Below are positions 1 through 64,000 of a DNA stretch of 64,000 bases, in pieces. The notes under the pieces were generated by a model. That model was given only the letters and a program-made list of their open reading frames with translations. It was not told the DNA's origin and did no database searches. The DNA is from Dehalococcoidia bacterium (lineage in GTDB: Bacteria; Chloroflexota; Dehalococcoidia; Lucifugimonadales; Australimonadaceae). The stretch covers positions 4,870 to 68,869 of the forward strand of contig DAOUKL010000055.1 in assembly GCA_034421335.1 (NCBI GenBank). Reading direction: 5' to 3'. Numbering within the stretch: position 1 is the stretch's first letter; each line of letters opens with the position of its first letter. The position numbers were made by a program, and so were the translations under genes.

Positions 1-48
1 AAGCGCCGCCTCGCCGACGCCGGGACGGCGCCGCAGCAGCGGGCCTGA
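1..48 (+). CDS. C-terminal fragment of an unidentified upstream gene (truncated by window edge)
   Basis: Frame 1 is open from the window edge (...KRRLADAGTAPQQRA) to TGA 46-48. That stop overlaps the next ATG in a TGATG junction typical of translational coupling. Too short to name. Confidence 0.3.
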   Translation, partial: KRRLADAGTAPQQRA

Positions 49-932
49 TGGCGGACACAGTCGGCATACTGAGCACGGGCGACATGGGCGCGGCCATCGG
101 CGGCGCGCTCACGGCGAACGGCGTCGACGTCGCAACGAGCCTTGACGGACGCAGCGACCTCACGCGGCTGCGCGCCGCCGAGGCGGGCATCCGCGACGCC
201 GGCGACATCCCCGCGCTCGTCGAACAGTGCGACATGCTCCTGTCGGTGCTCGTTCCGTCCGAGGCCGTAGGCATTGCGGAGCGCGTGGCGGGGGCGATGG
301 CGTCCACCGGCGCGCGGCCCGTTTTCGTGGAGTGCAACGCCATCGCCCCACAGACCGTGCAACGGATAGCGACGCTCATACTCGACACGGGGGCGCGGTT
401 CATCGACGCGGGCATCATCGGCGCTCCGCCCAAGCCAGGCGCGCGCACGACGCTCTACTGCTCCGGGCCGGACACGTCGGCGTTCGAGCGGCTCGGGGAG
501 CACGGCCTCGACATCCGCAACGTCGGGCCGCGCGTCGGGCAGGCGTCCGGCCTCAAGATGGTCTACGCCGCCTCCACCAAGGGCACGACCGCGGTCTGGA
601 CCGAGTTGCTGGTCGCGGCGGAGGCGATGGGGCTGAAGGACGCGTTACTCGCGGAGTTCGGCGACGCTCCGGGCCCCGCGCGGCACATGAAGGGCGCGAC
701 CGAGATGCCCCGCCGCGCCCGCCGGTGGGTCGGCGAGATGGAGGAGATCGCCGCCACGTTCGAGCACCTTGGGCTCACGCCGCGCATCCTGCAGGGCGCG
801 GCGGACATGTTCCGGCTCGTGGGCGAGACGCCGCTGGCCGACCAGACGTCGCGCGAGCCCGACCCGGAGCTGGGAGAGATGCTCCGCGTGCTGGCGCGGG
901 AGGCTGACGAACAGAGGGGAGTGCTCCCGTGA
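48..932 (+). CDS. NAD(P)-binding 6-phosphogluconate-dehydrogenase-like oxidoreductase with DUF1932-type C-terminal domain
   Basis: 294-aa ORF with N-terminal dinucleotide-binding motif VGILSTGDMGAAIG. Overall pattern recalled from NAD_binding_2/DUF1932 proteins. Normal amino-acid composition, unlike overlapping shadow ORFs. Confidence 0.75.
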   Translation: MADTVGILSTGDMGAAIGGALTANGVDVATSLDGRSDLTRLRAAEAGIRDAGDIPALVEQCDMLLSVLVPSEAVGIAERVAGAMASTGARPVFVECNAIAPQTVQRIATLILDTGARFIDAGIIGAPPKPGARTTLYCSGPDTSAFERLGEHGLDIRNVGPRVGQASGLKMVYAASTKGTTAVWTELLVAAEAMGLKDALLAEFGDAPGPARHMKGATEMPRRARRWVGEMEEIAATFEHLGLTPRILQGAADMFRLVGETPLADQTSREPDPELGEMLRVLAREADEQRGVLP

Positions 933-2209
933 GCGACGAGGCCGCCCCGCAACGTTCCGCCATCGCGAGCGCCGCAGCCAATTTGCTGGCGGCGCCGGGC
1001 CTGCTAGCGGCGTTCGCCCGCCACCCGCGCAGCTACCCGACGTACCTCGGCTACACCAACGGCTTCGTCTACGGCTTCGGCATGGGCGCGTCGACCATCC
1101 TCTTCCCGCTCTACGCCATCGACCTCGACATCAGCCTATCGGGCCTGGGGATCATCGTGGCGGCGCCGGCCGTGGCGATGATCATGCTCCGGCTCCTCGG
1201 CGGCGCGGTGTCCGACCGCTTCGGCGAGCGGCTCATCCTGCGGTTCAGCTTCACGACCGTGACCATCGCGTCGGTGATGGCGGCGTTCTCGGCGTCGATA
1301 GCGCCGCTCATTGCGGCGCAACTGTTCAACGGAGCGTCGCGTTCCGTCTACTGGTCGGCGGCGCAGTCGTACATCAGCCGGAGCGCGGAGGGCGAGGCGG
1401 GCAAGGTGATGGGCCGGCAGCTCAGCTTCGAATCGAGCGGCGGGATCATCGGCGGGATCATCGCAGGCGTAGTGGCGCAGAACTTCGGCTACCCGGAAGC
1501 GTTCTTCATGACCGCGGGAGCGACGTTCCTCGGCTTCCTCATCACCTCGTCCCTGCCGGCGCTGCCGCGCAAGGACCAAGTCCGCAGTTTCGCCGCGAGC
1601 CTCGCGCCCGCCAAGACGATGCTAGTGAAGCGTACGCTGCTGCACGCGCATCTGGTGGCGTTCATGAGCGCGGCGTACGTGGGCTTGGTGGGCGGCCTGT
1701 TCATCGCCTTCTTCCGCGAGGTGGGGTACAACGAGAGCGGCACCGCGCTGGTAATCCGGCTCAACAGCATCGGCGTCAGCCTGCTGGCGTTCTTCTTCGG
1801 CGCGCTGCTCGCGCGGCTGGGGAGCAACCGCACGGCGGTGCTCGGCATCACGCTGACGGGAGTGCTCGCCGCGGGCGTGGGCCTTACCGGAGAACTGCCC
1901 ATCCTCCCGGTCGCGTTCATGGCGATAACGGGCATGACGTTCGGTGGTCTGCGGTCGCTCTATCCCACGCTGGCGGCTGAGAACAGCGCGCCGAACCAGC
2001 GGGCGATGGCGCTGTCGGTCGTCGGGCTGTACTGGGCCATCGGCATCTTCCTGTCGCCGCTGCTCTTCGGGTTCATCGCCGAGGCGACCAGCATCGAGCA
2101 GTCCATCTACATCTTCAGCGGCTTCACGATCGCGGTGGGGTTGCTGTCGCCGGCGCTGTACCGTTTCGGGCGAGCGGGAATCGAGGAAGAGGAATCGGCG
2201 CGGGGCTGA
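929..2209 (+). CDS. MFS transporter
   Basis: 426-aa ORF. GTG start overlaps the upstream stop (GTGA). About 12 hydrophobic segments and an MFS motif-A-like loop GGAVSDRFGERL. Confidence 0.85.
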   Translation: MSDEAAPQRSAIASAAANLLAAPGLLAAFARHPRSYPTYLGYTNGFVYGFGMGASTILFPLYAIDLDISLSGLGIIVAAPAVAMIMLRLLGGAVSDRFGERLILRFSFTTVTIASVMAAFSASIAPLIAAQLFNGASRSVYWSAAQSYISRSAEGEAGKVMGRQLSFESSGGIIGGIIAGVVAQNFGYPEAFFMTAGATFLGFLITSSLPALPRKDQVRSFAASLAPAKTMLVKRTLLHAHLVAFMSAAYVGLVGGLFIAFFREVGYNESGTALVIRLNSIGVSLLAFFFGALLARLGSNRTAVLGITLTGVLAAGVGLTGELPILPVAFMAITGMTFGGLRSLYPTLAAENSAPNQRAMALSVVGLYWAIGIFLSPLLFGFIAEATSIEQSIYIFSGFTIAVGLLSPALYRFGRAGIEEEESARG

Positions 2210-2215
2210 CAGACT

Positions 2216-2260
2216 GTCCTCTCCACCCCTTCGGGGCATCTCCCCCAAGGGGGAGAAATC
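2216..2260. repeat. Intergenic hairpin repeat, module C (gccctctc..ccccttcggggcatctccccc-N-gggggaga)
   Basis: gtcctctccaccccttcggggcatctcccccaagggggagaaatc. Same module recurs at 28070, 28153, 30443, 31747, 44530, 44604 and 63055. Confidence 0.8.
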
Positions 2261-2271
2261 GACCTCCCACC

Positions 2272-5200
2272 CTACCCGCCACTCTCCATCAGAAGGGCAT
2301 CGTAGACCCGGACCATCGCCTCGGTGTCGCGGGCGCAGTAGGCGAGGAGGCCGGCGCGGATCGCGGCGCGCTCGTCGTCGGGGGTTTCCGGCGCAATCAT
2401 GCGGAGGTAGGCGACGGAGGCCATCCGCCCGTCGGCGATGTTCAGGTCGTCGTAGCCGAGTTCGGGAACGATTGCCGGGAGGACGGACTTCATCGAGAAG
2501 CTCCCGTGGAAGTCCGGATGGTAGTAGCCCTCGCGCACGATCCTGAGCAGGTCGACGATGCGGCCCGTCAGCGCAAGGAGCCTGTCGCGGTAGCGCGGAA
2601 GGGCGTCGGCCAGATTGCCGAGCACCGCCTCCTCGTAGCCGCTGTAGGCGACGATGGCGCCGGAGGGGGGAAGGGCGTCGAGGAGCGCGGCGGCGAGCCG
2701 TTCGCGCGGGTCGTTGGCGTCGTCGTTGAGGAACTCGCGGTGCGCGAGCGCGCCCGCGGCGTCGCGGATATGCAGCGACCACTGGAAAGGCATCGTGGTG
2801 AACGGGCGTGTGCCCGCGTAGATGGGAACCACCGGCATGACCGTCTCGAAGTCGAGGAAGCTCATGGGGAACGCGATGTTCCGCAGTTTCGGGCCGAGCT
2901 CTGCGCCGACAAACGGACGCCCGCTCACGACGCTCTCGCGCACGCGCCGTTGCAGTGAGTTGAGGCCCTGGAACTCTGGAGGAATCGCGGCGACGTCGTT
3001 GATTCCCGCGTCTTTCAACCGGAGGCGGAGTTCGTCCTTGAGCCATGGCAGCCGGCGGACGGGGTGCTCAGGTTCATCGCTGTGACAGAGGCCGAAGAAG
3101 GAGCAGCGGTAAGGCTTCTCACAGTGCGGGCCGGTCGCGACCTCCGGTGGGTCGTTGAGCCTCAACGTCTCCCACATCGGCGGCAGTTTACCGGCGAGTT
3201 CGTCCGCCAGATACGACCGGACGTCGTTTGTCACGTCGTCGAGCGCGAAGAGCCGCTCCGGGTCGTGCTCACCGCCCTCGTAGAGGTACTCCTTGTCGAG
3301 GCGCATGATGAACACGCGGTCGACGCTGAGGCCAGCTCCCTCGACGACGTAGGTCTGGATGGCGGCGTCGGTGGTGTGGACGTCCTTGGCCCTGCTCGAT
3401 GATTTCACCTCGACGAGGTCGAAACCGCCCTGCCCGTTCGACACGAGCACGTCGACGCGGACCCTGATGTTCTCGAAGGCGAAGGCGGCCTCGAAGAGGG
3501 GAGGCGGAGCGTCACGGGCGAGCAGGGCCTGCGTCGTCGCGACGGCCTCGCCGTGCTCGTTGTACGGCTCCTCGACGAGCACGCCGCCGGGCCAGCGGCG
3601 CCGGGCAAGCTCGCCGACGGCATTCCCCATATCGAAGATCGCCTGTTGCGCCTCCCCAACCGGGTCGGCAAGTTCGATGTGGTACGACTCCAGGTAGAGG
3701 CGCTTCGGGCACTGAAGGCCGTGCTGAAAGCGGGACTTGGAGAGAGTCGGCGACGCCTGCAGCGCCCGCTTGCGGGCCAGCGCTTTGAAGAACCGCAGCG
3801 CCTCCGGGTTGGCGAGCGCATCCAGGCTCACGGCCTGCTCGACGGGGACGCCGGTGAGAATCTTCTTCACGGGCACCTCGAGCTTCTTGCCGTTCAGCGT
3901 CCGGGGAACTTCCGGTATCTCGTGGGCCTCGTCGGGAACATGGCGGGGCGAGAGGTTCGTGCGGATGGCGGCGGCGATCCTGGCCTTCATCGCGTCGTCG
4001 AGCGCATGACCCTCGCGCATGACCACGAACAGGTAGAGTTTGCCCTCTGCGCCGAGCCGGGTGGTGTCGATGACGAGGCTGTCGAGCACCTCGGGGAGGT
4101 CCTCGACGACGCGGTAGAACTCGCTCGTGCCCATGCGAACGCCGCTGCGGTTGAGCGTGGAGTCGGAGCGTCCGTAGATAACGCACGCGCCGCTCTCCGT
4201 AACCTTCAGCCAGTCGCCATGGCGCCATACGTCCGGGTACACATCGAAGTAGCTCTCGTGCAGGCGTACGCCGCCCTCGTCGTTCAGGAAGCGCACGGGC
4301 ATCGAGGGCATCGGCTCGGAGACGACCAGTTCGCCGACCTCGCCGACGACCGGCTTGCCGTCCTCGTCGAAGCTCTCGACCTTGCAGCCGAGGCAACGAC
4401 ACTGGATTTCGCCGGCGCGGACGGGCAGCGTGGGGCCTCCGCCGATGAACGCGGTGAGCACGTCGGTGCCGCCGCTGACGGACGCGAGGAGCAGGTCGCG
4501 CTTCACGCGCTCGTACACCCAGGCGAACCCCTCCGGCGGCAGCGGAGCGCCGGTGGAGCCGATGACGCGGAGGGCGTCCATGTCGAGCTCGCGTCCGGGT
4601 TCGACGCCGGCCTTCATGCAGCCGAGGATGTAGGGCGCGCTGACGCCGAAGCACGTCGTGCGCGTCCGCTCCGCCATGCGCCACAGGGCGTACATATCGG
4701 GGTGGGCCGGGCTGCCGTCGTACAGCACGATGGTCGCGCCGAGCAGCAGACCGCTCACCACGATGTTCCACATGATCCAGCCCGTGGTGCTGAACCAGAA
4801 GAAGCGGTCGCCCTCCTTGATGTCGAGGTGGAACGCGAGCAGCTTCAGGTGCTCGAGCAGCGCGCCCCCGTGGCCGTGGACTATCGCCTTGGGAGCGCCC
4901 GTCGTGCCCGACGAGTAGACGACCCACAGGGGGTGGTCGAACGGCACGGGCTCGAACTCGAGTTCCCGGCCCGGCGTGAGGAGGTCCGGCCAGAGGATTG
5001 CGTCGCGCAACTGCCCGATGTCCGGGGCGCCGGACAGGTACGGCAGCACGACGGTCTTGCGGAGCGTCGGCAGCGCCTGCTGAATCTCGGCGACGGCGCC
5101 GAGCGAGTCGAACGGCTTACCGCCGTAGGTGTAACCGTCGACGGCCAGCAGCGCCTTCGGGGCGAGCTGCTGGAACCGCTCGATGACGCTCTTCGTGCCG

Positions 5201-5745
5201 AACTCCGGCGGGCAGCTCGACCACGACGCGCCGATGGCCGCCGTCGCAAGCGCGGCGGCGACGGCGTCGGCGACGTTCGGCATATAGGCGACGACGGCGT
5301 CGCCTCGCCCAACGCCGAGGTCGCGCAGACCGGCTGCGATCTCCGCGGCGCGGGCGTAGAGCTGCGCGCGCGTCCATTCGACCGTCGCGCCGGACTCGTG
5401 GACGGCGATGAGCGCGAGCGCGTCGTCGCGGCGGGCGAGGGCGTGCTCGGCGTAGTTGAGGCTGGCGCCAGTGAACCAGCGAGCGCCCTCGACGCGCGTT
5501 CCGGTCGGCGACGGCGCCAGCACGCGGTCGTAGGGGCTATGCGACCGCACTCCGAAGTAGTCCCACACCGTCTCCCAGAAGGCGCCGACATCGGCGACCG
5601 ACCACCGCCACAGATCCTCGTAGCCGGCGAAGCGCAGCCCGCGCGTCTCGCCCAGCCACCGCTCGTAGGCGGCGAGATTGGCGGCGGCCTTGCGGCTCTC
5701 GGAGGGCGTCCACAGGAGCGCGCCCTCGGTAATGGGTTCAGGCAT
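2272..5745 (-). CDS. Acetoacetyl-CoA synthetase (acetoacetate-CoA ligase) fused in frame to a DUF2779-type Cas4-like/DEDD-like nuclease domain
   Basis: Start moved to ATG 5745 (MPEPITEGALLWTPSE...); the track start at 5919 runs through an intergenic repeat. The N-terminal ~664 aa have AMP-binding motif YSSGTTGAPKAIVH and end ...ANPEALRFF. There is no stop at the junction (~3753). The C-terminal 493 aa have QCPKRLYL, FDLVEVK, HCEKPYRCSFFGLCH, FLDFET and CARDTEAM. Confidence 0.8.
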   Translation of the reverse strand: MPEPITEGALLWTPSESRKAAANLAAYERWLGETRGLRFAGYEDLWRWSVADVGAFWETVWDYFGVRSHSPYDRVLAPSPTGTRVEGARWFTGASLNYAEHALARRDDALALIAVHESGATVEWTRAQLYARAAEIAAGLRDLGVGRGDAVVAYMPNVADAVAAALATAAIGASWSSCPPEFGTKSVIERFQQLAPKALLAVDGYTYGGKPFDSLGAVAEIQQALPTLRKTVVLPYLSGAPDIGQLRDAILWPDLLTPGRELEFEPVPFDHPLWVVYSSGTTGAPKAIVHGHGGALLEHLKLLAFHLDIKEGDRFFWFSTTGWIMWNIVVSGLLLGATIVLYDGSPAHPDMYALWRMAERTRTTCFGVSAPYILGCMKAGVEPGRELDMDALRVIGSTGAPLPPEGFAWVYERVKRDLLLASVSGGTDVLTAFIGGGPTLPVRAGEIQCRCLGCKVESFDEDGKPVVGEVGELVVSEPMPSMPVRFLNDEGGVRLHESYFDVYPDVWRHGDWLKVTESGACVIYGRSDSTLNRSGVRMGTSEFYRVVEDLPEVLDSLVIDTTRLGAEGKLYLFVVMREGHALDDAMKARIAAAIRTNLSPRHVPDEAHEIPEVPRTLNGKKLEVPVKKILTGVPVEQAVSLDALANPEALRFFKALARKRALQASPTLSKSRFQHGLQCPKRLYLESYHIELADPVGEAQQAIFDMGNAVGELARRRWPGGVLVEEPYNEHGEAVATTQALLARDAPPPLFEAAFAFENIRVRVDVLVSNGQGGFDLVEVKSSSRAKDVHTTDAAIQTYVVEGAGLSVDRVFIMRLDKEYLYEGGEHDPERLFALDDVTNDVRSYLADELAGKLPPMWETLRLNDPPEVATGPHCEKPYRCSFFGLCHSDEPEHPVRRLPWLKDELRLRLKDAGINDVAAIPPEFQGLNSLQRRVRESVVSGRPFVGAELGPKLRNIAFPMSFLDFETVMPVVPIYAGTRPFTTMPFQWSLHIRDAAGALAHREFLNDDANDPRERLAAALLDALPPSGAIVAYSGYEEAVLGNLADALPRYRDRLLALTGRIVDLLRIVREGYYHPDFHGSFSMKSVLPAIVPELGYDDLNIADGRMASVAYLRMIAPETPDDERAAIRAGLLAYCARDTEAMVRVYDALLMESGG

Positions 5746-5804
5746 AGGCGTAGGCGTCTCGGTCACTGGCGGCCTCACGGTGTGGGGTTCGCCGCAGCCC
5801 GGAT

Positions 5805-5957
5805 CATGGCTCGACAGGCTTGCCACGAACCGTCCCGGCGCATGGGGAGAGTGGCAGGATAGCGGGTTGCTCGTCAAGAGGCGCGGGGGAGGGGAGAATA
5901 GGGATGACAGGAGGCGCAACCCTCTCCCCGGCCCTCCCCCACGGGGGGAGGGGAGTT
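5805..5957. repeat. Intergenic repeat cluster (degenerate module A + module B)
   Basis: catggctcgacaggcttgccacgaac (5805-5830) resembles tggttcgacaggctcaccacgaac. ccctctccccggccctcccccacggggggaggggag (5920-5955) is the module B hairpin. Confidence 0.7.
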
Positions 5958-5977
5958 AGCAGCCTCGCCACGCGCCT

Positions 5978-7213
5978 CTACGCTCGCGGGGGTTTGGCCA
6001 GCAGCACGATGGCGCCGGCGAGCCCCCACGAGGCGGCGGCCACGAGAAAGGCGAGCGTGTAGCCGCTTTGGATGTCGTAGAGCACACCGAAGAGCACGGG
6101 GCCCAACGCGCCCATGACCATCGCGAACGGCCTGAACAGGCTGTTGATAGCCCCCAGGTGCGCCCGCCCGAAGTAGTTCGCCGTCAGCAGCGCCCGCAGG
6201 ATCAGGTAGCCGCCCATCGCCACGCCCGCCGCGAACATCACCGGCAGCAGCGCCTCGAAGCTCCGCACCTGCAGGAACACGACGATCAGCCCCGCCGTCG
6301 TCAGCGCCGAGCCCGACATCAGGTAGCGCGCGGGAACGCGCTCGCCCAGCAAGCCCCAGCCCGGCCGCGCGAGCCCGGACATCAGCCCGTAGATGGCGAT
6401 GCCGAACGAGGCGTCCGCCGCCGTGAAACCCGACTCGACGAGGAACGGATGCCAGTTGCTCTGAAACCCGGTGATGCCGAGGCTCACGAGGCTGAACGAC
6501 ACGAGCAGCAGCCAGAAGGCCGGAGTCCGCACTGCCTGGCGCCGCGTGAGCGACCGCTCCTCGACAGGCGGCCTCGCCGTCGAGGCCGCCGGAGGGGCGC
6601 CGCCGTCCGGCTGCAGGCCGGCGTCCTCGGGGCGTGTCCGGATGAGCAGGGCGAGGGCGAAGGAGATTGAGCCGACGGCGACTCCGAACCACAGCCAGGC
6701 GTCGCGCCAGCCTACGGTCTCGATGAGCGCGCTGACGCCCGCGGGAAACAGGAGCGCCCCCAGCCCGACGCCCATCACCGCCACGCCGAGCGCCCTGCCG
6801 CGCCGCCGCACGAACCACTTGGGCACGAGTGTCTGCGAGATGAAGAACCCGCTGCCGAGCTCGGCCACTCCACCCATAACGCCGAAGAGCAGCACGAACT
6901 GCCACAGCTCGTGGACGGCGCCGACGAGCGCGGTCGAGACCCCCAGCAGGACGGCTCCGGCGAGGGCGAGGAGGCGCGGCCCGCGCTTCGTGTCGTACAG
7001 CGGCCCGACCACCGGGGAGCAGACGCCGATGATGACCTCGCGCACGAAGAAGGCGGAGAAGAACGAGGCGCGCGACCACCCCAACTCCTCCGTCATCGGG
7101 AGTAGGAGCACGCTGGGGCCCCAGATGGCGACGCCCGACCCGATGCCAGCGGTCACGAAGGCGACGCCGACTATGACCCAGCCGTAGAAGAACGGCCAGT
7201 GGCGCGGGCTCAT
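5978..7213 (-). CDS. MFS transporter (oxalate/formate antiporter-like)
   Basis: 411-aa ORF with ATG start and about 12 hydrophobic segments. Loop GPLYDTKRGPRLL resembles MFS motif A. Confidence 0.85.
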   Translation of the reverse strand: MSPRHWPFFYGWVIVGVAFVTAGIGSGVAIWGPSVLLLPMTEELGWSRASFFSAFFVREVIIGVCSPVVGPLYDTKRGPRLLALAGAVLLGVSTALVGAVHELWQFVLLFGVMGGVAELGSGFFISQTLVPKWFVRRRGRALGVAVMGVGLGALLFPAGVSALIETVGWRDAWLWFGVAVGSISFALALLIRTRPEDAGLQPDGGAPPAASTARPPVEERSLTRRQAVRTPAFWLLLVSFSLVSLGITGFQSNWHPFLVESGFTAADASFGIAIYGLMSGLARPGWGLLGERVPARYLMSGSALTTAGLIVVFLQVRSFEALLPVMFAAGVAMGGYLILRALLTANYFGRAHLGAINSLFRPFAMVMGALGPVLFGVLYDIQSGYTLAFLVAAASWGLAGAIVLLAKPPRA

Positions 7214-7233
7214 CGCCTAATCTCTCCCTCTCT

Positions 7234-7378
7234 GAGACCTCTGCATGACCGCCCTGCGCCTGAGCATGACCCGTGGTTCGACAGGCTCACCACGAACCGA
7301 GGGGGATGGATCCCCGCCTTCGCGGGCGACGGAGGGTGCGGCCCTCTCCCCAACTCTCCCACGCAGGCGAGGGGGGAG
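7234..7378. repeat. Composite intergenic repeat (left TIR-like + module A + module P + module B)
   Basis: gagacctctgcatgac (7234-7249), then tggttcgacaggctcaccacgaacc (7274-7298), ggatggatccccgccttcgcgggcgacgg (7304-7332) and gccctctccccaactctccc...ggggggag (7341-7378). Abuts the stop of the ABM gene. Confidence 0.8.
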
Positions 7379-7696
7379 TTAAGCGCCGCGCCACCAGGCG
7401 TCGTCGGGGAAGACGTTGGCACACATATGGCGCACGGGCTCCTCGGCATAGATGCCCGCCGTGGCCTCCCGGTACTTCAGGAAGTGCGGCATCCCCCGGT
7501 GCGCCTCGAGCGCCGCCTCGTCCTCGTACACCTCGAACAGGAAGAAGCGGTCGGGGTCCGCCTGGTCGCGGATAGCGCTGAACTGGAAGTTGCCTTCCTC
7601 GTTCGCGTGCGTCCCTTCGCCGTCTGCCCGCACTGCGGCGATGAAATCGTCGGCGCGGCCAGGCTTCACCTTCAGGCTCACCATCAGTACCAGCAT
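7379..7696 (-). CDS. Antibiotic-biosynthesis-monooxygenase (ABM/Dabb) domain protein
   Basis: Start moved to ATG 7696, preceded by GAGGAGG. Pattern ...FFLFEVYEDEAALEAHRGMPHF... is typical of ABM domains. Confidence 0.8.
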   Translation of the reverse strand: MLVLMVSLKVKPGRADDFIAAVRADGEGTHANEEGNFQFSAIRDQADPDRFFLFEVYEDEAALEAHRGMPHFLKYREATAGIYAEEPVRHMCANVFPDDAWWRGA

Positions 7697-7805
7697 GGGG
7701 TTGAGTCCTCCTCGAATCGGAACTGCGCTGATTCTACCCTTACGCCCGCCGGATGCATCACGCGCCACGCGGGGCCGCCGCGCGGGGGCACCCCTGCCCG
7801 CGCCC

Positions 7806-8558
7806 CTATCCAGCCCACAACGCGCTCAGCGCCACCACCGCGGAGACGATCACTGCGCCACCCGCCCACTGCAGCGCCCGGGGACGCTCGCGGAGGAGCA
7901 CGACCGCCAGCGCGACGGTCGCCAGCGGGTGCGCCGCCACGATAGGCGCCACTATCGCCACCGGCGCGACCTCGAGGCCCAGGTTGTAACCCACGTACCC
8001 CCCGGCGTCGAGAACCGACGCGCCCAGCAGGAGACTCCAGCCGGCCCGGTTCCACGGCAGCCGCAGCGGTTCCCCCCGCGACCGGATGAAGAGGTAGGTC
8101 GGCGCCAGCGAGAGCAGCCGCACCGCGAACACCGCCGTCATCGCGCTCGACGCCGCCGTCGCCCGGTCGAAGAGCGCCAGAGCGACGCCGAGTCCCAGCA
8201 TGGCGAGGAGTCCCCACCACAGGCCGCCGCCGACCGCCGCGTTATTCCGGCGCAGCGAAAGCATCACGATGCCCGCGAGGATGACCCCCATGAGCGCCGC
8301 CTGCCCCGCCGTTACGCGCTCGCCGAACAGGACGACGGCGACGATCACCGTCACCGCCAGCCAGGCCGACGCCGCCGTCGTGACGATGGACACGGGGCCG
8401 CGCTGCAGGCCCGTGTAGTAGGCGAGGTAGGCGAGGCCGAGGAAGCTCGCGCTCAGCGTCGCCCACACCGCCAGCGAGCCCCGGTCGATCGTCACGCTTC
8501 CGGCGGCGAGTTCGAGAGCGACGAACGGCAGCGGCAGGGCGAGGCCGAACAGCTGCAC
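7806..8558 (-). CDS. EamA/DMT-family transporter (true start probably further upstream, see findings)
   Basis: 250-aa ORF from GTG 8558 with multiple hydrophobic helices. The in-frame region 8559-8669 encodes a further helix (GIWWGAAGLLSWGVADYLAA) but contains no ATG/GTG/TTG. Confidence 0.75.
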   Translation of the reverse strand: MQLFGLALPLPFVALELAAGSVTIDRGSLAVWATLSASFLGLAYLAYYTGLQRGPVSIVTTAASAWLAVTVIVAVVLFGERVTAGQAALMGVILAGIVMLSLRRNNAAVGGGLWWGLLAMLGLGVALALFDRATAASSAMTAVFAVRLLSLAPTYLFIRSRGEPLRLPWNRAGWSLLLGASVLDAGGYVGYNLGLEVAPVAIVAPIVAAHPLATVALAVVLLRERPRALQWAGGAVIVSAVVALSALWAG

Positions 8559-8671
8559 GAAGAACGCCGTGCTGAGGCTGCCGATGCGGCCCGACGTGGA
8601 CGCCGCCAGGTAGTCGGCGACTCCCCAGGAGAGGAGACCCGCCGCGCCCCACCAGATGCCGGCGGTCGAGT

Positions 8672-10897
8672 CTACGCCCCGCCCCTCTCGCGCAGCGCGG
8701 CGTACACCTTCTCGGCGCTCACCGGAAGGTCTTTCACTCGCACCCCAACGGCGTCTTCCACGGCGTTGGCGATGGCCGGAGCGACGGGCGTGAGCGGGTT
8801 CTCGCCGATGCCCTTGATGCCGTAGGGGCCGACGCCCTCCTGGGGATCGAGCAGCACCGTCCGCAGTTCGGGGATGTCCTCGATGTTCGGGATCTTGAAG
8901 TCGGCGAAGCTGGTGGTGACCACCCTGCCGCCTTCAACGACGACCTCCTCCATGAGGCCGTAGCCGACGCCCTGCATAACGCCGCCGTTGATCTGCCCCT
9001 GGTGCCCGATGGGGTTGATGATCCGCCCGATGTCGTGGGCCGTCGTCAGCTTCCGCAACTCGACCTGCCCGGTGTCCGGGTCGACGTACGTCTCGGCGAC
9101 CTGCGCGACGAACCCGGTGACCGGCGCGCGCTCCGCGGAGAACGTCGCCTCCGCGGTCGCCGGACGCCCCAGTTCGGCAAGCAGGTCGGGCCAGTTCCGC
9201 CGCTCGCCGGTGCCGCGATGGACCAGTTCGCGCCCGGCGATCTCGACGTCGCCGGACGGCCACCCAAGCGCCTCGGCGGCGAGGTCGCCCATCTCGCGCT
9301 TCACGGCCTGCGCGGCGCCGTACATCGAGCCGGTCACCACGTTCGTGCCGCGGCTCCCCCCAATGCCGGAGTCGAACGGGGAGTGGGCCGTGTCGAGCAG
9401 CTCGATCCGCAGTTCCTCCGGGTCGAGCCCCAACTCTTCCGCGACGACCTGGCGGGCGGTCGTGTAGGCGCCGGTGCCCTGGTCGAACACCGGCGTGCCG
9501 ATGACGACGTCGCCGTTGGGGTGGAGCGTGATGCGCGCCGCCGACTCGCCGGTGCCGGTGCCGCGGAAGGCCATCGCGACGCCCCTGCCGACGCCGGGCG
9601 CTTTGGGCGAGAAGTAATCGGCGGCCTCCAGAGCCGCCTCGAGCGTCTCCCTAGCGCGGATGCGCTCCAGCCGGTCGCCGGCCATGGTGGCGTCCCCGTC
9701 GCGGATGACGTTGCGCAGGCGGAACTCGGCGGGGTCCATGTCGATGGCCCGCGCCACGAGGTCGATGTGCGATTCCCCTGCGAAGAAGCCCTGCGGCTCG
9801 CCGGGCGCCCTCGCCTGCCCGCCCGGCAGGTTGTTGGTGTACACGCGCAGCACCTCGGCCCGCGCGTTGTCGCACTTGTACAGCCCCGCGCCGTGAGCGG
9901 CGCCGCCGAGCGGAGCGCCGGGCCTTACGCCTCCGTAACCGCCGCTGTCGAACACGCCGCGCATCGAGTGCGCGACAATCTCGCCGTCGCGCTTCACGCC
10001 CGTTTTGAGCGTCATGACGCCTGCGTGACGGGGGGCGGCGGCGGTCAGTTCCTCCGGGTGGTCCATCACCATCTTCACCGGCCTGCCCGTCCGCATGGCG
10101 AGCAGGCAGACGATGGGCTCTTCCAGCGTCGCGCCCTTGCCGCCGAAATCGCCGCCGACCTGCACGGGGTTGAGCACCACTTTCTCCGGCGGCAGGTCGA
10201 CGGCCATGGCGATGGCGCCTCGGATGCCGTGCGGGTTCTTGTTCGGCGCCCACAGTTGCAGCACGCCGTCCTCGTCCACCATCGCAAAGGCGCAGTGCGG
10301 TTCTATGTAGGCCTGATGCGTGCGCGGGACGCTGAACGTGTGCTCGACGATCACGTCGGCGGCTGCGAAACCGGCCTCGACGTCGCCCTTCTCGTGCGCG
10401 TCGCGCGCCAGCAGGTTCAGGTGGCGGCCTTCCTCGACCTCGTAGCCGAAGTACGACCGCACGTCGGGATGGATGACCGGCGCGCCCTCCTCGAGCGCCT
10501 CTACGGGGTCGAACACCGCCGGCAACTCCTCGTACTCGACCTCGATGAGTTGGAGCGCCCGCTCGACGGCCTCTTCGTCGTCGCCGGCGACGGCGACGAC
10601 GCGGTCGCCGACGAAGCGCACGACGTCGCGCGCGAGCACTGGCAGGTCGCGATAGCGGCGTCCATAGAGGACGCCGGGCACGTCGGCGCCCGTGAGGACG
10701 AGCCGGACGCCGGGGACCTGGCGGGCTTTGGCGGCGTCGATGCGGACGATGCGGGCATGAGGGAGCGGGCTGCGCAGCAGCTTTGCCCACAGCATGCCGG
10801 GCGCCTGTGCGTCCATGGCGTAGAGAGCGGCGCCGGTGGTCTTGCCCTGCACGTCGGTCTTGGGAACGGGACGCCCGATTACGCGGTAGGTCGTCAT
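8672..10897 (-). CDS. Xanthine dehydrogenase/aldehyde oxidase-family molybdopterin-binding subunit
   Basis: 741 aa. N-terminus MTTYRVIGRPVPKTDVQGKTTGAALY, plus GGDFGGKG and TNNLPGGQARAPGEPQG, fit the a/b-hammerhead plus MoCo-binding subunit. No CoxL-type AYRCSFR loop. Confidence 0.9.
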   Translation of the reverse strand: MTTYRVIGRPVPKTDVQGKTTGAALYAMDAQAPGMLWAKLLRSPLPHARIVRIDAAKARQVPGVRLVLTGADVPGVLYGRRYRDLPVLARDVVRFVGDRVVAVAGDDEEAVERALQLIEVEYEELPAVFDPVEALEEGAPVIHPDVRSYFGYEVEEGRHLNLLARDAHEKGDVEAGFAAADVIVEHTFSVPRTHQAYIEPHCAFAMVDEDGVLQLWAPNKNPHGIRGAIAMAVDLPPEKVVLNPVQVGGDFGGKGATLEEPIVCLLAMRTGRPVKMVMDHPEELTAAAPRHAGVMTLKTGVKRDGEIVAHSMRGVFDSGGYGGVRPGAPLGGAAHGAGLYKCDNARAEVLRVYTNNLPGGQARAPGEPQGFFAGESHIDLVARAIDMDPAEFRLRNVIRDGDATMAGDRLERIRARETLEAALEAADYFSPKAPGVGRGVAMAFRGTGTGESAARITLHPNGDVVIGTPVFDQGTGAYTTARQVVAEELGLDPEELRIELLDTAHSPFDSGIGGSRGTNVVTGSMYGAAQAVKREMGDLAAEALGWPSGDVEIAGRELVHRGTGERRNWPDLLAELGRPATAEATFSAERAPVTGFVAQVAETYVDPDTGQVELRKLTTAHDIGRIINPIGHQGQINGGVMQGVGYGLMEEVVVEGGRVVTTSFADFKIPNIEDIPELRTVLLDPQEGVGPYGIKGIGENPLTPVAPAIANAVEDAVGVRVKDLPVSAEKVYAALRERGGA

Positions 10898-10938
10898 GCG
10901 GTCCTCCTGATTGGGGAGCGGCGGGAGCGCTGGCGAGG

Positions 10939-11661
10939 TTAGAACATGTAGATGCGTTCTTTCAGCCGGAGGTCCTCGAGCGCCCGTATCGAGCGCGCCC
11001 GCTCAACGAACGCCTCCAGGCTCACGCCGGACAGCATCCCCTCCTCCGTGAGCATCGCGTGCAGTTCCGGGAACAGCCCCTCCGCCGACCGGCGCACGTT
11101 GAGCAGGTCGCCGGCAAAGTGGTAGGGCAGGAATTCCGGGGTGAAGTAGCGGAAGTTCTCCCGGAGGATGCGCTCCTCCTCGGCGCTGGCCGCCGCGGCG
11201 CAGCGCGCCTCGACGTACGAGCCGACGAGCGGCGGGGAGAAGTCGACGTAGAGCAAGTCGCCGTCTTCGCCGACGAAGTTCTTCACGTGCGGGTCGATGG
11301 ACACCCCGGCGTCGGCTGCCCGCCGCAGCACCGCGACCGCCGCGACGACGGCGGAGGCGTGGTCGCGCACGAGAGCCTCCGGCGTCTCGTACCGCTCCAC
11401 GAGATTGTCGCCGCCGTCCTCGCAGAGATAGACGACGCACTCATCCTCAACCCGGCAACTGAGCACAGCCGGCATGCGGACGCCCGCCCCCCGCAGCTGC
11501 CGCCGGTATTCCTCGATCTCCTCGACAATCTCTTCGAGCGAGCACGACAGCCAGTCGTTGGGGCGGATGGTCTTCTCGACCATCCGCTTGCCATCGCGCA
11601 CGAACCTCTCGATCCGGGTGTTGTGGACCGAGAAGCGGCTGGGGTCCGGCTCTCCCGGCAT
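10939..11661 (-). CDS. Uncharacterised protein with protein-kinase-like fold motifs
   Basis: 240-aa ORF with normal composition. IDPHVKNFV (catalytic-loop-like D-x-H-x-K-N) and LLYVDFSPP (DFG-like) suggest an atypical kinase or phosphotransferase fold. No family name recognised. Confidence 0.6.
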   Translation of the reverse strand: MPGEPDPSRFSVHNTRIERFVRDGKRMVEKTIRPNDWLSCSLEEIVEEIEEYRRQLRGAGVRMPAVLSCRVEDECVVYLCEDGGDNLVERYETPEALVRDHASAVVAAVAVLRRAADAGVSIDPHVKNFVGEDGDLLYVDFSPPLVGSYVEARCAAAASAEEERILRENFRYFTPEFLPYHFAGDLLNVRRSAEGLFPELHAMLTEEGMLSGVSLEAFVERARSIRALEDLRLKERIYMF

Positions 11662-11678
11662 GTCAGGCGACGCGACGG

Positions 11679-12572
11679 CTAGCGGCCGGCGCCGACGCCG
11701 GCCTCCACGGGGTAGAGTTGCGCCACAAACTTCTTGGTGGAGACCATGTGCCGGGAGAGGCCCAGTTCCTTGGGGTCCAGGCCGAGGGCAAGGCCCACAG
11801 CCTGGGGCAAGTGGATGATGGGCAAATCAAAACGATTGCCGGTCGCCTTCTCGACCGCGGTCTGCTCTCCGTCCATCTCCAGATGGCAGAGCGGGCATGG
11901 CAACACCATGGCGTCGGCGCCCTTGCTGACCGCCTCGCCGAGGTGCTTCGCGGTCATCGCGAAGGCGTTCTCTTCGTTGGCGGTGAGCGAGGGGAAGCCG
12001 CAGCACTTGCCCTTGCCGGCGATGTCGACGTTCGTGCCGCCCAGCGCCTCGGTCACCTGTTCGAGGTACAGTTTGCGCTCCGGGCGTTGAATGACGTCGA
12101 TGGGGCGGCGGAGGTAGCAGCCGTAGAACGGCGATAAGCCGAGCCCGTTGAGCGTGCGACGCGCCTTGCTCCTCACAACGTCGAGGCCCACGTCCTCGAC
12201 GAGCGCCCAGAGGAAGTGCTTCACGTCGGTTGTGCCGTGGTATTCGAGCCCCTCTTCCGCCAGGTGCTCGCGGTTGATGCGCTCCCGGTAGACGGGGTCG
12301 GAGAGCCGGAGGGCGCTGCCGCCGATGACGCCCTGACAAGTGCTGCAGATGGTGAGCAGCGGGAGGCCCATCGCCTCCGCCTTGGCTAGCGTGCGCGCGT
12401 TGATGGGGTCGCATATCTCGGCGGGAATCAGCCCGGCGCCACTGCAGCCGACGTCCTTCAACTCCTCCACTTCGATATCCAATTCGGCTGCGACCCGCAC
12501 GAACGACTCGTAGAGTTCCGGGCAGAAGCCCTTGGCGACGCACCCGGGATAGAACGCGAACCGGTGGCTCAT
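11679..12572 (-). CDS. HdrB/SdhE-like protein with two CCG-type cysteine-rich domains
   Basis: 297 aa. First domain: YPGC...GCSG...CSTC. Second domain: FYGC...GKCCGFP...PCPLC. ATGA overlap with the upstream FeS gene. Confidence 0.85.
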   Translation of the reverse strand: MSHRFAFYPGCVAKGFCPELYESFVRVAAELDIEVEELKDVGCSGAGLIPAEICDPINARTLAKAEAMGLPLLTICSTCQGVIGGSALRLSDPVYRERINREHLAEEGLEYHGTTDVKHFLWALVEDVGLDVVRSKARRTLNGLGLSPFYGCYLRRPIDVIQRPERKLYLEQVTEALGGTNVDIAGKGKCCGFPSLTANEENAFAMTAKHLGEAVSKGADAMVLPCPLCHLEMDGEQTAVEKATGNRFDLPIIHLPQAVGLALGLDPKELGLSRHMVSTKKFVAQLYPVEAGVGAGR

Positions 12573-13534
12573 CGCTTCTTCTCCTTTCGCAGCCCCGCAT
12601 TCGAGCGGTTGTATCTGTCGAATATCTTCTTGATCTGGTCCGCGCCGGGCCGCTTGTAGTGGGGCTTCAGAGTGGCCTTGCCCTTCCTCAGAGCGCGCAA
12701 TCCCAGCGGCAGCGTGTGCAGCCCGCCCCTGATGAGGCCGCCGTAGGTCTGTAACGCGACGGAGCGCTCATCGAGCCACCCCTTGCGCGAGATGGACTCC
12801 TCGAACGCGTCGTAGTGGCGCTCCAGCATCTTGTTGCCGTAGCCGGACTTGATGCCGTGAGCGATGGCCTTGTCCCGCGTGTCCATAATGAGGTGAGTCG
12901 GCTCCAGGCCGAGGGGGCAGTGCTCGGTCGCCTCCCAGCAGTGGACGCAGTCCCATATCCCGTGGACTTCGCTGCCTTCGCGCAGCCGCTCAGCGGTGAT
13001 GGAGTCGCGGGGGTCGACCGCGAAGCGGTAGAGCTTGGTGAGGGCGGCGGGGCCGTAGAAGTCGAGGTTCACGTCGATCACCGTGCAGCCCTCATCGCAC
13101 AGGCCGCAGGTGGTGCAGCGCATCGCCTGGCGCACCGGGCGCAACTCCTCGTCGGTCACGGGGCGGTCGCCGTTGGGCACGACGCCCCTGGCGAAGTGGT
13201 CGACCTTGTCCCACAGGAACTTCTTCACGTCGTACATCACGTCCCGCGTAACGGGGGCGTAGCGGACGGGTTGCACGGTGATGACCTCGTCCTTCTGGGT
13301 TTCGCCGACGGTTACGAGGCACGAGGGCTTCTGCGCGCCGTTCAGGCTCACGGTGCAGTCGCCGCAGAAGCCGACGCCGCAGTTGCCCCTGAAGGCGAGT
13401 GTGCCGTCCTGCGTTTCGCGGACGGCCACGAGGGCGTCGAACACCGTGGACCCGGGGTCGACATCGGCCTCGTAGTCGGAGTACACGGGCTGGGCCCGGG
13501 TTCCTGCGCGCTGGAACTTGAAGGTGATTTTCAC
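12569..13534 (-). CDS. Succinate dehydrogenase/fumarate reductase-like iron-sulfur subunit with C-terminal extension
   Basis: 321 aa. GTG start preceded by AGGAGG. Cys motifs CGVGFCGDC...C (2Fe-2S-like), CTTCGLCDEGC and CVHCWEATEHCP, plus an ~80-aa basic C-terminal extension. Confidence 0.85.
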   Translation of the reverse strand: MKITFKFQRAGTRAQPVYSDYEADVDPGSTVFDALVAVRETQDGTLAFRGNCGVGFCGDCTVSLNGAQKPSCLVTVGETQKDEVITVQPVRYAPVTRDVMYDVKKFLWDKVDHFARGVVPNGDRPVTDEELRPVRQAMRCTTCGLCDEGCTVIDVNLDFYGPAALTKLYRFAVDPRDSITAERLREGSEVHGIWDCVHCWEATEHCPLGLEPTHLIMDTRDKAIAHGIKSGYGNKMLERHYDAFEESISRKGWLDERSVALQTYGGLIRGGLHTLPLGLRALRKGKATLKPHYKRPGADQIKKIFDRYNRSNAGLRKEKKR

Positions 13535-13566
13535 GTGCCGCCTCCTGTCTGTACGCCCTGTCGCCG

Positions 13567-15084
13567 TCAGGAAGCCGCGACGGCTTCCCTGCGGGTCGCC
13601 GGGCCGGCGTCCCCGCGCGTAACCGAAATCCGCGCGGCCTGCGCGTCGTCCTGGTCGGGGTAGTCCGTCCGAACGTGGACGCCGCGGCTCTCCGTGCGCT
13701 CGAGCGCGCTCGCCACGATCGTCTCCGACACGTCGAGCAGCCAGCCGAGCTCCAGGTACTGAACGAGGCCGAAATTATAGTCTCTCGTGCCGACGCCGGC
13801 GCCGAGCTGCGCCGCCTCTTCGCGCATCGCGCGGATGCGCTCCTGCGCGGCTCCCAGGCCCTTGGCGTCCCGGCTCATGCCGGCCTTCTCGTGCATGAGC
13901 GCGGCGAGTTCCGAGCGGAGCGCCGCAACAGGCGCGCCTCCCGGACGCCCCAGCGCGGCGGAGACGTAGGCGTCCTCCTTGTGGAGCGCCGCGTCGTTCG
14001 TCGGCTCCGAGCCCGCGTCCTGCATCGCCGCGCGCGCCGCCGCAGTCCCCGCCCGCTTGCCGAACGACGCCGACAGGAGCAGGAAGTTGCCGTCGAGCCC
14101 TCGGGCCCCGTGGAAACCGGCGCCCGCGCACTCGCCCGCGGCGTACAGACCCGGCATCGACGTGGCCCCATTGGCGTCGACGGCGATGCCGCCGAGCAGG
14201 CGCGACATCGCGGGCGCGACCGGCGCCGCGTCCTTCAGCATGTCCACGCCCGCAAGCGCCTTCACCCGGTGCAGCGTGTCCGGGAATCGCGTTGCGGCCT
14301 CCGACGGCTCCGGCAACCCACTGAGCGTCACTCCGCCGTTCACCGTCGACGCTCCGCCGGCCCAGAGCAGCGGCGAGAGGGCCAAGCGGCGGTCCTTCAG
14401 CACGTAGGGGTAGTACTGTACGAACTCCATGTCGACGAGCCGGACGCCGGCGCGGTAGGCGGCCGCGATGCCGGCGCCGCCGCACTGCAGCGACGACGTG
14501 CTGGGATCGTAGGCCCGCCTCGGCCCGCCCGTCGCCAGGACGACGGCGCCGGCGGGCATCGTCTCCAGCTCGCCGGTGGCCATGTCGAACGCGACGACGC
14601 CCCCACACTTGCCGTTCTCCACCACGAGGGCGGTGACGACCCACTCGATGCACATGTGGACGCCGGCGCCGATGGCCTGCTCGTACAGGGTTTGGGTGAG
14701 CGCCAGGCCGGTGGAGTCGTCCACGTAGACGGCGCGCGCGTCCCCGGCGCCGGGCAACTGCGCACGGTGAATCACCGTGCCCTGACGGTTGAAAGGCGCG
14801 CCCATGCGGTCGAGCTCGATCACCAGCCCCGGCGCCTCGCGGCAGACGTCCTCGACGATCGACGCGTCGCCTACGCCGACGCCGGCCGCGAGCGTCTCCG
14901 CGACGTGCGACTGCCGGCTTTCATCCGCGCCGCTGCCGGCGTTGAGGCCGTCTTGCACGGACACCGAATAGCTGCGCGCGGGATGCGACTGGGTGACGAG
15001 CGCAACCGACGCGCCGGCGCGCTTGGCGGCCACCGCCGCGCGCAGTCCGGCAATGCCGCCTCCTACCACGAGCACTTCATGCAT
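13567..15084 (-). CDS. FAD_binding_2 (SdhA/FrdA/NadB-superfamily) flavoprotein with non-canonical active-site motifs
   Basis: Start moved to ATG 15084, preceded by GGGAGGAG. VLVVGGGIAGLRAA is an FAD fold motif. RSYS, MEFVQYYPY, SRLLGG and HGARGLD replace RSH[ST], MEFVQ[FY]HPT, HYxMGG and HGANRLG. Confidence 0.85.
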   Translation of the reverse strand: MHEVLVVGGGIAGLRAAVAAKRAGASVALVTQSHPARSYSVSVQDGLNAGSGADESRQSHVAETLAAGVGVGDASIVEDVCREAPGLVIELDRMGAPFNRQGTVIHRAQLPGAGDARAVYVDDSTGLALTQTLYEQAIGAGVHMCIEWVVTALVVENGKCGGVVAFDMATGELETMPAGAVVLATGGPRRAYDPSTSSLQCGGAGIAAAYRAGVRLVDMEFVQYYPYVLKDRRLALSPLLWAGGASTVNGGVTLSGLPEPSEAATRFPDTLHRVKALAGVDMLKDAAPVAPAMSRLLGGIAVDANGATSMPGLYAAGECAGAGFHGARGLDGNFLLLSASFGKRAGTAAARAAMQDAGSEPTNDAALHKEDAYVSAALGRPGGAPVAALRSELAALMHEKAGMSRDAKGLGAAQERIRAMREEAAQLGAGVGTRDYNFGLVQYLELGWLLDVSETIVASALERTESRGVHVRTDYPDQDDAQAARISVTRGDAGPATRREAVAAS

Positions 15085-15227
15085 GTGCTCCTCCCGTAAT
15101 CTGTGAGTCAAGCGGCGGGGGTATCCCCTCGCGTAACTTTACCACCTGCGCGCAAGTCATGTGCGCGGCGCAGGGGCAGAGAGCGGGCGCAAGGCGCGCG
15201 AGTGGCGATTGCCGGTATCATCCCCCT

Positions 15228-16655
15228 ATGCCCGCTCCGCAAAGACGCACGAAAATCGTGGCCACCTGGGGGCCCGCCCTCGCCGATGAAGAGCGACTGC
15301 GCCAGGCTATCCTCGCCGGCGCCGACGTCTTCCGCCTCAATTTCTCCCACGCGACCAGCGAGGAGGTCAGCTCCGTCGTCCCGCGCATCCGGGCTCTCAG
15401 CGCCGAACTCGATCGCCCCGTCGCGCTCCTGCAGGACATCCAGGGCCCGCGGCTGCGCACCGGCGAGGTGGAGAACCCCGAGGGCGCAACCCTGACCATC
15501 GGCGAACGCGTCGTCGTCACCTCCGAGCCCGTCCCCGTAACCTCGTCGGTCGTGTCGATCCCCTACCCCAGGCTGGCGCATGACGTCGCGCCGGGGCACC
15601 GCATCCTCATCGCGGACGGCGTCATGGCCCTCCGGGTCGCCGCCGTCCGCCCGCCCGAACTCGACGCCGAGGTTGTCGCCGGCGGCGTGCTCACCTCCCA
15701 CAAGGGCGTCAACCTGCCCGACTCCCACGTGACCGCCGACCCGCTCACGCCGAAAGACCGCGCCGACCTTGCGCTCGGCGCCGAGCTCGGCGTCGATTAC
15801 GTCGCGGTCAGCTTCGTCCGGAGCGGCGCGGACGTGGAGGCGTGCCGCAGCTTGCTCCGCGAACTCGGCGCCGAAACCCCCATAGTCGCCAAGATCGAGC
15901 ATCCCCTCGCCATCGACAACCTCCCGGAGATCCTCGAGGCGTCCGACGCCGTGATGGTTGCGCGCGGCGACCTGGGCGTCGAAGTATCGCCCGAGCGCGT
16001 TCCCCTCCTGCAGAAACAGATCATCGCGCAGGCCAACGAGGCCGGTCTGCCCGTCATCACCGCCACCCAGATGCTGGAGTCGATGATCGAGCGCTCCACT
16101 CCCACGCGCGCGGAGGCGAGCGACATCGCCAACGCCATTCTCGACGGCACGGACGCCGTGATGCTCTCCGGGGAGACGGCGATCGGCGCGTTCCCCACGG
16201 AGGCCATCGCCACCATGGCGCGCATCGCCCTGGCCGCGGAAACGTCGGAGGCGTCGGCGCGGCATTTCCGACAGCAGGGCGGGGATGACCAGCCGCACGC
16301 AATGGCCGGCGCCGCCTGTATGCTCGCCGAGCGCCTGGGGGCGCGCGCGATGGTCGTCGTAACCGGAAGCGGCCGCACCGCCGCGACGCTCTCCCGGCAG
16401 CGCCCCGCCGTTCCTATCTACGCGTTCACTTCCGGGCCCGAGGCCGCCCGCAGCCTCATGCTCTGGTACGGCGTTTGGCCCATTCAGACCACCATCGCAG
16501 ACCGATTCGAGGTTACGGTGCAGTCGACGCTGGGGCTGCTCGAGCAGCGCGACGCCGTCGCCCCCGGCGATAGCGTCGTCTTCTTCGGCACGGCGCCTGT
16601 CGGCGCAGGCAAGATGCCGAACCTCATCACGGTGCGCACGGTCGGCGATGGGTGA
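15228..16655 (+). CDS. pyk: Pyruvate kinase
   Basis: Start moved to ATG 15228. RRTKIVATWGPA N-terminus, MVARGDLGVE, and a C-terminal regulatory domain. Confidence 0.9.
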   Translation: MPAPQRRTKIVATWGPALADEERLRQAILAGADVFRLNFSHATSEEVSSVVPRIRALSAELDRPVALLQDIQGPRLRTGEVENPEGATLTIGERVVVTSEPVPVTSSVVSIPYPRLAHDVAPGHRILIADGVMALRVAAVRPPELDAEVVAGGVLTSHKGVNLPDSHVTADPLTPKDRADLALGAELGVDYVAVSFVRSGADVEACRSLLRELGAETPIVAKIEHPLAIDNLPEILEASDAVMVARGDLGVEVSPERVPLLQKQIIAQANEAGLPVITATQMLESMIERSTPTRAEASDIANAILDGTDAVMLSGETAIGAFPTEAIATMARIALAAETSEASARHFRQQGGDDQPHAMAGAACMLAERLGARAMVVVTGSGRTAATLSRQRPAVPIYAFTSGPEAARSLMLWYGVWPIQTTIADRFEVTVQSTLGLLEQRDAVAPGDSVVFFGTAPVGAGKMPNLITVRTVGDG

Positions 16656-16756
16656 CCGTCCCCACGGCGAAACCTCCGCGCGCTCCCGCCGCAGGCTTTG
16701 GTAAAATGATGGTCGACGCGCTCCCTCCGACCGCGGACGCGCTCTGAACCACCCCT

Positions 16757-18568
16757 ATGCGTAGCGCGCTGAAGCTCCTTCCGGTACTGCTCCTCCTTCC
16801 CCTCGCGGCAGGCTGCGATTCGACTCCCTCATCCACGCCGACGCCCCCGACCACCCCCGGGCTGGGCTCCCTCAACCCCGGCTCCCCCGCACCCACGCCT
16901 ACGCCTGAGCCTCCCACGTCGACGCCGACGCCGCCTGATGAGGAAGAAGTGCTCACGATCCTCTACTGGCAGGCCCCGTCGCTGCCCGGCCCATACCTCT
17001 CCAGCGGCTTCAAGGACAGGGACGCCGGCGCCGTGACCCTTGAGCCGCTCGCCGTATACGACCCCGACGGCGTCCTGACCCCCGTGCTGGCGTCGGAGGT
17101 CCCGACCCTGGAGAACGGCGGGGTCGCGCAGGACTTGCTGTCGATCACGTGGACGCTGCGGGAGGGGCTGCGCTGGTCGGACGGCAGCCCCTTGACGGCG
17201 GACGACGTGGTCTTCACCTGGCGCTACTGCGCCGACCACGAAACGGGATGCACCGGCGCCGACGCGTTCGAAGGCATCGCCTCGGTGGAGGCCCTCGACG
17301 AACTCACGGTGAGGATCACGTTCGAAGAGCCCACGCCCTACCCCTACAACGCGTTCGTCTCCACCAGTTCGCCCGTAATCAGCCGGGAGCAGTTCGCCGA
17401 CTGCGTCGGAGCCGTCGCCACAACCTGCGACGAGCAGAACTACGCGCCTCTCGGCTCCGGCCCTTACCGCATAGTCAGCTTTCAGCCCAACTCCGAAGCC
17501 GAGTACGAGCGCAACCCGTTCTACCGCGGTCCGGCGCCCTTCTTCGACCGCGTCGTTCTGAAGGGAGGCGGCGACGCGCTCTCGGCGGCGCGCGCCGTCC
17601 TGGAAGCGGGCGAAGCGGACTTCGCCTGGAACCTGCAGGTCGGGCCGGAAGCGCTGGCGGAGATGGAAGCGGCGGGCAAGGGAACGGTGGTTTCGGCGTT
17701 CGCCAGCATCGTGGAGCGCATCGTCGTCAACCAGACCAACCCCGACCCCGCACTGGGCGAGAACCGCTCTGAGCACATGGAGGGGACGAACCCTCACCCC
17801 TTCCTTACGTTCGCCCCGATTCGACAGGCCATGTCCATGGCGATAGACCGCAGCCTCCTCGCGGAACGGCTGTACGGGTTCGCCGGGGAGCCGACGTGCA
17901 ACATCGTGGCAGGCCCACCGGCCTACGTCTCGAACGCAAACGACGGCTGTCTCGCCCAAGACATCGAGGGAGCGAACCGCCTGCTCGACGAGAATGGCGT
18001 GCTGGACTCCGACGGCGACGGCGTGCGCGAGCACAACGGAGCTCCGCTGCGCATCGTCTACCAGACTTCGACGAACGCGGTAAGGCAGGAGACGCAGGCG
18101 CTCATCCGCGATTGGTGGCGCGGGATAGGCGTCGAGACCGAAATAACGCATCACGACGCCGCCCTCTTCTTCGGCGGCGACCCCGTCGACAACGCCGAGG
18201 AGTCGTTCCGGAGGTTCTTCGCAGACGTGCAGATGTACGCCTCAAGTTCAGGAGTCGACCCTCAGCAATACCTGTTCGGCTACCTGTGCGGACACATTCA
18301 GGCGCGCGAGAACAACTGGGCCGACGGCAACAACGCCCGCTCGTGCAATCCCGCCTACGACGACCTTTACGCCCGGTTCGCCGGCGCAAGCATCGGGCCG
18401 GAGCGCACGGAACTCATCAAGCAGCTGAACGACCTGCACGTGGGGAGCTACGTCGAGATCCCGCTGGTGAACCGGGGGCAGGTCGCCGCGCGCCTGAACA
18501 CGCTGCAGGGCGTCCGGGCCAACGCGTGGGACAGCGACCTCTGGAACATCGCCGAGTGGCGCCGCTGA
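16757..18568 (+). CDS. ABC transporter substrate-binding lipoprotein, family 5 (peptide/nickel type)
   Basis: 603 aa. Lipobox LLLLPLAAGC followed by a Pro/Thr-rich linker and a family-5 binding-domain pattern. No permease or ATPase gene adjacent. Confidence 0.85.
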   Translation: MRSALKLLPVLLLLPLAAGCDSTPSSTPTPPTTPGLGSLNPGSPAPTPTPEPPTSTPTPPDEEEVLTILYWQAPSLPGPYLSSGFKDRDAGAVTLEPLAVYDPDGVLTPVLASEVPTLENGGVAQDLLSITWTLREGLRWSDGSPLTADDVVFTWRYCADHETGCTGADAFEGIASVEALDELTVRITFEEPTPYPYNAFVSTSSPVISREQFADCVGAVATTCDEQNYAPLGSGPYRIVSFQPNSEAEYERNPFYRGPAPFFDRVVLKGGGDALSAARAVLEAGEADFAWNLQVGPEALAEMEAAGKGTVVSAFASIVERIVVNQTNPDPALGENRSEHMEGTNPHPFLTFAPIRQAMSMAIDRSLLAERLYGFAGEPTCNIVAGPPAYVSNANDGCLAQDIEGANRLLDENGVLDSDGDGVREHNGAPLRIVYQTSTNAVRQETQALIRDWWRGIGVETEITHHDAALFFGGDPVDNAEESFRRFFADVQMYASSSGVDPQQYLFGYLCGHIQARENNWADGNNARSCNPAYDDLYARFAGASIGPERTELIKQLNDLHVGSYVEIPLVNRGQVAARLNTLQGVRANAWDSDLWNIAEWRR

Positions 18569-18636
18569 ACCGCTTCTCCGTTCCTCCGTTCGCGTTTCCA
18601 CTTTCGCAGGCATAGCGAACGGGGTAGACTGCCGCC

Positions 18637-19287
18637 ATGGCGGATACTCCCGAACTGCGCTATCTGCGGTTGTTCCCTCTGCAGGCGGTCGTGCTCTTCC
18701 CCGGCATGGAGTTGCCGCTCGTCGTCTTCGAGCCGCGCTACCTCCAGCTCACGCAGGAGTGCACCCAGAGCGACGAGCCGTTCGGCGTGCTCCTGCTGAA
18801 GGAGGGAGCCGAGGTCGGCCCCAACGACAGCGACCCGTTCGAGGTCGGCTCCACCGCGCACATCCGGCGCACGGAGGCGATGGGCGACGGCCGCATCGCC
18901 GTCATCGCCGTGGGAGGCCAGCGCTTCAAGGTGCGCTCCTTCATCCGCGACAACCCGTACCTTGCCGCCGAGGTCGAGATGCTCGACGATCACGACGACA
19001 TGATCGACCCGTCGCTCGTCGACAACGTGCGGTGGGACGCTATGGCGTTCGTGCGTCAGCTCGTCGCGTCGCGCGGCGGCTACGTGCGCAACGTATCGCT
19101 CCCTGACGACCCCGCGTCGCTTTCGTACCAGGTGGCGCAGCTGTTCCAGGGAAACCCGGAGGTCCAGCAGCGCCTGCTCGAGCTCCCCACGTTCGACCGC
19201 TTGTGGGACGAACTGGAGCTCATCAAGAACGCGCGCAAGCAGGTGCGGGGCCGCTCCGGCCCGGGCCGGTCGTTCTCGGCGAATTAG
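18637..19287 (+). CDS. Lon N-terminal (LON substrate-binding) domain protein
   Basis: 216 aa. LFPLQAVVLFPGMELPLVVFEPRY matches the Lon N-domain. No AAA+ or protease domain. Confidence 0.8.
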   Translation: MADTPELRYLRLFPLQAVVLFPGMELPLVVFEPRYLQLTQECTQSDEPFGVLLLKEGAEVGPNDSDPFEVGSTAHIRRTEAMGDGRIAVIAVGGQRFKVRSFIRDNPYLAAEVEMLDDHDDMIDPSLVDNVRWDAMAFVRQLVASRGGYVRNVSLPDDPASLSYQVAQLFQGNPEVQQRLLELPTFDRLWDELELIKNARKQVRGRSGPGRSFSAN

Positions 19288-19293
19288 CCCGGG

Positions 19294-19848
19294 CTAGTTG
19301 AGCGCGTCGGCGGCCACGTAGGCGGCTGCGAGCATCATGGAGGCCAGCGTCTTGGCGTCGTTCACCTGGCCGTCGCGCGCCATTTCCACCAGACGCTCGA
19401 ACGGGATGCGGACCACTTCGATCCGCTCGTCGACATCGGCGGGCAGCGGGTCCTCAAACAGCCCCGTCGCGATGAACGAGAAGAGCTGCTCGCTCATCGA
19501 GCCGGGCGCCGCGAAGAAGTCGCCCAGCGGCGACAGACGCTCGCAGTTCAGCCCGGTCTCTTCGCGCAGCTCGCGGCGCGCCGCGACGGCCGGGTCCTGC
19601 TCGCCGGCGTTCATCACGCCCGCCGGCAGTTCGAGCAACTCCCGACCCGCCGCCTTCCGGTACTGCCGCACGAGCACTACATTGCCGTCGGCGTCGACCG
19701 GCACGATCACCACCGAGTTCGGGTGATGCACGATGTCCCGCAGTGTTTCCGAGCCGTCGTCGAGGCGCACGCGCTCAACGCGCACGGTGAGACGCGTGCC
19801 GACGAACTCGCCCTCGACGGCGACGGTGGGCTCCCGCTCATCGGCCAT
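19294..19848 (-). CDS. NUDIX hydrolase (ADP-ribose pyrophosphatase-like)
   Basis: 184 aa. Nudix box GVMNAGEQDPAVAARRELREETG. Confidence 0.85.
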   Translation of the reverse strand: MADEREPTVAVEGEFVGTRLTVRVERVRLDDGSETLRDIVHHPNSVVIVPVDADGNVVLVRQYRKAAGRELLELPAGVMNAGEQDPAVAARRELREETGLNCERLSPLGDFFAAPGSMSEQLFSFIATGLFEDPLPADVDERIEVVRIPFERLVEMARDGQVNDAKTLASMMLAAAYVAADALN

Positions 19849-20728
19849 TCCGCGCCTCCTCCTCGGCGAGCAGCCGGGCGATGCTCCTCGATTGGTCGGC
19901 GCCGCGCCGCAAGCGGTACACCAGCGTTTCGTAGAACCTGTCGGGCGGGCCGGCGCGCAGGAACCGCGCCCGGCGGCCGCTCCCCGTCACCACCGCCGAG
20001 TCTCCGCGCGCCAGCGGCGTCTCCACGAAGCCGTCCGCCGTCATGAGTCCATCGTGGTCGCTCTTCACCACCAGCTCCACCGAGCAGTCGCCCGGCACGA
20101 CGACGGGAGCGTCGAGGTCGCCGTGCGTCGCCACGGGCGCGACGACCATATCGCCCGACGCGGGATAGAGGATGGGCCCGCCCACGGCGAGGGAGTACGC
20201 GGTGCTGCCCGTCGCGGTCGAAACGATCACCGCGTCGGCCTGGTAGGTGGTCATCTCGAAGCCGTTGACCGAGACGCCGATGCGGGCCAGGTGGGCGATG
20301 CGCGCCCTGCCGACGACCACGTCATTGAGCACGTAAACGGGGCTGCTCTCGCCCTCGGCGGTGCGGGTTACGCACTGCGCCATGCGTCGCTCGTCGATCC
20401 AGGCGAACTCGCCGGCGAGGTAGCGGGGCACGAGTTCGAGGGCGTCGGCGGCTTCGATCTCGGTGAGGAAGCCGAGGCGTCCGAGGTTGACGCCGAGCAG
20501 GGGCACGTCGGCCTCGGCGGCCATGCGCGCGGCGCGGAGGAGCGTGCCGTCGCCGCCGACGGTGATGAGCACGTCGGGCGCCATGTCGGCGAGCCGCATC
20601 TCGCCGTCGCCGGTCGAGTGGAGCGGGTGGCGCGCGCCCAGTGCCTCCGCCAGGGCCCCGGCCAGCGGCGCCGCCCGCTCGGAGTCGGCGTTGTAGAGGA
20701 TGGCTGCGTTGCTCGCGTCGATGGACAC
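19838..20728 (-). CDS. nadK: NAD kinase
   Basis: 296 aa with GTG start. GGDGTLL motif (VGGDGTLLRAARM). 3' end overlaps the NUDIX gene start by 11 nt. Confidence 0.9.
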   Translation of the reverse strand: MSIDASNAAILYNADSERAAPLAGALAEALGARHPLHSTGDGEMRLADMAPDVLITVGGDGTLLRAARMAAEADVPLLGVNLGRLGFLTEIEAADALELVPRYLAGEFAWIDERRMAQCVTRTAEGESSPVYVLNDVVVGRARIAHLARIGVSVNGFEMTTYQADAVIVSTATGSTAYSLAVGGPILYPASGDMVVAPVATHGDLDAPVVVPGDCSVELVVKSDHDGLMTADGFVETPLARGDSAVVTGSGRRARFLRAGPPDRFYETLVYRLRRGADQSRSIARLLAEEEARNGR

Positions 20729-20757
20729 GGGAAGGATTATAGCGGGCCGGGCGCCTA

Positions 20758-20794
20758 CCCTCTCCCCTCCCCTCCCTCAAGACGGGGAAGGGAG
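20758..20794. repeat. Intergenic hairpin repeat, module B variant
   Basis: ccctctcccctcccctccctcaagacggggaagggag, in the divergent nadK/ispH intergenic region. Confidence 0.6.
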
Positions 20795-20834
20795 TTTGTG
20801 CGCGCTGGTATCATGGAGCGAGAGGTGAGCAGCG

Positions 20835-21758
20835 ATGAAAGTTCTCATGAGCGCTCCGCGCGGGTTCTGCGCCGGCGTCGTCCGGGCCATCGACATCGTC
20901 GAGATCGCCATCGAGCGGTTCGGAGCGCCTGTCTACGTGCGGCACGAAATCGTGCACAACCACTACGTCGTCAACAGCCTTCGGGCGAAGGGGGCCATCT
21001 TCATCGAGGAGGTCGACGAGGCGCCGGACGGCGCGACGATCATCTTCAGCGCCCACGGCGTCGCTCCCCAGGTGTGGGAGGCCGCAGACAAGCGCGGGCT
21101 GAAGGTCATCGACGCCACCTGCCCGCTCGTCACCAAGGTGCACCTCGAATCGCAGAAGTACGCCCGCGAGGGCTATTCCATCCTGGTCGTCGGTCACGAG
21201 GGGCACCCGGAAGTCGTCGGCACCATGGGGCAGTCTCCGGACGTTTCGCTGCTGGTGAACGACGCGTCGGAGGCGGCGCGGATGGAAGTCGCCAACCCCG
21301 ACCGCGTGGTCGCGCTCACGCAGACGACGTTGTCGGTCGACGATACGCGCGAAGTCATGGAAGTGCTTCGGGGGCGGTTCCCGTCGATCGAGGCGCGGAA
21401 CGACATCTGCTACGCGACGACGAACCGTCAGGAGGCGGTGAAGGAGCTGGCGAAGCAGGTCGACCTCGTGCTGGTGGTCGGGGCCGCGAACAGCTCGAAC
21501 TGCAACCGCCTTCGCGAGGTCGCCGAACTCGCCGGACTCCCGGCCTACCTCATTGCCGACGCCTCGCAGATCGACCCCGCGTGGATCGATGGCGTGGAGC
21601 GCGTGGGCATCACCTCCGGCGCCTCGACGCCGGAGGTGCTCGTCGAGCAGGTCATCGACTACCTGAAGCCGGACTCGGTGGACACCGTGCAGGCGAGCGA
21701 AGAGAACGTGGTGTTCGTGCTGCCCAGGGAGTTGCGAGACGCGAGGGCAGGCGGATAG
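20835..21758 (+). CDS. ispH: 4-hydroxy-3-methylbut-2-enyl diphosphate reductase
   Basis: 307 aa. MKVLMSAPRGFCAGV N-terminus and three conserved Cys contexts (FCAGV, TCPLV, ICYAT) typical of IspH/LytB. Confidence 0.95.
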   Translation: MKVLMSAPRGFCAGVVRAIDIVEIAIERFGAPVYVRHEIVHNHYVVNSLRAKGAIFIEEVDEAPDGATIIFSAHGVAPQVWEAADKRGLKVIDATCPLVTKVHLESQKYAREGYSILVVGHEGHPEVVGTMGQSPDVSLLVNDASEAARMEVANPDRVVALTQTTLSVDDTREVMEVLRGRFPSIEARNDICYATTNRQEAVKELAKQVDLVLVVGAANSSNCNRLREVAELAGLPAYLIADASQIDPAWIDGVERVGITSGASTPEVLVEQVIDYLKPDSVDTVQASEENVVFVLPRELRDARAGG

Positions 21759-21765
21759 GGCTGCC

Positions 21766-22863
21766 CTACCCCAACTCCTTCACTACGCCAGCGATGGTTT
21801 CGCCGGCCTTGGCCGTTCCCTCGACGGGCTGACCGCGCTCTCCGATCCGCAAACGGCCGGTCGCGAGCGACTCGGACACTGCCCTGCGGAGCAGCTCCGC
21901 CGCATCGGTCTCGCCAAGGTGGTCGAGCATCATGGCCGCGGTGAGCGTCTGCGACACCGGATTGGCGCGGTCCTGCCCGGCGATGTCCGGGGCCGAGCCG
22001 TGGATCGGCTCGAAGTACGCGTGCTCGTCGCCGATGTTGCCTGATGGGCAGAGGCCGATGCCGCCGACCGTGCCGCCGCCGAGGTCGCTGAGGATGTCGC
22101 CAAGGAAGTTCTCCATCACGAGCACGTCGAAGTGCTGCGGCCCGGCGACCAGCGCCTGCGCGGCGGCGTCGGCGTAGAGATGCTCCTTCTGGACGTGCGG
22201 GTATTCCTCGCCCACCTCGTCGAACACGCGCCGGAAGAACGCCATCGAAGGCAGCACGTTCGCCTTATCGACGCAGGTGACGCGCCGGACGCCGTCGGCG
22301 GGAGCGCCGTTCCTCCGCGCGGCGATATCGAACGCTCGCCGCGCCGCCCGTTCGACACCCTTGCGGGTGACGAGCAGCGTGTCCGCCGCCGCCGTGTCGG
22401 TCTGAACTCCCTTCCCTCGCGAGAGGTAGAGCCCCTCGGTGTTCTCGCGCACGATAACGTAGTCGATCTCGCCCGGCTCGGCCTTGAGCGGCGCAGGAAC
22501 GCCGGGCAGCAGCCGCACGGGCCGCACGTTGGCGTACGTGTCGAGCCCGATGCGGAGCACGCCGCCAAGCACGCCCGCCTCGGTGCCGTCGGGCAGCCGC
22601 ACGCTGGGAAGGCCTACCGGCCCCTTCATCGTGGCGTCCGCCTCCCTGATGGCCTCGAACGACTCTTGCGAGAGGTTGACGCCCGTCTCCCGGTAGAGCG
22701 CGGCGCCGCCGCGGTGAAACTCGATGTCGAGGCGGAACGTCCCCAGCGCCTGTTCGACGGCGCCGAGCGCCGTGAGCGCTGCGCCGACCAGCTCCGGGCC
22801 GATGCCGTCGCCTTCGATAACAACCACCTTGTGCGTGCGCGCGCCTGCCGAATCGGTCATCAT
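21766..22863 (-). CDS. Isocitrate/isopropylmalate/tartrate dehydrogenase-family enzyme
   Basis: Start moved to ATG 22863 (MMTDSAG...). IEGDGIGPE and VRENTEGLY motifs. Subfamily not assignable by eye. Confidence 0.85.
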   Translation of the reverse strand: MMTDSAGARTHKVVVIEGDGIGPELVGAALTALGAVEQALGTFRLDIEFHRGGAALYRETGVNLSQESFEAIREADATMKGPVGLPSVRLPDGTEAGVLGGVLRIGLDTYANVRPVRLLPGVPAPLKAEPGEIDYVIVRENTEGLYLSRGKGVQTDTAAADTLLVTRKGVERAARRAFDIAARRNGAPADGVRRVTCVDKANVLPSMAFFRRVFDEVGEEYPHVQKEHLYADAAAQALVAGPQHFDVLVMENFLGDILSDLGGGTVGGIGLCPSGNIGDEHAYFEPIHGSAPDIAGQDRANPVSQTLTAAMMLDHLGETDAAELLRRAVSESLATGRLRIGERGQPVEGTAKAGETIAGVVKELG

Positions 22864-22902
22864 CGCCTCCGGCTTCAGAATGCCCCTATCGTAGGAGGGA
22901 AG

Positions 22903-22931
22903 CGAGGCGCCGGGCAATCGCCGGCGCCTCG
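22903..22931. promoter_or_regulatory. Perfect 11-bp inverted repeat in a divergent promoter region
   Basis: cgaggcgccgg-gcaatcg-ccggcgcctcg, immediately upstream of a TACAAT hexamer (22937-22942) that lies 26 nt before ATG 22968. Confidence 0.3.
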
Positions 22932-22967
22932 TGGTGTACAATCTCCAAGCCCAGCCGCAGGAGCCCG

Positions 22968-23921
22968 ATGCTCGACGACGCCCAGCTCAAGGAGATCGAA
23001 CTGCAGGCCGCCGACCTCGTCCGCGGCGCCGGCGCGCTGCTCCTCGACTACTTCGACCAGCCCCTCGCCATCGATTACAAGTCCGCCAACAACCGCAATC
23101 CCGTCACCGAGGCCGACCACGCCGCCGACGACTTCCTCCGCACCGAAATCGTCAGACGCTTCCCCGAGCACGGCGTCGTAACCGAGGAAACGGAATCGGA
23201 CGACGACGACCCGCGCGAGGTGACATGGGTGGTCGACCCGCTCGACGGGACGACGAACTTCCTGCACGGGCTGCCGGTGTTCGCGTCGATGGTGGCGGCG
23301 CTGGAGCGTGGACGGCCCGTCGCAGCGGCCATCTACACCCCCCGCATCGGCGACGCCGAGGGACGCATCCTCCACGGCAGACGCGGCGGCGGCGCCTGCG
23401 AGAACGGAAGCCCCATCGCGCTCGACAATCTCGATCCTCCGCGCCGTATGGCGGCGGTCCCCGGCTACTTCCTGCGGATGTTCAGCCAGCACCGGCGCCT
23501 CCGGCGCAGGATGGGCGACTTGCGGACGACGGGCAGTGCGGGGTTCGAGCTGTCAATGACCGCCCGGGGCGTGTTCGATTACGTGGTGTTCAACGGCCCG
23601 ATGGTGTGGGACCTCGCGGCGGGCGTGCTGCTCGTGCAGGAGGCGGGCGGCGTGGCGCGCCTGCGCAACCCGCGGACCAGGCGGTGGGCGCCCTTCGAGA
23701 CGTTCGCTCCCGTCGCCGATCAGAGCCCGCGTCCGAGCGAACTGCGGAAGTGGCGCGGCGCGATGGCGCTGGGCAAACCCCCGGTAGTCGAGCAGATCAC
23801 GTCGGGCATCACGCCGCGCTCGTACCCCATTCGCGCCCTCCAGCGGAAGGTCGGCGGACTGCTCGGAAGGGGTGAGCCACCCGGCCCGCCTCCGCCGCGG
23901 CGACCGCCGCCGTCCGGCTAG
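22968..23921 (+). CDS. Inositol monophosphatase-family protein
   Basis: 317 aa. WVVDPLDGTTNF motif and a Pro-rich C-terminal tail. Confidence 0.85.
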   Translation: MLDDAQLKEIELQAADLVRGAGALLLDYFDQPLAIDYKSANNRNPVTEADHAADDFLRTEIVRRFPEHGVVTEETESDDDDPREVTWVVDPLDGTTNFLHGLPVFASMVAALERGRPVAAAIYTPRIGDAEGRILHGRRGGGACENGSPIALDNLDPPRRMAAVPGYFLRMFSQHRRLRRRMGDLRTTGSAGFELSMTARGVFDYVVFNGPMVWDLAAGVLLVQEAGGVARLRNPRTRRWAPFETFAPVADQSPRPSELRKWRGAMALGKPPVVEQITSGITPRSYPIRALQRKVGGLLGRGEPPGPPPPRRPPPSG

Positions 23922-23946
23922 CTGCCTATCCTCAGCGGTCAGGCGT

Positions 23947-23984
23947 CCCCTCTCCCCTGGCGGGAGAGGGCTAGGGTGAGGGGG
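23947..23984. repeat. Hairpin repeat flanking the DUF559 gene (left copy, inverted relative to right copy)
   Basis: ccctctccc-ctggc-gggagaggg followed by ctagggtgaggggg. The last codons and stop of the DUF559 gene lie inside it. Confidence 0.65.
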
Positions 23985-24318
23985 AAAGTCCCAGAACAGC
24001 CATAGCTATCGCCTCCCGCACGGCGTCCGTCTCTTGCAAGACCTGATTGTTCCAGAACCTCATCACTCTGAAACCTTGAGTCTCTAACCAGGCAGTGCGC
24101 CCAGCGTCATAGTCCGCCAGTTCCGCGTGCTGTCCGCCATCCACTTCTATGACGAGTCTGCTCTCGAAGCATACGAAGTCCACGATGTAGGGGCCTATCG
24201 GCCCTTGTCTGCGAAATCTGCTACCCGCCACTTGGCGGTTGCGCAGGATGTTCCACAAGGCTCTCTCGGCGTCTGTGGAACTTTTTCTGAGTTGGCGTGC
24301 TCTGGGAATGTTGTTCAT
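23971..24318 (-). CDS. DUF559 (Vsr-like) endonuclease domain protein
   Basis: 115 aa. Pattern ...PYIVDFVC...LVIEVDGGQH...D..R...L...GFRVMRFWN... is typical of DUF559. I counted 196 G+C in 348 nt (about 56 percent), clearly below its surroundings. Confidence 0.85.
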   Translation of the reverse strand: MNNIPRARQLRKSSTDAERALWNILRNRQVAGSRFRRQGPIGPYIVDFVCFESRLVIEVDGGQHAELADYDAGRTAWLETQGFRVMRFWNNQVLQETDAVREAIAMAVLGLSPSP

Positions 24319-24327
24319 GGATTGCGT

Positions 24328-24365
24328 TCACCCCCATCCTAACCTTCCCCCATCAAGGGGGAAGG
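24328..24365. repeat. Hairpin repeat flanking the DUF559 gene (right copy)
   Basis: tcacccccatcctaa followed by ccttccccc-atcaa-gggggaagg. Same architecture as the reverse complement of 23947-23984. Confidence 0.65.
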
Positions 24366-24381
24366 AACCAGATGACCAGCC

Positions 24382-25158
24382 CTACAGCCAGGGGTAGGGC
24401 AGGTCACGGCGGGTGCTGGGCGTGGGGAGCATGGGGTCGTCCAGCAGGCGGCGCAGGCGGGCGAGCAGCGCGGACGCCTCCTGTTCGTTGAGCTTGCCGG
24501 CGAGCGCCTGCGCCAGCGGGCCATCGCCGGACGCAAGGTCGTCCGCTGCGCGGGCGGCGTCCGCCAGCAGGGGGTCCGGGACGGGGCTGCCGCCGAAGTC
24601 CCATATCACCGTTCGCAGTTTGTGGGCAGCGTTGAACGTGAGGCCGTTGTCCACGGCCCAGACGCGGTCATCGGGGCCGATGAAGCAGTGGCCGCCCTTG
24701 CGGTCGGCGTTGTTGGCGATGAGGTCGAACACGGCGAGGCGCAGGCACTCCTCCTCGCGTCCGTCGCGGAACGTGAAGAAGTTGGAGTCCGGGCCGTGGG
24801 GAACGAACAGCTGGAGCGAGCCCTCGCCGGCCTCGCCTTCGCGCTCGACGGTCGGGGGGATGAGGCCCCAGCCGAGCGCCTTGCCCAGTTCGTAGGCGGC
24901 GCATTCGCGGTGGTGGAGCGTGCCGATGGGGAAGTCCCACAGCGGGGCCTCGCCGGAGCGCGGCTTGTAGACGCCGTGGGCCCGGCGACCGTCGAGTTCG
25001 AGCTCAACGACGAACGTGTAGTTCGACGCGTCTGGATGCAGCCAGCCGTCGCCGATGGCCGCCTCCCGGACGAACTGCTCGGCGTCGGGAGCGGACGGGA
25101 GCACGTCATGGCGTCCCGACTCGATCTGCTCGCGGGGATAACGGGCGAAGAGAGGCAT
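24382..25158 (-). CDS. PI3/PI4-kinase-like protein resembling the SCO1664 family
   Basis: Start moved to ATG 25158 (TGATG overlap with the upstream stop). Motifs NNADRKGGH and VDNGLTF. Family name from memory. Confidence 0.75.
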   Translation of the reverse strand: MPLFARYPREQIESGRHDVLPSAPDAEQFVREAAIGDGWLHPDASNYTFVVELELDGRRAHGVYKPRSGEAPLWDFPIGTLHHRECAAYELGKALGWGLIPPTVEREGEAGEGSLQLFVPHGPDSNFFTFRDGREEECLRLAVFDLIANNADRKGGHCFIGPDDRVWAVDNGLTFNAAHKLRTVIWDFGGSPVPDPLLADAARAADDLASGDGPLAQALAGKLNEQEASALLARLRRLLDDPMLPTPSTRRDLPYPWL

Positions 25159-25649
25159 CAGTTGGCGCGGGGGCAGGCGTGCGCTTTGCCGTCGCGCTGC
25201 ATGGGGCCTCCGCAGAGGACGCACCGGGCGCGTCCGGCGTCGTGCACCTCGAACGCCCGATCTGCGAGCCAGTCCATAACTTCCGTGTCGGCCCACATCG
25301 CGATGGCGTCGTCCTCCTCCTCGGAGACCTGCGCGAGGATCATGTAACGGTCCGACCGCCTGTCGTGTCCGAGGGAGAGGGCGGTCACCTTGCAGTTGAA
25401 GTCGGCCTTGAAGGCGGCGCTGGCGCCGGCGACGGGCTCGCCCGTCTCGCGCACGGAGGTGCGGAGCATCCGCTTGATGGCGAGAGCGAGCTCGTAGAGC
25501 TCCTCCTTTTCGAGCCACAGCAGGGCGGAGCCGTTCTCACCGTCGGCGTAGAGCCGGAAGGTGCGCTGGCCGGGAGAGCCGACGTACTCAGGCTCGACCA
25601 AGGAGCAGTTGCCGAGGTCGTGCCGGGCGTATGCGCGGTCGTCCGCCAT
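25158..25649 (-). CDS. DUF3090-like protein
   Basis: 163 aa with C-terminal zinc-ribbon-like CVLCGGPM...HACP. Starts 2 nt after the prs stop. Family name from memory. Confidence 0.75.
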   Translation of the reverse strand: MADDRAYARHDLGNCSLVEPEYVGSPGQRTFRLYADGENGSALLWLEKEELYELALAIKRMLRTSVRETGEPVAGASAAFKADFNCKVTALSLGHDRRSDRYMILAQVSEEEDDAIAMWADTEVMDWLADRAFEVHDAGRARCVLCGGPMQRDGKAHACPRAN

Positions 25650-25651
25650 GG

Positions 25652-26605
25652 CTAGTACTTGTCGAACATCGCGCCGACGGACATGCCGCTGTGGATGCGG
25701 TGGATGGCCTCGCCGAGCAGTTCGGCGACGGAGACGGTCGCGACGAAGCCGTTGCGCTTCTCCTCGGGCAGGTGAATGGTGTCGGTGCAGACCAGGTTGT
25801 GGATGGGGCTTTCCTGGAAGCGGGACACCGCGCCGCCGGAGAGGACGGCGTGGGTTGAGGACGCGTAGACGTCCAGGACGCCGGCCTCCCTGAGAGCGTC
25901 GGCGGCGCTCGTCATCGAACCTCCGGTGTCCACCTCGTCGTCCATCAGGATGGCCGTCCTGCCGGCGACGTCGCCGATGATGTTCAGCAGTTCGGTCTTG
26001 TCCTCGTTGCCCATGCGCCGCTTCTCGATGATGGCGAGCGGCGCGCCGAGGCGTTCGGCCATATCCCGCGCCCGCTTGGAGATGCCGATGTCGACGGCGA
26101 CGACGACGGGGTTCTCAAGCCGCATTCTCTCGAAGTGGCTGACGATGATGGGGAGCGCGGTCAGTTCGTCGACGGGGATGTTGAAGAACCCCTGTATCTG
26201 TCCGGCGTGCAGGTCCACGGTGAGGACGCGGTCGGCGCCGGCGGTGGTGAGGAGGTCGGCGATCAGCCTGGCGGTGATGGGCACGCGCGGCTGGTCTTTC
26301 TTGTCGGTGCGGCCGTAACCGTAGTAGGGGATGACCGCGGTGATGCGCCCGGCCGACGCGCGCTTGGCGGCGTCGATCATGATGAGCATCTCCACCAAAT
26401 GGTCGTTCACCGGCGTGGAGAACGACTGGATAAGGAAGACATCGCGTTGGCGGACGTTCTCTCGGATGCGGACGAAGGTGTTGTCGTTGCTGAACTTGAA
26501 GACGTCCGCCCTACCCAGGGGAATGCCGAGGTAGTCGGCCACTCTCGTTGCGAGCGGCTGGTTGGAGTTGCCGGAAAAGACCTTGAGTTCCTCGTACAGG
26601 GCCAT
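25652..26605 (-). CDS. prs: Ribose-phosphate pyrophosphokinase
   Basis: 317 aa. YYGYGRTDKK, DLHAGQIQGFF, and PRPP loop ILMDDEVDTGGS. Confidence 0.95.
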   Translation of the reverse strand: MALYEELKVFSGNSNQPLATRVADYLGIPLGRADVFKFSNDNTFVRIRENVRQRDVFLIQSFSTPVNDHLVEMLIMIDAAKRASAGRITAVIPYYGYGRTDKKDQPRVPITARLIADLLTTAGADRVLTVDLHAGQIQGFFNIPVDELTALPIIVSHFERMRLENPVVVAVDIGISKRARDMAERLGAPLAIIEKRRMGNEDKTELLNIIGDVAGRTAILMDDEVDTGGSMTSAADALREAGVLDVYASSTHAVLSGGAVSRFQESPIHNLVCTDTIHLPEEKRNGFVATVSVAELLGEAIHRIHSGMSVGAMFDKY

Positions 26606-26720
26606 CTATCGCCGCTCCGGGATGGTCTGGGGCGCCACGACGCGCCCGGCGTCATTGGGCACACGAGATTCTAACGCGCGCGGGGCGGCGGGGGTAGTGT
26701 TCTCCCCCGAGGAGTTCCGC

Positions 26721-26925
26721 CCCCCTCCCCCGTCTTCGGGGGAGGGCTGGGGAGAGGGCGGCGCGCAAGCGCAAAGTCTCTAACGTACGCAGGAAGGTTC
26801 GTGGTTCGACCGGATCACCATGACCAAAGGGGGATGGATTCCCGCCTTCGCGGAAATGACGGAGGGTTACGCAAAGGTCCTGGAGGAGAAGATCTCGTCT
26901 CTCTCCGTGGGGGGCTGGGGAGAGG
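26721..26925. repeat. Composite intergenic repeat cluster (B inverted, A, P, right TIR, B variant)
   Basis: ccccctcccccgtcttcgggggagggctggggagaggg; tggttcgaccggatcaccatgaccaa; ggatggattcccgccttcgcggaaatgacgg; gttacgcaaaggtcc (exact reverse complement of 37611-37625); ctctccgtggggggctggggagagg. Confidence 0.8.
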
Positions 26926-26933
26926 CCGTGCGC

Positions 26934-28031
26934 CTACCCTCCGAACGCGAAGGCGCCGTCCGCTCCGATGAGCCCCTGCGCAGGCAGGACGACCCGGCGG
27001 GCGCCCTCCCGGACGACGCCGATGACCGACGCCTCGCCTCCCGCGCCCGCTACCGCCTCGAGCGCGGCGTCGGCGTCATGCGCGGGAACGACGGCGCAGA
27101 ACCCGACGCCCATGTTGTAGACGCGGTGCATCTCCGGAAGGGCGACGTTTCCCTCGCGCCGGATGACCTCGAACACCGGCGGCGGAGACGGCAGAGCGTC
27201 GAGCCGGTACTCGACCTCGGCGTCGAGCCGGAGCAGGTTGAGCAGGCCGTCGCCCGATATGTGCGCGAGGCCGCGGACATCAACCCCCGCGGCGAGCATC
27301 GCGAGCGCCTCGGGAACGTAGATGCGCGTGCGGCGCAGCAGCTCCCCGCCGACCGTGCGCCCGCACTCCGGCAACCCGCGCTCGACAGCGGCCGGGTCGT
27401 TCCCGATGAGCACTCTGCGGGCGAGGGTGAGGCCGTTGGCGTGAACGCCGTCGCTGGGCATTCCGAGGACCACGTCGCCCGCCTCGACGCGGCCGCCGGT
27501 GATGGGCGCGGCGCCGTCGAGCAGCCCGACGCACGTCCCCGATATGTCGAAGGCGTAGCCGGGCCGGGGGCCGGTCAGCGTGTCCGGGTGCTGCGAGAGC
27601 TCGCCGCCGACGATGGCGACGCGGGCGCGCTCGGCGGCGTCGCGCATCCCCTTGCCGAGTCCCGAGAGCATGTCCTCGTGGGGAAACTGGAGAGCGATGT
27701 AGTCGACCAGCGCGAACGGCTGCGCGCCGACGCAGACGACGTCGTTGACGTTGACCGCCACGCAGTCCCAGCCGATGGGTTCGAAGTCGCCGGTAAGCTG
27801 GGCGAGAACGCTCTTGGAGCCCACGCCGTCCGTGGAGATGGCGAGCGACAGCCTGTCGGTCAGGCGGAGCACGGAGGCGAAGAAGCCGTTGGGTACGATC
27901 TGCTCGCCGGCGCCCTCGCGAAAGTCGCGGGTCTCGCGCACCCACGCGAGCAGGCCGGAGAGGCCCGCGGCTGCGGCGTCGGCATCGACGCCGGACTCTG
28001 CGTAGGTGCGTGGCGTAGGGGCGTCGGTCAT
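26934..28031 (-). CDS. purM: Phosphoribosylformylglycinamidine cyclo-ligase (AIR synthetase)
   Basis: Start moved to ATG 28031 (MTDAPTPRTYAESGVD...); the 658-aa track ORF extends through repeats. Pattern ...ISTDGVGSK... and PurM N/C domains. Confidence 0.9.
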   Translation of the reverse strand: MTDAPTPRTYAESGVDADAAAAGLSGLLAWVRETRDFREGAGEQIVPNGFFASVLRLTDRLSLAISTDGVGSKSVLAQLTGDFEPIGWDCVAVNVNDVVCVGAQPFALVDYIALQFPHEDMLSGLGKGMRDAAERARVAIVGGELSQHPDTLTGPRPGYAFDISGTCVGLLDGAAPITGGRVEAGDVVLGMPSDGVHANGLTLARRVLIGNDPAAVERGLPECGRTVGGELLRRTRIYVPEALAMLAAGVDVRGLAHISGDGLLNLLRLDAEVEYRLDALPSPPPVFEVIRREGNVALPEMHRVYNMGVGFCAVVPAHDADAALEAVAGAGGEASVIGVVREGARRVVLPAQGLIGADGAFAFGG

Positions 28032-28069
28032 GGCGAACAGGAGGATTGTACTGCCCTTGGGCTCTGCCT

Positions 28070-28196
28070 GCCCTCTCTGCCCCTTCGGGGCGTCTCCCCC
28101 CCCCCATGGGGGAGAGTGTGGATTCCCGCCTTCGCGGGAATGACGGGGATCCGCCCTCTCTGCCCCTTCGGGGCATCTCCCCCTCGGGGGGAGAAC
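28070..28196. repeat. Composite intergenic repeat cluster (C, P, C)
   Basis: gccctctctgccccttcggggcgtctccccc...gggggaga; ggattcccgccttcgcgggaatgacgg; gccctctctgccccttcggggcatctccccctcggggggaga. Confidence 0.85.
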
Positions 28197-28198
28197 GG

Positions 28199-28708
28199 TC
28201 AGCGGCTGTGCGCGGCCTGGCTGGCGCTCTGGGAGGCCTGCACGGCGCGCTGGGCGAGCATCGCTTCGGCAAGCAGGTCGAACCTCCCTGAGACGATGCG
28301 AAGGATGCGCGAGAGCAGCGTCTGGCCCATGTGAGGGTCGTTCGCCGTCGCCTCGGCGATGTCCTCGGCGTTGAAGCGCGCGAGCATCGTCTTCTCCCTG
28401 CAGACCGCGGAGAGCGAGTAGGCGGCGGGCGGCGCCATGGCCGACCATCCCACCACGTGGCCGGCGCCGGCGGTGGAGACCTTCCGGCGGTCGGTGTCGA
28501 TGCCCCACCATTCGGGGACGGTCATGTGGAGTTCGACCGCTCCGTCGAGCACGACGTACAGGTGCGACGCCGGGTCGCCGCTGCGGAAGAGCTCCGTTCC
28601 GGCTTGGGCGCGCACGACGTCCGCAAGGTCCTCCAGCCGGGCCGCCTGCTCGGACGTCAGGCCCTCGAACAGTTCGCTCTCGCGCAGGGCGTTTCTGGTG
28701 GACGCCAC
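28199..28708 (-). CDS. Stand-alone cyclic-nucleotide-binding (CNB) domain protein
   Basis: Start chosen at GTG 28708 because AGGAGG lies 6 nt upstream (track start TTG 28780 is possible). LFEGLT...FRSGDPASHLYVVLDG is a CNB pattern. No C-terminal HTH segment. Confidence 0.7.
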   Translation of the reverse strand: MASTRNALRESELFEGLTSEQAARLEDLADVVRAQAGTELFRSGDPASHLYVVLDGAVELHMTVPEWWGIDTDRRKVSTAGAGHVVGWSAMAPPAAYSLSAVCREKTMLARFNAEDIAEATANDPHMGQTLLSRILRIVSGRFDLLAEAMLAQRAVQASQSASQAAHSR

Positions 28709-28848
28709 GCCGAACCTCCTCGCAACGGCGGCGCCACGCCGCGCGCAAGATTGCATTCTCCCCACAATGCGGCTTGGCAATTATCCACGAACCGCCGCCG
28801 AATTGCACGGGTTTAGGTGACGAATTACGCCATTCCCGGCTGCGCCCC

Positions 28849-29925
28849 CTAAACCCTGCACTCGACGCCGAGCTCGGCGCAGACGCCGCGGAACCACTCG
28901 ACCACGTCATGGTGGAGGGGAATGCCGCGCTCCGTGCGCTCGTCGAGCATCTCCCACTCCGGCTGGCCGGCGACGAGGACGCGGTCGTGGCCCTCGGCGG
29001 GCGGCGTGGCCTTCATCTCGCCGATGAAGTCGTCCATGCTGGCCTTGAACTCGCCGATGTCGCTGAAGGCGTCGATGTTGTAGGCGGCGACGTAGTGGCG
29101 GAAGTTGGTGCGACCGGCGCGGATGCCGAAGTCGGCGCCGGCGAGCACGGAGCAGAGGATGTCGACGGCCATGGCGAGGCCGTAGCCCTTGTGCGAACCG
29201 GCGTCGCGGTCGGTCCCCAGCGGGAGAAGCTGGAAGTTATCGGGAGCGAGCACCGGCTCCATGATCGGCGTTCCGTTCTCGTCGGCGATGAGTCCGGGGG
29301 GGAGGGGGGCGCCCATCCTGCGGGCGTTGCGGACCTTGTTGACGGGCACGACGCTGGTGGCCATGTCGAACACCCAGGGGCGCTCGGCTCCGGCCGGCAC
29401 GGCGATGGCGATGGGGTTGGTGCCGAGCCGGGGAATCCGCCCGAAGGTGGGGAGGACGGCGGGGCCGGCGGCGGTCATGCACATGCCGATCATGTCGTGC
29501 TCGAGAGCGAGCATGGCGTGGTAGGCGGCCATGCCCACGTGTCCGCTGTTGAACATGGTGACGACGCCGACGCCGGTTTGGCGGGCCTTCTCGATGGCGA
29601 TTCCCATCGCCTTCGGGGCGACGATGATGCCGAGTCCGTGGTCGCAGTCGATGTTGGCCGAGGAGGGGCGCTCGCGCACGATGCGCCAGTCCGGCGTGGG
29701 GTTCTGCGTGCCGTCAAGGAAGCGGTCGAGGTAGACCTTGAGCATATTGGAGACGCCGTGGCTATCGACGCCGCGCAAGTCCGCCGTGAGCACGACGTCG
29801 GCGCCGAGGCGGGCGTCCTCCGGCGGCACGCCGACCTTCTCGAACAGTGCGATGGTGGCCTCTCGGAGCGGAGCCGGGTCGACGCGGACAGCGTCTTCTT
29901 CCCTGATCTTGAAGCTTTCGGTCAT
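28849..29925 (-). CDS. Ldh2-family (malate/L-lactate/ureidoglycolate-type) dehydrogenase
   Basis: Start moved to ATG 29925 (ATGA overlap with the upstream stop). Patterns ...LRGVDSHGV... and ...GSHKGYGLAM... are typical of Ldh_2. Confidence 0.85.
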   Translation of the reverse strand: MTESFKIREEDAVRVDPAPLREATIALFEKVGVPPEDARLGADVVLTADLRGVDSHGVSNMLKVYLDRFLDGTQNPTPDWRIVRERPSSANIDCDHGLGIIVAPKAMGIAIEKARQTGVGVVTMFNSGHVGMAAYHAMLALEHDMIGMCMTAAGPAVLPTFGRIPRLGTNPIAIAVPAGAERPWVFDMATSVVPVNKVRNARRMGAPLPPGLIADENGTPIMEPVLAPDNFQLLPLGTDRDAGSHKGYGLAMAVDILCSVLAGADFGIRAGRTNFRHYVAAYNIDAFSDIGEFKASMDDFIGEMKATPPAEGHDRVLVAGQPEWEMLDERTERGIPLHHDVVEWFRGVCAELGVECRV

Positions 29926-30329
29926 AGTCCAAGCGCGGCGAGTCCGGCCGCCGCGACCTCCTCGTCTTCGTTGGGGCGGGCGCCGCTGACGCCGATGGCG
30001 CCGACCATCGCGCCGTCGGGCCGCCGGACGGGCAGCGCTCCCTGCCAGGGGATGAGGCGTCCCTGCTCCATCATGGCGAGGGCGCGGACGACGGGCTGGT
30101 CCCACCGTTCGCGCATGTCGCCGCTGGGCATGTCCCACGCGGCGGAGGCCGCAGCCTTGCCCTGGGAGATGGGGACGCTTCGCCAGAGGGCGCCGTCCAT
30201 GCGGTGGAGGGCGATGATGTCGCCCCGTGGGTCGAGGACGGCGATGCTGACGCGGACACCGAGTTCCTCGGCCTTCGCGCGCCCGGCGGTCATCATGCGT
30301 ATCGCTTCGTCCAGGGTCAGGGGCTCCAT
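29922..30329 (-). CDS. GlcG/HbpS-like (DUF336) heme-binding-type protein
   Basis: Start moved to ATG 30329, preceded by AGGAGG. Pattern ...GGALPV...GAIGVSGARP. Confidence 0.8.
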   Translation of the reverse strand: MEPLTLDEAIRMMTAGRAKAEELGVRVSIAVLDPRGDIIALHRMDGALWRSVPISQGKAAASAAWDMPSGDMRERWDQPVVRALAMMEQGRLIPWQGALPVRRPDGAMVGAIGVSGARPNEDEEVAAAGLAALGL

Positions 30330-30386
30330 ACGCTCCTCCTTGTCGGCGGGATGATACCGCATGGCGTCCGCCCTCGGGCGGCGCGC

Positions 30387-30527
30387 TGTCGCGCAGACCC
30401 TCTCCCCAGCCCTCCCCCGTCTTCGGGGGAGGGGGCCGGACAGCCCTCTCTGCCCCTTCGGGGCATCTCCCCCTCAGGGGGAGACAGGATGCGTTGTCGC
30501 GCAAACCCTCTCCCCAGCCCTCCCCCG
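30387..30527. repeat. Composite intergenic repeat cluster (B, C, truncated B direct repeat)
   Basis: tgtcgcgcagaccctctccccagccctcccccgtcttcgggggaggggg, then module C, then tgtcgcgcaaaccctctccccagccctcccccgt, which is cut off at the ABM stop codon. Confidence 0.85.
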
Positions 30528-30836
30528 TTAGGACGCCCCGTCCGCCCAGGAGACGAAGTCCATCACATGCCGGACTCGCGCCTCGTCCACGCGCCAGCCG
30601 GCGGACATCGTCATCCATCGCTCGTAGTGGGGGGCGGCGCGATGGCGCTCGAACGCAGCCTCATCCTCGAACACTTCGATGAGGGCGAACACGTTGGGGG
30701 CCTCGAGGTCGCGCAGGACTTCATAGCGGACGCATCCCGGCTCCGCCCTGCTGTTGGCGGCGTGGACGGCGACCTGCTCGACGTATTCGTCGACGTGCTC
30801 CGGCCTGATCGTGTGCAGCCCGACCACCACGTACAT
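30528..30836 (-). CDS. Antibiotic-biosynthesis-monooxygenase (ABM) domain protein
   Basis: 102 aa. Pattern ...FALIEVFEDEAAFERHRAAPHY... is an ABM pattern. Confidence 0.8.
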   Translation of the reverse strand: MYVVVGLHTIRPEHVDEYVEQVAVHAANSRAEPGCVRYEVLRDLEAPNVFALIEVFEDEAAFERHRAAPHYERWMTMSAGWRVDEARVRHVMDFVSWADGAS

Positions 30837-30843
30837 CGCGCCG

Positions 30844-31620
30844 CTACCCCAGCCGTTCGAGGGTCTGCTCGTGGATGTCGGGCATGACGAACGGGGGACG
30901 GCCCTCGGCGGAGACGGACACGCTCGGGTCTTCGAGGTTCACGCCGAAGAACGCGAGCTGGCGCGTCGCTAGATGCTCGACGCCGCCCGACTTCAGCATT
31001 CGAAACGGGCGGTCGTGGCCCGGGTAGATGATATCCGCCTCCTCCAGCACGCGCTCGATGCTGCGCCGGGACGCCTCCTCGCTCCAGAAGATGTTGGCGT
31101 TGATCTTCGTGAGCGCGACGTTCGCGTGCGCTATGCCGTCGCCGGTTACGGCCACCGGCCCCTCCGCGGTATCGACGATGAGCGCCATCGTGCCGGCGGA
31201 GTGCCCGGGCGTGTGCAGGACGCGGACGCCAGGCTCAATCTCGTAGCCGTCGCCGACCTCCCGGAGGTTGCCGAGCGAGTCGAGCATCGCGCCGGTCCAG
31301 AGGGGCGTGGCCCAGTCGTTGGGGTGCGGGTTGCGGATGTACTTGCGTTCCCACTCGTGGATGAGCATCTCGGCGTTCGGGAACACGTCGTAGTTCTGCG
31401 CGTGGTCCCAGTGGGCGTGGGTCATCACCGCGACGTCGACGTCGCCGGGGTCGACGCCGCGCTCGGCGAGGGCGGCCAGCAGGAAGCGGCGCCGCCCGAC
31501 GTGGCCGGTGTCGACGATGATGGTGTGGTCGCCGCGCACCAACAGAGTGCTGCAGAAGCCGAGCGACCCGTAGTTGGTGTTGATGTTCTCGCCGTGGAGC
31601 AGGACTTCGACGGACGGCAT
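30844..31620 (-). CDS. MBL-fold metallo-hydrolase
   Basis: 258 aa. HxHxDH motif (THAHWDH) and downstream TPGHSAG. Confidence 0.85.
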   Translation of the reverse strand: MPSVEVLLHGENINTNYGSLGFCSTLLVRGDHTIIVDTGHVGRRRFLLAALAERGVDPGDVDVAVMTHAHWDHAQNYDVFPNAEMLIHEWERKYIRNPHPNDWATPLWTGAMLDSLGNLREVGDGYEIEPGVRVLHTPGHSAGTMALIVDTAEGPVAVTGDGIAHANVALTKINANIFWSEEASRRSIERVLEEADIIYPGHDRPFRMLKSGGVEHLATRQLAFFGVNLEDPSVSVSAEGRPPFVMPDIHEQTLERLG

Positions 31621-31712
31621 CGGGGCCTCCTTTCGCGCGAACTGCGCTGGGGCTGCGCGGCCAGGGGGTTTCGCGACGCAAGCATAGCGTTAAACTGCGG
31701 CTGCGTTCGGAC

Positions 31713-31823
31713 TCCCTCCCCCCGTGGGGGAGGGCCGGGGAGAGGGCCTGCCCTTCCGCCCTTCGGGCATCTCCCCCTGAGGGGGAGAAAGGCTGAGAGG
31801 TTCCCGCTTCGCGGGAATGACGG
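31713..31823. repeat. Composite intergenic repeat cluster (B inverted, C, P)
   Basis: ctccctccccccgtgggggagggccggggagaggg; cctgcccttccgcccttcgggcatctccccctgagggggagaaagg; ggttcccgcttcgcgggaatgacgg. Confidence 0.85.
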
Positions 31824-31857
31824 AAGGGGCACGGCGCTGGGGAGAAAGGAGCACCGT

Positions 31858-32682
31858 ATGCTGGGCGCCGACTTCCAACGCCGGATGACGCCAGGAGACG
31901 TGGCGTTCCTGCGAGACGCCCTCGGAGACGACGCGCCGGACGACGGCGAACTCGCGCGGCTCCTCGTGGAGGACGAGGAGTACCGGGCGAGCGTCCTCGG
32001 CGACCCCCGCGCGTTCGAGGCGGCGACGAGCCGCGACGAGTTGATGACCGTCGTCTCTCCCCGGCTCTTCTTCGAGATCCTGCTGCGCCGGGCGGCGAGC
32101 GACCTGGAGCACGCCCACCACACCGTCGAGCGCACGGGTTCGGACCGCGTGCCGGTGTTCGACGCCGCCGAGGTCGCCGAACTCACGGGCAAGCCGTCGG
32201 TGCTGCACTACCTCGCGACGCTGCTGGCGTCGTTCACGAAAGTGCACAGCCACACCGAGCGCGTATGGGTGCGCCGGGGCGTCGTGCGGAAGGTGCGCTA
32301 CAGCGACCTCGACGTGCACAGCATGTTGCGGCTCGCGCGGGAGACCGACGAGCACGAGCGACTGCCGGTGCTGCGGCGGACAGCCGACCTGTGCCTGTTC
32401 ATCGTGGGGATGTTCCCCGACTTCGCGGCGTCGGCGCATCGCTACCCCGGCACGGGCGCGCTGCGGGCGCAGTCGGCAGTGCGGCGGAGGTTGGGCACGG
32501 AGGAGTACGAGACGGTCGCCTCGCAGATGTACGCGCTGGCGGCGCAATACCGCGAGGGCGACGAGATCGGCGAGGTCTTCCACACGCTAGGCGAGCACGT
32601 CGTCGAGGCCAAGAAGCCCATCAACTTCCTGTCCGAGCACTACCTCGGCTACAAGCGGGAGCAGCTATTCGGGGTGGGGTGA
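31858..32682 (+). CDS. Hypothetical protein (no family recognised)
   Basis: Start moved to ATG 31858, preceded by GGAGAAAGGAG; the 569-aa track ORF begins in antisense sequence and repeats. 274 aa with balanced composition (Asp/Glu/His/Phe/Tyr present). Confidence 0.55.
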   Translation: MLGADFQRRMTPGDVAFLRDALGDDAPDDGELARLLVEDEEYRASVLGDPRAFEAATSRDELMTVVSPRLFFEILLRRAASDLEHAHHTVERTGSDRVPVFDAAEVAELTGKPSVLHYLATLLASFTKVHSHTERVWVRRGVVRKVRYSDLDVHSMLRLARETDEHERLPVLRRTADLCLFIVGMFPDFAASAHRYPGTGALRAQSAVRRRLGTEEYETVASQMYALAAQYREGDEIGEVFHTLGEHVVEAKKPINFLSEHYLGYKREQLFGVG

Positions 32683-32758
32683 GCCCTTCCTCATCCCGCC
32701 ATAGCCCATCCGCCCCTGTCATTCTGAACGTAGCGGAGCGGAGTAAAGAATCAACCCA

Positions 32759-35188
32759 CTACTCCATCACGCGCAGGGTGGCGGGGACGTTCATGCGGCG
32801 GAGTTTGCGGACGGTGAGGACGGGCGCAATGCCTATGACGACGACCGCCGCCGCCATGGTGAGCGCGACGCTCAGGGCGTCGAACGCCGGGGGCACCCAC
32901 AGGTCGGGGTACGACCTCGGCAGCAGCACGCGCAGCACCCACAGCGTCATCCCGTAGCCGCCCGCCGCTCCGAGGACCGCCGCGAGCACTCCGAGGATGA
33001 GGCCCTCGGCGACCATAACGCCCAACACCCCGCGCACGCGGACGCCGAACGCGAACATCGTGGCGTGGTCGCGGGCGCGCTCCTCGGAGTTGATGTTGGC
33101 GGTGTTGAACGCCATCAGCAGCGCAAGCCCGAGCACGAACGCCTGCATCACGAGAAAGACGCCGGCGAACTGCTCGATCGACTCGCGCGTGGCCTGGCTC
33201 GCCTCCGCCACGCCGCGCACGGCCCCCACGCTCGGCGCGGGGAACAGCGCCCGCTTGATGGACGACAGCGTCTGCCCGTCCGCGGGAGCGCCGGAGAGCA
33301 CGTTCGCGTAGCCGTCGAGGCCGGCGAGTCCCGCGTGGCGGACGTCGGCGTAGGCGAACAGGCGCAGCGTGTGTGGGTGGACCGCCAGCACCTCCGCCTC
33401 GCTCGACTCGAACGTGAACGCGCCGGACCCGGTGCGCACCGGCAGCCGGAGCGTCACGCGATCGCCGGGGCCGACGCCGAGGTCCTGGGCGGCCTTGCGG
33501 GCCAGTACGACGCCGGGCCTGTCGACGGTCAACGCGCCCTCGACGGCGGTGGGCCGCCAGAGCGGGCTCTCGAAGTCGACGAACTGCAACTGAACGGGAA
33601 CGGATGCGCCGCCCTTCTCCGCCGTTCCGTAGAGGCGCACTTCGGGTTCGGCGACGCGCAGGAGGCCGCTTGCGGCGAGGCCGGCGACCTCCGGGGCGTC
33701 GACAGGGTAGAAGTCGTCGAGTTCGACGACGAGGCGGTCGGGCGCGTCGCCGAGCAGTTCGGTCTCGCCACGCTCCACGGTGGACACGAACGAGTCGATC
33801 ATCACCACGAGGTTGAACAGCACCGCGAGCACCGCAGTGAGGCCGAGCAGTGTAAGGAGCATTCGCCGCGGCGCGCGCAGCAGATTGCGGAGCGGCATGC
33901 GGGCGATCGCGCTACCGGGCAGGGGCAATCTTCCCAGGAGTGGGGCGAACCCTCCGCCCCGCGCCGCCAGGTGTCCGGTGCGAATGGCCTCTACAGGGGC
34001 GACGCGCACGGCCCGGTACACCGGCCAGAGGACGGCGGCGACGGGCACGATGAGCCCGATGATCGCCGCTCTCGCAAAGATGCCCGCCTGGAACGGCGTC
34101 TCGAACACCGGAAGGGGCACGAACTGTTCGAGCACGGCGCCCATCGCGGCCCCCACCAGCAGCCCGACCCCAATGCCGAACACGACGCCGAGCACGGCTA
34201 CCTGCGCTCCGAACAGCAGCGGACGGATGACGATGGCGAGGGGCCGGACGCCGAGCGCCATCTGCACGCCGATCTCGCGCCGCTGCGCCTCCGCCATCCG
34301 GGCGGCGAGGTTGAGCGCGGCGAACGCCGCGCCGGCGAATATCGCCAGCGCGAACAGGTTGTAGAACTGCTGGTCGCCTTCGGGGTCCTGGGTGAGCGCA
34401 CGGTATGACGGGTCGTCCTCCCTGCGCGTGAGGTTGAGGCCGACGCCGGCATGGCGGGCCTCGACCGCCGATACGAGCGCGTCCTCGACGGCGGCCAGGT
34501 CGGCGCCGGGCTCGACCGTCAGCACGAGGTCGTTCACCAGCCCGGGCTTGCCGGTTATCTCCTGCGCCGTCGCGAGGGACGTGAACACGACGGCGAGGTT
34601 CGCCTGGGCGATGAAGCTGCCCTCCTCGACGACCAGGTAATACTCCGGCGACACGGCATGGCCCACGTAACGGGCCGCCGTCCCCCCGCCGAGTGTCAGC
34701 TCGCCGCTGTCGGGCAGGCCGTAGAACACGGCAAAGTTGCGTTCGAGCATGACGGCCGGCTGGCCGATCTCGGACTCCTGGATGCCGCGTCCGGCGTAAG
34801 CAAGCACGCGGTCGACAGACGGGCCTCCGCCCGACATATCGACCCCGATGAGCCGCGCGGGAACGAAGACGGCCTCGCCGTCGGGGGATGGAACGTCGGC
34901 CTGGGTGGCGGCGATGAGGCGCTCGTCGGCGTCGGCGACGCCGTCGATGCCGCGCGCGATGTCGGCGAGGGCGCCCTGCGGCAGGAACCCGCCTCCCAGC
35001 CGCGCGCGGAGGTCGTGCATGTTGCCGAGAGCGAGGCTGGCGTCGTTGGAGTCGAGCCTCCACTGCGTGAGGCTGCTGAGTCCGGCGTAGAGGCCGGTCC
35101 CGATGGCGATCATCAGCGCGATGGCGACGACGGGGACCCAGTGCTTCCTGGCGTCCCGCAGCGCCCATCGCAACCGGAGTTTCAGCAT
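32759..35188 (-). CDS. FtsX/MacB-type ABC transporter permease with two FtsX domains
   Basis: Start moved to ATG 35188 (MLKLRLRWALRDARKHW...). 809 aa with two sets of TM helices separated by large extracytoplasmic regions. No ATPase gene adjacent. Confidence 0.85.
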   Translation of the reverse strand: MLKLRLRWALRDARKHWVPVVAIALMIAIGTGLYAGLSSLTQWRLDSNDASLALGNMHDLRARLGGGFLPQGALADIARGIDGVADADERLIAATQADVPSPDGEAVFVPARLIGVDMSGGGPSVDRVLAYAGRGIQESEIGQPAVMLERNFAVFYGLPDSGELTLGGGTAARYVGHAVSPEYYLVVEEGSFIAQANLAVVFTSLATAQEITGKPGLVNDLVLTVEPGADLAAVEDALVSAVEARHAGVGLNLTRREDDPSYRALTQDPEGDQQFYNLFALAIFAGAAFAALNLAARMAEAQRREIGVQMALGVRPLAIVIRPLLFGAQVAVLGVVFGIGVGLLVGAAMGAVLEQFVPLPVFETPFQAGIFARAAIIGLIVPVAAVLWPVYRAVRVAPVEAIRTGHLAARGGGFAPLLGRLPLPGSAIARMPLRNLLRAPRRMLLTLLGLTAVLAVLFNLVVMIDSFVSTVERGETELLGDAPDRLVVELDDFYPVDAPEVAGLAASGLLRVAEPEVRLYGTAEKGGASVPVQLQFVDFESPLWRPTAVEGALTVDRPGVVLARKAAQDLGVGPGDRVTLRLPVRTGSGAFTFESSEAEVLAVHPHTLRLFAYADVRHAGLAGLDGYANVLSGAPADGQTLSSIKRALFPAPSVGAVRGVAEASQATRESIEQFAGVFLVMQAFVLGLALLMAFNTANINSEERARDHATMFAFGVRVRGVLGVMVAEGLILGVLAAVLGAAGGYGMTLWVLRVLLPRSYPDLWVPPAFDALSVALTMAAAVVVIGIAPVLTVRKLRRMNVPATLRVME

Positions 35189-35396
35189 CGAGCGTTCCTT
35201 CCTCCGCGCTTCCGCCCGCAGGGACAACGGCGGGCGACAGCATAGCCGTTCCCCGTTCGCAAAGGGAGAGGGACGCTCCGCAGTTCGCAGAGCGAACGGG
35301 GCCGAGGGAACGGGGCCGTGGGTAGCGCAGCGGCGACCGCATTGTTAGGCTACCCCCCTGCGCCACCCCCGGCGGGAGCGCGGCAGCGAGCGGAGC

Positions 35397-37070
35397 ATGC
35401 AGCAACGCCTTCGAACGTTCAAAGGAGACCTGTTTGGGGGCGCCACCGCAGCGGTGGTGGGGCTTCCCGTGGCCCTGGGCTTCGGCGAAGCCTCGGGACT
35501 GGGGGCGCTGGCCGGGTTATACGGGGCCATCGCGGTGGGGTTCTTCGCGGCGGTGTTCGGGGGGACGCGTTCGCAGATCTCGGGCCCCACGGGGCCGATG
35601 GCGGTGGCGATGGCCGTGGTGGTCACGCTCCACGCCGACAACCTCGCCGCGGCCTTCACCATAGTCATCATGGCGGGGCTATTCCAGGTCCTGCTGGGAG
35701 TGGTGGGCATCGGCCGATTCATAGCGTTCACGCCGTACTCGGTTATCTCGGGTTTCATGTCGGGCATCGGGGTGATCGTCATCATCCTGCAGGTGCTGCC
35801 GTTCATGGGAGCGCCGGTTGCGACGGGCGGCGCGGTGGAGTCGATCAGGGGGTGGGTGGACGCGATCGGCAGTTTCGACACGGGCGCCTTCGCGATAGCC
35901 GCGGCGACGTTGGCCGTTGGTGTGTTTTGGCCTGGCCGCCTCCGCCGGATAGTCCCGGCCCCCCTCGTGGCCCTGGCGGCGGGGACAGCCATGGGGTTGC
36001 TGTGGTTTTCGGGGGCGCCGACCATAGGAGACGTGCCCACCGGCTTGCCGACCCCGCAGGCGCCGGACGTGTCCCTCGACATCCTGACGCGGGCGATCCA
36101 GCCCGCGTTGACGATCGCGCTGCTTGGTTCGATCGACAGCCTGCTGACGTCGCTCATCGCGGATACGATGACCAAGACGCAGCACGCCGCGAACCGGGAG
36201 TTGGTGGGACAGGGAATCGGCAACATGGCGGCGGGGTTCATCGGCGGGCTGCCCGGGGCCGGCGCCACCATGGGAACGGTCATCAACATCCGCGCGGGCG
36301 GCCGGACGCCGATCTCGGGCGTCATCCGCGCGGTCATACTGCTGGGGCTGGCGCTGGGGCTGGCGCAATACATAGAGGTCATTCCCCACGCGTGCTTGGC
36401 GGGCATTCTGATCAAGGTGGGATGGGACATCATCGACTGGCGCTTCATGACGCGCATTCTGCACGTGCAGCGGGAGCACCTGCTGGTGATGACCGTCACT
36501 TTCGGCCTGACGGTGTTCGTGGACCTGGTCACCGCCGTGGTGATTGGCCTGATTGCGGCGGGAATGGCGACGGCGCAACAGTTCGAGCGTCTCCAGTTGG
36601 ATAGCGTGGTCTCCGTACCGCTGCTGGACAAGGTGTTCCTGTTCCCCGGCGCCACGGCGCAGCAGGCGGACGACTACTCGGCCCAGGCCGGCATGGTCGC
36701 GCTGCGGGGGGCGTTCACCGTGGCTTCTTCGAGCAAGCTCATCACGACCATCACCCAGGACATCAGGGAGCACGACGTGGTGATCTTCGACTTCACCCCC
36801 ACGACCTACATGGACGACAGCGCCGCGCTGGTGATCGAGCAACTCATCGACAACGCGCTGGCGGAAGACACCGACTGCGTCGTCATGGGTCTGTCGGGCC
36901 AACCCGCCGCCACGCTGCGCGCTCTGAACGCGCTTCGGCACATTCCTGAGGACCAGATCGCCAACGACATGGACGGGGCGCGCGCAATCGTCCTGCGGCT
37001 GCTGGGGCTGGAGACGGCGGCGCAGGGCGGGGACGGTCCCAGCCCGGCGGGGGCGCCGACGACAGGCTGA
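35397..37070 (+). CDS. SulP-family anion transporter with C-terminal STAS domain
   Basis: 557 aa. DLFGGATAAVVGLPVALGFG N-terminus typical of SulP, and a C-terminal STAS-like segment. Confidence 0.9.
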   Translation: MQQRLRTFKGDLFGGATAAVVGLPVALGFGEASGLGALAGLYGAIAVGFFAAVFGGTRSQISGPTGPMAVAMAVVVTLHADNLAAAFTIVIMAGLFQVLLGVVGIGRFIAFTPYSVISGFMSGIGVIVIILQVLPFMGAPVATGGAVESIRGWVDAIGSFDTGAFAIAAATLAVGVFWPGRLRRIVPAPLVALAAGTAMGLLWFSGAPTIGDVPTGLPTPQAPDVSLDILTRAIQPALTIALLGSIDSLLTSLIADTMTKTQHAANRELVGQGIGNMAAGFIGGLPGAGATMGTVINIRAGGRTPISGVIRAVILLGLALGLAQYIEVIPHACLAGILIKVGWDIIDWRFMTRILHVQREHLLVMTVTFGLTVFVDLVTAVVIGLIAAGMATAQQFERLQLDSVVSVPLLDKVFLFPGATAQQADDYSAQAGMVALRGAFTVASSSKLITTITQDIREHDVVIFDFTPTTYMDDSAALVIEQLIDNALAEDTDCVVMGLSGQPAATLRALNALRHIPEDQIANDMDGARAIVLRLLGLETAAQGGDGPSPAGAPTTG

Positions 37071-37085
37071 CGCAGGGAGGACGCG

Positions 37086-37583
37086 ATGAGCGCAATCGAT
37101 GACGTGCTGCAACGGAACGCCGTCTACGCCGAGAGTTTCCGGGGCGCCGCCGCGCCGGCGCCCCCGGCGATAGGCCTGGCCGTGGTGGCCTGCATGGACG
37201 CCCGGCTCAACGTGCATGCCCTGCTGGGGATCGCCGTGGGGGACGCGCACGTCATCCGCAACGCCGGGGGAGTGGTGACCGACGACGCCATTCGCTCCCT
37301 GGCCATCTCCCAACGCCTGCTGGGAACCAGGGAGATCATGCTCATCCACCATACGGACTGCGGCATGATGACCTTCCGCGACGACGACCTGAAGGACGCC
37401 ATCGAGGCGGAGACCGGCCTGCGCCCCGCGTTCGCCATGGAAGCCTTCCACGACCTGGAGGGCGACGTGCGCCAGTCCATCGCCCGCATCCAGGCCAGCC
37501 CCTTCATTCCTCACAAGGACCAGGTGCGGGGCTTCATCTACGATTGCGCCTCCGGCAGCCTGCGGGAGGCGCTTGCGTCCTAG
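37086..37583 (+). CDS. Beta-class carbonic anhydrase
   Basis: 165 aa. CMDARL and HTDCGM zinc-ligand motifs. 15 nt downstream of the SulP gene, preceded by GGGAGGA. Confidence 0.9.
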   Translation: MSAIDDVLQRNAVYAESFRGAAAPAPPAIGLAVVACMDARLNVHALLGIAVGDAHVIRNAGGVVTDDAIRSLAISQRLLGTREIMLIHHTDCGMMTFRDDDLKDAIEAETGLRPAFAMEAFHDLEGDVRQSIARIQASPFIPHKDQVRGFIYDCASGSLREALAS

Positions 37584-37609
37584 GCAAAGCGCGGCCCCTC
37601 ACGCCTCCT

Positions 37610-37732
37610 GGGGACCTTTGCGTAACTGCCCAACGCCCGGAAACGGCCCCTGGTTCGACAGGCTCACCACGAACCAAGGGGATGGATTCCCGCCTTCGCG
37701 GGAATGACGGGAGGGGTTATGCAAGGGTCTCC
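37610..37732. repeat. Full-length MITE-like element with terminal inverted repeats (TIR-L, module A, module P, TIR-R)
   Basis: ggggacctttgcgtaac (37610-37626) ... tggttcgacaggctcaccacgaac ... ggattcccgccttcgcgggaatgacgg ... gttatgcaagggtctcc (37716-37732). The ends match 14/17 as inverted repeats. Confidence 0.75.
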
Positions 37733-37831
37733 TCTTGTGGAAGGGAATTATTGCCGCGCATAGCGGGCTGCGGTAAGGTTCGTCGCGACGGCGGGAAAGG
37801 ACTACGCATCGCCGCTGCAGGGGGTGGACGG

Positions 37832-38863
37832 ATGGCCATTATCGACGCCGACGCTCATGTTGTTGAGTCGGAACGCACGTGGGATTTCATACCCGACGAA
37901 CTCCAGCACCTCCGCCCCATCGTGTTGCTGCCGAAAGAGGGCTACAAGTCGCCCGCGCCCGAGTTCTGGTACATCGACAGCCGCGCCTTCAGCAAGGGCG
38001 TGAACGTCGGCCTCGACACCGACGAGGCGACCCGCGAGGCGCGTGACATCGAGAAGCGGCTCGCGCACATGGACGAGCTCGGCGTGAGCACCCACGTGCT
38101 CTACCCCAGCATCTTCCTCCGCCCGGTGGCGACGCACCCGGAGGTCGACCTTGCGCTCGCGCAGGGCTACAACCGGTGGCTGGCCGACATCCACGAGCAG
38201 GGCGGCGGACGCCTGCGGTGGGCCGTCGTGCTGCCGACGATGTCGCTCGACAAGTGCATCGAGGAGTTGAACTTCGGGAAGGAGCACGGGGCGTGCGCGG
38301 TGTTCATGCGCGGCATCGAAGGCCCTCACCGCCTGAGCGACCCGTACCTCGACCCGGTGTGGGCGGAGGCGCAGCGGCTCGACCTGCCGGTGTGCATCCA
38401 CGCCGCCACGGGCAACTTCGCCTTCTTCGACTACTTCGGACGCGACGCCGGTTTCTCGACGTTCAAGTTGTCGGGCGTCGGCGCATTCCACGACATCATC
38501 ATGAAGAACATGCACCTGCGGTTCCCCGACCTGCGCTGGGGGTTCGTCGAACTGAGCGCGTCGTGGGTGCCGTACGCGATGAATGACCTGTCGCTACGCT
38601 TCCAGAAGCAGGGGCGTGCGTGGCCGGGCCGGGAACTGCTGGCGGAGCGGAACATCTGGGTGGCCGTGCAGACGGCGGACGACATCGACTACATCATCGA
38701 CTGCGCCGGCGAGGACCACCTGATGCTCGGCACCGACTACGGGCATAACGACACCTCGACGGAGCTGCACGCGCTCCGGAACCTGCGGGAGAACGGCGGG
38801 CTCGGCGACGCCGTCTGCGACAAGATCCTCGACCACAATCCCACGCGGCTCTACGCGCTGTAG
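37832..38863 (+). CDS. Amidohydrolase-2-family metal-dependent hydrolase
   Basis: Start moved to ATG 37832 (MAIIDADAHVVE...), typical of the amidohydrolase_2 N-terminus. The track ORF start lies in repeats. Confidence 0.85.
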   Translation: MAIIDADAHVVESERTWDFIPDELQHLRPIVLLPKEGYKSPAPEFWYIDSRAFSKGVNVGLDTDEATREARDIEKRLAHMDELGVSTHVLYPSIFLRPVATHPEVDLALAQGYNRWLADIHEQGGGRLRWAVVLPTMSLDKCIEELNFGKEHGACAVFMRGIEGPHRLSDPYLDPVWAEAQRLDLPVCIHAATGNFAFFDYFGRDAGFSTFKLSGVGAFHDIIMKNMHLRFPDLRWGFVELSASWVPYAMNDLSLRFQKQGRAWPGRELLAERNIWVAVQTADDIDYIIDCAGEDHLMLGTDYGHNDTSTELHALRNLRENGGLGDAVCDKILDHNPTRLYAL

Positions 38864-38903
38864 CGGCGCAGAACGACACAAGGACGCACCGGGAGGAATC
38901 AAG

Positions 38904-39914
38904 ATGAGAGTGCTGAGTTCCATCATGCGAGGGAACGCGCGGCGGGGGTTCGCGGCGCTGCTGGCGGCGAGCCTCGTCGTAACGGCGTTCGCCGCGGCCT
39001 GCGGCTCCGACGAGCCGGATTTCCCGACGCGCGACGTCGAGTGGTTCGTCGGGTTCGCGGCGGGCGGCGGGTTCGACACGGCGAGCCGCCTGATCGCCGA
39101 CAAGATGAGCGACGAGCTCGGCGTGAACGTCGTGGTGCGGAACATCGAGGGCGGCGGCGGCCGACGCGCCGTGCAGGAGATCGCTCGCTCCGACCCGGAC
39201 GGCCACGCCATCTCGATTATGAACATGCCGAACCAGATAACGGCGGAACGCCTCGACCCGGAGGACGTCAATTTCAACGAGTTGGCGTGGGTGGGCCGCG
39301 CGGTCATTCAGACCTATGGCCTCTACACCGCCTCGGCCAACGACTTCAACACGCCTGAGGACCTGCAGGGGATGCCCGACGTCCGGTTCTGCCTGAGCGG
39401 TCTCGCGGGCCACTCCTTCCTCGTGGCCTCGGTCACCACGGAAGTGATGGACATCGCCTGGAACCCGGTGACAGGCTACCGCGGACAGGAGACGCAGGCC
39501 GGGCTGCTGCGCGGCGACTGCGAACTTGCGCTCGGGCCAATCGCCGGCACGACGCTGAGCGCCGTGCAGGGGCCGGACTTCAAGGTGCTGTGGATGTACT
39601 CGAGCGAGCGCTTCGGTCCCGTGCCCGACGCTCCCACCGTGGACGAGCTGGGCTACCCGGAGCTTGGCGGCTCCAAGTTCGCCAACAACGGACTGGTGGC
39701 CGCGGCGCCGGGCACTCCTGACAGCGCCATTGAGACGCTGTCGGAGGCGTTCGCCAACGCGCTGGCCGACCCTGCGGTGATCGAGGGCATCAACAACGCC
39801 GGCATGGACATCGTTCCGCTGACGCCCGCCGAGACGGCCGATGCCGTCGCCGGCATGGACGGCATCGTCTCGGAGTACATCGACACGGTGAGGGCGAAGT
39901 CCCAGGCCCAGTAG
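38904..39914 (+). CDS. tctC: Tripartite tricarboxylate transporter substrate-binding protein
   Basis: 336 aa. Signal/lipobox-like AFAAACGS and a Bug/TctC-like pattern. Followed by tctA/tctB-like genes. Confidence 0.85.
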   Translation: MRVLSSIMRGNARRGFAALLAASLVVTAFAAACGSDEPDFPTRDVEWFVGFAAGGGFDTASRLIADKMSDELGVNVVVRNIEGGGGRRAVQEIARSDPDGHAISIMNMPNQITAERLDPEDVNFNELAWVGRAVIQTYGLYTASANDFNTPEDLQGMPDVRFCLSGLAGHSFLVASVTTEVMDIAWNPVTGYRGQETQAGLLRGDCELALGPIAGTTLSAVQGPDFKVLWMYSSERFGPVPDAPTVDELGYPELGGSKFANNGLVAAAPGTPDSAIETLSEAFANALADPAVIEGINNAGMDIVPLTPAETADAVAGMDGIVSEYIDTVRAKSQAQ

Positions 39915-39938
39915 CGGGCTTCCGGACGGCGACCAGCG

Positions 39939-41459
39939 ATGTTCGAAGCGTTTCTGGAAGGTCTCGCCGGGCTGGGCAGCCCGGCGGTGATCGGGGCTAT
40001 CATCCTGGGCACGACGCTGGGCGTCGTGTTCGGGGTGATCCCCGGTCTCGGCAGCGTCATCGCCATGACGCTCATCCTGCCGTTCACCTTCGGATGGGAC
40101 CCGATTATCGCGATGTACGTGTTCGCCGGCATCATCGGAACGGCGAGCACGGGCGGCGCGGTGCCCGCCATCCTGCTCAACACGCCGGGCACCATCGCCA
40201 ACGTCTGCACGACGTTCGACGGATTCCCGATGACGCGGCGGGGCGAGGGCGGACGAGCGATAGGGATCGCGGCGACGGCGTCGGGGCTGGGCACGCTCTT
40301 CAGCATCATCGTGCTCGCGGCGCTCCTGCCGCTCGCCGAGGTGATGCTCCGCGCGTTCACTCCGCCCGACTTCTTCTGGCTCATCATCCTCGGCCTCATC
40401 GCGGTGACGTTCGCGTCGCGGCAGAACATGGCGAAGGGGCTGGCCGCCGGAGGGGTGGGCATCCTCATCGCGCTCATCGGCTTCAGCCCGGTGTTCGGCG
40501 TCCGGCGCTACACGCTGGGGAGCGAGTACCTGTGGGACGGCATTGAGATCGTGCCGCTGGTGATCGGGTTCTTCGCGCTGAGCGAGCTGATCGTCTACAC
40601 GTCGCGGGGCGGGACGATCGCGCGGGACGCGTCGATCTCGCTCGGCGGGATGCGTCAGATACTCGGCGGCGCGCTCGAGGTGTTCCGGTACAAGGCCATC
40701 CTCCTGCGCGGCTCGGTCATCGGCACGGTCATTGGCGCGATCCCCGGCGCCGGCGGCGCGGTGGCGAACTTCCTCTCGTACTCGACGGCCAAGCAGGCCT
40801 CCAAGACGCCTGAGCTCTTCGGCACGGGCTACGCCGGAGGAGTCGTCGCCTCGGAGTCGTCGAACGACGCGAAGGACGGCGGCATCCTGCTGCCCACGCT
40901 GACGTTCGGGATACCGGGCAACGGCGAGATGGTGATCCTGATGGGCGCGTTCGTGCTGCACGGCATCCAGCCGGGGCGCGACCTGCTGGTGAACCGGCTG
41001 GATATCGTATGGGCAATCATCCTGGGCGTCATCGCCGCGCAGGTGCTCACGACCATCGTCATCCTGGGCGGAGGCGCGTGGCTCGCGCGCATCAGCCTGG
41101 TGCCGGTGAAGTACATCGCGCCGTTCGTCGCCGTGCTGTCGTTCATCGGCGTGTACGCGGTGCGCAGCAACATCTGGGACGTCGCGCTGGCCGTGTTCGC
41201 CGCGATGGTGGGCTTCGCCATGCGTCGCGCAGGCTTCCCGCTGATAACGGCGGTGATCGGGTTCGTGCTCGGGCAGCTCGCGGAGGAGAAGTTCACGCAG
41301 TCGCTGCAGATCTCGGGCGGCGGCTACTCCATCTTCTTCACCCGGCCTGTGTCCATCGTGCTGCTGTTGGGCATCGTGTTCATGCTGGGATGGTCGATGT
41401 ACAAGGCGGCGAAGAAGGGGCCGGCGGCCGCGCCGTCCGGCGCAGGGAGCGCGTCGTGA
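39939..41459 (+). CDS. tctA: Tripartite tricarboxylate transporter large permease
   Basis: 506 aa, highly hydrophobic, TctA-like N-terminus (...GLGSPAVIGAIILGTTLGVVFGVIPGLG). Confidence 0.9.
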   Translation: MFEAFLEGLAGLGSPAVIGAIILGTTLGVVFGVIPGLGSVIAMTLILPFTFGWDPIIAMYVFAGIIGTASTGGAVPAILLNTPGTIANVCTTFDGFPMTRRGEGGRAIGIAATASGLGTLFSIIVLAALLPLAEVMLRAFTPPDFFWLIILGLIAVTFASRQNMAKGLAAGGVGILIALIGFSPVFGVRRYTLGSEYLWDGIEIVPLVIGFFALSELIVYTSRGGTIARDASISLGGMRQILGGALEVFRYKAILLRGSVIGTVIGAIPGAGGAVANFLSYSTAKQASKTPELFGTGYAGGVVASESSNDAKDGGILLPTLTFGIPGNGEMVILMGAFVLHGIQPGRDLLVNRLDIVWAIILGVIAAQVLTTIVILGGGAWLARISLVPVKYIAPFVAVLSFIGVYAVRSNIWDVALAVFAAMVGFAMRRAGFPLITAVIGFVLGQLAEEKFTQSLQISGGGYSIFFTRPVSIVLLLGIVFMLGWSMYKAAKKGPAAAPSGAGSAS

Positions 41460-42007
41460 GCGCCGTCAACCGCTTCAACCTCGGCGTCTACGCCTTCCTG
41501 CTCACGATTGCGTTGAGCATCGTGCTCGGCGCGGCGGCCTACGAGGGGAAGCAGCAACTCACCGCGTACGTCATCGGCCTCCCCACCATCGTGCTCCTCG
41601 TCTTTCTCGTGCTTGCGGAGGCGACGCCGTCACTCGTGAAGCTGACGCGCTCGTTCGGGGTGTCGGAGGACGACAAGCCGGACGTGTCGGAGGGCACGGA
41701 GAGCGGGGCCGGCCAGATGGAGGCGGGCTCGTGGCGGCGCGTGGGGATCGTCTACGGATGGCTGGTGCTGTACTTCGGCATGACGTTCGTGGTCGGCTTC
41801 TACGTTGCGATCCCGGTGTTCATGACGCTGTTCCTGACGTTCGAGTCGCGGCTGAAGCCGCTTTACGCGGTGGGGGTCACGGTGGCGGCGGGGCTCCCGC
41901 TGTACGTGGTGTTCCGGATCGTGCTAGACATCCCCCTGTGGCCGGGGATGCTGCCGCGCATCATTCCGAGCATCCTTGGCGGCGGCATCGTGCCGCAACT
42001 GAACTGA
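41456..42007 (+). CDS. tctB: Tripartite tricarboxylate transporter small permease
   Basis: GTG 41456 overlaps the tctA stop (GTGA). 183 aa with four hydrophobic helices. The track ORF start at 41009 is an out-of-context extension. Confidence 0.65.
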   Translation: MSAVNRFNLGVYAFLLTIALSIVLGAAAYEGKQQLTAYVIGLPTIVLLVFLVLAEATPSLVKLTRSFGVSEDDKPDVSEGTESGAGQMEAGSWRRVGIVYGWLVLYFGMTFVVGFYVAIPVFMTLFLTFESRLKPLYAVGVTVAAGLPLYVVFRIVLDIPLWPGMLPRIIPSILGGGIVPQLN

Positions 42008-42104
42008 AGCGCTCCCTCCCCACAAGAACGCGTGATTAGAAGATGCTCAGAAGCGAGGCCCTCCCGCTTCTGGCCCGCTCCGTGCTGCGCCATGCGGGCG
42101 CGGG

Positions 42105-42653
42105 TCAGCTCAGGTACCGGCTGACCACCTCGTCGAGCGGGAGCACCTCGCTGTGGAGGACGTTGCGCACGATGCGGAGCGCGTATTCCTTGACCTCCGG
42201 CGGCTCGGCCTGGCGATGCACCATGGTGCAGTCCTCGACGACGGCGACCTTGTAGCGCAGCTGGAAGGCGTCGGCGGAGGTCCACAGCACGGTGTTGTCG
42301 GTGGAGGCGCCGGCGATGATGACCATGTCGCGCTTCATCGTGCGCAGCACGTAGTCGAGGTCGTTGAACGAGAAGCCGCTGAGGTAGCGCTTGTAGACGA
42401 GGGTGTCGCGGTCGACGGGCTGGAGTTCGGGGATGACATCCAGGGCGTCGGTCTTTTCCTTCATCGATACGCGGCTCCAGTCGCCGAGGTCGTCGCTCTC
42501 GCGCCGCATTGAGTTGACGTGGATGACGGGAACGTCGGCGGCGTAGGCGGCGTCCTTCAGGCGGCGCACGTTGGCCACCATCTCGTACCCGTACGACCCG
42601 GGCTTCCAGCCGTATCCGTTCGCCATATCGAGGATGATCACTGCGGGGTTCAT
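42105..42653 (-). CDS. Isochorismatase-family cysteine hydrolase
   Basis: 182 aa. VIILDMANGY N-terminus and GASTDNTVLWT pattern. Confidence 0.8.
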   Translation of the reverse strand: MNPAVIILDMANGYGWKPGSYGYEMVANVRRLKDAAYAADVPVIHVNSMRRESDDLGDWSRVSMKEKTDALDVIPELQPVDRDTLVYKRYLSGFSFNDLDYVLRTMKRDMVIIAGASTDNTVLWTSADAFQLRYKVAVVEDCTMVHRQAEPPEVKEYALRIVRNVLHSEVLPLDEVVSRYLS

Positions 42654-42710
42654 AGGAGTTCTCCTTGGTGGTGACTGAGGTGCGGCGAGGCGAGGCTTCC
42701 CGTCCTCCTC

Positions 42711-43577
42711 CTACCCTGTCGCTTCCTTGAAGCGGCGGATGGCGTCGACGTGGGCGTCGGCGCCGGAGAGGCCGGCGCGGAGGGGGTTGAAGGCGACGTG
42801 CGTGGCGCCGAGACCGCGCCAGGCTTCGAGCCGCTCAATGGCTGTGTCGAACCCGCCGTCGCGGAGGCCGACACGGGCGTCGACGCCAACGTCCGCCGGG
42901 TCGCGGTCCGCCTCGGCGATGAAGCCGCGGAAGCGTTCGAGCGCCGCCCTGCCCTCGTCGTCGGGGGCGAGTTGGGGCATCCAACCGTCGCCGAGGCGGG
43001 CGATGCGCCGGAGCACGCGGTCTGTCCTGCCGCCGCCGAACCAGACGGGAATGGGGCGCTGCACGGGGAGCGGGCGGATGCCGGCGCGGGAAACGTCGTG
43101 CCACTGGCCGTGGAAGTCGACGATGTCGTTCGTCCAGAGGGCGCGCAGGAGCGCCACCTGCTCCTCCGAGCGCTTGCCGCGGTCGTGGAAGTTCTCGCCG
43201 AGCGCCTCGTACTCGACGTCGTTCCATCCGACGCCTATGCCGAGCCGGAGGCGTCCGCCGCTGAGGAGATCGACCTCCGCGGCCTGCTTGGCGACCAGGG
43301 CGGTCTGGCGCTGGGGAAGGATGATGACTGCGGTTACGAGCCCGATGCTGCGGGTTGCGCCGGCCAGGTAGCCGAACGTTACGAGCGGCTCGTGAAAGGG
43401 GTCGGCGGCGGAGTAGTGCCCCGACCACCCGGGCCGGGACGCCGCGTCGGCGCCGAGGACGTGGTCGTAGAAGATGAGGTATTCGTAGCCGAGGTCTTCC
43501 GCCGCCTGGGCGAACTCGCGGACGGCGCCGGGGTCTTCGCCGAGCTCGTTCTGGGGGAATACGACGCCTAGCTGCAT
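42711..43577 (-). CDS. LLM-class (F420/flavin-dependent) oxidoreductase
   Basis: 288 aa. MQLGVVFPQNE N-terminus, GGRLRLGIGVGW motif, luciferase-like pattern. Confidence 0.85.
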   Translation of the reverse strand: MQLGVVFPQNELGEDPGAVREFAQAAEDLGYEYLIFYDHVLGADAASRPGWSGHYSAADPFHEPLVTFGYLAGATRSIGLVTAVIILPQRQTALVAKQAAEVDLLSGGRLRLGIGVGWNDVEYEALGENFHDRGKRSEEQVALLRALWTNDIVDFHGQWHDVSRAGIRPLPVQRPIPVWFGGGRTDRVLRRIARLGDGWMPQLAPDDEGRAALERFRGFIAEADRDPADVGVDARVGLRDGGFDTAIERLEAWRGLGATHVAFNPLRAGLSGADAHVDAIRRFKEATG

Positions 43578-43589
43578 GGGCGCTCCTTG

Positions 43590-44456
43590 TCAGCGAGGTT
43601 GCGCGGCGCCTGCGGGAGCGCCGGTGTGGCGGGCGATGAACGACTTCATGAGGTCGACGGCGCGGTCGGTCTCCGGGCCGGGTTCGCGCGCGAACTGGTG
43701 CGGCATGCCAGGGAAGGCGTGGTAGTCGGCAAGACCGCCGGCGTCGGCGTAGCGCTCGGCGAAGCGCTGCGGGATTTCGTGGGGGATGTTGCCGTCCGCC
43801 GTTCCCTGCAAAACGAGCAGCGGCGGCAGCGCGACCGGCTCGCCGCGGTCGAGCATCTCCTGTGGGTTGGCCTCGTGCACGGCGTCCCACGGCTGGAAGT
43901 AGTTTTCGGTGGAGCGCACGAGCCGCTCGACGCCGGCGCCCTTGGCCCACTCATAGCGCGCGAACGGGTCGACGATGGCCCAGAGGGCGATGACGAACGC
44001 GAGGCCCGCGTCGGCGCCCACGCCGTCGGCGTCGACAGCCGCGTAGCGTGGGTCGTTCGGGCGCATGGCGGAGAGGAGGATGGTGTGGCCTCCGCTGGAG
44101 TCTCCGGCGCCTCCGACGCACGCCGGGTCGCCGTTGAAGTCGGCGGCATGGGCCTTGAGCCACCGGACGGCGAAGTGGGTCTGGGCGACCTGCGCGGGGT
44201 ACGGATGGTCGGGCGCGAGCTGGAAGTCGTGGGCGGCGACGACAAGTCCGCTCTCGGCGAGCCGGTTGTCGATGAGCGCCGCGCCCTCCCGGTCGCCGGT
44301 GTTCCACGCGCCGCCGTGGGCGCGCAGGAGCATGGGATAGGGCCCGCCCTGCGCAGGACGGCGCACCGTCATGAGGAGCGATTCGCCGTCGACGCGCAGG
44401 TACTCCACGTCCTGGGCGACGATGTCGAAACTTGCGGCGGGGTCGTAGCGGGTCAT
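43590..44456 (-). CDS. Alpha/beta hydrolase (HSL-type esterase/lipase)
   Basis: 288 aa. HGGAW oxyanion motif and GDSSGG nucleophile elbow. Confidence 0.85.
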   Translation of the reverse strand: MTRYDPAASFDIVAQDVEYLRVDGESLLMTVRRPAQGGPYPMLLRAHGGAWNTGDREGAALIDNRLAESGLVVAAHDFQLAPDHPYPAQVAQTHFAVRWLKAHAADFNGDPACVGGAGDSSGGHTILLSAMRPNDPRYAAVDADGVGADAGLAFVIALWAIVDPFARYEWAKGAGVERLVRSTENYFQPWDAVHEANPQEMLDRGEPVALPPLLVLQGTADGNIPHEIPQRFAERYADAGGLADYHAFPGMPHQFAREPGPETDRAVDLMKSFIARHTGAPAGAAQPR

Positions 44457-44487
44457 ACGGGGAGCATACCTGAACCGGCGCGCGGAT

Positions 44488-44768
44488 GCCCCCGCCCTTC
44501 GGGGCTGCCCCCACTCTTGTGGGGCAGTTTCCCTCTCTGCCTTCGGCCTCTCCCCCAGAGGGGGAGAGGGGATGGATTCCCGCCTGCGCGGGAATGACGG
44601 GTGCGCCCTCTCTGCCCCTCCGGGGCATCTCCCCCAGAGGGTGAGAGCGGGCCTCGCCTCCCCGTGGGGGCGCGAAGCGCGGGGGAGGGGGCTGCAAGGT
44701 TCCTGCCTTCGCAGGAACGACGGCCCCTGCCCTCTCCCCAGCCCTCCCCCGTCTTCGGGGGAGGGGGT
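44488..44768. repeat. Largest stack of intergenic hairpin repeats (C, P, C, short hairpins, P variant, B)
   Basis: Includes ccctctctgccttcggcctctcccccagagggggagagg, ggattcccgcctgcgcgggaatgacgg, gccctctctgcccctccggggcatctcccccagagggtgaga, ggttcctgccttcgcaggaacgacgg and ccctctccccagccctcccccgtcttcgggggaggggg. Lies between the pnp stop and the esterase start. Confidence 0.85.
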
Positions 44769-44779
44769 TAGGCGCTCGC

Positions 44780-46987
44780 CTAGCGGCGCTCGAACTCGCG
44801 GGGACGGCGGGGGCCGCGGTCGCGGTCACGGTCGGGGCGGCGCCGGTCGCCGTTGTCGCGTCCGCCGCCGTTGCGGCTCGGCGGCCTGGCGGAGGCGACG
44901 TCCTCCGGGGAGAGGCCCTCGAGGACAGCCCTGCGCGAGAGGTTGACGCGCCCCATGCGGTCGATCTCGACGACCATCACCTCGACCTCGTCGCCTATCT
45001 TGACGACGGAGTCGACGGAGTCGACGCGCTTGGTGTCGAGCTCGCTGATGTGGACCATACCGTCCTTGCCGGGGAGGATCTCGACGAAGGCGCCGAAGTT
45101 CATGATGCGGGTGACCTTGCCGGAGTAGCGCTCGCCGATCTGGACCTCCTTGGTGAGGCCCTCGACCATGCGGATCGCCTCTTCGGCGGACTCCTGGCTG
45201 GCTGCGCCGATGGTCACCGAGCCGTCGTTGTCAACGTCGATGGACGCGCCGGTGGCGTCGATGATGCCGCGGATAGTCTTGCCGCCGGGGCCGATGAGGG
45301 CGCCTATCTTGTCGGCGGGGATGCTGATGCGGGTCATGCGCGGGGCGTTGGCGTTGAGCTCGGGACGCGGCTGGCCGATCGTGCTCAGCATGTGCTGGAG
45401 AATGAACGCGCGGCCCTCCTTCGCCTGGGCGAGGGCCTGCCGGAAGATCTCCTGCGTGATGCCGGCGACCTTGATGTCCATCTGCAGAGCGGTGATGCCT
45501 TCGGCGGAGCCGGCGACCTTGAAGTCCATGTCGCCGAAGAAGTCCTCGACTCCCTGGATGTCGGTGAGCACCTGGAAGTTGCCGGCCTCGTCGGTCATCA
45601 GGCCCATGGCGACGCCGGAGACGGGACGCTTGATGGGGACGCCTGCGTCCATGAGCGACATGGTGCTGCCGCAGACGCTGCCCATGGAGGTGCTGCCGTT
45701 GGAGCCGAGCGCCTCGGAGACGACGCGGAAGGCGTAGGGGAACTCGGTCTCGTCGGGAATGACGGGGAGCAGGGCGCGCTCGGCGAGGGCGCCGTGGCCG
45801 ATCTCGCGGCGTCCGGTACCCATGCGCCGGGCCTCGCCGGTGGAGAACGGCGGGAAGTTGTAGTGGTGGATGTAGCGCTTGGAGTCCTCGGGGCTAAGGC
45901 CGTCGAGCTTCTGCTCCATGCTGAGGGAGCCGAGCGTGGCCACGGTGAGGATCTGGGTCTCGCCGCGCTGGAAGAGCGCGGAGCCGTGCGTGCGGGGCAG
46001 CAGTCCTACCTCGCTGGAGAGGGGCCGCACCTCGGTGAGCTTGCGGCCGTCGGGGCGCTTGCCCTCCTTGATGACCTTCTCGCGGACGATCTTCTTCAGC
46101 ACGTCGTCGAACACGCCGGCGACGGCCTTGGCGTCGTACTCCTCGCCGAACTCCTGGACCGCCTGGCGCTCAGCAGCCTTGATGTGCTCGTTGCGCTCGC
46201 CGCGTCCCTGCCCGCGGTCGATGACGCTTTCGAGCGTGGAGCGCACCAGCGCGTCGACCTTGGCGGTCAGCGCCGGGTCGGGACCCTGGGAAAAGACGGG
46301 CTCCGCCTTGGGGACGCCGACTTCGGCGGCGAGTTTGTCCTGCATCTCGATGATGCTGACGTTGGTCTCCTGTCCGATTCGGAGCGCCTCGAGGACGACC
46401 TCCTCGCTGACCTCCTTGGCGCCGGCCTCGATCATGATGACGGCGTCGCGGCTGCCGGCGATGCTCAGGTCGAGCTTGCTGCGGGCGAGTTCCTCGAAGG
46501 TGGGGTTCACCACGAGTTCGCCGTCGACGTAGCCCATGCGGGTCGCGGCGACGGGCCCGTTGAAGGGGATGTGGGAGACGGAGAGGGCGGCGGAGGCGCC
46601 GATGATGCCGAGGATGTCGGGCTGGTTGACGTGGTCGGCGGAGAGGACGGTTACGATGATCTGCACCTCGTTCCGCATCCCCTTGGGGAAGCGGGGGCGC
46701 AGCGGCCTGTCGGTGAGGCGCGCGGCGAGCGTGGCCTCGGTGGTGGGCCGGCCCTCGCGGCGGAAGAAGCTGCCGGGGATGCGTCCGACGGCGTAGAGGC
46801 GCTCTTCGTACTCGATGGTGAGCGGGAAGAAGTCGAGCCCCTCGCGGACGCCGCCCATGACGGCGGTGACGAGGACGACGGCGTCGCCGTAGCGGACGAC
46901 GGCTGAGCCGTGGGCCTGCTGGGCGAGTTTGCCGGTCTCGATGGAGAGGGTTCGTCCGGCTATCTGTATCTCGTGGCGGGTGGGCAT
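44780..46987 (-). CDS. pnp: Polyribonucleotide nucleotidyltransferase (PNPase)
   Basis: 735 aa. Two RNase PH domains, KH and S1 regions, Arg/Gly/Asp-rich tail. Sits downstream of rpsO as in many bacteria. Confidence 0.95.
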   Translation of the reverse strand: MPTRHEIQIAGRTLSIETGKLAQQAHGSAVVRYGDAVVLVTAVMGGVREGLDFFPLTIEYEERLYAVGRIPGSFFRREGRPTTEATLAARLTDRPLRPRFPKGMRNEVQIIVTVLSADHVNQPDILGIIGASAALSVSHIPFNGPVAATRMGYVDGELVVNPTFEELARSKLDLSIAGSRDAVIMIEAGAKEVSEEVVLEALRIGQETNVSIIEMQDKLAAEVGVPKAEPVFSQGPDPALTAKVDALVRSTLESVIDRGQGRGERNEHIKAAERQAVQEFGEEYDAKAVAGVFDDVLKKIVREKVIKEGKRPDGRKLTEVRPLSSEVGLLPRTHGSALFQRGETQILTVATLGSLSMEQKLDGLSPEDSKRYIHHYNFPPFSTGEARRMGTGRREIGHGALAERALLPVIPDETEFPYAFRVVSEALGSNGSTSMGSVCGSTMSLMDAGVPIKRPVSGVAMGLMTDEAGNFQVLTDIQGVEDFFGDMDFKVAGSAEGITALQMDIKVAGITQEIFRQALAQAKEGRAFILQHMLSTIGQPRPELNANAPRMTRISIPADKIGALIGPGGKTIRGIIDATGASIDVDNDGSVTIGAASQESAEEAIRMVEGLTKEVQIGERYSGKVTRIMNFGAFVEILPGKDGMVHISELDTKRVDSVDSVVKIGDEVEVMVVEIDRMGRVNLSRRAVLEGLSPEDVASARPPSRNGGGRDNGDRRRPDRDRDRGPRRPREFERR

Positions 46988-47050
46988 ACGGGAACACTCC
47001 TCTTGTGTGGACCCGCGAGCGAGAGGAGCGAGTGAGAAGGGAGGGCTATG

Positions 47051-47079
47051 CGAAAACGACGCCCTGTGGAAGGGCGCCG
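47051..47079 (-). terminator. Intrinsic terminator/attenuator hairpin between rpsO and pnp
   Basis: Minus strand reads cggcgccct-tccac-agggcgtcg followed by ttttcg. It begins 12 nt after the rpsO stop and lies 64 nt before the pnp ATG. Confidence 0.6.
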
Positions 47080-47090
47080 TTGCAACGAGG

Positions 47091-47357
47091 TTACCTGCGC
47101 AGCCCGAGTCTGGTGATGACCGACCGGTAGCGCGCTACGTCTTCGTTCGCGAGGTAGCGCAGGAGCCGGCGGCGGCGCCCGACCATCTTCAAGAGACCCC
47201 TTCGCGTGGCGTGGTCCTTGTGGTTATGGCGGAGGTGATCGGTCAGGCCGCGAATGCGCTCGGAGAGAAGGGCCACCTGCACTTCGGTGGAGCCGGTGTC
47301 GCCCGGCTTGGTCTGGTATTCCCCGATAATGCGTTGCTTGGCAGCAGTGTCCAGCAT
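47091..47357 (-). CDS. rpsO: 30S ribosomal protein S15
   Basis: 88 aa. Motifs ...[20 protein letters not shown]...KDH..RRGLL..V..RR.LL.YL are typical of S15. Confidence 0.95.
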
Positions 47358-47526
47358 GTTCCGTCCCGCGGGACCTTAATCGTCTAGTCCGCTCTTGTTC
47401 TGTTCCAAAGCAGTATACACCATGCCGGCGGAATGGGAAGAGGGCGCGGCGCGCCCGGACGCCGGCGCCGGCCGCCGCCGACAGTAGTATGCTTGCCCCG
47501 CGATCTGCGGGAGAGGGAGATCAGCT

Positions 47527-48477
47527 ATGCCGGAGCCGCCAACGCAGGACGAAGTCCTGTCCTACTTCACCTCGCTGAGCAACTGGGGCCGGTGGGGCGA
47601 CGACGATGAGCTCGGCACGATGAACCACATCACGCCGGAGACGCGCCGCCGGGCGGCGGCGCTGGTGCGGGAGGGCGTCGCAGTGTCGTGCGCGCGGACG
47701 CTCAGCAACGCCGCCGGGCCGGACGTGACGGCGCAACCGGTCCACTACATGATCGAGTCGGGCGAGGGCTACGCCCACGACGAGAAGGCGGGGCCGCCCC
47801 GGTCGGCGCAGACCTCATCGGACTTCATCGGCGTCGCATTCCATGGTCACACCGTCACGCACGTCGACAGCCTCTCTCACTTCTTCTTCGACGGGAAGAT
47901 GTACAACGGCAAGCCCTCCAGCCTCGTGTCCACGCGCTACGGCGCGCTCAGGGAGTCGATAGAGGTGCTGCAGGCCGGCGTCCTCGCCCGCGGCGTGCTG
48001 CTCGACATCCCCCGGCTGCGCGGGGCGCCGTGGCTCAACCCGGGCGAGGGCGTGCTGCGGGAGGACCTGGAGGCGGCGGAAGACGCCGAGGGCGTCCAGG
48101 TGGAACCCGGAGACGTCCTCCTCGTGCGGACGGGACAGTTGCGCCGCCGCGCGGAGCTCGGCCCGTGGAACATCGCCGTGGAGGGCGGCACGGGCACGCA
48201 CGCCGATTGCCTGCCCTTCTACCATGAGCGCTCAATCGCCATGCTGGGGTCGGACACGGGCAACAGCCTGCCGCATCCCGGGTTCGACCGGCTGACCAAC
48301 CCCGTTCACCAGGTGGGCATCGTGGGCATGGGCCTCTGGATTCTGGACAACGCGGACCTCGAGCGGCTCGCCGAGGCGTGCGCGGAACGAGGGCGCTGGG
48401 AGTTCATGATCACCATCAACCCGCTTCGCATCGAAGGGGGCACGGGCTCTCCCGTGAACCCCATCGCGGTGTTCTGA
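47527..48477 (+). CDS. Cyclase-family protein (kynurenine-formamidase-like)
   Basis: 316 aa. HGHTVTHVDSLSH matches the cyclase HxGTHxDxPxH-type motif. Confidence 0.8.
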   Translation: MPEPPTQDEVLSYFTSLSNWGRWGDDDELGTMNHITPETRRRAAALVREGVAVSCARTLSNAAGPDVTAQPVHYMIESGEGYAHDEKAGPPRSAQTSSDFIGVAFHGHTVTHVDSLSHFFFDGKMYNGKPSSLVSTRYGALRESIEVLQAGVLARGVLLDIPRLRGAPWLNPGEGVLREDLEAAEDAEGVQVEPGDVLLVRTGQLRRRAELGPWNIAVEGGTGTHADCLPFYHERSIAMLGSDTGNSLPHPGFDRLTNPVHQVGIVGMGLWILDNADLERLAEACAERGRWEFMITINPLRIEGGTGSPVNPIAVF

Positions 48478-48478
48478 C

Positions 48479-49348
48479 GTGGCGCCGTCGCTCTGGGTCG
48501 ACCTGCTGGGAGCAACCGTGCGCTACGTGTCCGGCGCCCGGTACCGAACGCGGGTCATCGAGGCAGGCTCGGGAGACCCCCTGATCCTGATCCACGGGGT
48601 AGGCAGCAGCGCCGAGCTGTTCGCCCGGAACGTTATGAGCCTCGCGCAGGACTTCCACGTCTACGCGATCGATGCGCTCTACCACGGCTATTCGTCGCTC
48701 GAACCTTACGACGCCGAGCGCCGGGTGGAGCGTCAGGCGGAGGCAGTGGTGGACTTCATGGACGCGCTCGGCCTGCAATGGGCCCACATAGAGGGAGAGT
48801 CCATGGGCGCGGGCATCGCGTTCTACATCGGCCTCAACCACCCGGACCGCTGCGGCAAGCTCGTGCTGAACTCAGGCTCGTACTACGTCAACTTCAAGCG
48901 CTCGTTCCCGGCCACGCAGGAGGGCGCCCTGCTCGTGCCTCTCTGTCAGGACGCCGTAACGAACTACAGCTGGGAAACGGTCCGCAGGCGGATGGAATAC
49001 CTGGTCGCCAGCCCAAGCCACCTCACAGAGGAACTCATCGCGCTCCAGCACCATATGTACGGGGTCCCGGAGATACGCGCATCGATGGCGCGGGTTTACG
49101 GGCTGACCGCGCCGCGGCCCCGCCTGATGCACTACGAGGAAGAGGTCGCGGCGACCCTGCAACCCCCGGTGCTCGTAATGTGGACGGACCAGAACCGCGG
49201 CGCGGGGCCGGAGATCGGCGAGTACCTGGCAAGCGTAATCCCGGGGGCGCAGTTCGTCCTGATCGAGAACGCCGCCCACTGGCCCCAGTGGGAACAACCC
49301 CAACAGCACGACGAGGCAGTCAGAGCATTCCTCAAACAGCCGTGGTAA
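48479..49348 (+). CDS. Alpha/beta hydrolase (meta-cleavage-product hydrolase-like)
   Basis: 289 aa. GTG start 1 nt after the upstream stop. LILIHGVGSS and GESMGAG motifs. Confidence 0.85.
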   Translation: MAPSLWVDLLGATVRYVSGARYRTRVIEAGSGDPLILIHGVGSSAELFARNVMSLAQDFHVYAIDALYHGYSSLEPYDAERRVERQAEAVVDFMDALGLQWAHIEGESMGAGIAFYIGLNHPDRCGKLVLNSGSYYVNFKRSFPATQEGALLVPLCQDAVTNYSWETVRRRMEYLVASPSHLTEELIALQHHMYGVPEIRASMARVYGLTAPRPRLMHYEEEVAATLQPPVLVMWTDQNRGAGPEIGEYLASVIPGAQFVLIENAAHWPQWEQPQQHDEAVRAFLKQPW

Positions 49349-49534
49349 CGGCGTCGACGCGCTACGGCAGTCTCCCACTCCTCGGCATGAGACTGCTCAG
49401 CAGCAACCGGCTCGCTGTTGATGTCGTCGATGGCGGCCCTGTAACCATCGCCCCTCTGTAGCCGCCGCCCCCGTTTGCCATTCCCGCGCCGCGCCGGTAT
49501 CGTGCCCTGCCATCCCTACCCGTGAGGTCCCTTC

Positions 49535-50632
49535 GTGAAGATCGCCAGCGTCCACGCCACCACCCACAATGTTCCCGTGCCCGTCCCCCTGCTCGACGAG
49601 CCCGTTATGCGCCCGTTCGTGTTCTGCCGCGTGGAGACCGACGAGGGGCTCACGGGCTACGGCATCTCCGGGCCCATCCAGCGCAAGGCCGTGCGCGAGC
49701 ACATCAACGCCGAGCTCGGCCCGCTCACCCTCGGCATGGACCCGTTCGAGACGGAGCGCGTCTGGCACAAGCTGTACGTCGAGCACAACCCGCGCTCGCA
49801 GACCGGAACGTGGTCGTCCGGCGTGAGCGCCATCGACATCGCGCTGTGGGACATCAAGGGAAAGGCGACGGGTCAGCCGGTGTGGCGCCTGCTGGGCGGA
49901 GCGCAGCCCGTCACGCCCGCCTACATCACGTTCGGGCTGCCGGAGTACTCCGTCGAGGAGCTCGTGACGGTCGCCAAGGACTTCGTCGCGCAGGGCGAGG
50001 ACAAGCTGAAGATGGTCGTCGGCGTCGCGGGCGACCACCAGGGCTGGCGAGAGGACTCCGACCGGGTGCACGCGGTGCGCGACGCCATCGGGCCCGGCGT
50101 GCAGCTGTCGATGGACGCGAACTACATGTTCCAGTTCAACAACGCGCTCAACCTGGCGAAGGCCGTTGAGGAGTGCAACGTCGAATGGTTCGAGGAGCCG
50201 GTGTGGGGAAACGATGCTCCGCTCCTGCACAACCTGCGGATGCGGACGAGCATCCCCATCTCCGCCGGCCAGAACGAGGGGCACCGCTTCCGCGCCCGCG
50301 AACTGCTCGTCCACCAGGCTGTCGACATCCTGCAGCCGAACGTCGTCTACTGCGGGGGCTACACGGAGGGCATGAAGTTCGCGGCGCTGGCGCAGGCGTT
50401 CAACCTGCCGATTGCGAACGGCGGCGGCTGGCCGCACCACAACATGCACCTGCAGGCCGCCGTGCCGAACGGCTGGCGCATCGAGTACCACTACGTGATG
50501 TGGAAGTGCGCCGAGATGGTGTTCGACGGCTGCGTCGGGCCGGAGAAGGGCTGGACCACGATGCCGGAGACCCCCGGCCTCGGCCTTGAACCCAAGTGGG
50601 ACGCCCTCGCCGAGTGGGAGGAGCAGGGTTGA
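49535..50632 (+). CDS. Mandelate racemase/muconate lactonizing enzyme-family (enolase superfamily) protein
   Basis: 365 aa with GTG start. Patterns ...AIDIALWDIKGK..., ...LSMDANY..., ...WFEEP... are typical of MR/MLE. Confidence 0.9.
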   Translation: MKIASVHATTHNVPVPVPLLDEPVMRPFVFCRVETDEGLTGYGISGPIQRKAVREHINAELGPLTLGMDPFETERVWHKLYVEHNPRSQTGTWSSGVSAIDIALWDIKGKATGQPVWRLLGGAQPVTPAYITFGLPEYSVEELVTVAKDFVAQGEDKLKMVVGVAGDHQGWREDSDRVHAVRDAIGPGVQLSMDANYMFQFNNALNLAKAVEECNVEWFEEPVWGNDAPLLHNLRMRTSIPISAGQNEGHRFRARELLVHQAVDILQPNVVYCGGYTEGMKFAALAQAFNLPIANGGGWPHHNMHLQAAVPNGWRIEYHYVMWKCAEMVFDGCVGPEKGWTTMPETPGLGLEPKWDALAEWEEQG

Positions 50633-50673
50633 CAGCCCCTTCGAGGGCCTGACCGACTGCCCGAAGACATATA

Positions 50674-50702
50674 AGGGCCCGGCTCGCGTGGAGCCGGGCC
50701 CT
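50674..50702. terminator. Bidirectional terminator hairpin between convergent genes
   Basis: agggcccggctc-gcgtg-gagccgggccct (12-bp stem). Followed by ctttgt on the plus strand and ttatatgtctt on the minus strand. Confidence 0.6.
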
Positions 50703-50728
50703 CTTTGTGGGTTGGACTTGCCGAGGCG

Positions 50729-51082
50729 CTAGACCGCTTCCTCGCCCCGCTCGCCCGTCCGCACCCGGACGACGTCCGCCACGGGCGAGATGAAGATCTT
50801 GCCGTCGCCGATCTCCCCTTCGCCGGGGGTGCGAGCGGCGTTGATGATCGCCTCGATCACCGCCTCCTTCATGTCGTCGTGGATGATGGTGCGGATCAGC
50901 GTCTTGGGCACTGCGTGCCGGTTGGCCACGGCCCCGCCGCGCCCGACGAACACCTCGACGCCGCGCTGGCGCCCCTCGCCGGTTACGTTGGAGTAGTAGA
51001 AGCCCTGGCACCCGGCGTCCTTCAAGGCCTCGGTCACGTGATTGATGCGTTCGGGCCGGATAACTGCTTCGATGCTTATCAT
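50729..51082 (-). CDS. glnK: P-II nitrogen regulatory protein
   Basis: 117 aa. IEAVIRPERI start and GDGKIF B-loop. Located directly downstream of the ammonium transporter gene. T-loop lacks Tyr (see findings). Confidence 0.9.
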   Translation of the reverse strand: MISIEAVIRPERINHVTEALKDAGCQGFYYSNVTGEGRQRGVEVFVGRGGAVANRHAVPKTLIRTIIHDDMKEAVIEAIINAARTPGEGEIGDGKIFISPVADVVRVRTGERGEEAV

Positions 51083-51146
51083 GGCGTCCCTCTCTCGCCC
51101 CGGGGGTATGCCCCTTAAGCATACCCCCGGGCGCTACTTCTGTGTG

Positions 51147-52340
51147 TTAGTCCGCGCCGTCGCTCACGTAGGCGCGTTCGCCGTGCGCGGCCACGTCGAG
51201 GCCCGTGCCCTCGTCGCGCCCGCTCACCCGCAGGCCAAGGCCGGGGATGAGGTCCAGCACCTTCAGGATGATCAGCGATGCGACGAACGAGTACGCGATA
51301 GTGGCCGCCACGCCGACCGCCTGGATCCCCAGCTGCTCGACGTTGCCCTCGATCAGTCCCTCGACCCCGGCGAACGCCGACACGGTGAAGATGCCCGTGG
51401 CCAGCGCGCCCCAGATGCCGCCAATACCGTGGACTGCGAACACGTCCAGCGCGTCGTCGATCCCCAGCTTCGGGCGAACGAGCACCGCGATGTAGCAGAA
51501 CACGCCCGCGCCGAGGCCGATGGCCAGCGCGCCCATGACGCCAACCGCGCCCGCGGCAGGGGTGATGGCGACCAAGCCGCCGACCGCGCCGGTCGCGACT
51601 CCTGCGGCGCTCATCTTCTTGTTCTGGATCTGCGACAGGACGCCCCACGTGAGGGCTGCGGTCGCCGCCGCGGTGTTCGTGACGAGGAACGCGTTGATGG
51701 CCACGCCGTCCGCCGCGAGTCCGGAGCCGGCGTTGAAGCCGAACCAGCCGAACCACAGCAGGGCGGCGCCGATTACGACGTACGGCACGTTGCCGGGCTC
51801 GAGGCCGGGGTCCCGCCGCTTGCCGAGCAGCAGCGCGGCGGCGACGGCGGCGACGGCGGCGTTGATGTGAACGACCGTGCCGCCCGCGAAGTCGAGCGCG
51901 CCGAGGTCGAACAGCCAGCCGTTGCCGGCCCATACCCAGTGGGCGATGGGCGCGTACACCAGCGTGACCCAGGCGACCAGGAACACGAGGTAGGTGGTGA
52001 ACTTGAACCGCTCGACCATCGCGCCGGTGATCAGGGCGGGCGTGATAATGGCGAACATCATCTGGAACACGGCGAACAGCATGTCGTCGCCGGGCTCCAC
52101 CCCGCTCAGGCCAATGAGCGAGAGGTCTCCTACGAGGGCGCTGCCCTCGCCGAACGCGACGCTGTAGCCCCAGAGCACCCAGACGACGCTCACGACCGCC
52201 ATGCTCATGAAGCTGAGCATGATCGTGCTGATGACGTTGCGGCTGCGCACCAGACCTCCGTAGAAGAAGGCCAGGCCCGGCGTCATCAGCAGCACCAGGG
52301 CCGAGGCCGTCAGCAACCAAGCTATCGAACCACTGTCCAT
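51147..52340 (-). CDS. amt: Ammonium transporter
   Basis: Start moved to ATG 52340, preceded by GAGGAG. MDSGSIAWLLTASALVLLMTPGLAFFYGG and FAVHGIGGIWG are Amt signatures. Confidence 0.9.
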   Translation of the reverse strand: MDSGSIAWLLTASALVLLMTPGLAFFYGGLVRSRNVISTIMLSFMSMAVVSVVWVLWGYSVAFGEGSALVGDLSLIGLSGVEPGDDMLFAVFQMMFAIITPALITGAMVERFKFTTYLVFLVAWVTLVYAPIAHWVWAGNGWLFDLGALDFAGGTVVHINAAVAAVAAALLLGKRRDPGLEPGNVPYVVIGAALLWFGWFGFNAGSGLAADGVAINAFLVTNTAAATAALTWGVLSQIQNKKMSAAGVATGAVGGLVAITPAAGAVGVMGALAIGLGAGVFCYIAVLVRPKLGIDDALDVFAVHGIGGIWGALATGIFTVSAFAGVEGLIEGNVEQLGIQAVGVAATIAYSFVASLIILKVLDLIPGLGLRVSGRDEGTGLDVAAHGERAYVSDGAD

Positions 52341-52417
52341 TGCGGCACACTCCTCAGTGGAATCAGGTATCGTTGGAAATGGTCGCACCCGCAACGCGGT
52401 CAATGTGTTGCCATTCC

Positions 52418-52433
52418 GTTACAAACGTGTAAC
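52418..52433. promoter_or_regulatory. Palindrome GTTACA-N4-TGTAAC upstream of amt-glnK (candidate operator)
   Basis: Located in the relatively AT-rich divergent region, about 80-95 nt upstream of the amt ATG. Confidence 0.3.
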
Positions 52434-52480
52434 AGCCGCGAAACATCCCGACGCTCCCCCCAGCGACGCCCCGGTTCCCC

Positions 52481-53389
52481 GTGCTCCAAGTCTTCCTCAC
52501 AGTCGTCCTGCCCATCTACCTTGTGGCGGGCGCCGGAGCGACGCTCCAGCGCCTGCGCCCGGGGCCGCTCGGAGCGCTCGGGCCGGCGGCGCTCTACTTG
52601 CTCAGCCCCGCGCTCGTGCTGAGGGGCCTCATCGAGACCGAACTGCCCCTCGACGTTTCACTGCGCGTGATCGGCGCGACGCTGGCGGCGACGCTCGCGA
52701 TGGTCGGTGTTTCGTGGGTCGTGTCGCGCATGCTCCGGCTCGACAGGCCGTCGGAGAGCGGGTTCCTGCTCGCCGGCGCGTTCGGCAACGCCGGCAACAT
52801 GGGCATCCCCATGGCGTACCTGGCCTTCGGCGACCCCGGCCTGTCGGTGGCGGTCCTCATCTTCGTGGCGCAGGGAACGGTGAGCTGGCCCATCGGCATC
52901 TTCCTCGCGGCGCGCGGCCGGGCCGGGGGATGGCAGCCGCTGCTCAAGGCGCTCAAGGCCCCCACCGTCTACGCCGTCCCCGTCGCTCTCGCCGTGCGCG
53001 CGTTCGACCTCACGCTCCCGGAGACCATCGAGCGCGCCGTCAATCTCATGGCCGACGCCACCATTCCGGCGATGCTGCTCGTGCTCGGCCACCAGCTGGC
53101 GGAGGGCATACGTCTCGACGAGCGGGCGAGCCTCGCCGCGAGCCTCGCAACCCGCCTGTTCATCGGGGCCGCCGCCGGCGCCGCGCTCGCCGTTGCGTTC
53201 GGACTCGAGGGAACGGCGCGCAACACGGTCATCCTCGCGGCGGCGATGCCGACCGCGGTGTTCACGACGCTGCTCGCGACGGAGTTCGGGGCGGCGCCCC
53301 GGTTCGTCGCCGGCGCTGTCGCGACCAGCACTGCCGCGAGCCTCCTCACCCTCACGCTGCTCATCAACCTGCTGCAACGCTGGGGTTGA
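52481..53389 (+). CDS. AEC (auxin efflux carrier)-family transporter
   Basis: 302 aa with GTG start, about 10 hydrophobic helices, N-terminus MLQVFLTVVLPIYLVAGAG typical of the family. Confidence 0.85.
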   Translation: MLQVFLTVVLPIYLVAGAGATLQRLRPGPLGALGPAALYLLSPALVLRGLIETELPLDVSLRVIGATLAATLAMVGVSWVVSRMLRLDRPSESGFLLAGAFGNAGNMGIPMAYLAFGDPGLSVAVLIFVAQGTVSWPIGIFLAARGRAGGWQPLLKALKAPTVYAVPVALAVRAFDLTLPETIERAVNLMADATIPAMLLVLGHQLAEGIRLDERASLAASLATRLFIGAAAGAALAVAFGLEGTARNTVILAAAMPTAVFTTLLATEFGAAPRFVAGAVATSTAASLLTLTLLINLLQRWG

Positions 53390-53443
53390 GCCGGGCCGGT
53401 GATACCCTGCCGCCGCCACCATCCCCACCATGAGAGGCGCGCC

Positions 53444-54304
53444 ATGAACATCGGCATTTCGTTCCCCACCATCGAGTTGCAGGACCCCGCCCAACTGAAG
53501 GAGTTCGCGCAGGGCGCCGAGCAGCTCGGCTTCCACCACATCACCGCGCTCGAGCACACTCTCGGCGTGCGGACCAGCGCAAGCTACACGCCGGAGACTC
53601 CCATTCACGAGCCCATGACGCTGTTCGCGTTCCTCGCCGCGGTTACCCGGACGATCCAGTTCGCGAACTCCATCCTCATCCTTCCGCAGCGGCAGGCCGT
53701 CGTCGTCGCCCGGCAGGCGGCGGAAATCGACTTCCTCTCCGGCGGACGCATGCGGCTCGGCATCGGCCTCGGCAGCAACGAGGAGGAGGCGACGGGCCTC
53801 GGGACCGACTTCCACACGCGCGGCGCCCGCGTCGAGGAGCAGATCGCCGTGATGCGCGCGCTGTGGACGCAGGACGTCGTGAACTTCGAGGGGCGGTGGC
53901 ACCGCATCATCGACGGCGGCCTGACGGTGCTGCCGACGCAGCGTCCCATCCCCATCTGGATCGGCGGAGGCCACGGCAAGCGCCCTCTCGAACGCATCGG
54001 ACGGCTCGCCGACGGCTGGGTCGCGGGCAGCGCGGCTGAGGGCGAGGCTGAGACGCAGATCGAGACTATCCGCAACGCGTCGGAGGCGGCGGGCCGCCCG
54101 CGCGACGCCGTGCAGATCCAGGGCCGCATGGCGCTGGCCGGAGGGAGCGCGGACGCCTGGGCGGGCGCGGCGGCTCGCTGGGCCGAGCTCGGCGCGACGC
54201 ACCTGGCGGTCAACACCAGCCGCGCCGGCTTTAAGACCGCCGCCGAGCACCTGGCGCTCGCGGAGCGCTTCATGACGGAGGTCGGCGCCGGGCTGCGCTC
54301 TTGA
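53444..54304 (+). CDS. LLM-class (F420/flavin-dependent) oxidoreductase
   Basis: Start moved to ATG 53444 (MNIGISFPT...). GGRMRLGIGLGS motif. Paralogous in pattern to 42711-43577. Confidence 0.85.
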   Translation: MNIGISFPTIELQDPAQLKEFAQGAEQLGFHHITALEHTLGVRTSASYTPETPIHEPMTLFAFLAAVTRTIQFANSILILPQRQAVVVARQAAEIDFLSGGRMRLGIGLGSNEEEATGLGTDFHTRGARVEEQIAVMRALWTQDVVNFEGRWHRIIDGGLTVLPTQRPIPIWIGGGHGKRPLERIGRLADGWVAGSAAEGEAETQIETIRNASEAAGRPRDAVQIQGRMALAGGSADAWAGAAARWAELGATHLAVNTSRAGFKTAAEHLALAERFMTEVGAGLRS

Positions 54305-54318
54305 CGTCTATCACCTAG

Positions 54319-54360
54319 CGGGGCGCCGTGAACGTTGAGATTGTGGATTACCATTCGTAG
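54319..54360 (+). pseudogene. Remnant of the 3' end of a higB-type toxin gene
   Basis: Reads RGAVNVEIVDYHS* and is bounded upstream by an in-frame TAG (54316-54318). HigB/killer-protein family members end in ...V.I.DYH as I recall. Lies immediately upstream of higA. Confidence 0.5.
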
Positions 54361-54390
54361 TTGAGAAGTCGTAGCGAGAAGGACGTTGCC

Positions 54391-54681
54391 GTGTTCAAGC
54401 GCTTTGTGCATCCCGGCGAAATCCTGCGAGAAGAGTTGGCGGAGTTTGGGATGAGCCCCACGGCTTTCGCACGGCAGATTGACGTGCCCGCCAACAGAGT
54501 CGGCCAAATCATCGCCGGCAAGCGCTCAGTGACCGGCGACACCGCTCTCCGGTTTGGGCACTGGTTTGGCGTCGACCCTCAGTTCTGGATGAATCTCCAG
54601 GCCCAGTTCGACCTCGCCACAGCCGAGCGCCTCAGCGGAGACGTCGTGCGGACGCTTCCCACAGCGCCCAGGGGCGACTAG
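54391..54681 (+). CDS. higA: HigA-family antitoxin (XRE-type HTH)
   Basis: Start chosen at GTG 54391 (VFKRFVHPGEILREE...). HPGEIL...LA..L.V....V..I..GKR..T.DTALR....FG....FW.NLQ pattern. Confidence 0.85.
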   Translation: MFKRFVHPGEILREELAEFGMSPTAFARQIDVPANRVGQIIAGKRSVTGDTALRFGHWFGVDPQFWMNLQAQFDLATAERLSGDVVRTLPTAPRGD

Positions 54682-55226
54682 GGCGCAACCGCCTCCGGCA
54701 GGGGCTCACCGTTGAGCGTGAACGTCGACGTGATGGCCATGCCCTGCGCGAGGGACTGCATCGCGTAGCAGCTCGCCTCCGCGAGGTCCACCAGGCGGCG
54801 GATGCGCTCCGGCGGCTCGTCCGACTCCAGGCTCACTTGCGTTTCGAGGGCGACCGGGCCGCCCGTGATGGTGCCCGCGAGCGCTGAGCCGTCGCGGTAG
54901 AAACGCGTAACCTGCTCGATGCGGGCCTTTGCGTAGGCGATGTGAGTCATCTCGCTCAACCGAGCGAGTTGGGTGAGCAGTCAGAACGCGACGCCGGCGG
55001 AGAAGTACGCCAGCGGCGAGGGTGCCTCGTCGTCGCCCCCAAGGTGCTTCCCCTCGTCGCAGAGGACCTCGAACGTGCTGCCCTGTCCGGCGCGGACGCG
55101 CGCGAGCTTCTGCTGGCGTTCGAGCGTTTCGGCCTCGAGGGTGATGACGATTTCGCGGCGGGCGCCGTCGCCGCTCGTCCGGGGAGGGCTCTCGACGGTT
55201 TCGACTTTCCTGACGATGTCGGTCAT
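54678..55226 (-). CDS. OsmC/Ohr-family protein with in-frame TGA at the peroxidatic Cys position (selenocysteine candidate, alternatively a nonsense pseudogene)
   Basis: Track ORFs 54981-55226 and 54678-54959 are in the same frame, separated only by TGA 54981-54983. ...SPLAYFSAGVAF[TGA]LLTQL aligns with NPEELIGAAHAAC-FSMAL of OsmC. The resolving Cys context AEASCYAMQSL is present. ATG 55226 is preceded by AAGGACGGAG. Confidence 0.6.
54951..54968 (-). promoter_or_regulatory. SECIS-like hairpin 12 nt downstream of the in-frame UGA
   Basis: Minus strand: UGA-cugcucacccaa-CUCGCUC-GGUU-GAGCGAG, a 7-bp perfect stem with a G/U-containing tetraloop. Confidence 0.4.
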
Positions 55227-55276
55227 AAGCTCCGTCCTTTGGCGACGCCGGGCGGTCCTGGCGAACGAACGGGAAG

Positions 55277-55352
55277 TGGAGGCGACGGGCGGAATCGAAC
55301 CGCCGAATAGAGGTTTTGCAGACCTCCGCCTTAACCACTTGGCTACGTCGCC
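55277..55352 (-). tRNA. tRNA-Cys (GCA)
   Basis: ggcgacg ta gcc aagtggttaa ggc g gaggt ctGCAaa acctc tattc ggcgg ttcgatt ccgcc cgtcgcc t cca. Cloverleaf fits, with discriminator U and encoded CCA. Confidence 0.9.
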
Positions 55353-55435
55353 GCCGAACCCTCAGATTAACGACAACGCGCCCCTCCGTCAACGACGGCG
55401 GGGTGCGGCGGAGCGACGCGGCATAGACTACCGCC

Positions 55436-56842
55436 ATGACGATTCCCGCCAAGCTCGCCCGAGCGTGCGGCGCGCAGCCCTTGGGGCGGCTGCTCGACCG
55501 CGCCGCGGAGGCCGGAGCGCGCCCCGTGAGCGGAGCATCGGCGGCGGCGTTTCGCATCGCGTTCGGGACGCTCGGCGTCATCGCCGTCATTCGCTTCGCC
55601 GCGCGCGGTTGGATCGACGAGTTCTATATCGCGCCGGAGCACCACTTCACCTACTCCGGCTTCTGGTGGGCGCAGCCATGGCCCGGCTGGGGAATGTACG
55701 CCCACTTCGCGCTCCTCGGGTTCGCAGCCCTCGGCGTGGCGCTCGGCTACCGCTACCGGCTCTCCATCGCAGCCTTCTTCCTGCTGTTCACCTACGTGGA
55801 ACTGCTGGACAAGACGACCTACCTGAACCACTACTACCTGGTGAGCCTGCTCAGCTTCCTGATGATCTTCATGCCGCTGCACCGCACGGCGTCGCTCGAC
55901 GCGCGGCGGAGGCCGGCGCCCGCAGACGGGAGCGTTCCCGTATGGGTCGTGTGGACGCTCAGGGCGCAACTGGGCGTGGTGTACCTGTTCTCCGGCCTCG
56001 CCAAGCTGAACCCGGACTGGCTGTTCCACGCGCAGCCCCTGCGGATATGGCTGTACAACAGCGGCGATGCGGTGCTCGTAGGGGCGCTCCTCAAGGAACC
56101 CTGGGCCGCGTACGCCATGAGTTGGGCGGGCGCGGCGTTCGACCTCACGATAGTCGGCTGGCTGCTGTGGAAGCGCAGCAGACCGTGGGCCTACGCCGTG
56201 CTGGCGGTCTTCCACGTAGCAACGTGGCTGCTCTTCCCCATCGGCATGTTTCCCTGGATCATGATGAGCGCGGCGCTCATCTTCTTCCCGCCGGACTGGC
56301 CTCTGCGCCTGCGCGCCGTCCTGCTCCGGCGACCGGCGGCGCCGGCGGCCTTGCCCGCGCAGCGAGAGCAAGCCGTCTCGTGGAGCGCTCGTCTCGCCGT
56401 GGCCGCTCTCCTGCTCTTTGCGCTCGTGCAGGTCCTCGTTCCGCTGCGGCACTGGGCGTACCCCGGCAACGTGCGCTGGAACGAGGACGGATACCGGTTC
56501 TCCTGGCGCGTGCTCCTCACGGAGAAGCACGGACAGGCCGCCTTCCGCGTTCGCGACCCGTCGAACGGACAGGAGCGGCTCGTCTACCCGGAGGACTACC
56601 TGACGCCGTTGCAGGCCGAACGGATGGCGACCCACCCGGACATGATCCTGGCCACGGCGCACATCATCGCGCGGGACTTCGCCGACCGGGGCGTCCCGAA
56701 CGTCGAGGTCCGCGCCGACGTGGCCGTCGCGTTCAACGGACGGCAGTCCGCGCGCTTCATCAACCCGACGGTGGACCTGGCGCACGTGGCGCCGGGCATC
56801 TGGCCGAAATGGTGGGTGCTGCCCGGCCCGCCCGGGCGCTAG
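55436..56842 (+). CDS. HTTM-domain protein (vitamin K-dependent gamma-carboxylase homologue)
   Basis: 468 aa. FRIAFGTLGVIAVIRF...FFLLFTYVELLDKTTYLNHYYLVSLLSFLM closely follows the VKGC/HTTM signature (LLDKT..NH.YL). Also EDGYRFSWRVLLTEK further on. Confidence 0.85.
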   Translation: MTIPAKLARACGAQPLGRLLDRAAEAGARPVSGASAAAFRIAFGTLGVIAVIRFAARGWIDEFYIAPEHHFTYSGFWWAQPWPGWGMYAHFALLGFAALGVALGYRYRLSIAAFFLLFTYVELLDKTTYLNHYYLVSLLSFLMIFMPLHRTASLDARRRPAPADGSVPVWVVWTLRAQLGVVYLFSGLAKLNPDWLFHAQPLRIWLYNSGDAVLVGALLKEPWAAYAMSWAGAAFDLTIVGWLLWKRSRPWAYAVLAVFHVATWLLFPIGMFPWIMMSAALIFFPPDWPLRLRAVLLRRPAAPAALPAQREQAVSWSARLAVAALLLFALVQVLVPLRHWAYPGNVRWNEDGYRFSWRVLLTEKHGQAAFRVRDPSNGQERLVYPEDYLTPLQAERMATHPDMILATAHIIARDFADRGVPNVEVRADVAVAFNGRQSARFINPTVDLAHVAPGIWPKWWVLPGPPGR

Positions 56843-57912
56843 CGGAGGCTGTCGCCGTCCGCGTCGCTGAAGCCGACCGAGACGCCGAGCAGGCTGACAA
56901 CCTCGGTGGCGAGCGTGTCCTGCAACGCCATCAGCGCCTCGTAGACCGCGACCGCCTCCGGCGAACTCTCCGCCGCGGCCTCCCGCAACGGGCCGTCCAC
57001 CGCGTCGATTGCGGCGAGCGACGCCTCGAACCCGGCGCGCACCCGCGCGTCCGCGTCCTCGGACAATGGAACGACGAGCGCCGATACGCCCAGTCCCTCT
57101 CCCGCGCCCTCGTAGACATCGCGCATCCCCAGCACCTGGTTGCGCAGGTCCGCGAGCGCGTTCCGGCCCGCGCCGCCGGGTATGGCGGTCGGGTCGGCGT
57201 CGCCCCGCAGCCCGAGCGCTCCCGCCAGCCGCATGTCCACGATCGTGCGGATCAGGAAGACCTGCGTGCGGACGACCTCCGCCACGGCCTGGGTCGAGAC
57301 CAGCGATATCGAGGACTGCCCGGTGAAGTACTCCCTGTAGGGCGACCCTCCTCCGGCTGTCCAATCGTCGAGGAGCGCGGCGGCCTCGCCGGCGATCACC
57401 TCGCCTGCGCTCGTGAGATACGCGCAGCGCGCCGGGTCTGCGGCAAGCAGTTGCGGCGCGTCGTCCGCGAACAGCACGTACTCGATGCCGCCAAGGCCCC
57501 GCTGTGTGGATGAGATGTTGTTCCGCACGAAGTCCGGCGTGATGCCGGAGCCGGACGCCAGCAGCGCGTCTATCCGCTCAGGTTCGGTTACCGCCCACGC
57601 GATGACGCCCGTCGAGCGCCTGTCGAGCACCGGGCCGAGCCCCGACGCCTCCGAGCGCGCCCACGCCTCGCGCGCGCCGCGCCATGCCTCGCGCGCATCG
57701 TCCAGCGCGGCGTCCGACGGAGCGGAGCAGAGCGCGGCCAGCGCGCCGTTCAACGACGCCGTCTCAGCCGCCAATGCCTCGTAGCTCGGGACGACGACCT
57801 CATCCGTGATGCCCGTTAGCACTTCGCCCTCGTCCGGCCCGCTCGGACCGCAAGCCGCACTCGCGGCCACGAGGGCCCCGAACAGCAGGCAAACGCGCAG
57901 CCCGGGGTTCAT
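56839..57912 (-). CDS. Imelysin-like protein (no HxxE motif), lipoprotein
   Basis: Start moved to ATG 57912 (overlaps the upstream TGA). Signal/lipobox LLFGALVAASAACG. ...RGLGGIEYVLF... sits at the position of the imelysin GxHxxE motif. Confidence 0.75.
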   Translation of the reverse strand: MNPGLRVCLLFGALVAASAACGPSGPDEGEVLTGITDEVVVPSYEALAAETASLNGALAALCSAPSDAALDDAREAWRGAREAWARSEASGLGPVLDRRSTGVIAWAVTEPERIDALLASGSGITPDFVRNNISSTQRGLGGIEYVLFADDAPQLLAADPARCAYLTSAGEVIAGEAAALLDDWTAGGGSPYREYFTGQSSISLVSTQAVAEVVRTQVFLIRTIVDMRLAGALGLRGDADPTAIPGGAGRNALADLRNQVLGMRDVYEGAGEGLGVSALVVPLSEDADARVRAGFEASLAAIDAVDGPLREAAAESSPEAVAVYEALMALQDTLATEVVSLLGVSVGFSDADGDSLR

Positions 57913-59342
57913 CACAGCGACTCCAGGAAACGCAGCAGCGCGGCCCGTTCTTCGGCGGAGAGGAGCGTGAAAGCGTCGCGGGAGGCCTGCGCCTCGCCGC
58001 CGTGCCAGAGGATGGCCTCCTCGAGGCCGCGCGCCCGCCCGTCGTGCAGGAACATGGTGTGGCCGCTCACGGTCTTCACGAGCCCGATGCCCCAGAGCGG
58101 GGGCGTGCGCCATTCGCTGCCCGTGGCGAGCCCGTCCGGGCGCCCGTCGGCCAGACCCTCGCCCATGTCGTGCAGGAGCAGGTCGGTGTAGGGGTAGATG
58201 GTCTGCCCGCGCAGCGGACGCACGGGATGCCATTCATCCGTTACGTGCTGTGGAGTGTGGCAGGCGATGCAGTTGGCCTGCGCGAAGAGTTGCGCGCCCT
58301 CCCGCACCTGCGAGTCGTCCACGTCGCGCATGGCGGGTACGGCGAGCGTCTGCACGTAGAAGGTCACCAAGTCCAGGCGCTCGTCGTCGATCTCCGGCGT
58401 CCCTCCGTTGGGGGCGTCCCGGCAGGCGGACTGCGCAGCCGGACAGTTCTGTTCGGGGAAGAGCGTGGAGGTGACGCCGATGTCGCCGAGGAAGGCTCCC
58501 GCGGACTGCTGCTCCACCGTGGGCTGGCCGGCCTTCCACCCGAACCGGCCCAGGGCCGCAGCGCCGCTCCGAACGTCGGCGACCATGTTCGGGCGTCCCG
58601 ATATACCGTCGCCGTCGGCGTCGTCCGGGTCCGCAAGCGCCAGGATGTCCTCCGCGGGTATCGCCTCCAGCAGCCCCATGCCGATGGTCGCGGGCCCCAC
58701 GCGCGGCGACATCATCACGTCCAGATGCAGCGGACCGTAGGCCAGGTCTGCTATCGAGTACGCCGGCTTGCGGAGCGAGTACGGCGTTCCGTCCGGGTAG
58801 GCGCCGGGCATCTCCTCGTAGCGGATGCTGATGCGGCCTTCGGGGAGCACGCCGATGATGGCGCGGTCCTGCAATTGCCCGCCGTAGACGGGGTCGTCCT
58901 CCGGGCCGTTGGGGCCGGGCGCGCTGAGCAGCAGCAGCAGACCGCGCTCCGGGTCGTCGTCGTTATCGGGCGGCTTCGCGCGGCCGTCGTGGCTGTGACA
59001 GGAGGAGCAGGCGAGGGCGTTGAACGTGGGGCCCAGCCCGTCGCGCGCCGCCGTAGAGGCGGGCGCGGTAACCCAGTTCTGGTTGAAGAAGCTGTCTCCC
59101 ACCTCGAACCTGCGGCGTTCCTGGTTCGTGAGATTCCGCGCGGACAACTCGAACGCGTTGGTCCCGCTGCTGAACGCGGTCGTCTCTCCGCCGAGCCGCT
59201 CGTCGAACAGCAGTGACTCGTCTATCCGGTCGTCTTGCGAGCAGGCGGCGGCCGAGGCGGGCAGCAGCGCCGCTGCGACGAGCAGCGCCGCCGCGAGCCG
59301 CCGCGATGCGCGCTTGACCAGTGCTGTGTAACCGTCCTTCAC
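57912..59342 (-). CDS. DUF1111-type di-heme cytochrome c (peroxidase-like / thiol oxidoreductase-like) protein
   Basis: 476 aa with GTG start. Signal/lipobox LLPASAAAC and two heme-binding motifs, CSSCH and CIACH. Confidence 0.85.
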   Translation of the reverse strand: MKDGYTALVKRASRRLAAALLVAAALLPASAAACSQDDRIDESLLFDERLGGETTAFSSGTNAFELSARNLTNQERRRFEVGDSFFNQNWVTAPASTAARDGLGPTFNALACSSCHSHDGRAKPPDNDDDPERGLLLLLSAPGPNGPEDDPVYGGQLQDRAIIGVLPEGRISIRYEEMPGAYPDGTPYSLRKPAYSIADLAYGPLHLDVMMSPRVGPATIGMGLLEAIPAEDILALADPDDADGDGISGRPNMVADVRSGAAALGRFGWKAGQPTVEQQSAGAFLGDIGVTSTLFPEQNCPAAQSACRDAPNGGTPEIDDERLDLVTFYVQTLAVPAMRDVDDSQVREGAQLFAQANCIACHTPQHVTDEWHPVRPLRGQTIYPYTDLLLHDMGEGLADGRPDGLATGSEWRTPPLWGIGLVKTVSGHTMFLHDGRARGLEEAILWHGGEAQASRDAFTLLSAEERAALLRFLESL

Positions 59343-59351
59343 CGCGTCAGC

Positions 59352-60450
59352 TCAACTGACGCTGATAGTGATGCCGATGGCTTCCGCCGCCGCCACGATC
59401 GTATCGGTCTGGTCTTCCAGCGCGACGATGGCGTCCAGCACCGCCCGCCGTCCGGCGTCCGCGTCGGACACGCCCTCGCGCAGGTGCCGGTCGAACGGCG
59501 CAGGGATCGCCCTCGCAAGGGCGACGCTGCGCCGTATCTCGTCCTCCAGCTGCTGGGCGAGCTCCTCGTCCTCGGCGGCGATCAGGTCGCGCACGCCGGG
59601 GCCGGAGACCACGCCGTAGTCGCCGGTGTAGACCAGCCAGACGCCGAGGGCGTTGCCGATGATGTCGGCGGTCGTGTTGTCGGCGAAGCAGGAGTGTTCG
59701 TCTTCCTGGGAGCGCGCCTCGTAGGCGACCGTCATGCGCTCGCCCGCGAGTTCGCCCCTGCTCATCTCGCCGATGCCGGTGATGATGCGCGTGAGCGCCT
59801 CGTCCGAGTCGACCGACAGGAACTCCGCGCGGTAGTTCCCGCTGTCGCCGGGCGCCCAGGCGTCCACCATGTCGCGCAGGTGACGCACGAGCACGTCCGA
59901 CGCCGTGGCGCAGGCCGGGACCGTCGTCGTTCATGTCCTGGCCCCAGAGCAGGAACTCGATGGCGTGCCATCCCGTGGACACGTTCGCCTCGCCGCCTTC
60001 CTCGTTGAGCGAGACGATGAGGGTTGCGTCGATGACGGGGAAGTCGCCGGGGTTGTTGATGATGCCGGCGCCGGGGTCGCCCTCGACGTAGTCGATGTAC
60101 GCCTCGTCGAGCGGCCACGCGTTGACCAGTCCCTCGGGGCCGTCTTCCTCGTTGTCAATCGGGCCGTTGTAGAACCGGTAGATCTCGGTGGGGCCGTAGT
60201 CGTCGCGGGCGAGCAGCCACGCGCGCTTGGCGGCGTCGAGCCGCACCGCCGAGGGAGCGGCGAGGAAGCGGTCGATGGCCGCGTCCATCGTCACGGCGCT
60301 GGCGAGGCTCTTCGAGTACATCGCGTGCGCGCCGTCGGCGTAGTTCCGAACCACCTGCTCCTTGAGGTCGTCGTCCGCGCCTCCGCCGCTGCAAGCCGCC
60401 AGCAGGAGTCCTGCGGCGGCCAGAACACCCAGCCTCCATGCTCTGCGCAT
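59352..60450 (-). pseudogene. Imelysin (peptidase M75-like) gene interrupted by a frameshift
   Basis: The N-terminal part from ATG 60450 reads ...STGWHAIEFLLWGQDMNDDGPG, then degenerates into an Arg-rich frame. Homologous sequence resumes in another frame (59894-59352: ...DVLVRHLRDMVDAW...). The switch is at about 59895-59915. Confidence 0.6.
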
Positions 60451-60488
60451 AGGTCAACTCACCCGGGATTGAATCAGGCGAGCGGCAT

Positions 60489-60543
60489 TCTATACCATTT
60501 TTATTAGTGTGCAATAACTCCTTTAGTTAGTATGCCCTAACTA
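60489..60543 (-). promoter_or_regulatory. AT-rich promoter/operator region upstream of the imelysin cluster
   Basis: Minus strand has TGGTATAGA (extended -10-like; hexamer at 60489-60494). It also has TTATT-N7-AATAA (60501-60517) and TAGTTAG-N6-CTAACTA (60524-60543). This is the most AT-rich stretch I saw in the window. Confidence 0.4.
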
Positions 60544-60639
60544 TGCGGCTCAACAGGAGCACGAAACCCCACCATGGCGAGGAGCACACGCCTCTCAGGA
60601 TTGGAGGATGGGCAGGGCGGGCAGGCGCGGAGACGCCCT

Positions 60640-61692
60640 CTACAAACCCAGCTCCGCGCTCACGCCGTACTCGGCGGCGAGGCCCGCCAGTTTCTCCCAC
60701 GTCGCGTCCTCGACGAAGATCCCTTCGACGACGCGCTTCTGGGCGTTCCGGTGCTCGATCTCGCCGGGGTAGAGGATCTCGTCGAACCCGGCGGCGCGGT
60801 CCGACGCCTTCAGGTACGCGGCGAGGTCCGTCACCTGCTGCTTGAACTCGTCGAGCGGACGGAACGCGGCGACGTTGAACACCGCCATGAAGCAGCCGTC
60901 GTTGTGGAACCCACGAGGGTCGTGGCCGAACCCCAGCCCCGTCAGGATGCCCGACAGGATCTCGACGATGACGGAGAGGCCGTAGCCCTTGTAGCCCTCG
61001 GAGCCGCCGAGCGGGAGGAGCGCCCCGCCCTGCCCGCGCAGCACCGCCGGGTCGGTCGCGGGGTTGCCGTCGCGGTCCACGACCCAGCCCTCGGGTATCG
61101 GGACGCCGCGCGCCTGAGCCAGTTCGACCTTGCCCGCTGCGACCGCGCTCGTGGCCATGTCGATGAACAGGGTCCCCTCGAGGTTGCTCGGAACGGCGAC
61201 GCAGATGGGGTTGGTGCCGAGGCGCGGTTCGCGCCCGCCGAACGGCGCGACCGCCTTGGACGTGCGCCCGGAGTCGGCGGTCATCAGCCCGATGCAGTCC
61301 TCGCGGACCGCCATGATGGGGTAGTCGGCGACGCGCCCGACGTGGCTCTGGCGGTACACGGTTGTGGCGGCGGCGCCCTGCGCGCGCGCCTTCTCGATCG
61401 TCAGCCGCATCGCGTGCTCGGAGACGACGTACCCGAACCCCCAGTGGCCGTCGACCACGGTCGTCGAGGCGGTCTCCTGCACGACGTCGATGGGGGCGCC
61501 GGGGACGATGTGGCCGCGCTTGACGCGCTCGATGTACGTCGGGACCTGGATGATGCCGTGGGAGTCGTGCCCGGCGAGATTGGCGCCGATGACGTGGCGG
61601 GAGATGACCTCGGACTCCTGCGGCGAGGCGCCGGCGCACTGTAGCAGCCGGTCGGCGATGGTCTGGAGTCGATCGTGGGGAACGGTTGGCAT
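60640..61692 (-). CDS. Ldh2-family dehydrogenase (second paralogue)
   Basis: 350 aa. ...LAGHDSHGI... and ...GSEGYKGYGLS... patterns, same family as 28849-29925. Confidence 0.85.
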   Translation of the reverse strand: MPTVPHDRLQTIADRLLQCAGASPQESEVISRHVIGANLAGHDSHGIIQVPTYIERVKRGHIVPGAPIDVVQETASTTVVDGHWGFGYVVSEHAMRLTIEKARAQGAAATTVYRQSHVGRVADYPIMAVREDCIGLMTADSGRTSKAVAPFGGREPRLGTNPICVAVPSNLEGTLFIDMATSAVAAGKVELAQARGVPIPEGWVVDRDGNPATDPAVLRGQGGALLPLGGSEGYKGYGLSVIVEILSGILTGLGFGHDPRGFHNDGCFMAVFNVAAFRPLDEFKQQVTDLAAYLKASDRAAGFDEILYPGEIEHRNAQKRVVEGIFVEDATWEKLAGLAAEYGVSAELGL

Positions 61693-61798
61693 GAGCGGCC
61701 TCCGGTGGAGAAATGCAAGCTGCGCCGGATTCTATCCCGACTTCCGCCGGGACGGGGCCGACAACGGGGAAGCGGCCGAAGGGCGCGGAGGGCAAAGC

Positions 61799-61826
61799 GA
61801 AGGGCAGGCGCGTATGCCTGCCCTTC
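61799..61826 (-). terminator. Hairpin downstream of tRNA-Leu (candidate terminator of the tRNA operon)
   Basis: gaagggcaggc-N6-gcctgcccttc (11-bp stem), followed on the minus strand by gctttg. Lies 20 nt after the tRNA 3' end. Confidence 0.5.
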
Positions 61827-61845
61827 GGCGAACGTATCACGGGAC

Positions 61846-61932
61846 TGGTGCGCAGGAAGAGATTTGAACTCTTACGGGATTGCTCCCACTGCCCCCTCAA
61901 GACAGCGTGTCTACCTATTCCACCACCTGCGC
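61846..61932 (-). tRNA. tRNA-Leu (GAG)
   Basis: gcgcagg tg gtgg aataggtag acac g ctgtc ttGAGgg ggcag tgggagcaatcccgt aagag ttcaaat ctctt cctgcgc a cca. Long variable arm and encoded CCA. Confidence 0.9.
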
Positions 61933-62028
61933 AGGCGGCCAAACGACGTGTTCGGCGTGCTCAGATTGTAGAGCGCGGAATGCTGCGACGCCAACCCCTC
62001 CCTCAAGCGGGCGGGAAGAGAGGAAGAG

Positions 62029-62105
62029 TGGCAGGAGTGGAAGGATTCGAACCCTCGACCGGCGGTTTTGGAGACCGCTGCTCTACCAGGCTGAGCTACA
62101 CTCCT
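62029..62105 (-). tRNA. tRNA-Trp (CCA)
   Basis: aggagtg ta gctc agcctggta gagc a gcggt ctCCAaa accgc cggtc gaggg ttcgaat ccttc cactcct g cca. Confidence 0.9.
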
Positions 62106-62116
62106 GCGTCTCCTAC

Positions 62117-62146
62117 AGGCTAGCACCGCTCCCGAAGAAGGGTCAA
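62117..62146 (-). promoter_or_regulatory. Candidate sigma-70-type promoter of the tRNA-Trp/tRNA-Leu operon
   Basis: Minus strand TTGACC-N18-TAGCCT, with the -10 hexamer ending 11 nt before the tRNA-Trp 5' end. Confidence 0.4.
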
Positions 62147-62256
62147 TTTCGAGGGAGCGCTTTCAAGTGCGACAATTGGGCGTTGCGTTTCCGACAGCAC
62201 GGCGCGTATGCTGGTCTTTGTCAGCGCCGGAAGACCGGCGCAACCCGCCGGGGACG

Positions 62257-62292
62257 AGCCCCGGCCCTTGAGACGAGGGCCGGGGCTTTTGT
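62257..62292 (+). terminator. Strong intrinsic-terminator-like hairpin with no obvious upstream plus-strand gene
   Basis: agccccggccct-tgagacg-agggccggggct (12-bp stem) followed by ttttgt. Lies 36 nt upstream of the prohead protease ATG. Confidence 0.55.
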
Positions 62293-62327
62293 CGTCCGCC
62301 GGCAAATCGAGCGAAAGGGGGAAGCGA

Positions 62328-63020
62328 ATGACGGGAACAACTATGGACGCCGCGGCGGCAAGTGAGCGGGAGCGGTGGGAGCGGGAGCGGCTGTTCGAGG
62401 CGCTCGAAGCGTACCGGCGGGGGTTGTCGGACGCGCCGGTGGTGCAGAAGTTCGCCGTGAGCCAGGCGTCGTCGCCGAACGAGGACCGTCCATTGACGGT
62501 CGTGGCGTCGGACGAAACGGAGGACCGCCTGGGCGACGTGGTGCGGGCGAACGGCTGGGAACTGCGGGCGTACAAGCGGAACCCGGTGTTTCTGTGGGCC
62601 CACGACTACACCCGCACGCCGATCGGGCGGAGTTCGTGGGTGGGGATCGACGCGGGCCGCCTGCTGGCGACGCTGGAGTTCGCGCCCACGGAGTTCGCGC
62701 GGGAGGTGGAGACGCTCTACCGGCAGCGGTTCCTGCGGGCGGTGAGCGTGGGGTTCCGGGCGCGGGAGTTCGCGTTCCGAAAGGGCCGCGACGGCGGCGT
62801 CGAGGGCGTGGAGTACACCAGCCAGGAGCTGCTGGAACTGAGCGCGGTGCCGGTGCCGGCGAACCCGAGCGCGCTGGCGCGGGCGTTCGACGCCGGAGGA
62901 GTCTCGGCGTCGCGGCTGCGGCCCCTCTTCGCGCTCGACCAACCGGCGGAGTCGATCGACCCGGACGGCGCGCGGCGGCTCATCGCGGAACTGCGCCGCC
63001 TGCGCCAACTGGTGGCGTAA
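62328..63020 (+). CDS. HK97-family phage prohead protease
   Basis: Start moved to ATG 62328, preceded by AAAGGGGGAAG. ...NPVFLWAHDYTRTPIG..., ...VSVGF..., ...ELSAVPVPANP... follow the HK97 prohead protease pattern. Confidence 0.85.
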   Translation: MTGTTMDAAAASERERWERERLFEALEAYRRGLSDAPVVQKFAVSQASSPNEDRPLTVVASDETEDRLGDVVRANGWELRAYKRNPVFLWAHDYTRTPIGRSSWVGIDAGRLLATLEFAPTEFAREVETLYRQRFLRAVSVGFRAREFAFRKGRDGGVEGVEYTSQELLELSAVPVPANPSALARAFDAGGVSASRLRPLFALDQPAESIDPDGARRLIAELRRLRQLVA

Positions 63021-63054
63021 GAGCGGCGAGGGGTTGTGCGCGCTTGCGCGCGCG

Positions 63055-63137
63055 GCCCTCTCTGCCCTTCGGGCATCTCCCCCTGTGGGGGAGAAATCAG
63101 AACCCCCTCCCCCCGTGGGGGAGGGTTGGGGAGAGGG
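63055..63137. repeat. Host-type hairpin repeats (C + inverted B) between the phage protease and capsid genes
   Basis: gccctctctgcccttcgggcatctccccctgtgggggagaaatc and ccccctccccccgtgggggagggttggggagaggg. Same modules as at 31713-31792. Confidence 0.85.
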
Positions 63138-63199
63138 CGGCCCCTCCCCGCAAAGAGAACGGTTAGGAAGCAGCGACAGCGCATTGCTAAGGAGGAAGG

Positions 63200-64000
63200 A
63201 ATGTCAGTCATCGAGGAAGTGCAGCGGGAGATCGTGCAGACGCAGGAGTTCGTGAGGGACCGCATCGACCCCATCACGCGGGAGCTGTCGCTCGTGCGGC
63301 AGGAGCAGGAGCGGCTGGCGGAGGAGGTTCGCAGGGCGCTCGAACAGGAGCGCGCGTCGCGCCGGGAAGCGCTCCTGAGCCGCCCGACGAACGACCGCGT
63401 GCGGGTGCGCGGCGGCAAGCTCGACGGGTTCGACCTGGTGGACATGGCCATCGTCCGCAGCCTGCTCTCCGCCCAACTGGCCCGCCCGCAGGACTACAAC
63501 CCGCGCTCGCTCCGGGCGTGGGAGGAGAGCGTGTCCAAGGCGATGGACTCGACGACCGCCGGGGCGGGCGACGAACTCGTGCCGCAGGAGGCGGCGCGCC
63601 AGCTCTGGGCGGACGTCAACGCCGAAACGGCGGTCGCGTCGCTGTTCGACACCGTGGCGATGCCCTCCAACCCGTTCGACATCCCGCTGGAACTCGGCGA
63701 CGTGAACTGGTACCCCGGCGCGGCGAACACGGCGACCACCGCGACCGACCTGAAGACGGCCAAGCAGACGCTGACCGCGCACGAACTCGTCGGCATGGTC
63801 CCGTGGGCCTACGAACTCGACGAGGACGCCGTGGTGGCGATGATGGCCGAGGTGCGCTCGACCCTGCTGCGCAACGCGGCGCAGGTGCTCGACGACGTCA
63901 TCCTCAACGCCGACGCGTCGACGACGGGGAACATCAACTACGACGGGGGCAACCTGGCGAAGACGACGGCGGGGTACGCGCACTACCTCATCGGATTCGA
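63200..64000 (+). CDS. HK97-family phage major capsid protein (partial, continues beyond window)
   Basis: Not in the ORF track because no stop lies in the window. ATG 63200 is preceded by AAGGAGGAAGG. My translation gives MSVIEEVQREIVQTQEF... (coiled-coil delta-domain-like), then ...GDELVPQEAARQLWADV...MPSNPFDIP...WYPG...AHELVGMVPWAYELDEDAV..., typical of HK97-type capsids. Confidence 0.8.

What the first reader, a model, noticed from the sequence alone, without database searches (positions are those of the whole stretch)
13567..15084. SdhA/FrdA-family flavoprotein in which every recognisable dicarboxylate-site motif is replaced
The N-terminus (VLVVGGGIAGLRAA) places it in the FAD_binding_2 family, and the partners give a type-E SQR / thiol:fumarate-reductase-like architecture. 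The signatures I can align all differ from the canonical ones. R-S-H-[ST] (covalent FAD His) reads RSYS. MEFVQ[FY]HPT reads MEFVQYYPY (nt 14404-14430, checked by back-translation). The following TEGxRGEGG loop is not recognisable (ALSPLLWAGGASTVNGG). HYxMGG reads SRLLGG. HGANRLG reads HGARGLD. The FeS partner also has an unusual third Cys motif (CVHCWEATEHCP) and an ~80-aa C-terminal extension. This argues for non-covalent FAD and a substrate other than succinate or fumarate.
Basis: partly seen in the sequence, partly recalled or inferred. Interest (0 to 1): 0.6.

Follow-up and report, generated by a model that had tools for sequence, protein, structure and literature searches.

The report
Complex II paralogue without succinate site
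A SAR202-type Chloroflexota genome has a normal succinate dehydrogenase and also a second three-subunit copy; the copy's flavoprotein has lost every residue that binds succinate or fumarate and about half of its lid, yet it is conserved in relatives, so it most likely does a different, still unknown redox job.

Summary
Window 13567-15084 (-) encodes a 505-aa SdhA/FrdA-fold flavoprotein (AF2 pLDDT 94.6; TM 0.95 to E. coli FrdA). Three independent alignments agree on the substitutions: H44->Y, H232->Y, T234->Y, T244->S, E245->P, R248->W, H355->S, R390->G. About 53 residues of the capping domain, including R287, are deleted.

It is the first gene of a tight operon with an SdhB-like FeS protein and an SdhE/HdrB-like CCG protein. 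The same genome has a canonical type-E SdhA-SdhB-SdhE on another contig with all catalytic residues.

The variant belongs to a well-supported 39-member clade of about 500-aa proteins from SAR202/Dehalococcoidia. That clade sits at the end of a graded series of residue loss inside an 83-member 'RSYS' superclade, which always keeps the A-B-E trio. dN/dS is about 0.13-0.3, and the FAD motifs and FeS ligands are retained. The former catalytic positions now vary, and the flavoprotein evolves about 2.7x faster than its canonical counterpart.

Best reading: a neofunctionalised complex-II derivative with non-covalent FAD and an unknown, non-dicarboxylate substrate, still wired through three FeS clusters to a CCG subunit. 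A catalytically dead flavoprotein is not excluded. The FeS partner's CVHCWEA[TS]EHCP motif is conserved across the superclade. Its C-terminal extension is an ordinary type-E trait.

The parts
13567..15084 (-). A': 505-aa SdhA/FrdA-fold flavoprotein with the dicarboxylate site dismantled and the capping domain shortened (about 65 aa instead of 119)
   Evidence: PF00890 and PF02910. TIGR01812 scores 345 bits in two pieces against a cut-off of 567. Residue mapping. AF2 pLDDT 94.6 and Foldseek TMq 0.93-0.95 to FrdA/SdhA.
12569..13534 (-). B': 321-aa SdhB-like FeS subunit. The [2Fe-2S] and first [4Fe-4S] motifs are intact. The third motif is C-x2-C-x6-C-P (CVHCWEATEHCP), with the +6 Cys replaced by Ala. 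It has a type-E-like C-terminal extension.
   Evidence: PF13085 and PF13183. TIGR00384 scores 147.6 against a cut-off of 88; PRK12577 scores 174.8 against 349. Alignment with E. coli SdhB/FrdB, the genome's own canonical SdhB and the superclade partners.
11679..12572 (-). E': 297-aa SdhE/HdrB-like protein with two CCG domains. Its start overlaps the B' stop by 4 nt. It is 50% identical to the genome's canonical SdhE and has an extra Cys in GFCPELY.
   Evidence: PF02754 x2. MFR_anch_SdhE 174 bits and HdrB 153 bits, both below cut-off. Alignments.
10939..11661 (-). 240-aa minimal protein-kinase-like ORF. It follows the trio in 22 of 23 query-clade loci.
   Evidence: Invariant motifs VEKTI, DPHIKNF and YVDFSPP. 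AF2 pLDDT 88.8. All top Foldseek hits are kinases or APH, but TM is only 0.40-0.47. Synteny.
8672..10897 (-). 741-aa XDH-family molybdopterin subunit with no adjacent small or medium subunit. It is a neighbour only in the window's own genus (6 of 23 loci).
   Evidence: PF01315, PF02738 and PF20256. Synteny.
15159..16655 (+). Pyruvate kinase, transcribed divergently from the trio. It is a conserved neighbour in 23 of 23 query-clade loci and in one basal superclade locus.
   Evidence: PF00224 and PF02887. Synteny.
11800..13050 (.). Recombination tract covering the 3' half of B' and nearly all of E'. It is closer to another genus than to the window's own genus.
   Evidence: Sliding-window nucleotide identity is 85-91% to L028/L034 and 66-80% to L021/L022, and the pattern is reversed in the flanks. 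The A' tree conflicts with the B' and E' trees. Pairwise identity table.

Best explanation
A'B'E' is a working three-subunit redox enzyme. It arose by duplication of a type-E succinate:quinone reductase / thiol:fumarate-reductase-like complex and has given up succinate/fumarate chemistry.

Shown:
- A' keeps the SdhA fold, the FAD-binding motifs and the interface region.
- B' keeps the ligands of the [2Fe-2S] and first [4Fe-4S] clusters.
- E' keeps all CCG cysteines.
- The operon is under purifying selection and is conserved in at least 23 species.

Inferred:
- FAD is bound non-covalently (Tyr39 in place of His44), so it has a lower potential than in true SDH.
- The hinge is fixed by the invariant Pro238, and the lid is reduced to a hairpin plus two helices.
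- The polar dicarboxylate pocket is replaced by aromatic and aliphatic side chains (Y39, Y225, Y227/A, L239, L240, W/L241, F324, F334), plus the superclade-invariant D45 and R189 and the nearly invariant R295.
- The flavin therefore exchanges a hydride or electrons with a substrate that is not a C4-dicarboxylate. That substrate is probably uncharged or hydrophobic, or too bulky for a closed lid.
- Electrons pass FAD <-> [2Fe-2S] <-> [4Fe-4S] <-> a modified third cluster (three Cys: a [3Fe-4S], or a [4Fe-4S] with a Glu/His ligand from WEA[TS]EH) <-> the CCG subunit. By analogy with the 50%-identical canonical SdhE in the same cell and with other CCG proteins (GlpC, GlcF), the CCG subunit connects to the quinone pool.
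- With non-covalent FAD, the likely direction is reduction of an acceptor by quinol, or oxidation of a donor with a lower potential than succinate.

The substrate itself is unknown.
For: - Fold and cofactor motifs are retained. The most conserved 10-residue blocks (top-residue frequency >=0.90) are 1-20, 31-40, 91-100, 131-140, 181-190, 311-330, 381-390 and 461-470; these include the GxGxxG, ATGG, GLYAAGE/HGA and ESRGVH segments.
- All five fumarate-binding/catalytic residues and His44 are replaced or deleted. Residue roles come from PMC5773532.
- The substitutions are clade-wide: P238 and G329 39/39, the deletion 39/39, D45 and R189 invariant in the 50 aligned RSYS-superclade sequences.
- Purifying selection: against L021, dN/dS is 0.13/0.98 for A', 0.16/0.94 for B' and 0.14/1.25 for E'.
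- The trio is the only gene set conserved across the superclade.
- A canonical SdhA-SdhB-SdhE with all residues lies on contig C17 and passes TIGR01812 (726.7 against 567.3), so the paralogue is not needed for the TCA cycle.
- Loss is graded along the tree: canonical -> T234/R248/R390 lost -> H44/R287 lost -> H232/E245/H355 and half the lid lost.
- The B' third motif is conserved in all superclade partners examined, and the E' cysteines are conserved.
- Type-E cluster S3 and the SdhE/CCG-to-quinone link: PMC2754724.
Against: - The former catalytic positions are not fixed inside the clade: position 39 is Y30/H4/F3, position 225 is Y28/H3/S3 plus others, position 294 is S30/H6/A2. They are therefore not a new precise catalytic set.
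- Between two genera, A' differs by 35% where canonical SdhA differs by 13%. B' and E' differ by 24% and 20% against 18% and 14% for their canonical counterparts. This is what relaxed constraint on a dead site would also give.
- No neighbour conserved across the superclade hints at a substrate.
- Model coordinates could not be inspected, so the hydrophobic, open pocket is inferred from homologous positions and was not measured.
- No paper describing this clade was found.
Confidence: 0.6

Rival explanations
1. Pseudoenzyme. A' is a catalytically dead scaffold. It may still bind FAD to fold, and it is kept only because B' and E' need it for assembly. Any remaining function lies in the FeS/CCG module, or the complex is decaying slowly.
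For: Every catalytic residue is lost, and the positions that held them are now variable. The residual lid is among the less conserved parts of the protein: blocks 241-260 score 0.63-0.69, although blocks 351-370 are lower. A' is the fastest-evolving subunit, whereas canonical SdhA is the slowest in its complex. B'/E' cassettes are exchanged between genera independently of A'.
Against: dN/dS for A' is 0.13-0.3. New residues around the flavin site (by homology) are invariant in the query clade, and two of them across the superclade: D45 and R189 superclade-wide; P238-L239-L240, G329 and F334 in the query clade. All four [2Fe-2S] ligands next to the flavin are retained in B'; an FeS wire that ends at an inert flavin has no obvious use. 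The trio has been retained through at least 83 sequence clusters and at least 23 species.
Confidence: 0.2
2. Thiol-coupled soluble enzyme of the TfrAB type. The CCG subunit is the second catalytic site and oxidises or reduces a thiol/disulfide pair. The flavin handles an acceptor other than fumarate. The complex does not talk to quinone.
For: E' matches the HdrB model (153 bits). No transmembrane anchor gene is in the operon. The superclade's E' has a fifth Cys in the N-terminal CCG domain, as HdrB does, whereas the canonical SdhE of the same genome has only four. The nearest canonical-like relatives carry the H-R-P-I-G-G motif; that this motif resembles TfrA is my own recollection and was not tested. 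PMC2754724 derives type-E SQR from a TFR-like ancestor.
Against: TfrB is a fusion of FeS and CCG modules, but here they are separate genes. The TfrA and TfrB models score far below cut-off: 254 against 718, and 89 against 385. E' is 50% identical to the genome's own SdhE, which belongs to a canonical SQR operon. The first CCG motif is CSG rather than CCG, as in SdhE. No CoM/CoB-type thiol is known in this lineage (my own knowledge).
Confidence: 0.12
3. It is still a succinate dehydrogenase or fumarate reductase that uses substitute residues (R295, R328, R189, Tyr side chains).
For: Overall SdhA fold and the A-B-E architecture. Arg residues lie next to two of the lost positions.
Against: R328 is not conserved in the clade. 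R295 also occurs in clades that keep all canonical residues. The proton-donor segment is deleted and the hinge T-E is now S-P. A fully canonical SdhABE exists in the same genome and in all 60 of the 61 relatives' genomes searched that gave a match (the one without a match is 72% complete).
Confidence: 0.04

Closest known systems
Type-E succinate:quinone oxidoreductase (SdhA-SdhB-SdhE[-SdhF]) of Sulfolobus/Acidianus and cyanobacteria, and the canonical copy on contig C17 of this genome
   Same: Same three-gene architecture and order. The SdhA fold is the same. SdhB has the long C-terminal extension and an extra Cys at +3 of the third motif. The anchor-like subunit has two CCG domains and is 50% identical to the genome's own SdhE.
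   Different: No His for covalent FAD. None of H232, T244, R287, H355 or R390 is present. The capping domain is about 54 aa shorter. The third FeS motif lacks the +6 Cys. E' has an extra Cys. Flavoprotein models are missed by wide margins.
Thiol:fumarate reductase TfrAB of methanogens
   Same: A soluble-looking flavoprotein + FeS + CCG combination with no membrane-spanning subunit. The nearest canonical-like clades share the H-R-P-I-G-G motif; that TfrA-type sequences carry this motif is my own recollection and was not tested here.
   Different: In TfrB the FeS and CCG parts are fused. TfrA keeps the fumarate site. The NCBIfam equivalog scores are 254/718 and 89/385.
E. coli quinol:fumarate reductase FrdA / succinate dehydrogenase SdhA
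   Same: Fold: TMq 0.95 and rmsd 2.1 A to 1kf6_A. The FAD-binding motifs and the C-terminal ESRGxH segment are shared.
   Different: About 27% identity. All residues shown to bind and protonate fumarate are absent. Residues corresponding roughly to FrdA 256-312 are deleted.
L-aspartate oxidase NadB (a family member with non-covalent FAD)
   Same: Non-covalent FAD is expected in both. Similar size, about 500-540 aa.
   Different: NadB works alone and keeps the His/Arg set at the active site. Here those residues are lost and FeS/CCG partners are present. TIGR00551 scores 279 against a cut-off of 452.75.
8-methylmenaquinol:fumarate reductase (SdhABE) of Wolinella/Campylobacter
   Same: A-B-E gene trio with a CCG subunit (PMC2680327 title and abstract).
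   Different: No Tat signal at the A' N-terminus (it starts MHEVLVVGGG). Model scores are 216/1100, 85/600 and 174/500. The fumarate site is absent.

Membership tests
SdhA/FrdA complex II flavoprotein | FAD_binding_2 plus Succ_DH_flav_C domains and the SdhA fold | tested here: met
   PF00890 1.1e-51 and PF02910 2.7e-23. Foldseek TMq 0.93-0.95 to FrdA/SdhA chains.
SdhA/FrdA complex II flavoprotein | His (FrdA H44) for the 8-alpha-N3-histidyl FAD linkage | tested here: not met
   Tyr39 in the query. Across the 39-member clade the position is Y30/H4/F3.
SdhA/FrdA complex II flavoprotein | Dicarboxylate-binding and catalytic residues H232, T244, R287, H355, R390 (PMC5773532) | tested here: not met
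   They read Y225, S237, deleted, S294 and G329 in three independent alignments.
SdhA/FrdA complex II flavoprotein | Full-length mobile capping domain (FrdA 233-351) | tested here: not met
   About 65 residues instead of 119, with a 53-column gap in hhalign. The Pfam and NCBIfam matches split in two around profile positions ~233-336.
SdhA/FrdA complex II flavoprotein | Curated NCBIfam score (TIGR01812 cut-off 567.3) | tested here: not met
   345.3 bits. Control: the genome's own canonical SdhA scores 726.7 bits.
SdhB/FrdB iron-sulfur subunit (partner B') | Three Cys motifs for [2Fe-2S], [4Fe-4S] and the third cluster; TIGR00384 cut-off 88 | tested here: inconclusive
   TIGR00384 scores 147.6, above the cut-off. 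Motifs I and II are intact. Motif III lacks the +6 Cys (C-x2-C-x6-C-P). The cluster type cannot be told from sequence.
Type-E SQR (SdhABE) | SdhA-SdhB-SdhE gene trio, no transmembrane anchor, CCG-domain subunit, extra Cys in SdhB motif III | tested here: met
   Gene order and domains. Cys at +3 is present. The same layout occurs in the canonical operon on C17.
Type-E SQR (SdhABE) | Succinate:quinone oxidoreductase activity | not testable with these tools
   Loss of the whole succinate site makes this activity very unlikely. It needs an enzyme assay.
Thiol:fumarate reductase TfrAB | Fused FeS-CCG subunit TfrB, and TfrA with an intact fumarate site | tested here: not met
   B' and E' are separate genes. 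Model scores are 254/718 and 89/385. The fumarate site is absent.
L-aspartate oxidase NadB | Stand-alone flavoprotein, TIGR00551 cut-off 452.75, conserved His/Arg active site | tested here: not met
   279.1 bits. It sits in an operon with FeS and CCG partners. The residues are absent.

The most novel reading that the evidence does not exclude
A complex-II-derived enzyme whose flavin site has been rebuilt as a hydrophobic pocket with only a small lid. It would act on a substrate class never linked to SdhA-type flavoproteins with FeS/CCG partners, for example an uncharged or bulky organic compound of the kind SAR202 bacteria are thought to oxidise, or a diffusible redox mediator. It would couple that substrate to the quinone pool through a re-tuned third FeS cluster. 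That would be a new respiratory dehydrogenase or reductase activity.
Probability: 0.45. Interest if true: 0.75.

Novelty: new variant of a known kind. Interest (0 to 1): 0.6.

Why it matters
Complex II flavoproteins are among the most conserved enzymes known, and their active-site residues are normally invariant. Here a whole clade keeps the flavoprotein-FeS-CCG electron wire but has removed the dicarboxylate site and half of the lid, and the intermediate stages are still alive in related lineages.

This offers two things. First, a candidate new quinone- or thiol-linked oxidoreductase in SAR202 Chloroflexota, a globally abundant but uncultured group. Second, a natural series for studying how a tightly optimised active site is dismantled and possibly re-used.

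It is also a practical warning. These genes are annotated 'succinate dehydrogenase / fumarate reductase flavoprotein' or 'FAD-binding protein'. Metabolic reconstructions would miscount them as a second SDH or FRD.

Tried and rejected
- Literature: four full-text searches found no description of an SdhA-like clade lacking the catalytic residues with SdhB/SdhE partners. Two further queries were rejected for syntax and did not run. The library does not hold all complex II classification papers, so this is weak evidence of absence.
- Substrate hints from gene neighbourhood: nine loci across the superclade share only the trio. Pyruvate kinase, the kinase-like ORF and EamA recur only among closer relatives, so they cannot be separated from inherited synteny.
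- Model coordinates are not exposed to the Python box, so flavin accessibility and pocket volume could not be measured.
- 'B' and E' are far more conserved than A'' looked striking at first. It turned out to be partly an artefact of a recombination tract in this genome. The corrected comparison still shows A' as the fastest subunit, but less dramatically.
- Displaced catalytic Arg (R328): rejected because it is not conserved.
- The ~30%-identical hits in Desulfobacterota, Pelotomaculum and Entotheonella are different families that keep R287/H355/R390 and are not part of this clade.
- Sequence search of PDB chains (phmmer) with the 240-aa ORF gave nothing meaningful.
Full report
THE GENE AND ITS OPERON

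Window 13567-15084 (minus strand) encodes a 505-aa protein. The ATG at 15084 (MHEVLVVGGG) is the start used by all homologues; the ORF extends to a TTG at 15111. The protein has FAD_binding_2 (1.1e-51) and Succ_DH_flav_C (2.7e-23) domains, but the FAD_binding_2 match is split in two. It misses every curated NCBIfam cut-off. For example, TIGR01812 gives 345 bits against a cut-off of 567, with profile positions ~233-336 unmatched.

Downstream genes on the same strand, with the gap or overlap to the preceding gene:
- An SdhB-like FeS protein, 12569-13534, 321 aa, after a 32-nt gap.
- A protein with two CCG domains of the SdhE/HdrB type, 11679-12572, 297 aa, overlapping the FeS gene by 4 nt.
- A 240-aa ORF.
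- An XDH-family molybdopterin subunit.

CHECKING THE OBSERVATION

I mapped the protein onto E. coli FrdA in three ways:
- phmmer against PDB chains.
- MAFFT L-INS-i together with E. coli FrdA, SdhA and NadB taken from NC_000913, the genome's own canonical SdhA and 117 of the 120 listed database homologues (those of at least 480 aa).
- A global profile-profile alignment, hhalign probability 100.

All three agree. In literature numbering: H44->Y39, E49->Q44, G50->D45, H232->Y225, T234->Y227, T244->S237, E245->P238, R248->W241, H355->S294, R390->G329. A gap of about 53 residues removes the part of the capping domain that carries the proton donor R287.

According to PMC5773532, H232, H355 and R390 (flavin domain) and T244 and R287 (capping domain, residues 233-351) position and protonate fumarate, and covalent attachment raises the flavin potential. 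All of these are absent here. No catalytic residue reappears at an offset. R328, next to the R390 position, varies freely in the clade. R295 is conserved, but it is also found in relatives that keep the complete canonical set.

An AlphaFold2 model built on 94 sequences is confident (pLDDT 94.6, pTM 0.94). It superposes on FrdA/SdhA structures with TM 0.93-0.95 normalised to the query. So this is an SdhA fold with a reduced lid (a hairpin and two helices between residues ~239 and 278), not a misassembled or broken gene.

THE GENOME HAS A NORMAL ENZYME AS WELL

Contig C17 of the same 2.48-Mb assembly carries sdhA-sdhB-sdhE in the same order. That SdhA has RSHS, MEMVQYHPT, SEAARGEGAY, ASRDVVSR, HYIMGG and HGGNRLG. 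It scores 726.7 bits on TIGR01812 in one piece. The window's trio is therefore a paralogue of a type-E complex:
- A' is about 49% identical to SdhA over the N-terminal half.
- B' is 36% identical to SdhB.
- E' is 50% identical to SdhE.

It is a type-E trait.

A CLADE, NOT A ONE-OFF

The protein database holds dozens of close relatives. The first 38 hits are 59-93% identical and 489-524 aa long, apart from one 440-aa sequence.

In a maximum-likelihood tree of 120 sequences rooted on NadB:
- The query lies in a 39-member clade (SH-aLRT 100).
- That clade is sister to a 23-member clade.
- Both lie inside an 83-member superclade, which I call 'RSYS' after its motif. The superclade in turn nests among canonical-looking relatives.

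Residue states along this series are graded:

| Group | State of the catalytic residues |
|---|---|
| Canonical sequences and a 17-member clade | All residues kept |
| 13-member clade | T234, R248 and R390 lost |
| RSYS superclade | Also H44 (Tyr/Phe) and R287 lost; mostly keeps H232, E245, H355 |
| Query clade | Also loses H232 (mostly Tyr), E245 (Pro, 39/39) and H355 (mostly Ser); all 39 carry the capping-domain deletion (four of the 23 sister-clade and seven of a neighbouring 10-member clade's sequences also have a gap at R287) |

Distribution:
- In the GTDB species genomes, 23 species have a 64-80% identical copy. All are labelled Dehalococcoidia, SAR202 or Chloroflexota.
- In the window's family, 14 of 37 genomes have it; all 7 genomes of its genus do.
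- In an even sample of 401 genomes of the class, 9 genomes in 5 genera have it.
- In the 1.84-billion-protein representative library, the whole superclade collapses to two 50%-identity representatives (802 and 771 bits). The next hit scores 608 bits.

IS IT FUNCTIONAL?

Against same-genus orthologues, dN/dS is about 0.13-0.2 for all three subunits, for example A' 0.13/0.98. This is similar to the neighbouring pyruvate kinase.

Within the clade the most conserved blocks are the dinucleotide-binding segments, the HGA/GLYAAGE region and the C-terminal ESRGVH segment. New residues are invariant in the query clade, and two of them across the superclade: D45 and R189 superclade-wide; P238-L239-L240, G329 and F334 in the query clade. 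B' keeps all ligands of the [2Fe-2S] and first [4Fe-4S] clusters. E' keeps every CCG cysteine.

On the other side, the positions that used to hold catalytic residues are variable: Y/H/F at 39; Y/H/S and others at 225; S/H/A at 294.

A' is also the fastest-evolving subunit. Between two genera without cassette exchange:

| Complex | A | B | E |
|---|---|---|---|
| Canonical | 87% | 82% | 86% |
| Paralogue | 65% | 76% | 80% |

So the flavoprotein is under clear purifying selection, but with a relaxed former active site.

THE FeS AND CCG PARTNERS DIFFER IN CONSERVED WAYS

Classical SdhB/FrdB has C-x5-C-x3-C-P in motif III. The canonical type-E protein of this genome has C-x2-C-x2-C-x3-C-P. Type-E enzymes carry a second [4Fe-4S] as cluster S3 (PMC2754724). 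B' and every superclade partner examined have C-V-H-C-W-E-A-[TS]-E-H-C-P: the +3 Cys is present and the +6 Cys is Ala. That leaves three Cys for the third cluster. The cluster is therefore either a [3Fe-4S] with an unusual ligand set, or a [4Fe-4S] with a Glu/His ligand. This is an inference.

E' of the superclade has an additional Cys (GxCPELY). This gives the N-terminal CCG domain five cysteines, as in HdrB.

CONTEXT

Across nine loci spanning the superclade, only the A-B-E trio is constant.

Within the query clade:
- The 240-aa ORF follows the trio in 22 of 23 loci.
- An EamA transporter follows in 21 of 23 loci.
- Pyruvate kinase is divergently adjacent in 23 of 23 loci.
- The XDH subunit is present only in the window's own genus.

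The 240-aa ORF is a minimal protein-kinase-like fold with intact Lys / D-x-H-x-K-N / D-F-S motifs. Its structural matches are weak, TM 0.40-0.47. None of this identifies a substrate.

INTERPRETATION

The most economical reading is a neofunctionalised complex-II derivative. Its features would be:
- Non-covalently bound FAD of lowered potential.
- A rigid hinge (Pro238) and a small lid.
- A pocket lined by aromatic and aliphatic side chains in place of the His/Arg/Thr set.
- An intact FeS wire to a CCG subunit.

By analogy with the canonical SdhE in the same cell and with GlpC/GlcF-type proteins (PMC2754724), the CCG subunit most likely connects to the quinone pool.

The substrate is not succinate or fumarate by any known mechanism. 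Beyond that it is unknown. I give this reading 0.6. Rivals:
- A catalytically dead flavoprotein retained as a scaffold: 0.2.
- A thiol-coupled Tfr-like enzyme with a non-fumarate acceptor: 0.12.
- Residual succinate/fumarate activity: 0.04.

COMPARISON WITH KNOWN SYSTEMS AND NOVELTY

It works like, and descends from, type-E SQR / thiol:fumarate reductase. It fails the defining tests for SdhA/FrdA membership: the covalent His, the catalytic residues, a full lid and the curated score. It also fails the tests for TfrAB, NadB and MFR.

Degenerate SdhA-like proteins are not unique to this clade. Several other representatives with broken catalytic sets appear among the next-best database hits. Families in Desulfobacterota, Pelotomaculum and Entotheonella lack H44 and H232 but keep both Arg.

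What is special here is four things together: the complete loss of the site, the lid deletion, strict retention of the FeS and CCG partners, and the visible stepwise series. I found no description of it in the held literature.

I rate it a new variant of a known kind, interest 0.6.

LIMITS

- No access to model coordinates.
- dS is near saturation for the more distant pairs.
- All relatives are uncultured MAGs, although several are single-contig assemblies.

Noticed in passing
window ~11800-13050: Inter-genus recombination tract. The 3' half of the FeS gene and nearly all of the CCG gene are 85-91% nt identical to loci of another genus (L028, L034) but only 66-80% identical to own-genus loci. 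The flanks, including the flavoprotein gene, show the reverse. A second genome of the genus (L023 = G002) shows the same. G035 against G011 has A' 79% but B' 98%.
   Followed up: partly
window 10939-11661 (-): The 240-aa ORF is a minimal protein-kinase-like fold (AF2 pLDDT 88.8). All top Foldseek PDB hits are kinases or aminoglycoside phosphotransferases, but TM is only 0.40-0.47. Motifs VEKTI, DPHIKNF and YVDFSPP are invariant. Pfam gives only a weak DUF6206 match. It follows the trio in 22 of 23 loci.
   Followed up: partly
window 8672-10897 (-): XDH/aldehyde-oxidase-family molybdopterin subunit (741 aa) with no adjacent [2Fe-2S] or FAD subunit. It is present next to the trio only in the window's own genus. 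A more distant locus (L014) has a Fer2/Fer2_2 + Mo-subunit pair ~5 kb upstream of its trio.
   Followed up: no
window 11679-12572 (-) and L014-L016, L101, L104: The CCG subunits of the whole RSYS superclade carry an extra Cys (GxCPELY) that the genome's canonical SdhE lacks (GGAPELY). This gives five Cys in the N-terminal CCG domain, as in HdrB.
   Followed up: no
window 15159-16655 (+); L011, L013, L101: Pyruvate kinase is divergently adjacent to the trio in all 23 query-clade loci and also in a basal superclade locus (P0085, 44% identical flavoprotein). It is not adjacent in the other subclades.
   Followed up: no
proteins P0176, P0187, P0188, P0192, P0197, P0198, P0203, P0205, P0214, P0215 (representative library): Other SdhA-like representatives outside the RSYS superclade also have broken catalytic sets. 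Degeneration of the dicarboxylate site has probably happened several times independently.
   Followed up: no
loci L044-L088: Families about 30% identical to the query in Desulfobacterota, Pelotomaculum (several copies per genome), Entotheonella and others lack H44 (N/G/T/S) and have Tyr at H232, but keep R287, H355 and R390. They are distinct from the clade studied here.
   Followed up: no
own genome contig C82 (L002 ~1500-2964): A third FAD_binding_2 protein in the genome has an N-terminus (ADIIVIGAGNAALCAALAAREGG) that looked TcuA (tricarballylate dehydrogenase)-like to me. This was not tested with family models. It is not NadB-like.
   Followed up: no
window 2272-5919 (-): A 1215-aa ORF combines acetyl-CoA-synthetase-like AMP-binding domains with a C-terminal DUF2779 domain.
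   Followed up: no

What the first reader, a model, noticed from the sequence alone, without database searches (positions are those of the whole stretch)
54678..55226. OsmC/Ohr-family gene with UGA exactly at the peroxidatic cysteine position plus a downstream SECIS-like hairpin: selenoprotein candidate
The two track ORFs (81 aa and 93 aa) are in one frame, separated only by TGA 54981-54983. Reading through gives a 182-aa OsmC-like protein. ...APSPLAYFSAGVAF-U-LLTQLARL aligns residue for residue with E. coli OsmC GTNPEELIGAAHAAC-FSMALSL (Pro to Cys spacing of 11 in both). The second, resolving Cys is present 71 residues later in the family context (AEASCYAMQSL versus KAGCPVSQVL). Twelve nt after the UGA the mRNA can form CUCGCUC-GGUU-GAGCGAG (nt 54968-54951), a 7-bp stem with a G/U-containing apical loop. 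As I recall, the E. coli fdhF SECIS upper stem-loop sits 11 nt from UGA and exposes G and U in its loop. I also recall OsmC-like proteins being listed among selenoprotein families from marine metagenome surveys. A Cys-codon TGC/TGT to TGA nonsense mutation is the alternative explanation.
Basis: partly seen in the sequence, partly recalled or inferred. Interest (0 to 1): 0.7.

Follow-up and report, generated by a model that had tools for sequence, protein, structure and literature searches.

The report
OsmC-like selenoprotein gene with SECIS hairpin

Summary
A minus-strand gene (55226..54678) has one in-frame TGA (54983..54981). Reading through gives a 182-aa OsmC-fold protein.

It scores 165 bits (cut-off 95) against NCBIfam NF041052, "OsmC-related (seleno)protein". 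It carries the UxxT motif published for the OsmC-like selenoprotein family (Sargasso Sea, 2005).

All 14 related genome loci found (28-87% identity; Dehalococcoidia, other Chloroflexota, Binatia, Dormibacterota and others) have TGA at the same codon. All 11 full-length database homologues have Cys there.

A 6-9 bp hairpin starts 11-14 nt after the UGA in all 15 Sec genes. It always exposes G-U in a 3-4 nt loop. Three different stem sequences occur, with compensatory changes. Five of six Cys homologues lack it.

Codons after the TGA show more synonymous than non-synonymous differences, so they are translated. TGA is an ordinary stop elsewhere in the window.

The 64-kb window holds no selA, selB, selD or tRNA-Sec, so the machinery in this genome could not be checked.

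Verdict: a real selenoprotein gene with a bacterial SECIS, belonging to a known family. Peroxidase activity is inferred, not shown.

The parts
54678..55226 (-). Coding sequence of the 182-aa OsmC-related selenoprotein (ATG at 55226, TAG at 54680..54678), read through the UGA at codon 82
   Evidence: sequence and translation; Pfam OsmC, 1e-11; NF041052, 165 bits against a cut-off of 95; predicted OsmC/Ohr fold. The start is conserved as M-x-E/D-IVRKVET in L001-L004.
54981..54983 (-). UGA codon 82, read as selenocysteine (first residue of the UxxT motif U-L-L-T)
   Evidence: TGA at the same codon in 15 of 15 Sec-type loci. Cys at this column in 11 of 11 full-length homologues. Aligned to the first Cys of solved Ohr and OsmC structures. 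The UxxT motif is published for this family.
54948..54971 (-). SECIS-like hairpin. Core 7-bp stem CUCGCUC/GAGCGAG with GGUU loop at 54968..54951; two further pairs extend it to 54971..54948. The loop G-G-U falls at nt 23-25, counting the U of UGA as 1.
   Evidence: fold; present in 15 of 15 Sec loci, absent in 5 of 6 Cys loci; G36 invariant and U37 at least 90% conserved in the loop; 4 of 6 core pairs with compensatory changes between two other clades; a covariance model built without this clade finds 54946..54986 at 30.6 bits, E 2.6e-7.
54768..54770 (-). TGC codon 153, the second (resolving-type) cysteine in the motif AEASCYA
   Evidence: Invariant in alignment A2 and in all Sec loci. Aligned to the second Cys of Ohr 3eer and of 3cje.
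55235..55240 (-). Shine-Dalgarno-like AAAGGA, 8 nt upstream of the ATG
   Evidence: Read directly. Inference only.

Best explanation
The gene encodes a selenocysteine-containing member of the OsmC-related (seleno)protein family.

During translation, the UGA at codon 82 is not read as a stop. The hairpin that begins 12 nt downstream presents G-G-U in its apical loop at about the position used in the E. coli fdhF element. It acts as a bacterial SECIS: it recruits SelB carrying GTP and Sec-tRNA(Sec), and selenocysteine is inserted. This step is inferred from conservation.

The 182-aa product has the OsmC/Ohr fold. In the model, Sec82 lies at the kink between two helices, and Cys153 lies at the kink of the second helix pair. 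By analogy with Ohr and OsmC, the selenolate most likely attacks a hydroperoxide or another oxidised substrate. That would give a selenenic acid, which Cys153 resolves to a selenenylsulfide, which a cellular dithiol then reduces. This chemistry is inferred, not shown.

The gene stands alone. No partner gene is conserved across clades.
For: Shown here:
- NF041052 hit over the full model, 165.3 bits against a cut-off of 95. Pfam OsmC hit.
- TGA at the homologous codon in 14 of 14 related genome loci spanning 28-87% identity and several phyla.
- Cys at that column in 11 of 11 full-length homologues.
- Hairpin with a G-U loop 11-14 nt after the UGA in 15 of 15 Sec loci, using three unrelated stem sequences. 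Between two of the clades, 4 of 6 core pairs carry double compensatory changes, and all 6 core pairs are standard pairs in every sequence; the whole 7-pair helix is 90.5% paired.
- Five of six Cys homologues lack the hairpin.
- A covariance model trained on the other clades recovers the window element at E 2.6e-7, while the Cys loci score 14 bits or less.
- After the TGA, synonymous differences outnumber non-synonymous ones, for example 31 against 18 over 99 codons.
- TGA ends many ordinary genes in the window. This is the only internal TGA with coding signal on both sides that is not a gene junction.
- The predicted structure has mean pLDDT 82. The 44 best-ranked PDB fold matches are all OsmC/Ohr-family structures.

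From the literature:
- The OsmC-like selenoprotein family with a UxxT motif and predicted SECIS is published (PMC1088965; PMC9312934; PMC13188914).
- Dehalococcoidia MAGs rank among the bacteria richest in selenoproteins (PMC13326102).
- In fdhF the mini-hairpin lies 11 nt from the UGA and has G23/U24 in its loop (PMC8659212).
Against: - No selA, selB, selD or tRNA-Sec lies in the 64-kb window, so the machinery in this genome is unverified.
- No Rfam family matches the hairpin.
- The hairpin lacks the bulged U of the E. coli fdhF element.
- For the other two clades, synonymous-recoding controls are only weakly significant one sequence at a time.
- The Glu of the Ohr NPE motif aligns with Leu72, so the Ohr-type catalytic triad may be incomplete and the substrate is uncertain.
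- There is no expression or protein evidence.
Confidence: 0.9

Rival explanations
1. The gene is a pseudogene. A TGC or TGT Cys codon mutated to TGA, truncating the protein at residue 81.
For: A single-base change would produce it. Gene callers split the gene into an 81-aa and a 93-aa ORF. No Sec machinery is seen in the window.
Against: - TGA occurs at the same codon in 15 of 15 orthologues, down to 28% identity and across phyla.
- The frame stays intact, and synonymous differences exceed non-synonymous ones downstream of the TGA.
- Cys153 and the C-terminal LNG motif are conserved.
- A structured element co-occurs with TGA but is absent from 5 of 6 TGC/TGT genes.
Confidence: 0.02
2. The UGA is read through, but not as selenocysteine. 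Examples would be Cys or Trp insertion by near-cognate or SECIS-dependent misincorporation, or use of the element in a lineage that has lost selenium metabolism.
For: The Sec machinery could not be checked for this genome. Nothing here identifies the inserted residue chemically.
Against: - The UGA/Cys alternation at an active-site column together with a G-U-loop hairpin at SECIS distance is the standard signature of Sec genes. The curated family is defined that way.
- The Dehalococcoidia class includes selenoprotein-rich genomes.
- TGA acts as a stop elsewhere in the window.
Confidence: 0.06
3. These are two independent small genes, and the hairpin is a translational or transcriptional signal between them.
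For: A TTG at 54959 could start the 93-aa ORF.
Against: - Neither half is a complete OsmC domain. The Pfam and NCBIfam matches run straight across the TGA (residues 64-166 and 28-173).
- The TTG lies inside the hairpin and has no ribosome-binding site.
- Full-length single-chain homologues exist.
- No terminator-like site is found.
Confidence: 0.01

Closest known systems
OsmC-like selenoprotein family (Zhang, Fomenko & Gladyshev 2005, Sargasso Sea selenoproteome, PMC1088965; NCBIfam NF041052 'OsmC-related (seleno)protein')
   Same: Full-length match to the curated model, well above its cut-off. Sec in a UxxT motif aligned with Cys in homologues. A predicted bacterial SECIS lies directly downstream of the UGA.
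   Different: Nothing essential. The published examples were marine. This one and its closest relatives come from uncultured Dehalococcoidia, with further Sec-type relatives in other Chloroflexota, Binatia and Dormibacterota MAGs.
E. coli fdhF SECIS, the archetypal bacterial SelB-binding element
   Same: It lies inside the ORF immediately 3' of the UGA. The mini-hairpin starts 12 nt after the UGA, against 11 nt in fdhF. G and U are exposed in a small apical loop at nt 23-25, against G23/U24 in fdhF.
   Different: The stem is a perfect 7 bp with no bulged U17. The lower stem is short. The loop is GGUU here and only 3 nt (GUA or GUU) in the other clades. SelB binding was not tested.
Ohr and OsmC two-cysteine hydroperoxide reductases (Pfam PF02566; PDB 1n2f, 1qwi, 3eer, 1vla)
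   Same: Same fold and a Pfam match. The two redox residues sit at the positions of the peroxidatic and resolving cysteines.
   Different: The first Cys is Sec. Sequence similarity to true Ohr and OsmC is marginal (E 0.36-0.55). The Glu of the Ohr NPE motif aligns with Leu72. There is an N-terminal extension of about 45 residues. No activity has been assigned.
Jann_2040 OsmC-like protein of Jannaschia sp. CCS1 (PDB 3cje)
   Same: The closest solved structure by sequence (E 1.4e-12) and by fold (TM 0.64/0.77). It shares the APxPLA...G..C(L/V)(L/M)TQ motif and the second Cys.
   Different: It has Cys rather than Sec. It is a structural-genomics entry with no biochemical function determined.

Membership tests
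OsmC-related (seleno)protein (NCBIfam NF041052; 'OsmC-like protein' selenoprotein family, 2005) | Scores above the curated cut-off of the family model over its full length | tested here: met
   165.3 bits against a cut-off of 95, E 7.9e-49, model positions 2-144 of 144
OsmC-related (seleno)protein (NCBIfam NF041052; 'OsmC-like protein' selenoprotein family, 2005) | In-frame UGA aligned with a conserved Cys of Cys-containing homologues | tested here: met
   TGA in 15 of 15 Sec-type loci; Cys in 11 of 11 full-length homologues at the same column
OsmC-related (seleno)protein (NCBIfam NF041052; 'OsmC-like protein' selenoprotein family, 2005) | UxxT redox motif | tested here: met
   U82-L-L-T85; the motif is listed for the family in PMC1088965, PMC9312934 and PMC13188914
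Bacterial SECIS element | Stem-loop within the ORF immediately downstream of the UGA, at about the fdhF distance (mini-hairpin 11 nt from the UGA) | tested here: met
   The stem starts 12 nt after the UGA in the window and 11-14 nt after it in all 15 loci; reference spacing from PMC8659212
Bacterial SECIS element | Small apical loop exposing a conserved G (G-U in fdhF) | tested here: met
   Loops are GGUU, GGCU, GUA or GUU. Column G36 is invariant and U37 is at least 90% conserved.
Bacterial SECIS element | Structure conserved among orthologues through compensatory changes and absent from Cys-codon homologues | tested here: met
   Three different stem sequences. Four of 6 core pairs carry double changes, and none of 500 shuffles reaches the observed covariation score. 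Five of 6 Cys loci have no comparable hairpin. Caveat: the compensatory changes come from few independent clade splits.
Bacterial SECIS element | Bulged U in the upper stem (U17 of E. coli fdhF) | tested here: not met
   The stem is perfect. This feature is described for the E. coli fdhF element. By my own recollection, not checked here, the general bacterial SECIS consensus does not require it.
Bacterial SECIS element | Binds SelB and directs Sec insertion; selA, selB, selC and selD are present in the same genome | not testable with these tools
   None of these genes lies in the 64-kb window. The rest of the genome is not available. There is class-level support only (PMC13326102).
OsmC/Ohr hydroperoxide reductases (Pfam PF02566) | Pfam domain match and OsmC/Ohr fold | tested here: met
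   PF02566 at 45.6 bits against a cut-off of 27.5. Model pLDDT 82; the 44 best-ranked Foldseek matches in PDB are all OsmC/Ohr-family entries.
OsmC/Ohr hydroperoxide reductases (Pfam PF02566) | Two conserved redox cysteines (peroxidatic and resolving) | tested here: met
   U82 and C153 align with the two Cys of Ohr 3eer and of 3cje. Both columns are conserved.
OsmC/Ohr hydroperoxide reductases (Pfam PF02566) | Catalytic Arg and Glu that activate the peroxidatic Cys | tested here: inconclusive
   The Glu of the Ohr NPE motif aligns with Leu72 in a weak local alignment (E 0.36). The Arg region lies outside the alignment. D57-E58 are invariant in this family instead.
OsmC/Ohr hydroperoxide reductases (Pfam PF02566) | Thiol-dependent hydroperoxide reductase activity | not testable with these tools
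   Requires biochemistry

The most novel reading that the evidence does not exclude
The Sec-type branch of this family may be an obligate selenoenzyme with a chemistry different from Ohr/OsmC peroxide reduction. Sec was found in every one of the 14 closest genome relatives, across Dehalococcoidia, other Chloroflexota, Binatia and Dormibacterota. The Ohr NPE glutamate appears to be replaced, and an invariant DE...GG motif and an N-terminal extension of about 45 residues are present. That would make it an uncharacterised selenium-dependent activity common in soil and subsurface lineages.
Probability: 0.15. Interest if true: 0.45.

Novelty: already known. Interest (0 to 1): 0.2.

Why it matters
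Its value is mainly for annotation. Standard gene callers split this gene into two fragments (81 and 93 aa), so the selenoprotein is easy to miss. It marks the source organism, a Dehalococcoidia relative, as a likely selenocysteine user. The set of 15 orthologous SECIS hairpins with three different stem sequences is a clean small example of RNA structure held in place inside a coding region. It opens no new question, because the family, its UxxT motif and its SECIS were reported in 2005 and are captured by a curated NCBI model.

Tried and rejected
- **Rfam.** The whole window at gathering threshold gave only three tRNAs. A permissive scan of 54850-55050 gave only chance-level hits and no SECIS family.
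- **Other selenoprotein genes in the window.** Five same-frame ORF pairs joined by a single stop all turned out to be adjacent, unrelated genes: SulP transporter and a separate downstream ORF with no family match; esterase, LLM oxidoreductase and isochorismatase; transporter and LLM oxidoreductase; imelysin and di-haem oxidoreductase; TctC and TctA. A scan for TGA codons with coding-type composition on both sides returned only the OsmC site plus two gene junctions.
- **Sec machinery in the window.** About 50 ORFs were scanned against NCBIfam or Pfam and none is selA, selB or selD. One AIRS-domain ORF (about 26937-28000, -) looked like a possible SelD, but it is PurM (289 bits against TIGR00878).
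- **Source of the window.** An exact look-up of the neighbouring HTTM protein found nothing on record.
- **Conserved partner gene (possible reductase).** An all-against-all comparison of flanking ORFs found neighbours shared only within each clade and none across clades.
- **Promoter and terminator scan** around the gene found nothing.
- **tRNA-Cys(GCA) just upstream.** I considered a functional link, but it is present only in the Dehalococcoidia clade and at variable distance, so it is most simply local synteny.

Full report
**Observation**

On the minus strand an ATG at 55226 opens a frame that runs to a TAG at 54680..54678. The frame is interrupted only by a TGA at 54983..54981. ORF calling splits it into an 81-aa piece and a 93-aa piece. 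Reading through gives 182 residues, with the UGA at codon 82 in the context ...APSPLAYFSAGVAF-U-LLTQLARL..., and a Cys at codon 153 (AEASCYA).

Twelve nt after the UGA, CUCGCUC-GGUU-GAGCGAG (54968..54951) forms a perfect 7-bp hairpin. RNAfold predicts it and extends it by two pairs to 54971..54948.

**What the protein is**

The read-through product matches Pfam OsmC (PF02566, 1e-11). It also matches, over the whole model, NCBIfam NF041052 "OsmC-related (seleno)protein" at 165.3 bits against a curated cut-off of 95.

The closest solved structure by sequence is the OsmC-like protein 3cje (E 1.4e-12). In the HMMER alignments, the first Cys of 3cje, of Ohr 3eer and of T. maritima OsmC 1vla falls opposite U82. 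The second Cys of 3cje and 3eer falls opposite C153.

An AlphaFold model built on a 12-sequence alignment has mean pLDDT 82. Residue 82 lies at a break between helices 71-80 and 84-94, and residue 153 lies between helices 139-152 and 154-159. The 44 best-ranked Foldseek matches in PDB are all OsmC/Ohr-family structures.

**Is the UGA decoded?**

A scan of one genome per species returned 14 related loci. Four are from Dehalococcoidia MAGs (79-87% identity). Four are from other Chloroflexota, a 'Deltaproteobacteria' MAG and a Binatia MAG (40-48%). Six are from Dormibacterota or similarly labelled MAGs (28-36%). Every one has TGA at the homologous codon, and an open, conserved frame follows it.

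In contrast, all 11 full-length homologues in the protein database have Cys at that column.

Among the five Dehalococcoidia genes, the 99-100 codons after the TGA carry more synonymous than non-synonymous differences, for example 31 against 18. This is the same pattern as upstream of the TGA, so that part is translated and under purifying selection.

TGA ends many ordinary genes in the window, so the codon is not reassigned genome-wide. This pattern rules out a nonsense-mutation pseudogene.

**The hairpin**

All 15 TGA-containing genes have a 6-9 bp stem that starts 11-14 nt after the UGA and carries a 3-4 nt loop. Three unrelated stem sequences occur:

| Clade | Stem | Loop |
|---|---|---|
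| Window clade (Dehalococcoidia) | CUCGCUC / GAGCGAG | GGUU (GGCU in L004) |
| Second clade (L005-L008) | UGCCCG / CGGGCA | GUA or GUU |
| Third clade (L009-L014) | (U)GGCGAA / UUCGCC(A/G) | GUU |

- The loop G is invariant and the following U is at least 90% conserved.
- Counting the U of UGA as 1, the loop G-G-U of the window element falls at nt 23-25. In E. coli fdhF the mini-hairpin lies 11 nt from the UGA, with G23 and U24 in the loop (PMC8659212).
- Between the second and third clades, 4 of the 6 core pairs show changes on both sides. All 6 core pairs are standard pairs in every sequence. None of 500 shuffles reaches the observed covariation score, and every slid register falls to 36-52% paired. 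These changes represent few independent events, so the count is supportive rather than a formal probability.
- L002 has a C-to-U change that keeps a G-U pair.
- A covariance model built only from the second and third clades finds the window element (54946..54986, 30.6 bits, E 2.6e-7) and its four close relatives. Cys-type genes score 14 bits or less. Part of that score comes from the conserved coding sequence next to the UGA.
- Of six Cys-codon homologues whose DNA I fetched, five have no comparable hairpin. One (L019) has a 6-bp stem with a 7-nt loop.
- Synonymous recoding of the window peptide gives a stem of at least 7 bp in 2.8% of samples and an equal or lower MFE in 0.6%. The other clades are individually weaker. 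The amino acids under the hairpin differ between clades (LARLSE, IARYGH, LAKFSP), which fits a constraint acting on the RNA.

**Sec machinery**

The window has tRNA-Cys, tRNA-Leu and tRNA-Trp but no tRNA-Sec. About 50 ORFs scanned against NCBIfam or Pfam include no selA, selB or selD. An AIRS-domain ORF that might have been SelD is PurM. No other convincing in-frame TGA exists in the window.

With 64 kb out of a genome of probably 2-4 Mb, this is uninformative, and the genome-wide test could not be run. At class level, Dehalococcoidia MAGs are listed with 46-49 selenoprotein genes each (PMC13326102).

**Mechanism**

- Shown: a conserved UGA/Cys alternation at an active-site column, a conserved SECIS-type hairpin, and an OsmC fold with two redox residues.
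- Inferred: SelB carrying Sec-tRNA(Sec) binds the hairpin and inserts Sec at codon 82. The selenolate then reacts with a hydroperoxide or similar oxidant. Cys153 resolves the selenenic acid to a selenenylsulfide, and a cellular dithiol reduces that bond.
- Caveat: similarity to true Ohr and OsmC is marginal (E 0.36-0.55). The Glu of the Ohr NPE motif aligns with Leu72. The invariant residues of this family (D57, E58, G64, P69, P71, Y74, L83, C153, N172, G173) do not obviously reproduce the Ohr catalytic triad. The substrate is therefore uncertain.
- No neighbouring gene is conserved across clades, and no promoter or terminator consensus was found.

**Comparison with what is known**

The "OsmC-like protein" selenoprotein family (COG1765, UxxT motif, predicted SECIS) was reported from the Sargasso Sea metagenome in 2005 (PMC1088965). 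It is listed in later reviews (PMC9312934; PMC13188914). NCBI curates a model for it, and this gene passes that model easily.

**Verdict**

This is a real selenoprotein gene with a bacterial SECIS (confidence about 0.9). The family is already known, so interest is low (0.2). Its practical value is that it corrects a split-gene annotation and flags the organism as a probable selenocysteine user.

Noticed in passing
window 55277-55352 (-); L001 2832-2907; L004 2880-2955; L002 1375-1450; L003 1377-1452: A tRNA-Cys(GCA) gene lies on the same strand 50 nt upstream of the selenoprotein start. The adjacency holds in the Dehalococcoidia clade (45-93 nt in L001 and L004, about 1.5 kb in L002 and L003) but not in the other clades. 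It is probably local synteny, though co-transcription is possible.
   Followed up: partly
window 62124-63998 (+), next to tRNA-Trp 62029-62105 and tRNA-Leu 61846-61932 (-): Two ORFs match a prohead protease/scaffold fusion and an HK97-type major capsid protein. This suggests a prophage or phage remnant that begins right beside a tRNA pair and runs off the end of the window.
   Followed up: no
window 55427-61731, compared with L001 and L004: In L001 and L004 the tRNA-Trp/tRNA-Leu pair lies about 2 kb from tRNA-Cys. In the window the distance is about 6.5 kb. The extra stretch holds an HTTM / vitamin-K-carboxylase-like membrane protein (55436-56842), an imelysin-like protein (59352-59930), a di-haem oxidoreductase (57912-59351) and a malate/lactate-type dehydrogenase (60640-61731).
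   Followed up: partly
window 54361-54681 (+): A HigA-family antitoxin gene has no evident HigB partner; only 57 nt separate it from the upstream LLM oxidoreductase gene. Its stop overlaps the selenoprotein gene's stop by 4 nt, in convergent orientation. No ORF of this kind occupies that position in L001-L004.
   Followed up: partly
L019 783-811 (Cys-type homologue P0006): This is the only Cys-codon homologue with a 6-bp hairpin (loop CGAGUAC) at the SECIS position after its TGC codon. It could be chance, or a relic of an earlier Sec state.
   Followed up: no
L010 (DATKSV010000091.1): The contig is labelled Candidatus Nanopelagicaceae but has 68% G+C, and its selenoprotein gene and neighbours are shared with L012 and L014. 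From memory, members of that family have much lower G+C, so the contig may be mis-binned.
   Followed up: no
window 23921-25652 and 26605-26930: These stretches have no ORF with clear coding composition and no family match. Competing ORFs 24376-25347 (+) and 24382-25536 (-) gave no Pfam hit. They were not examined further.
   Followed up: no
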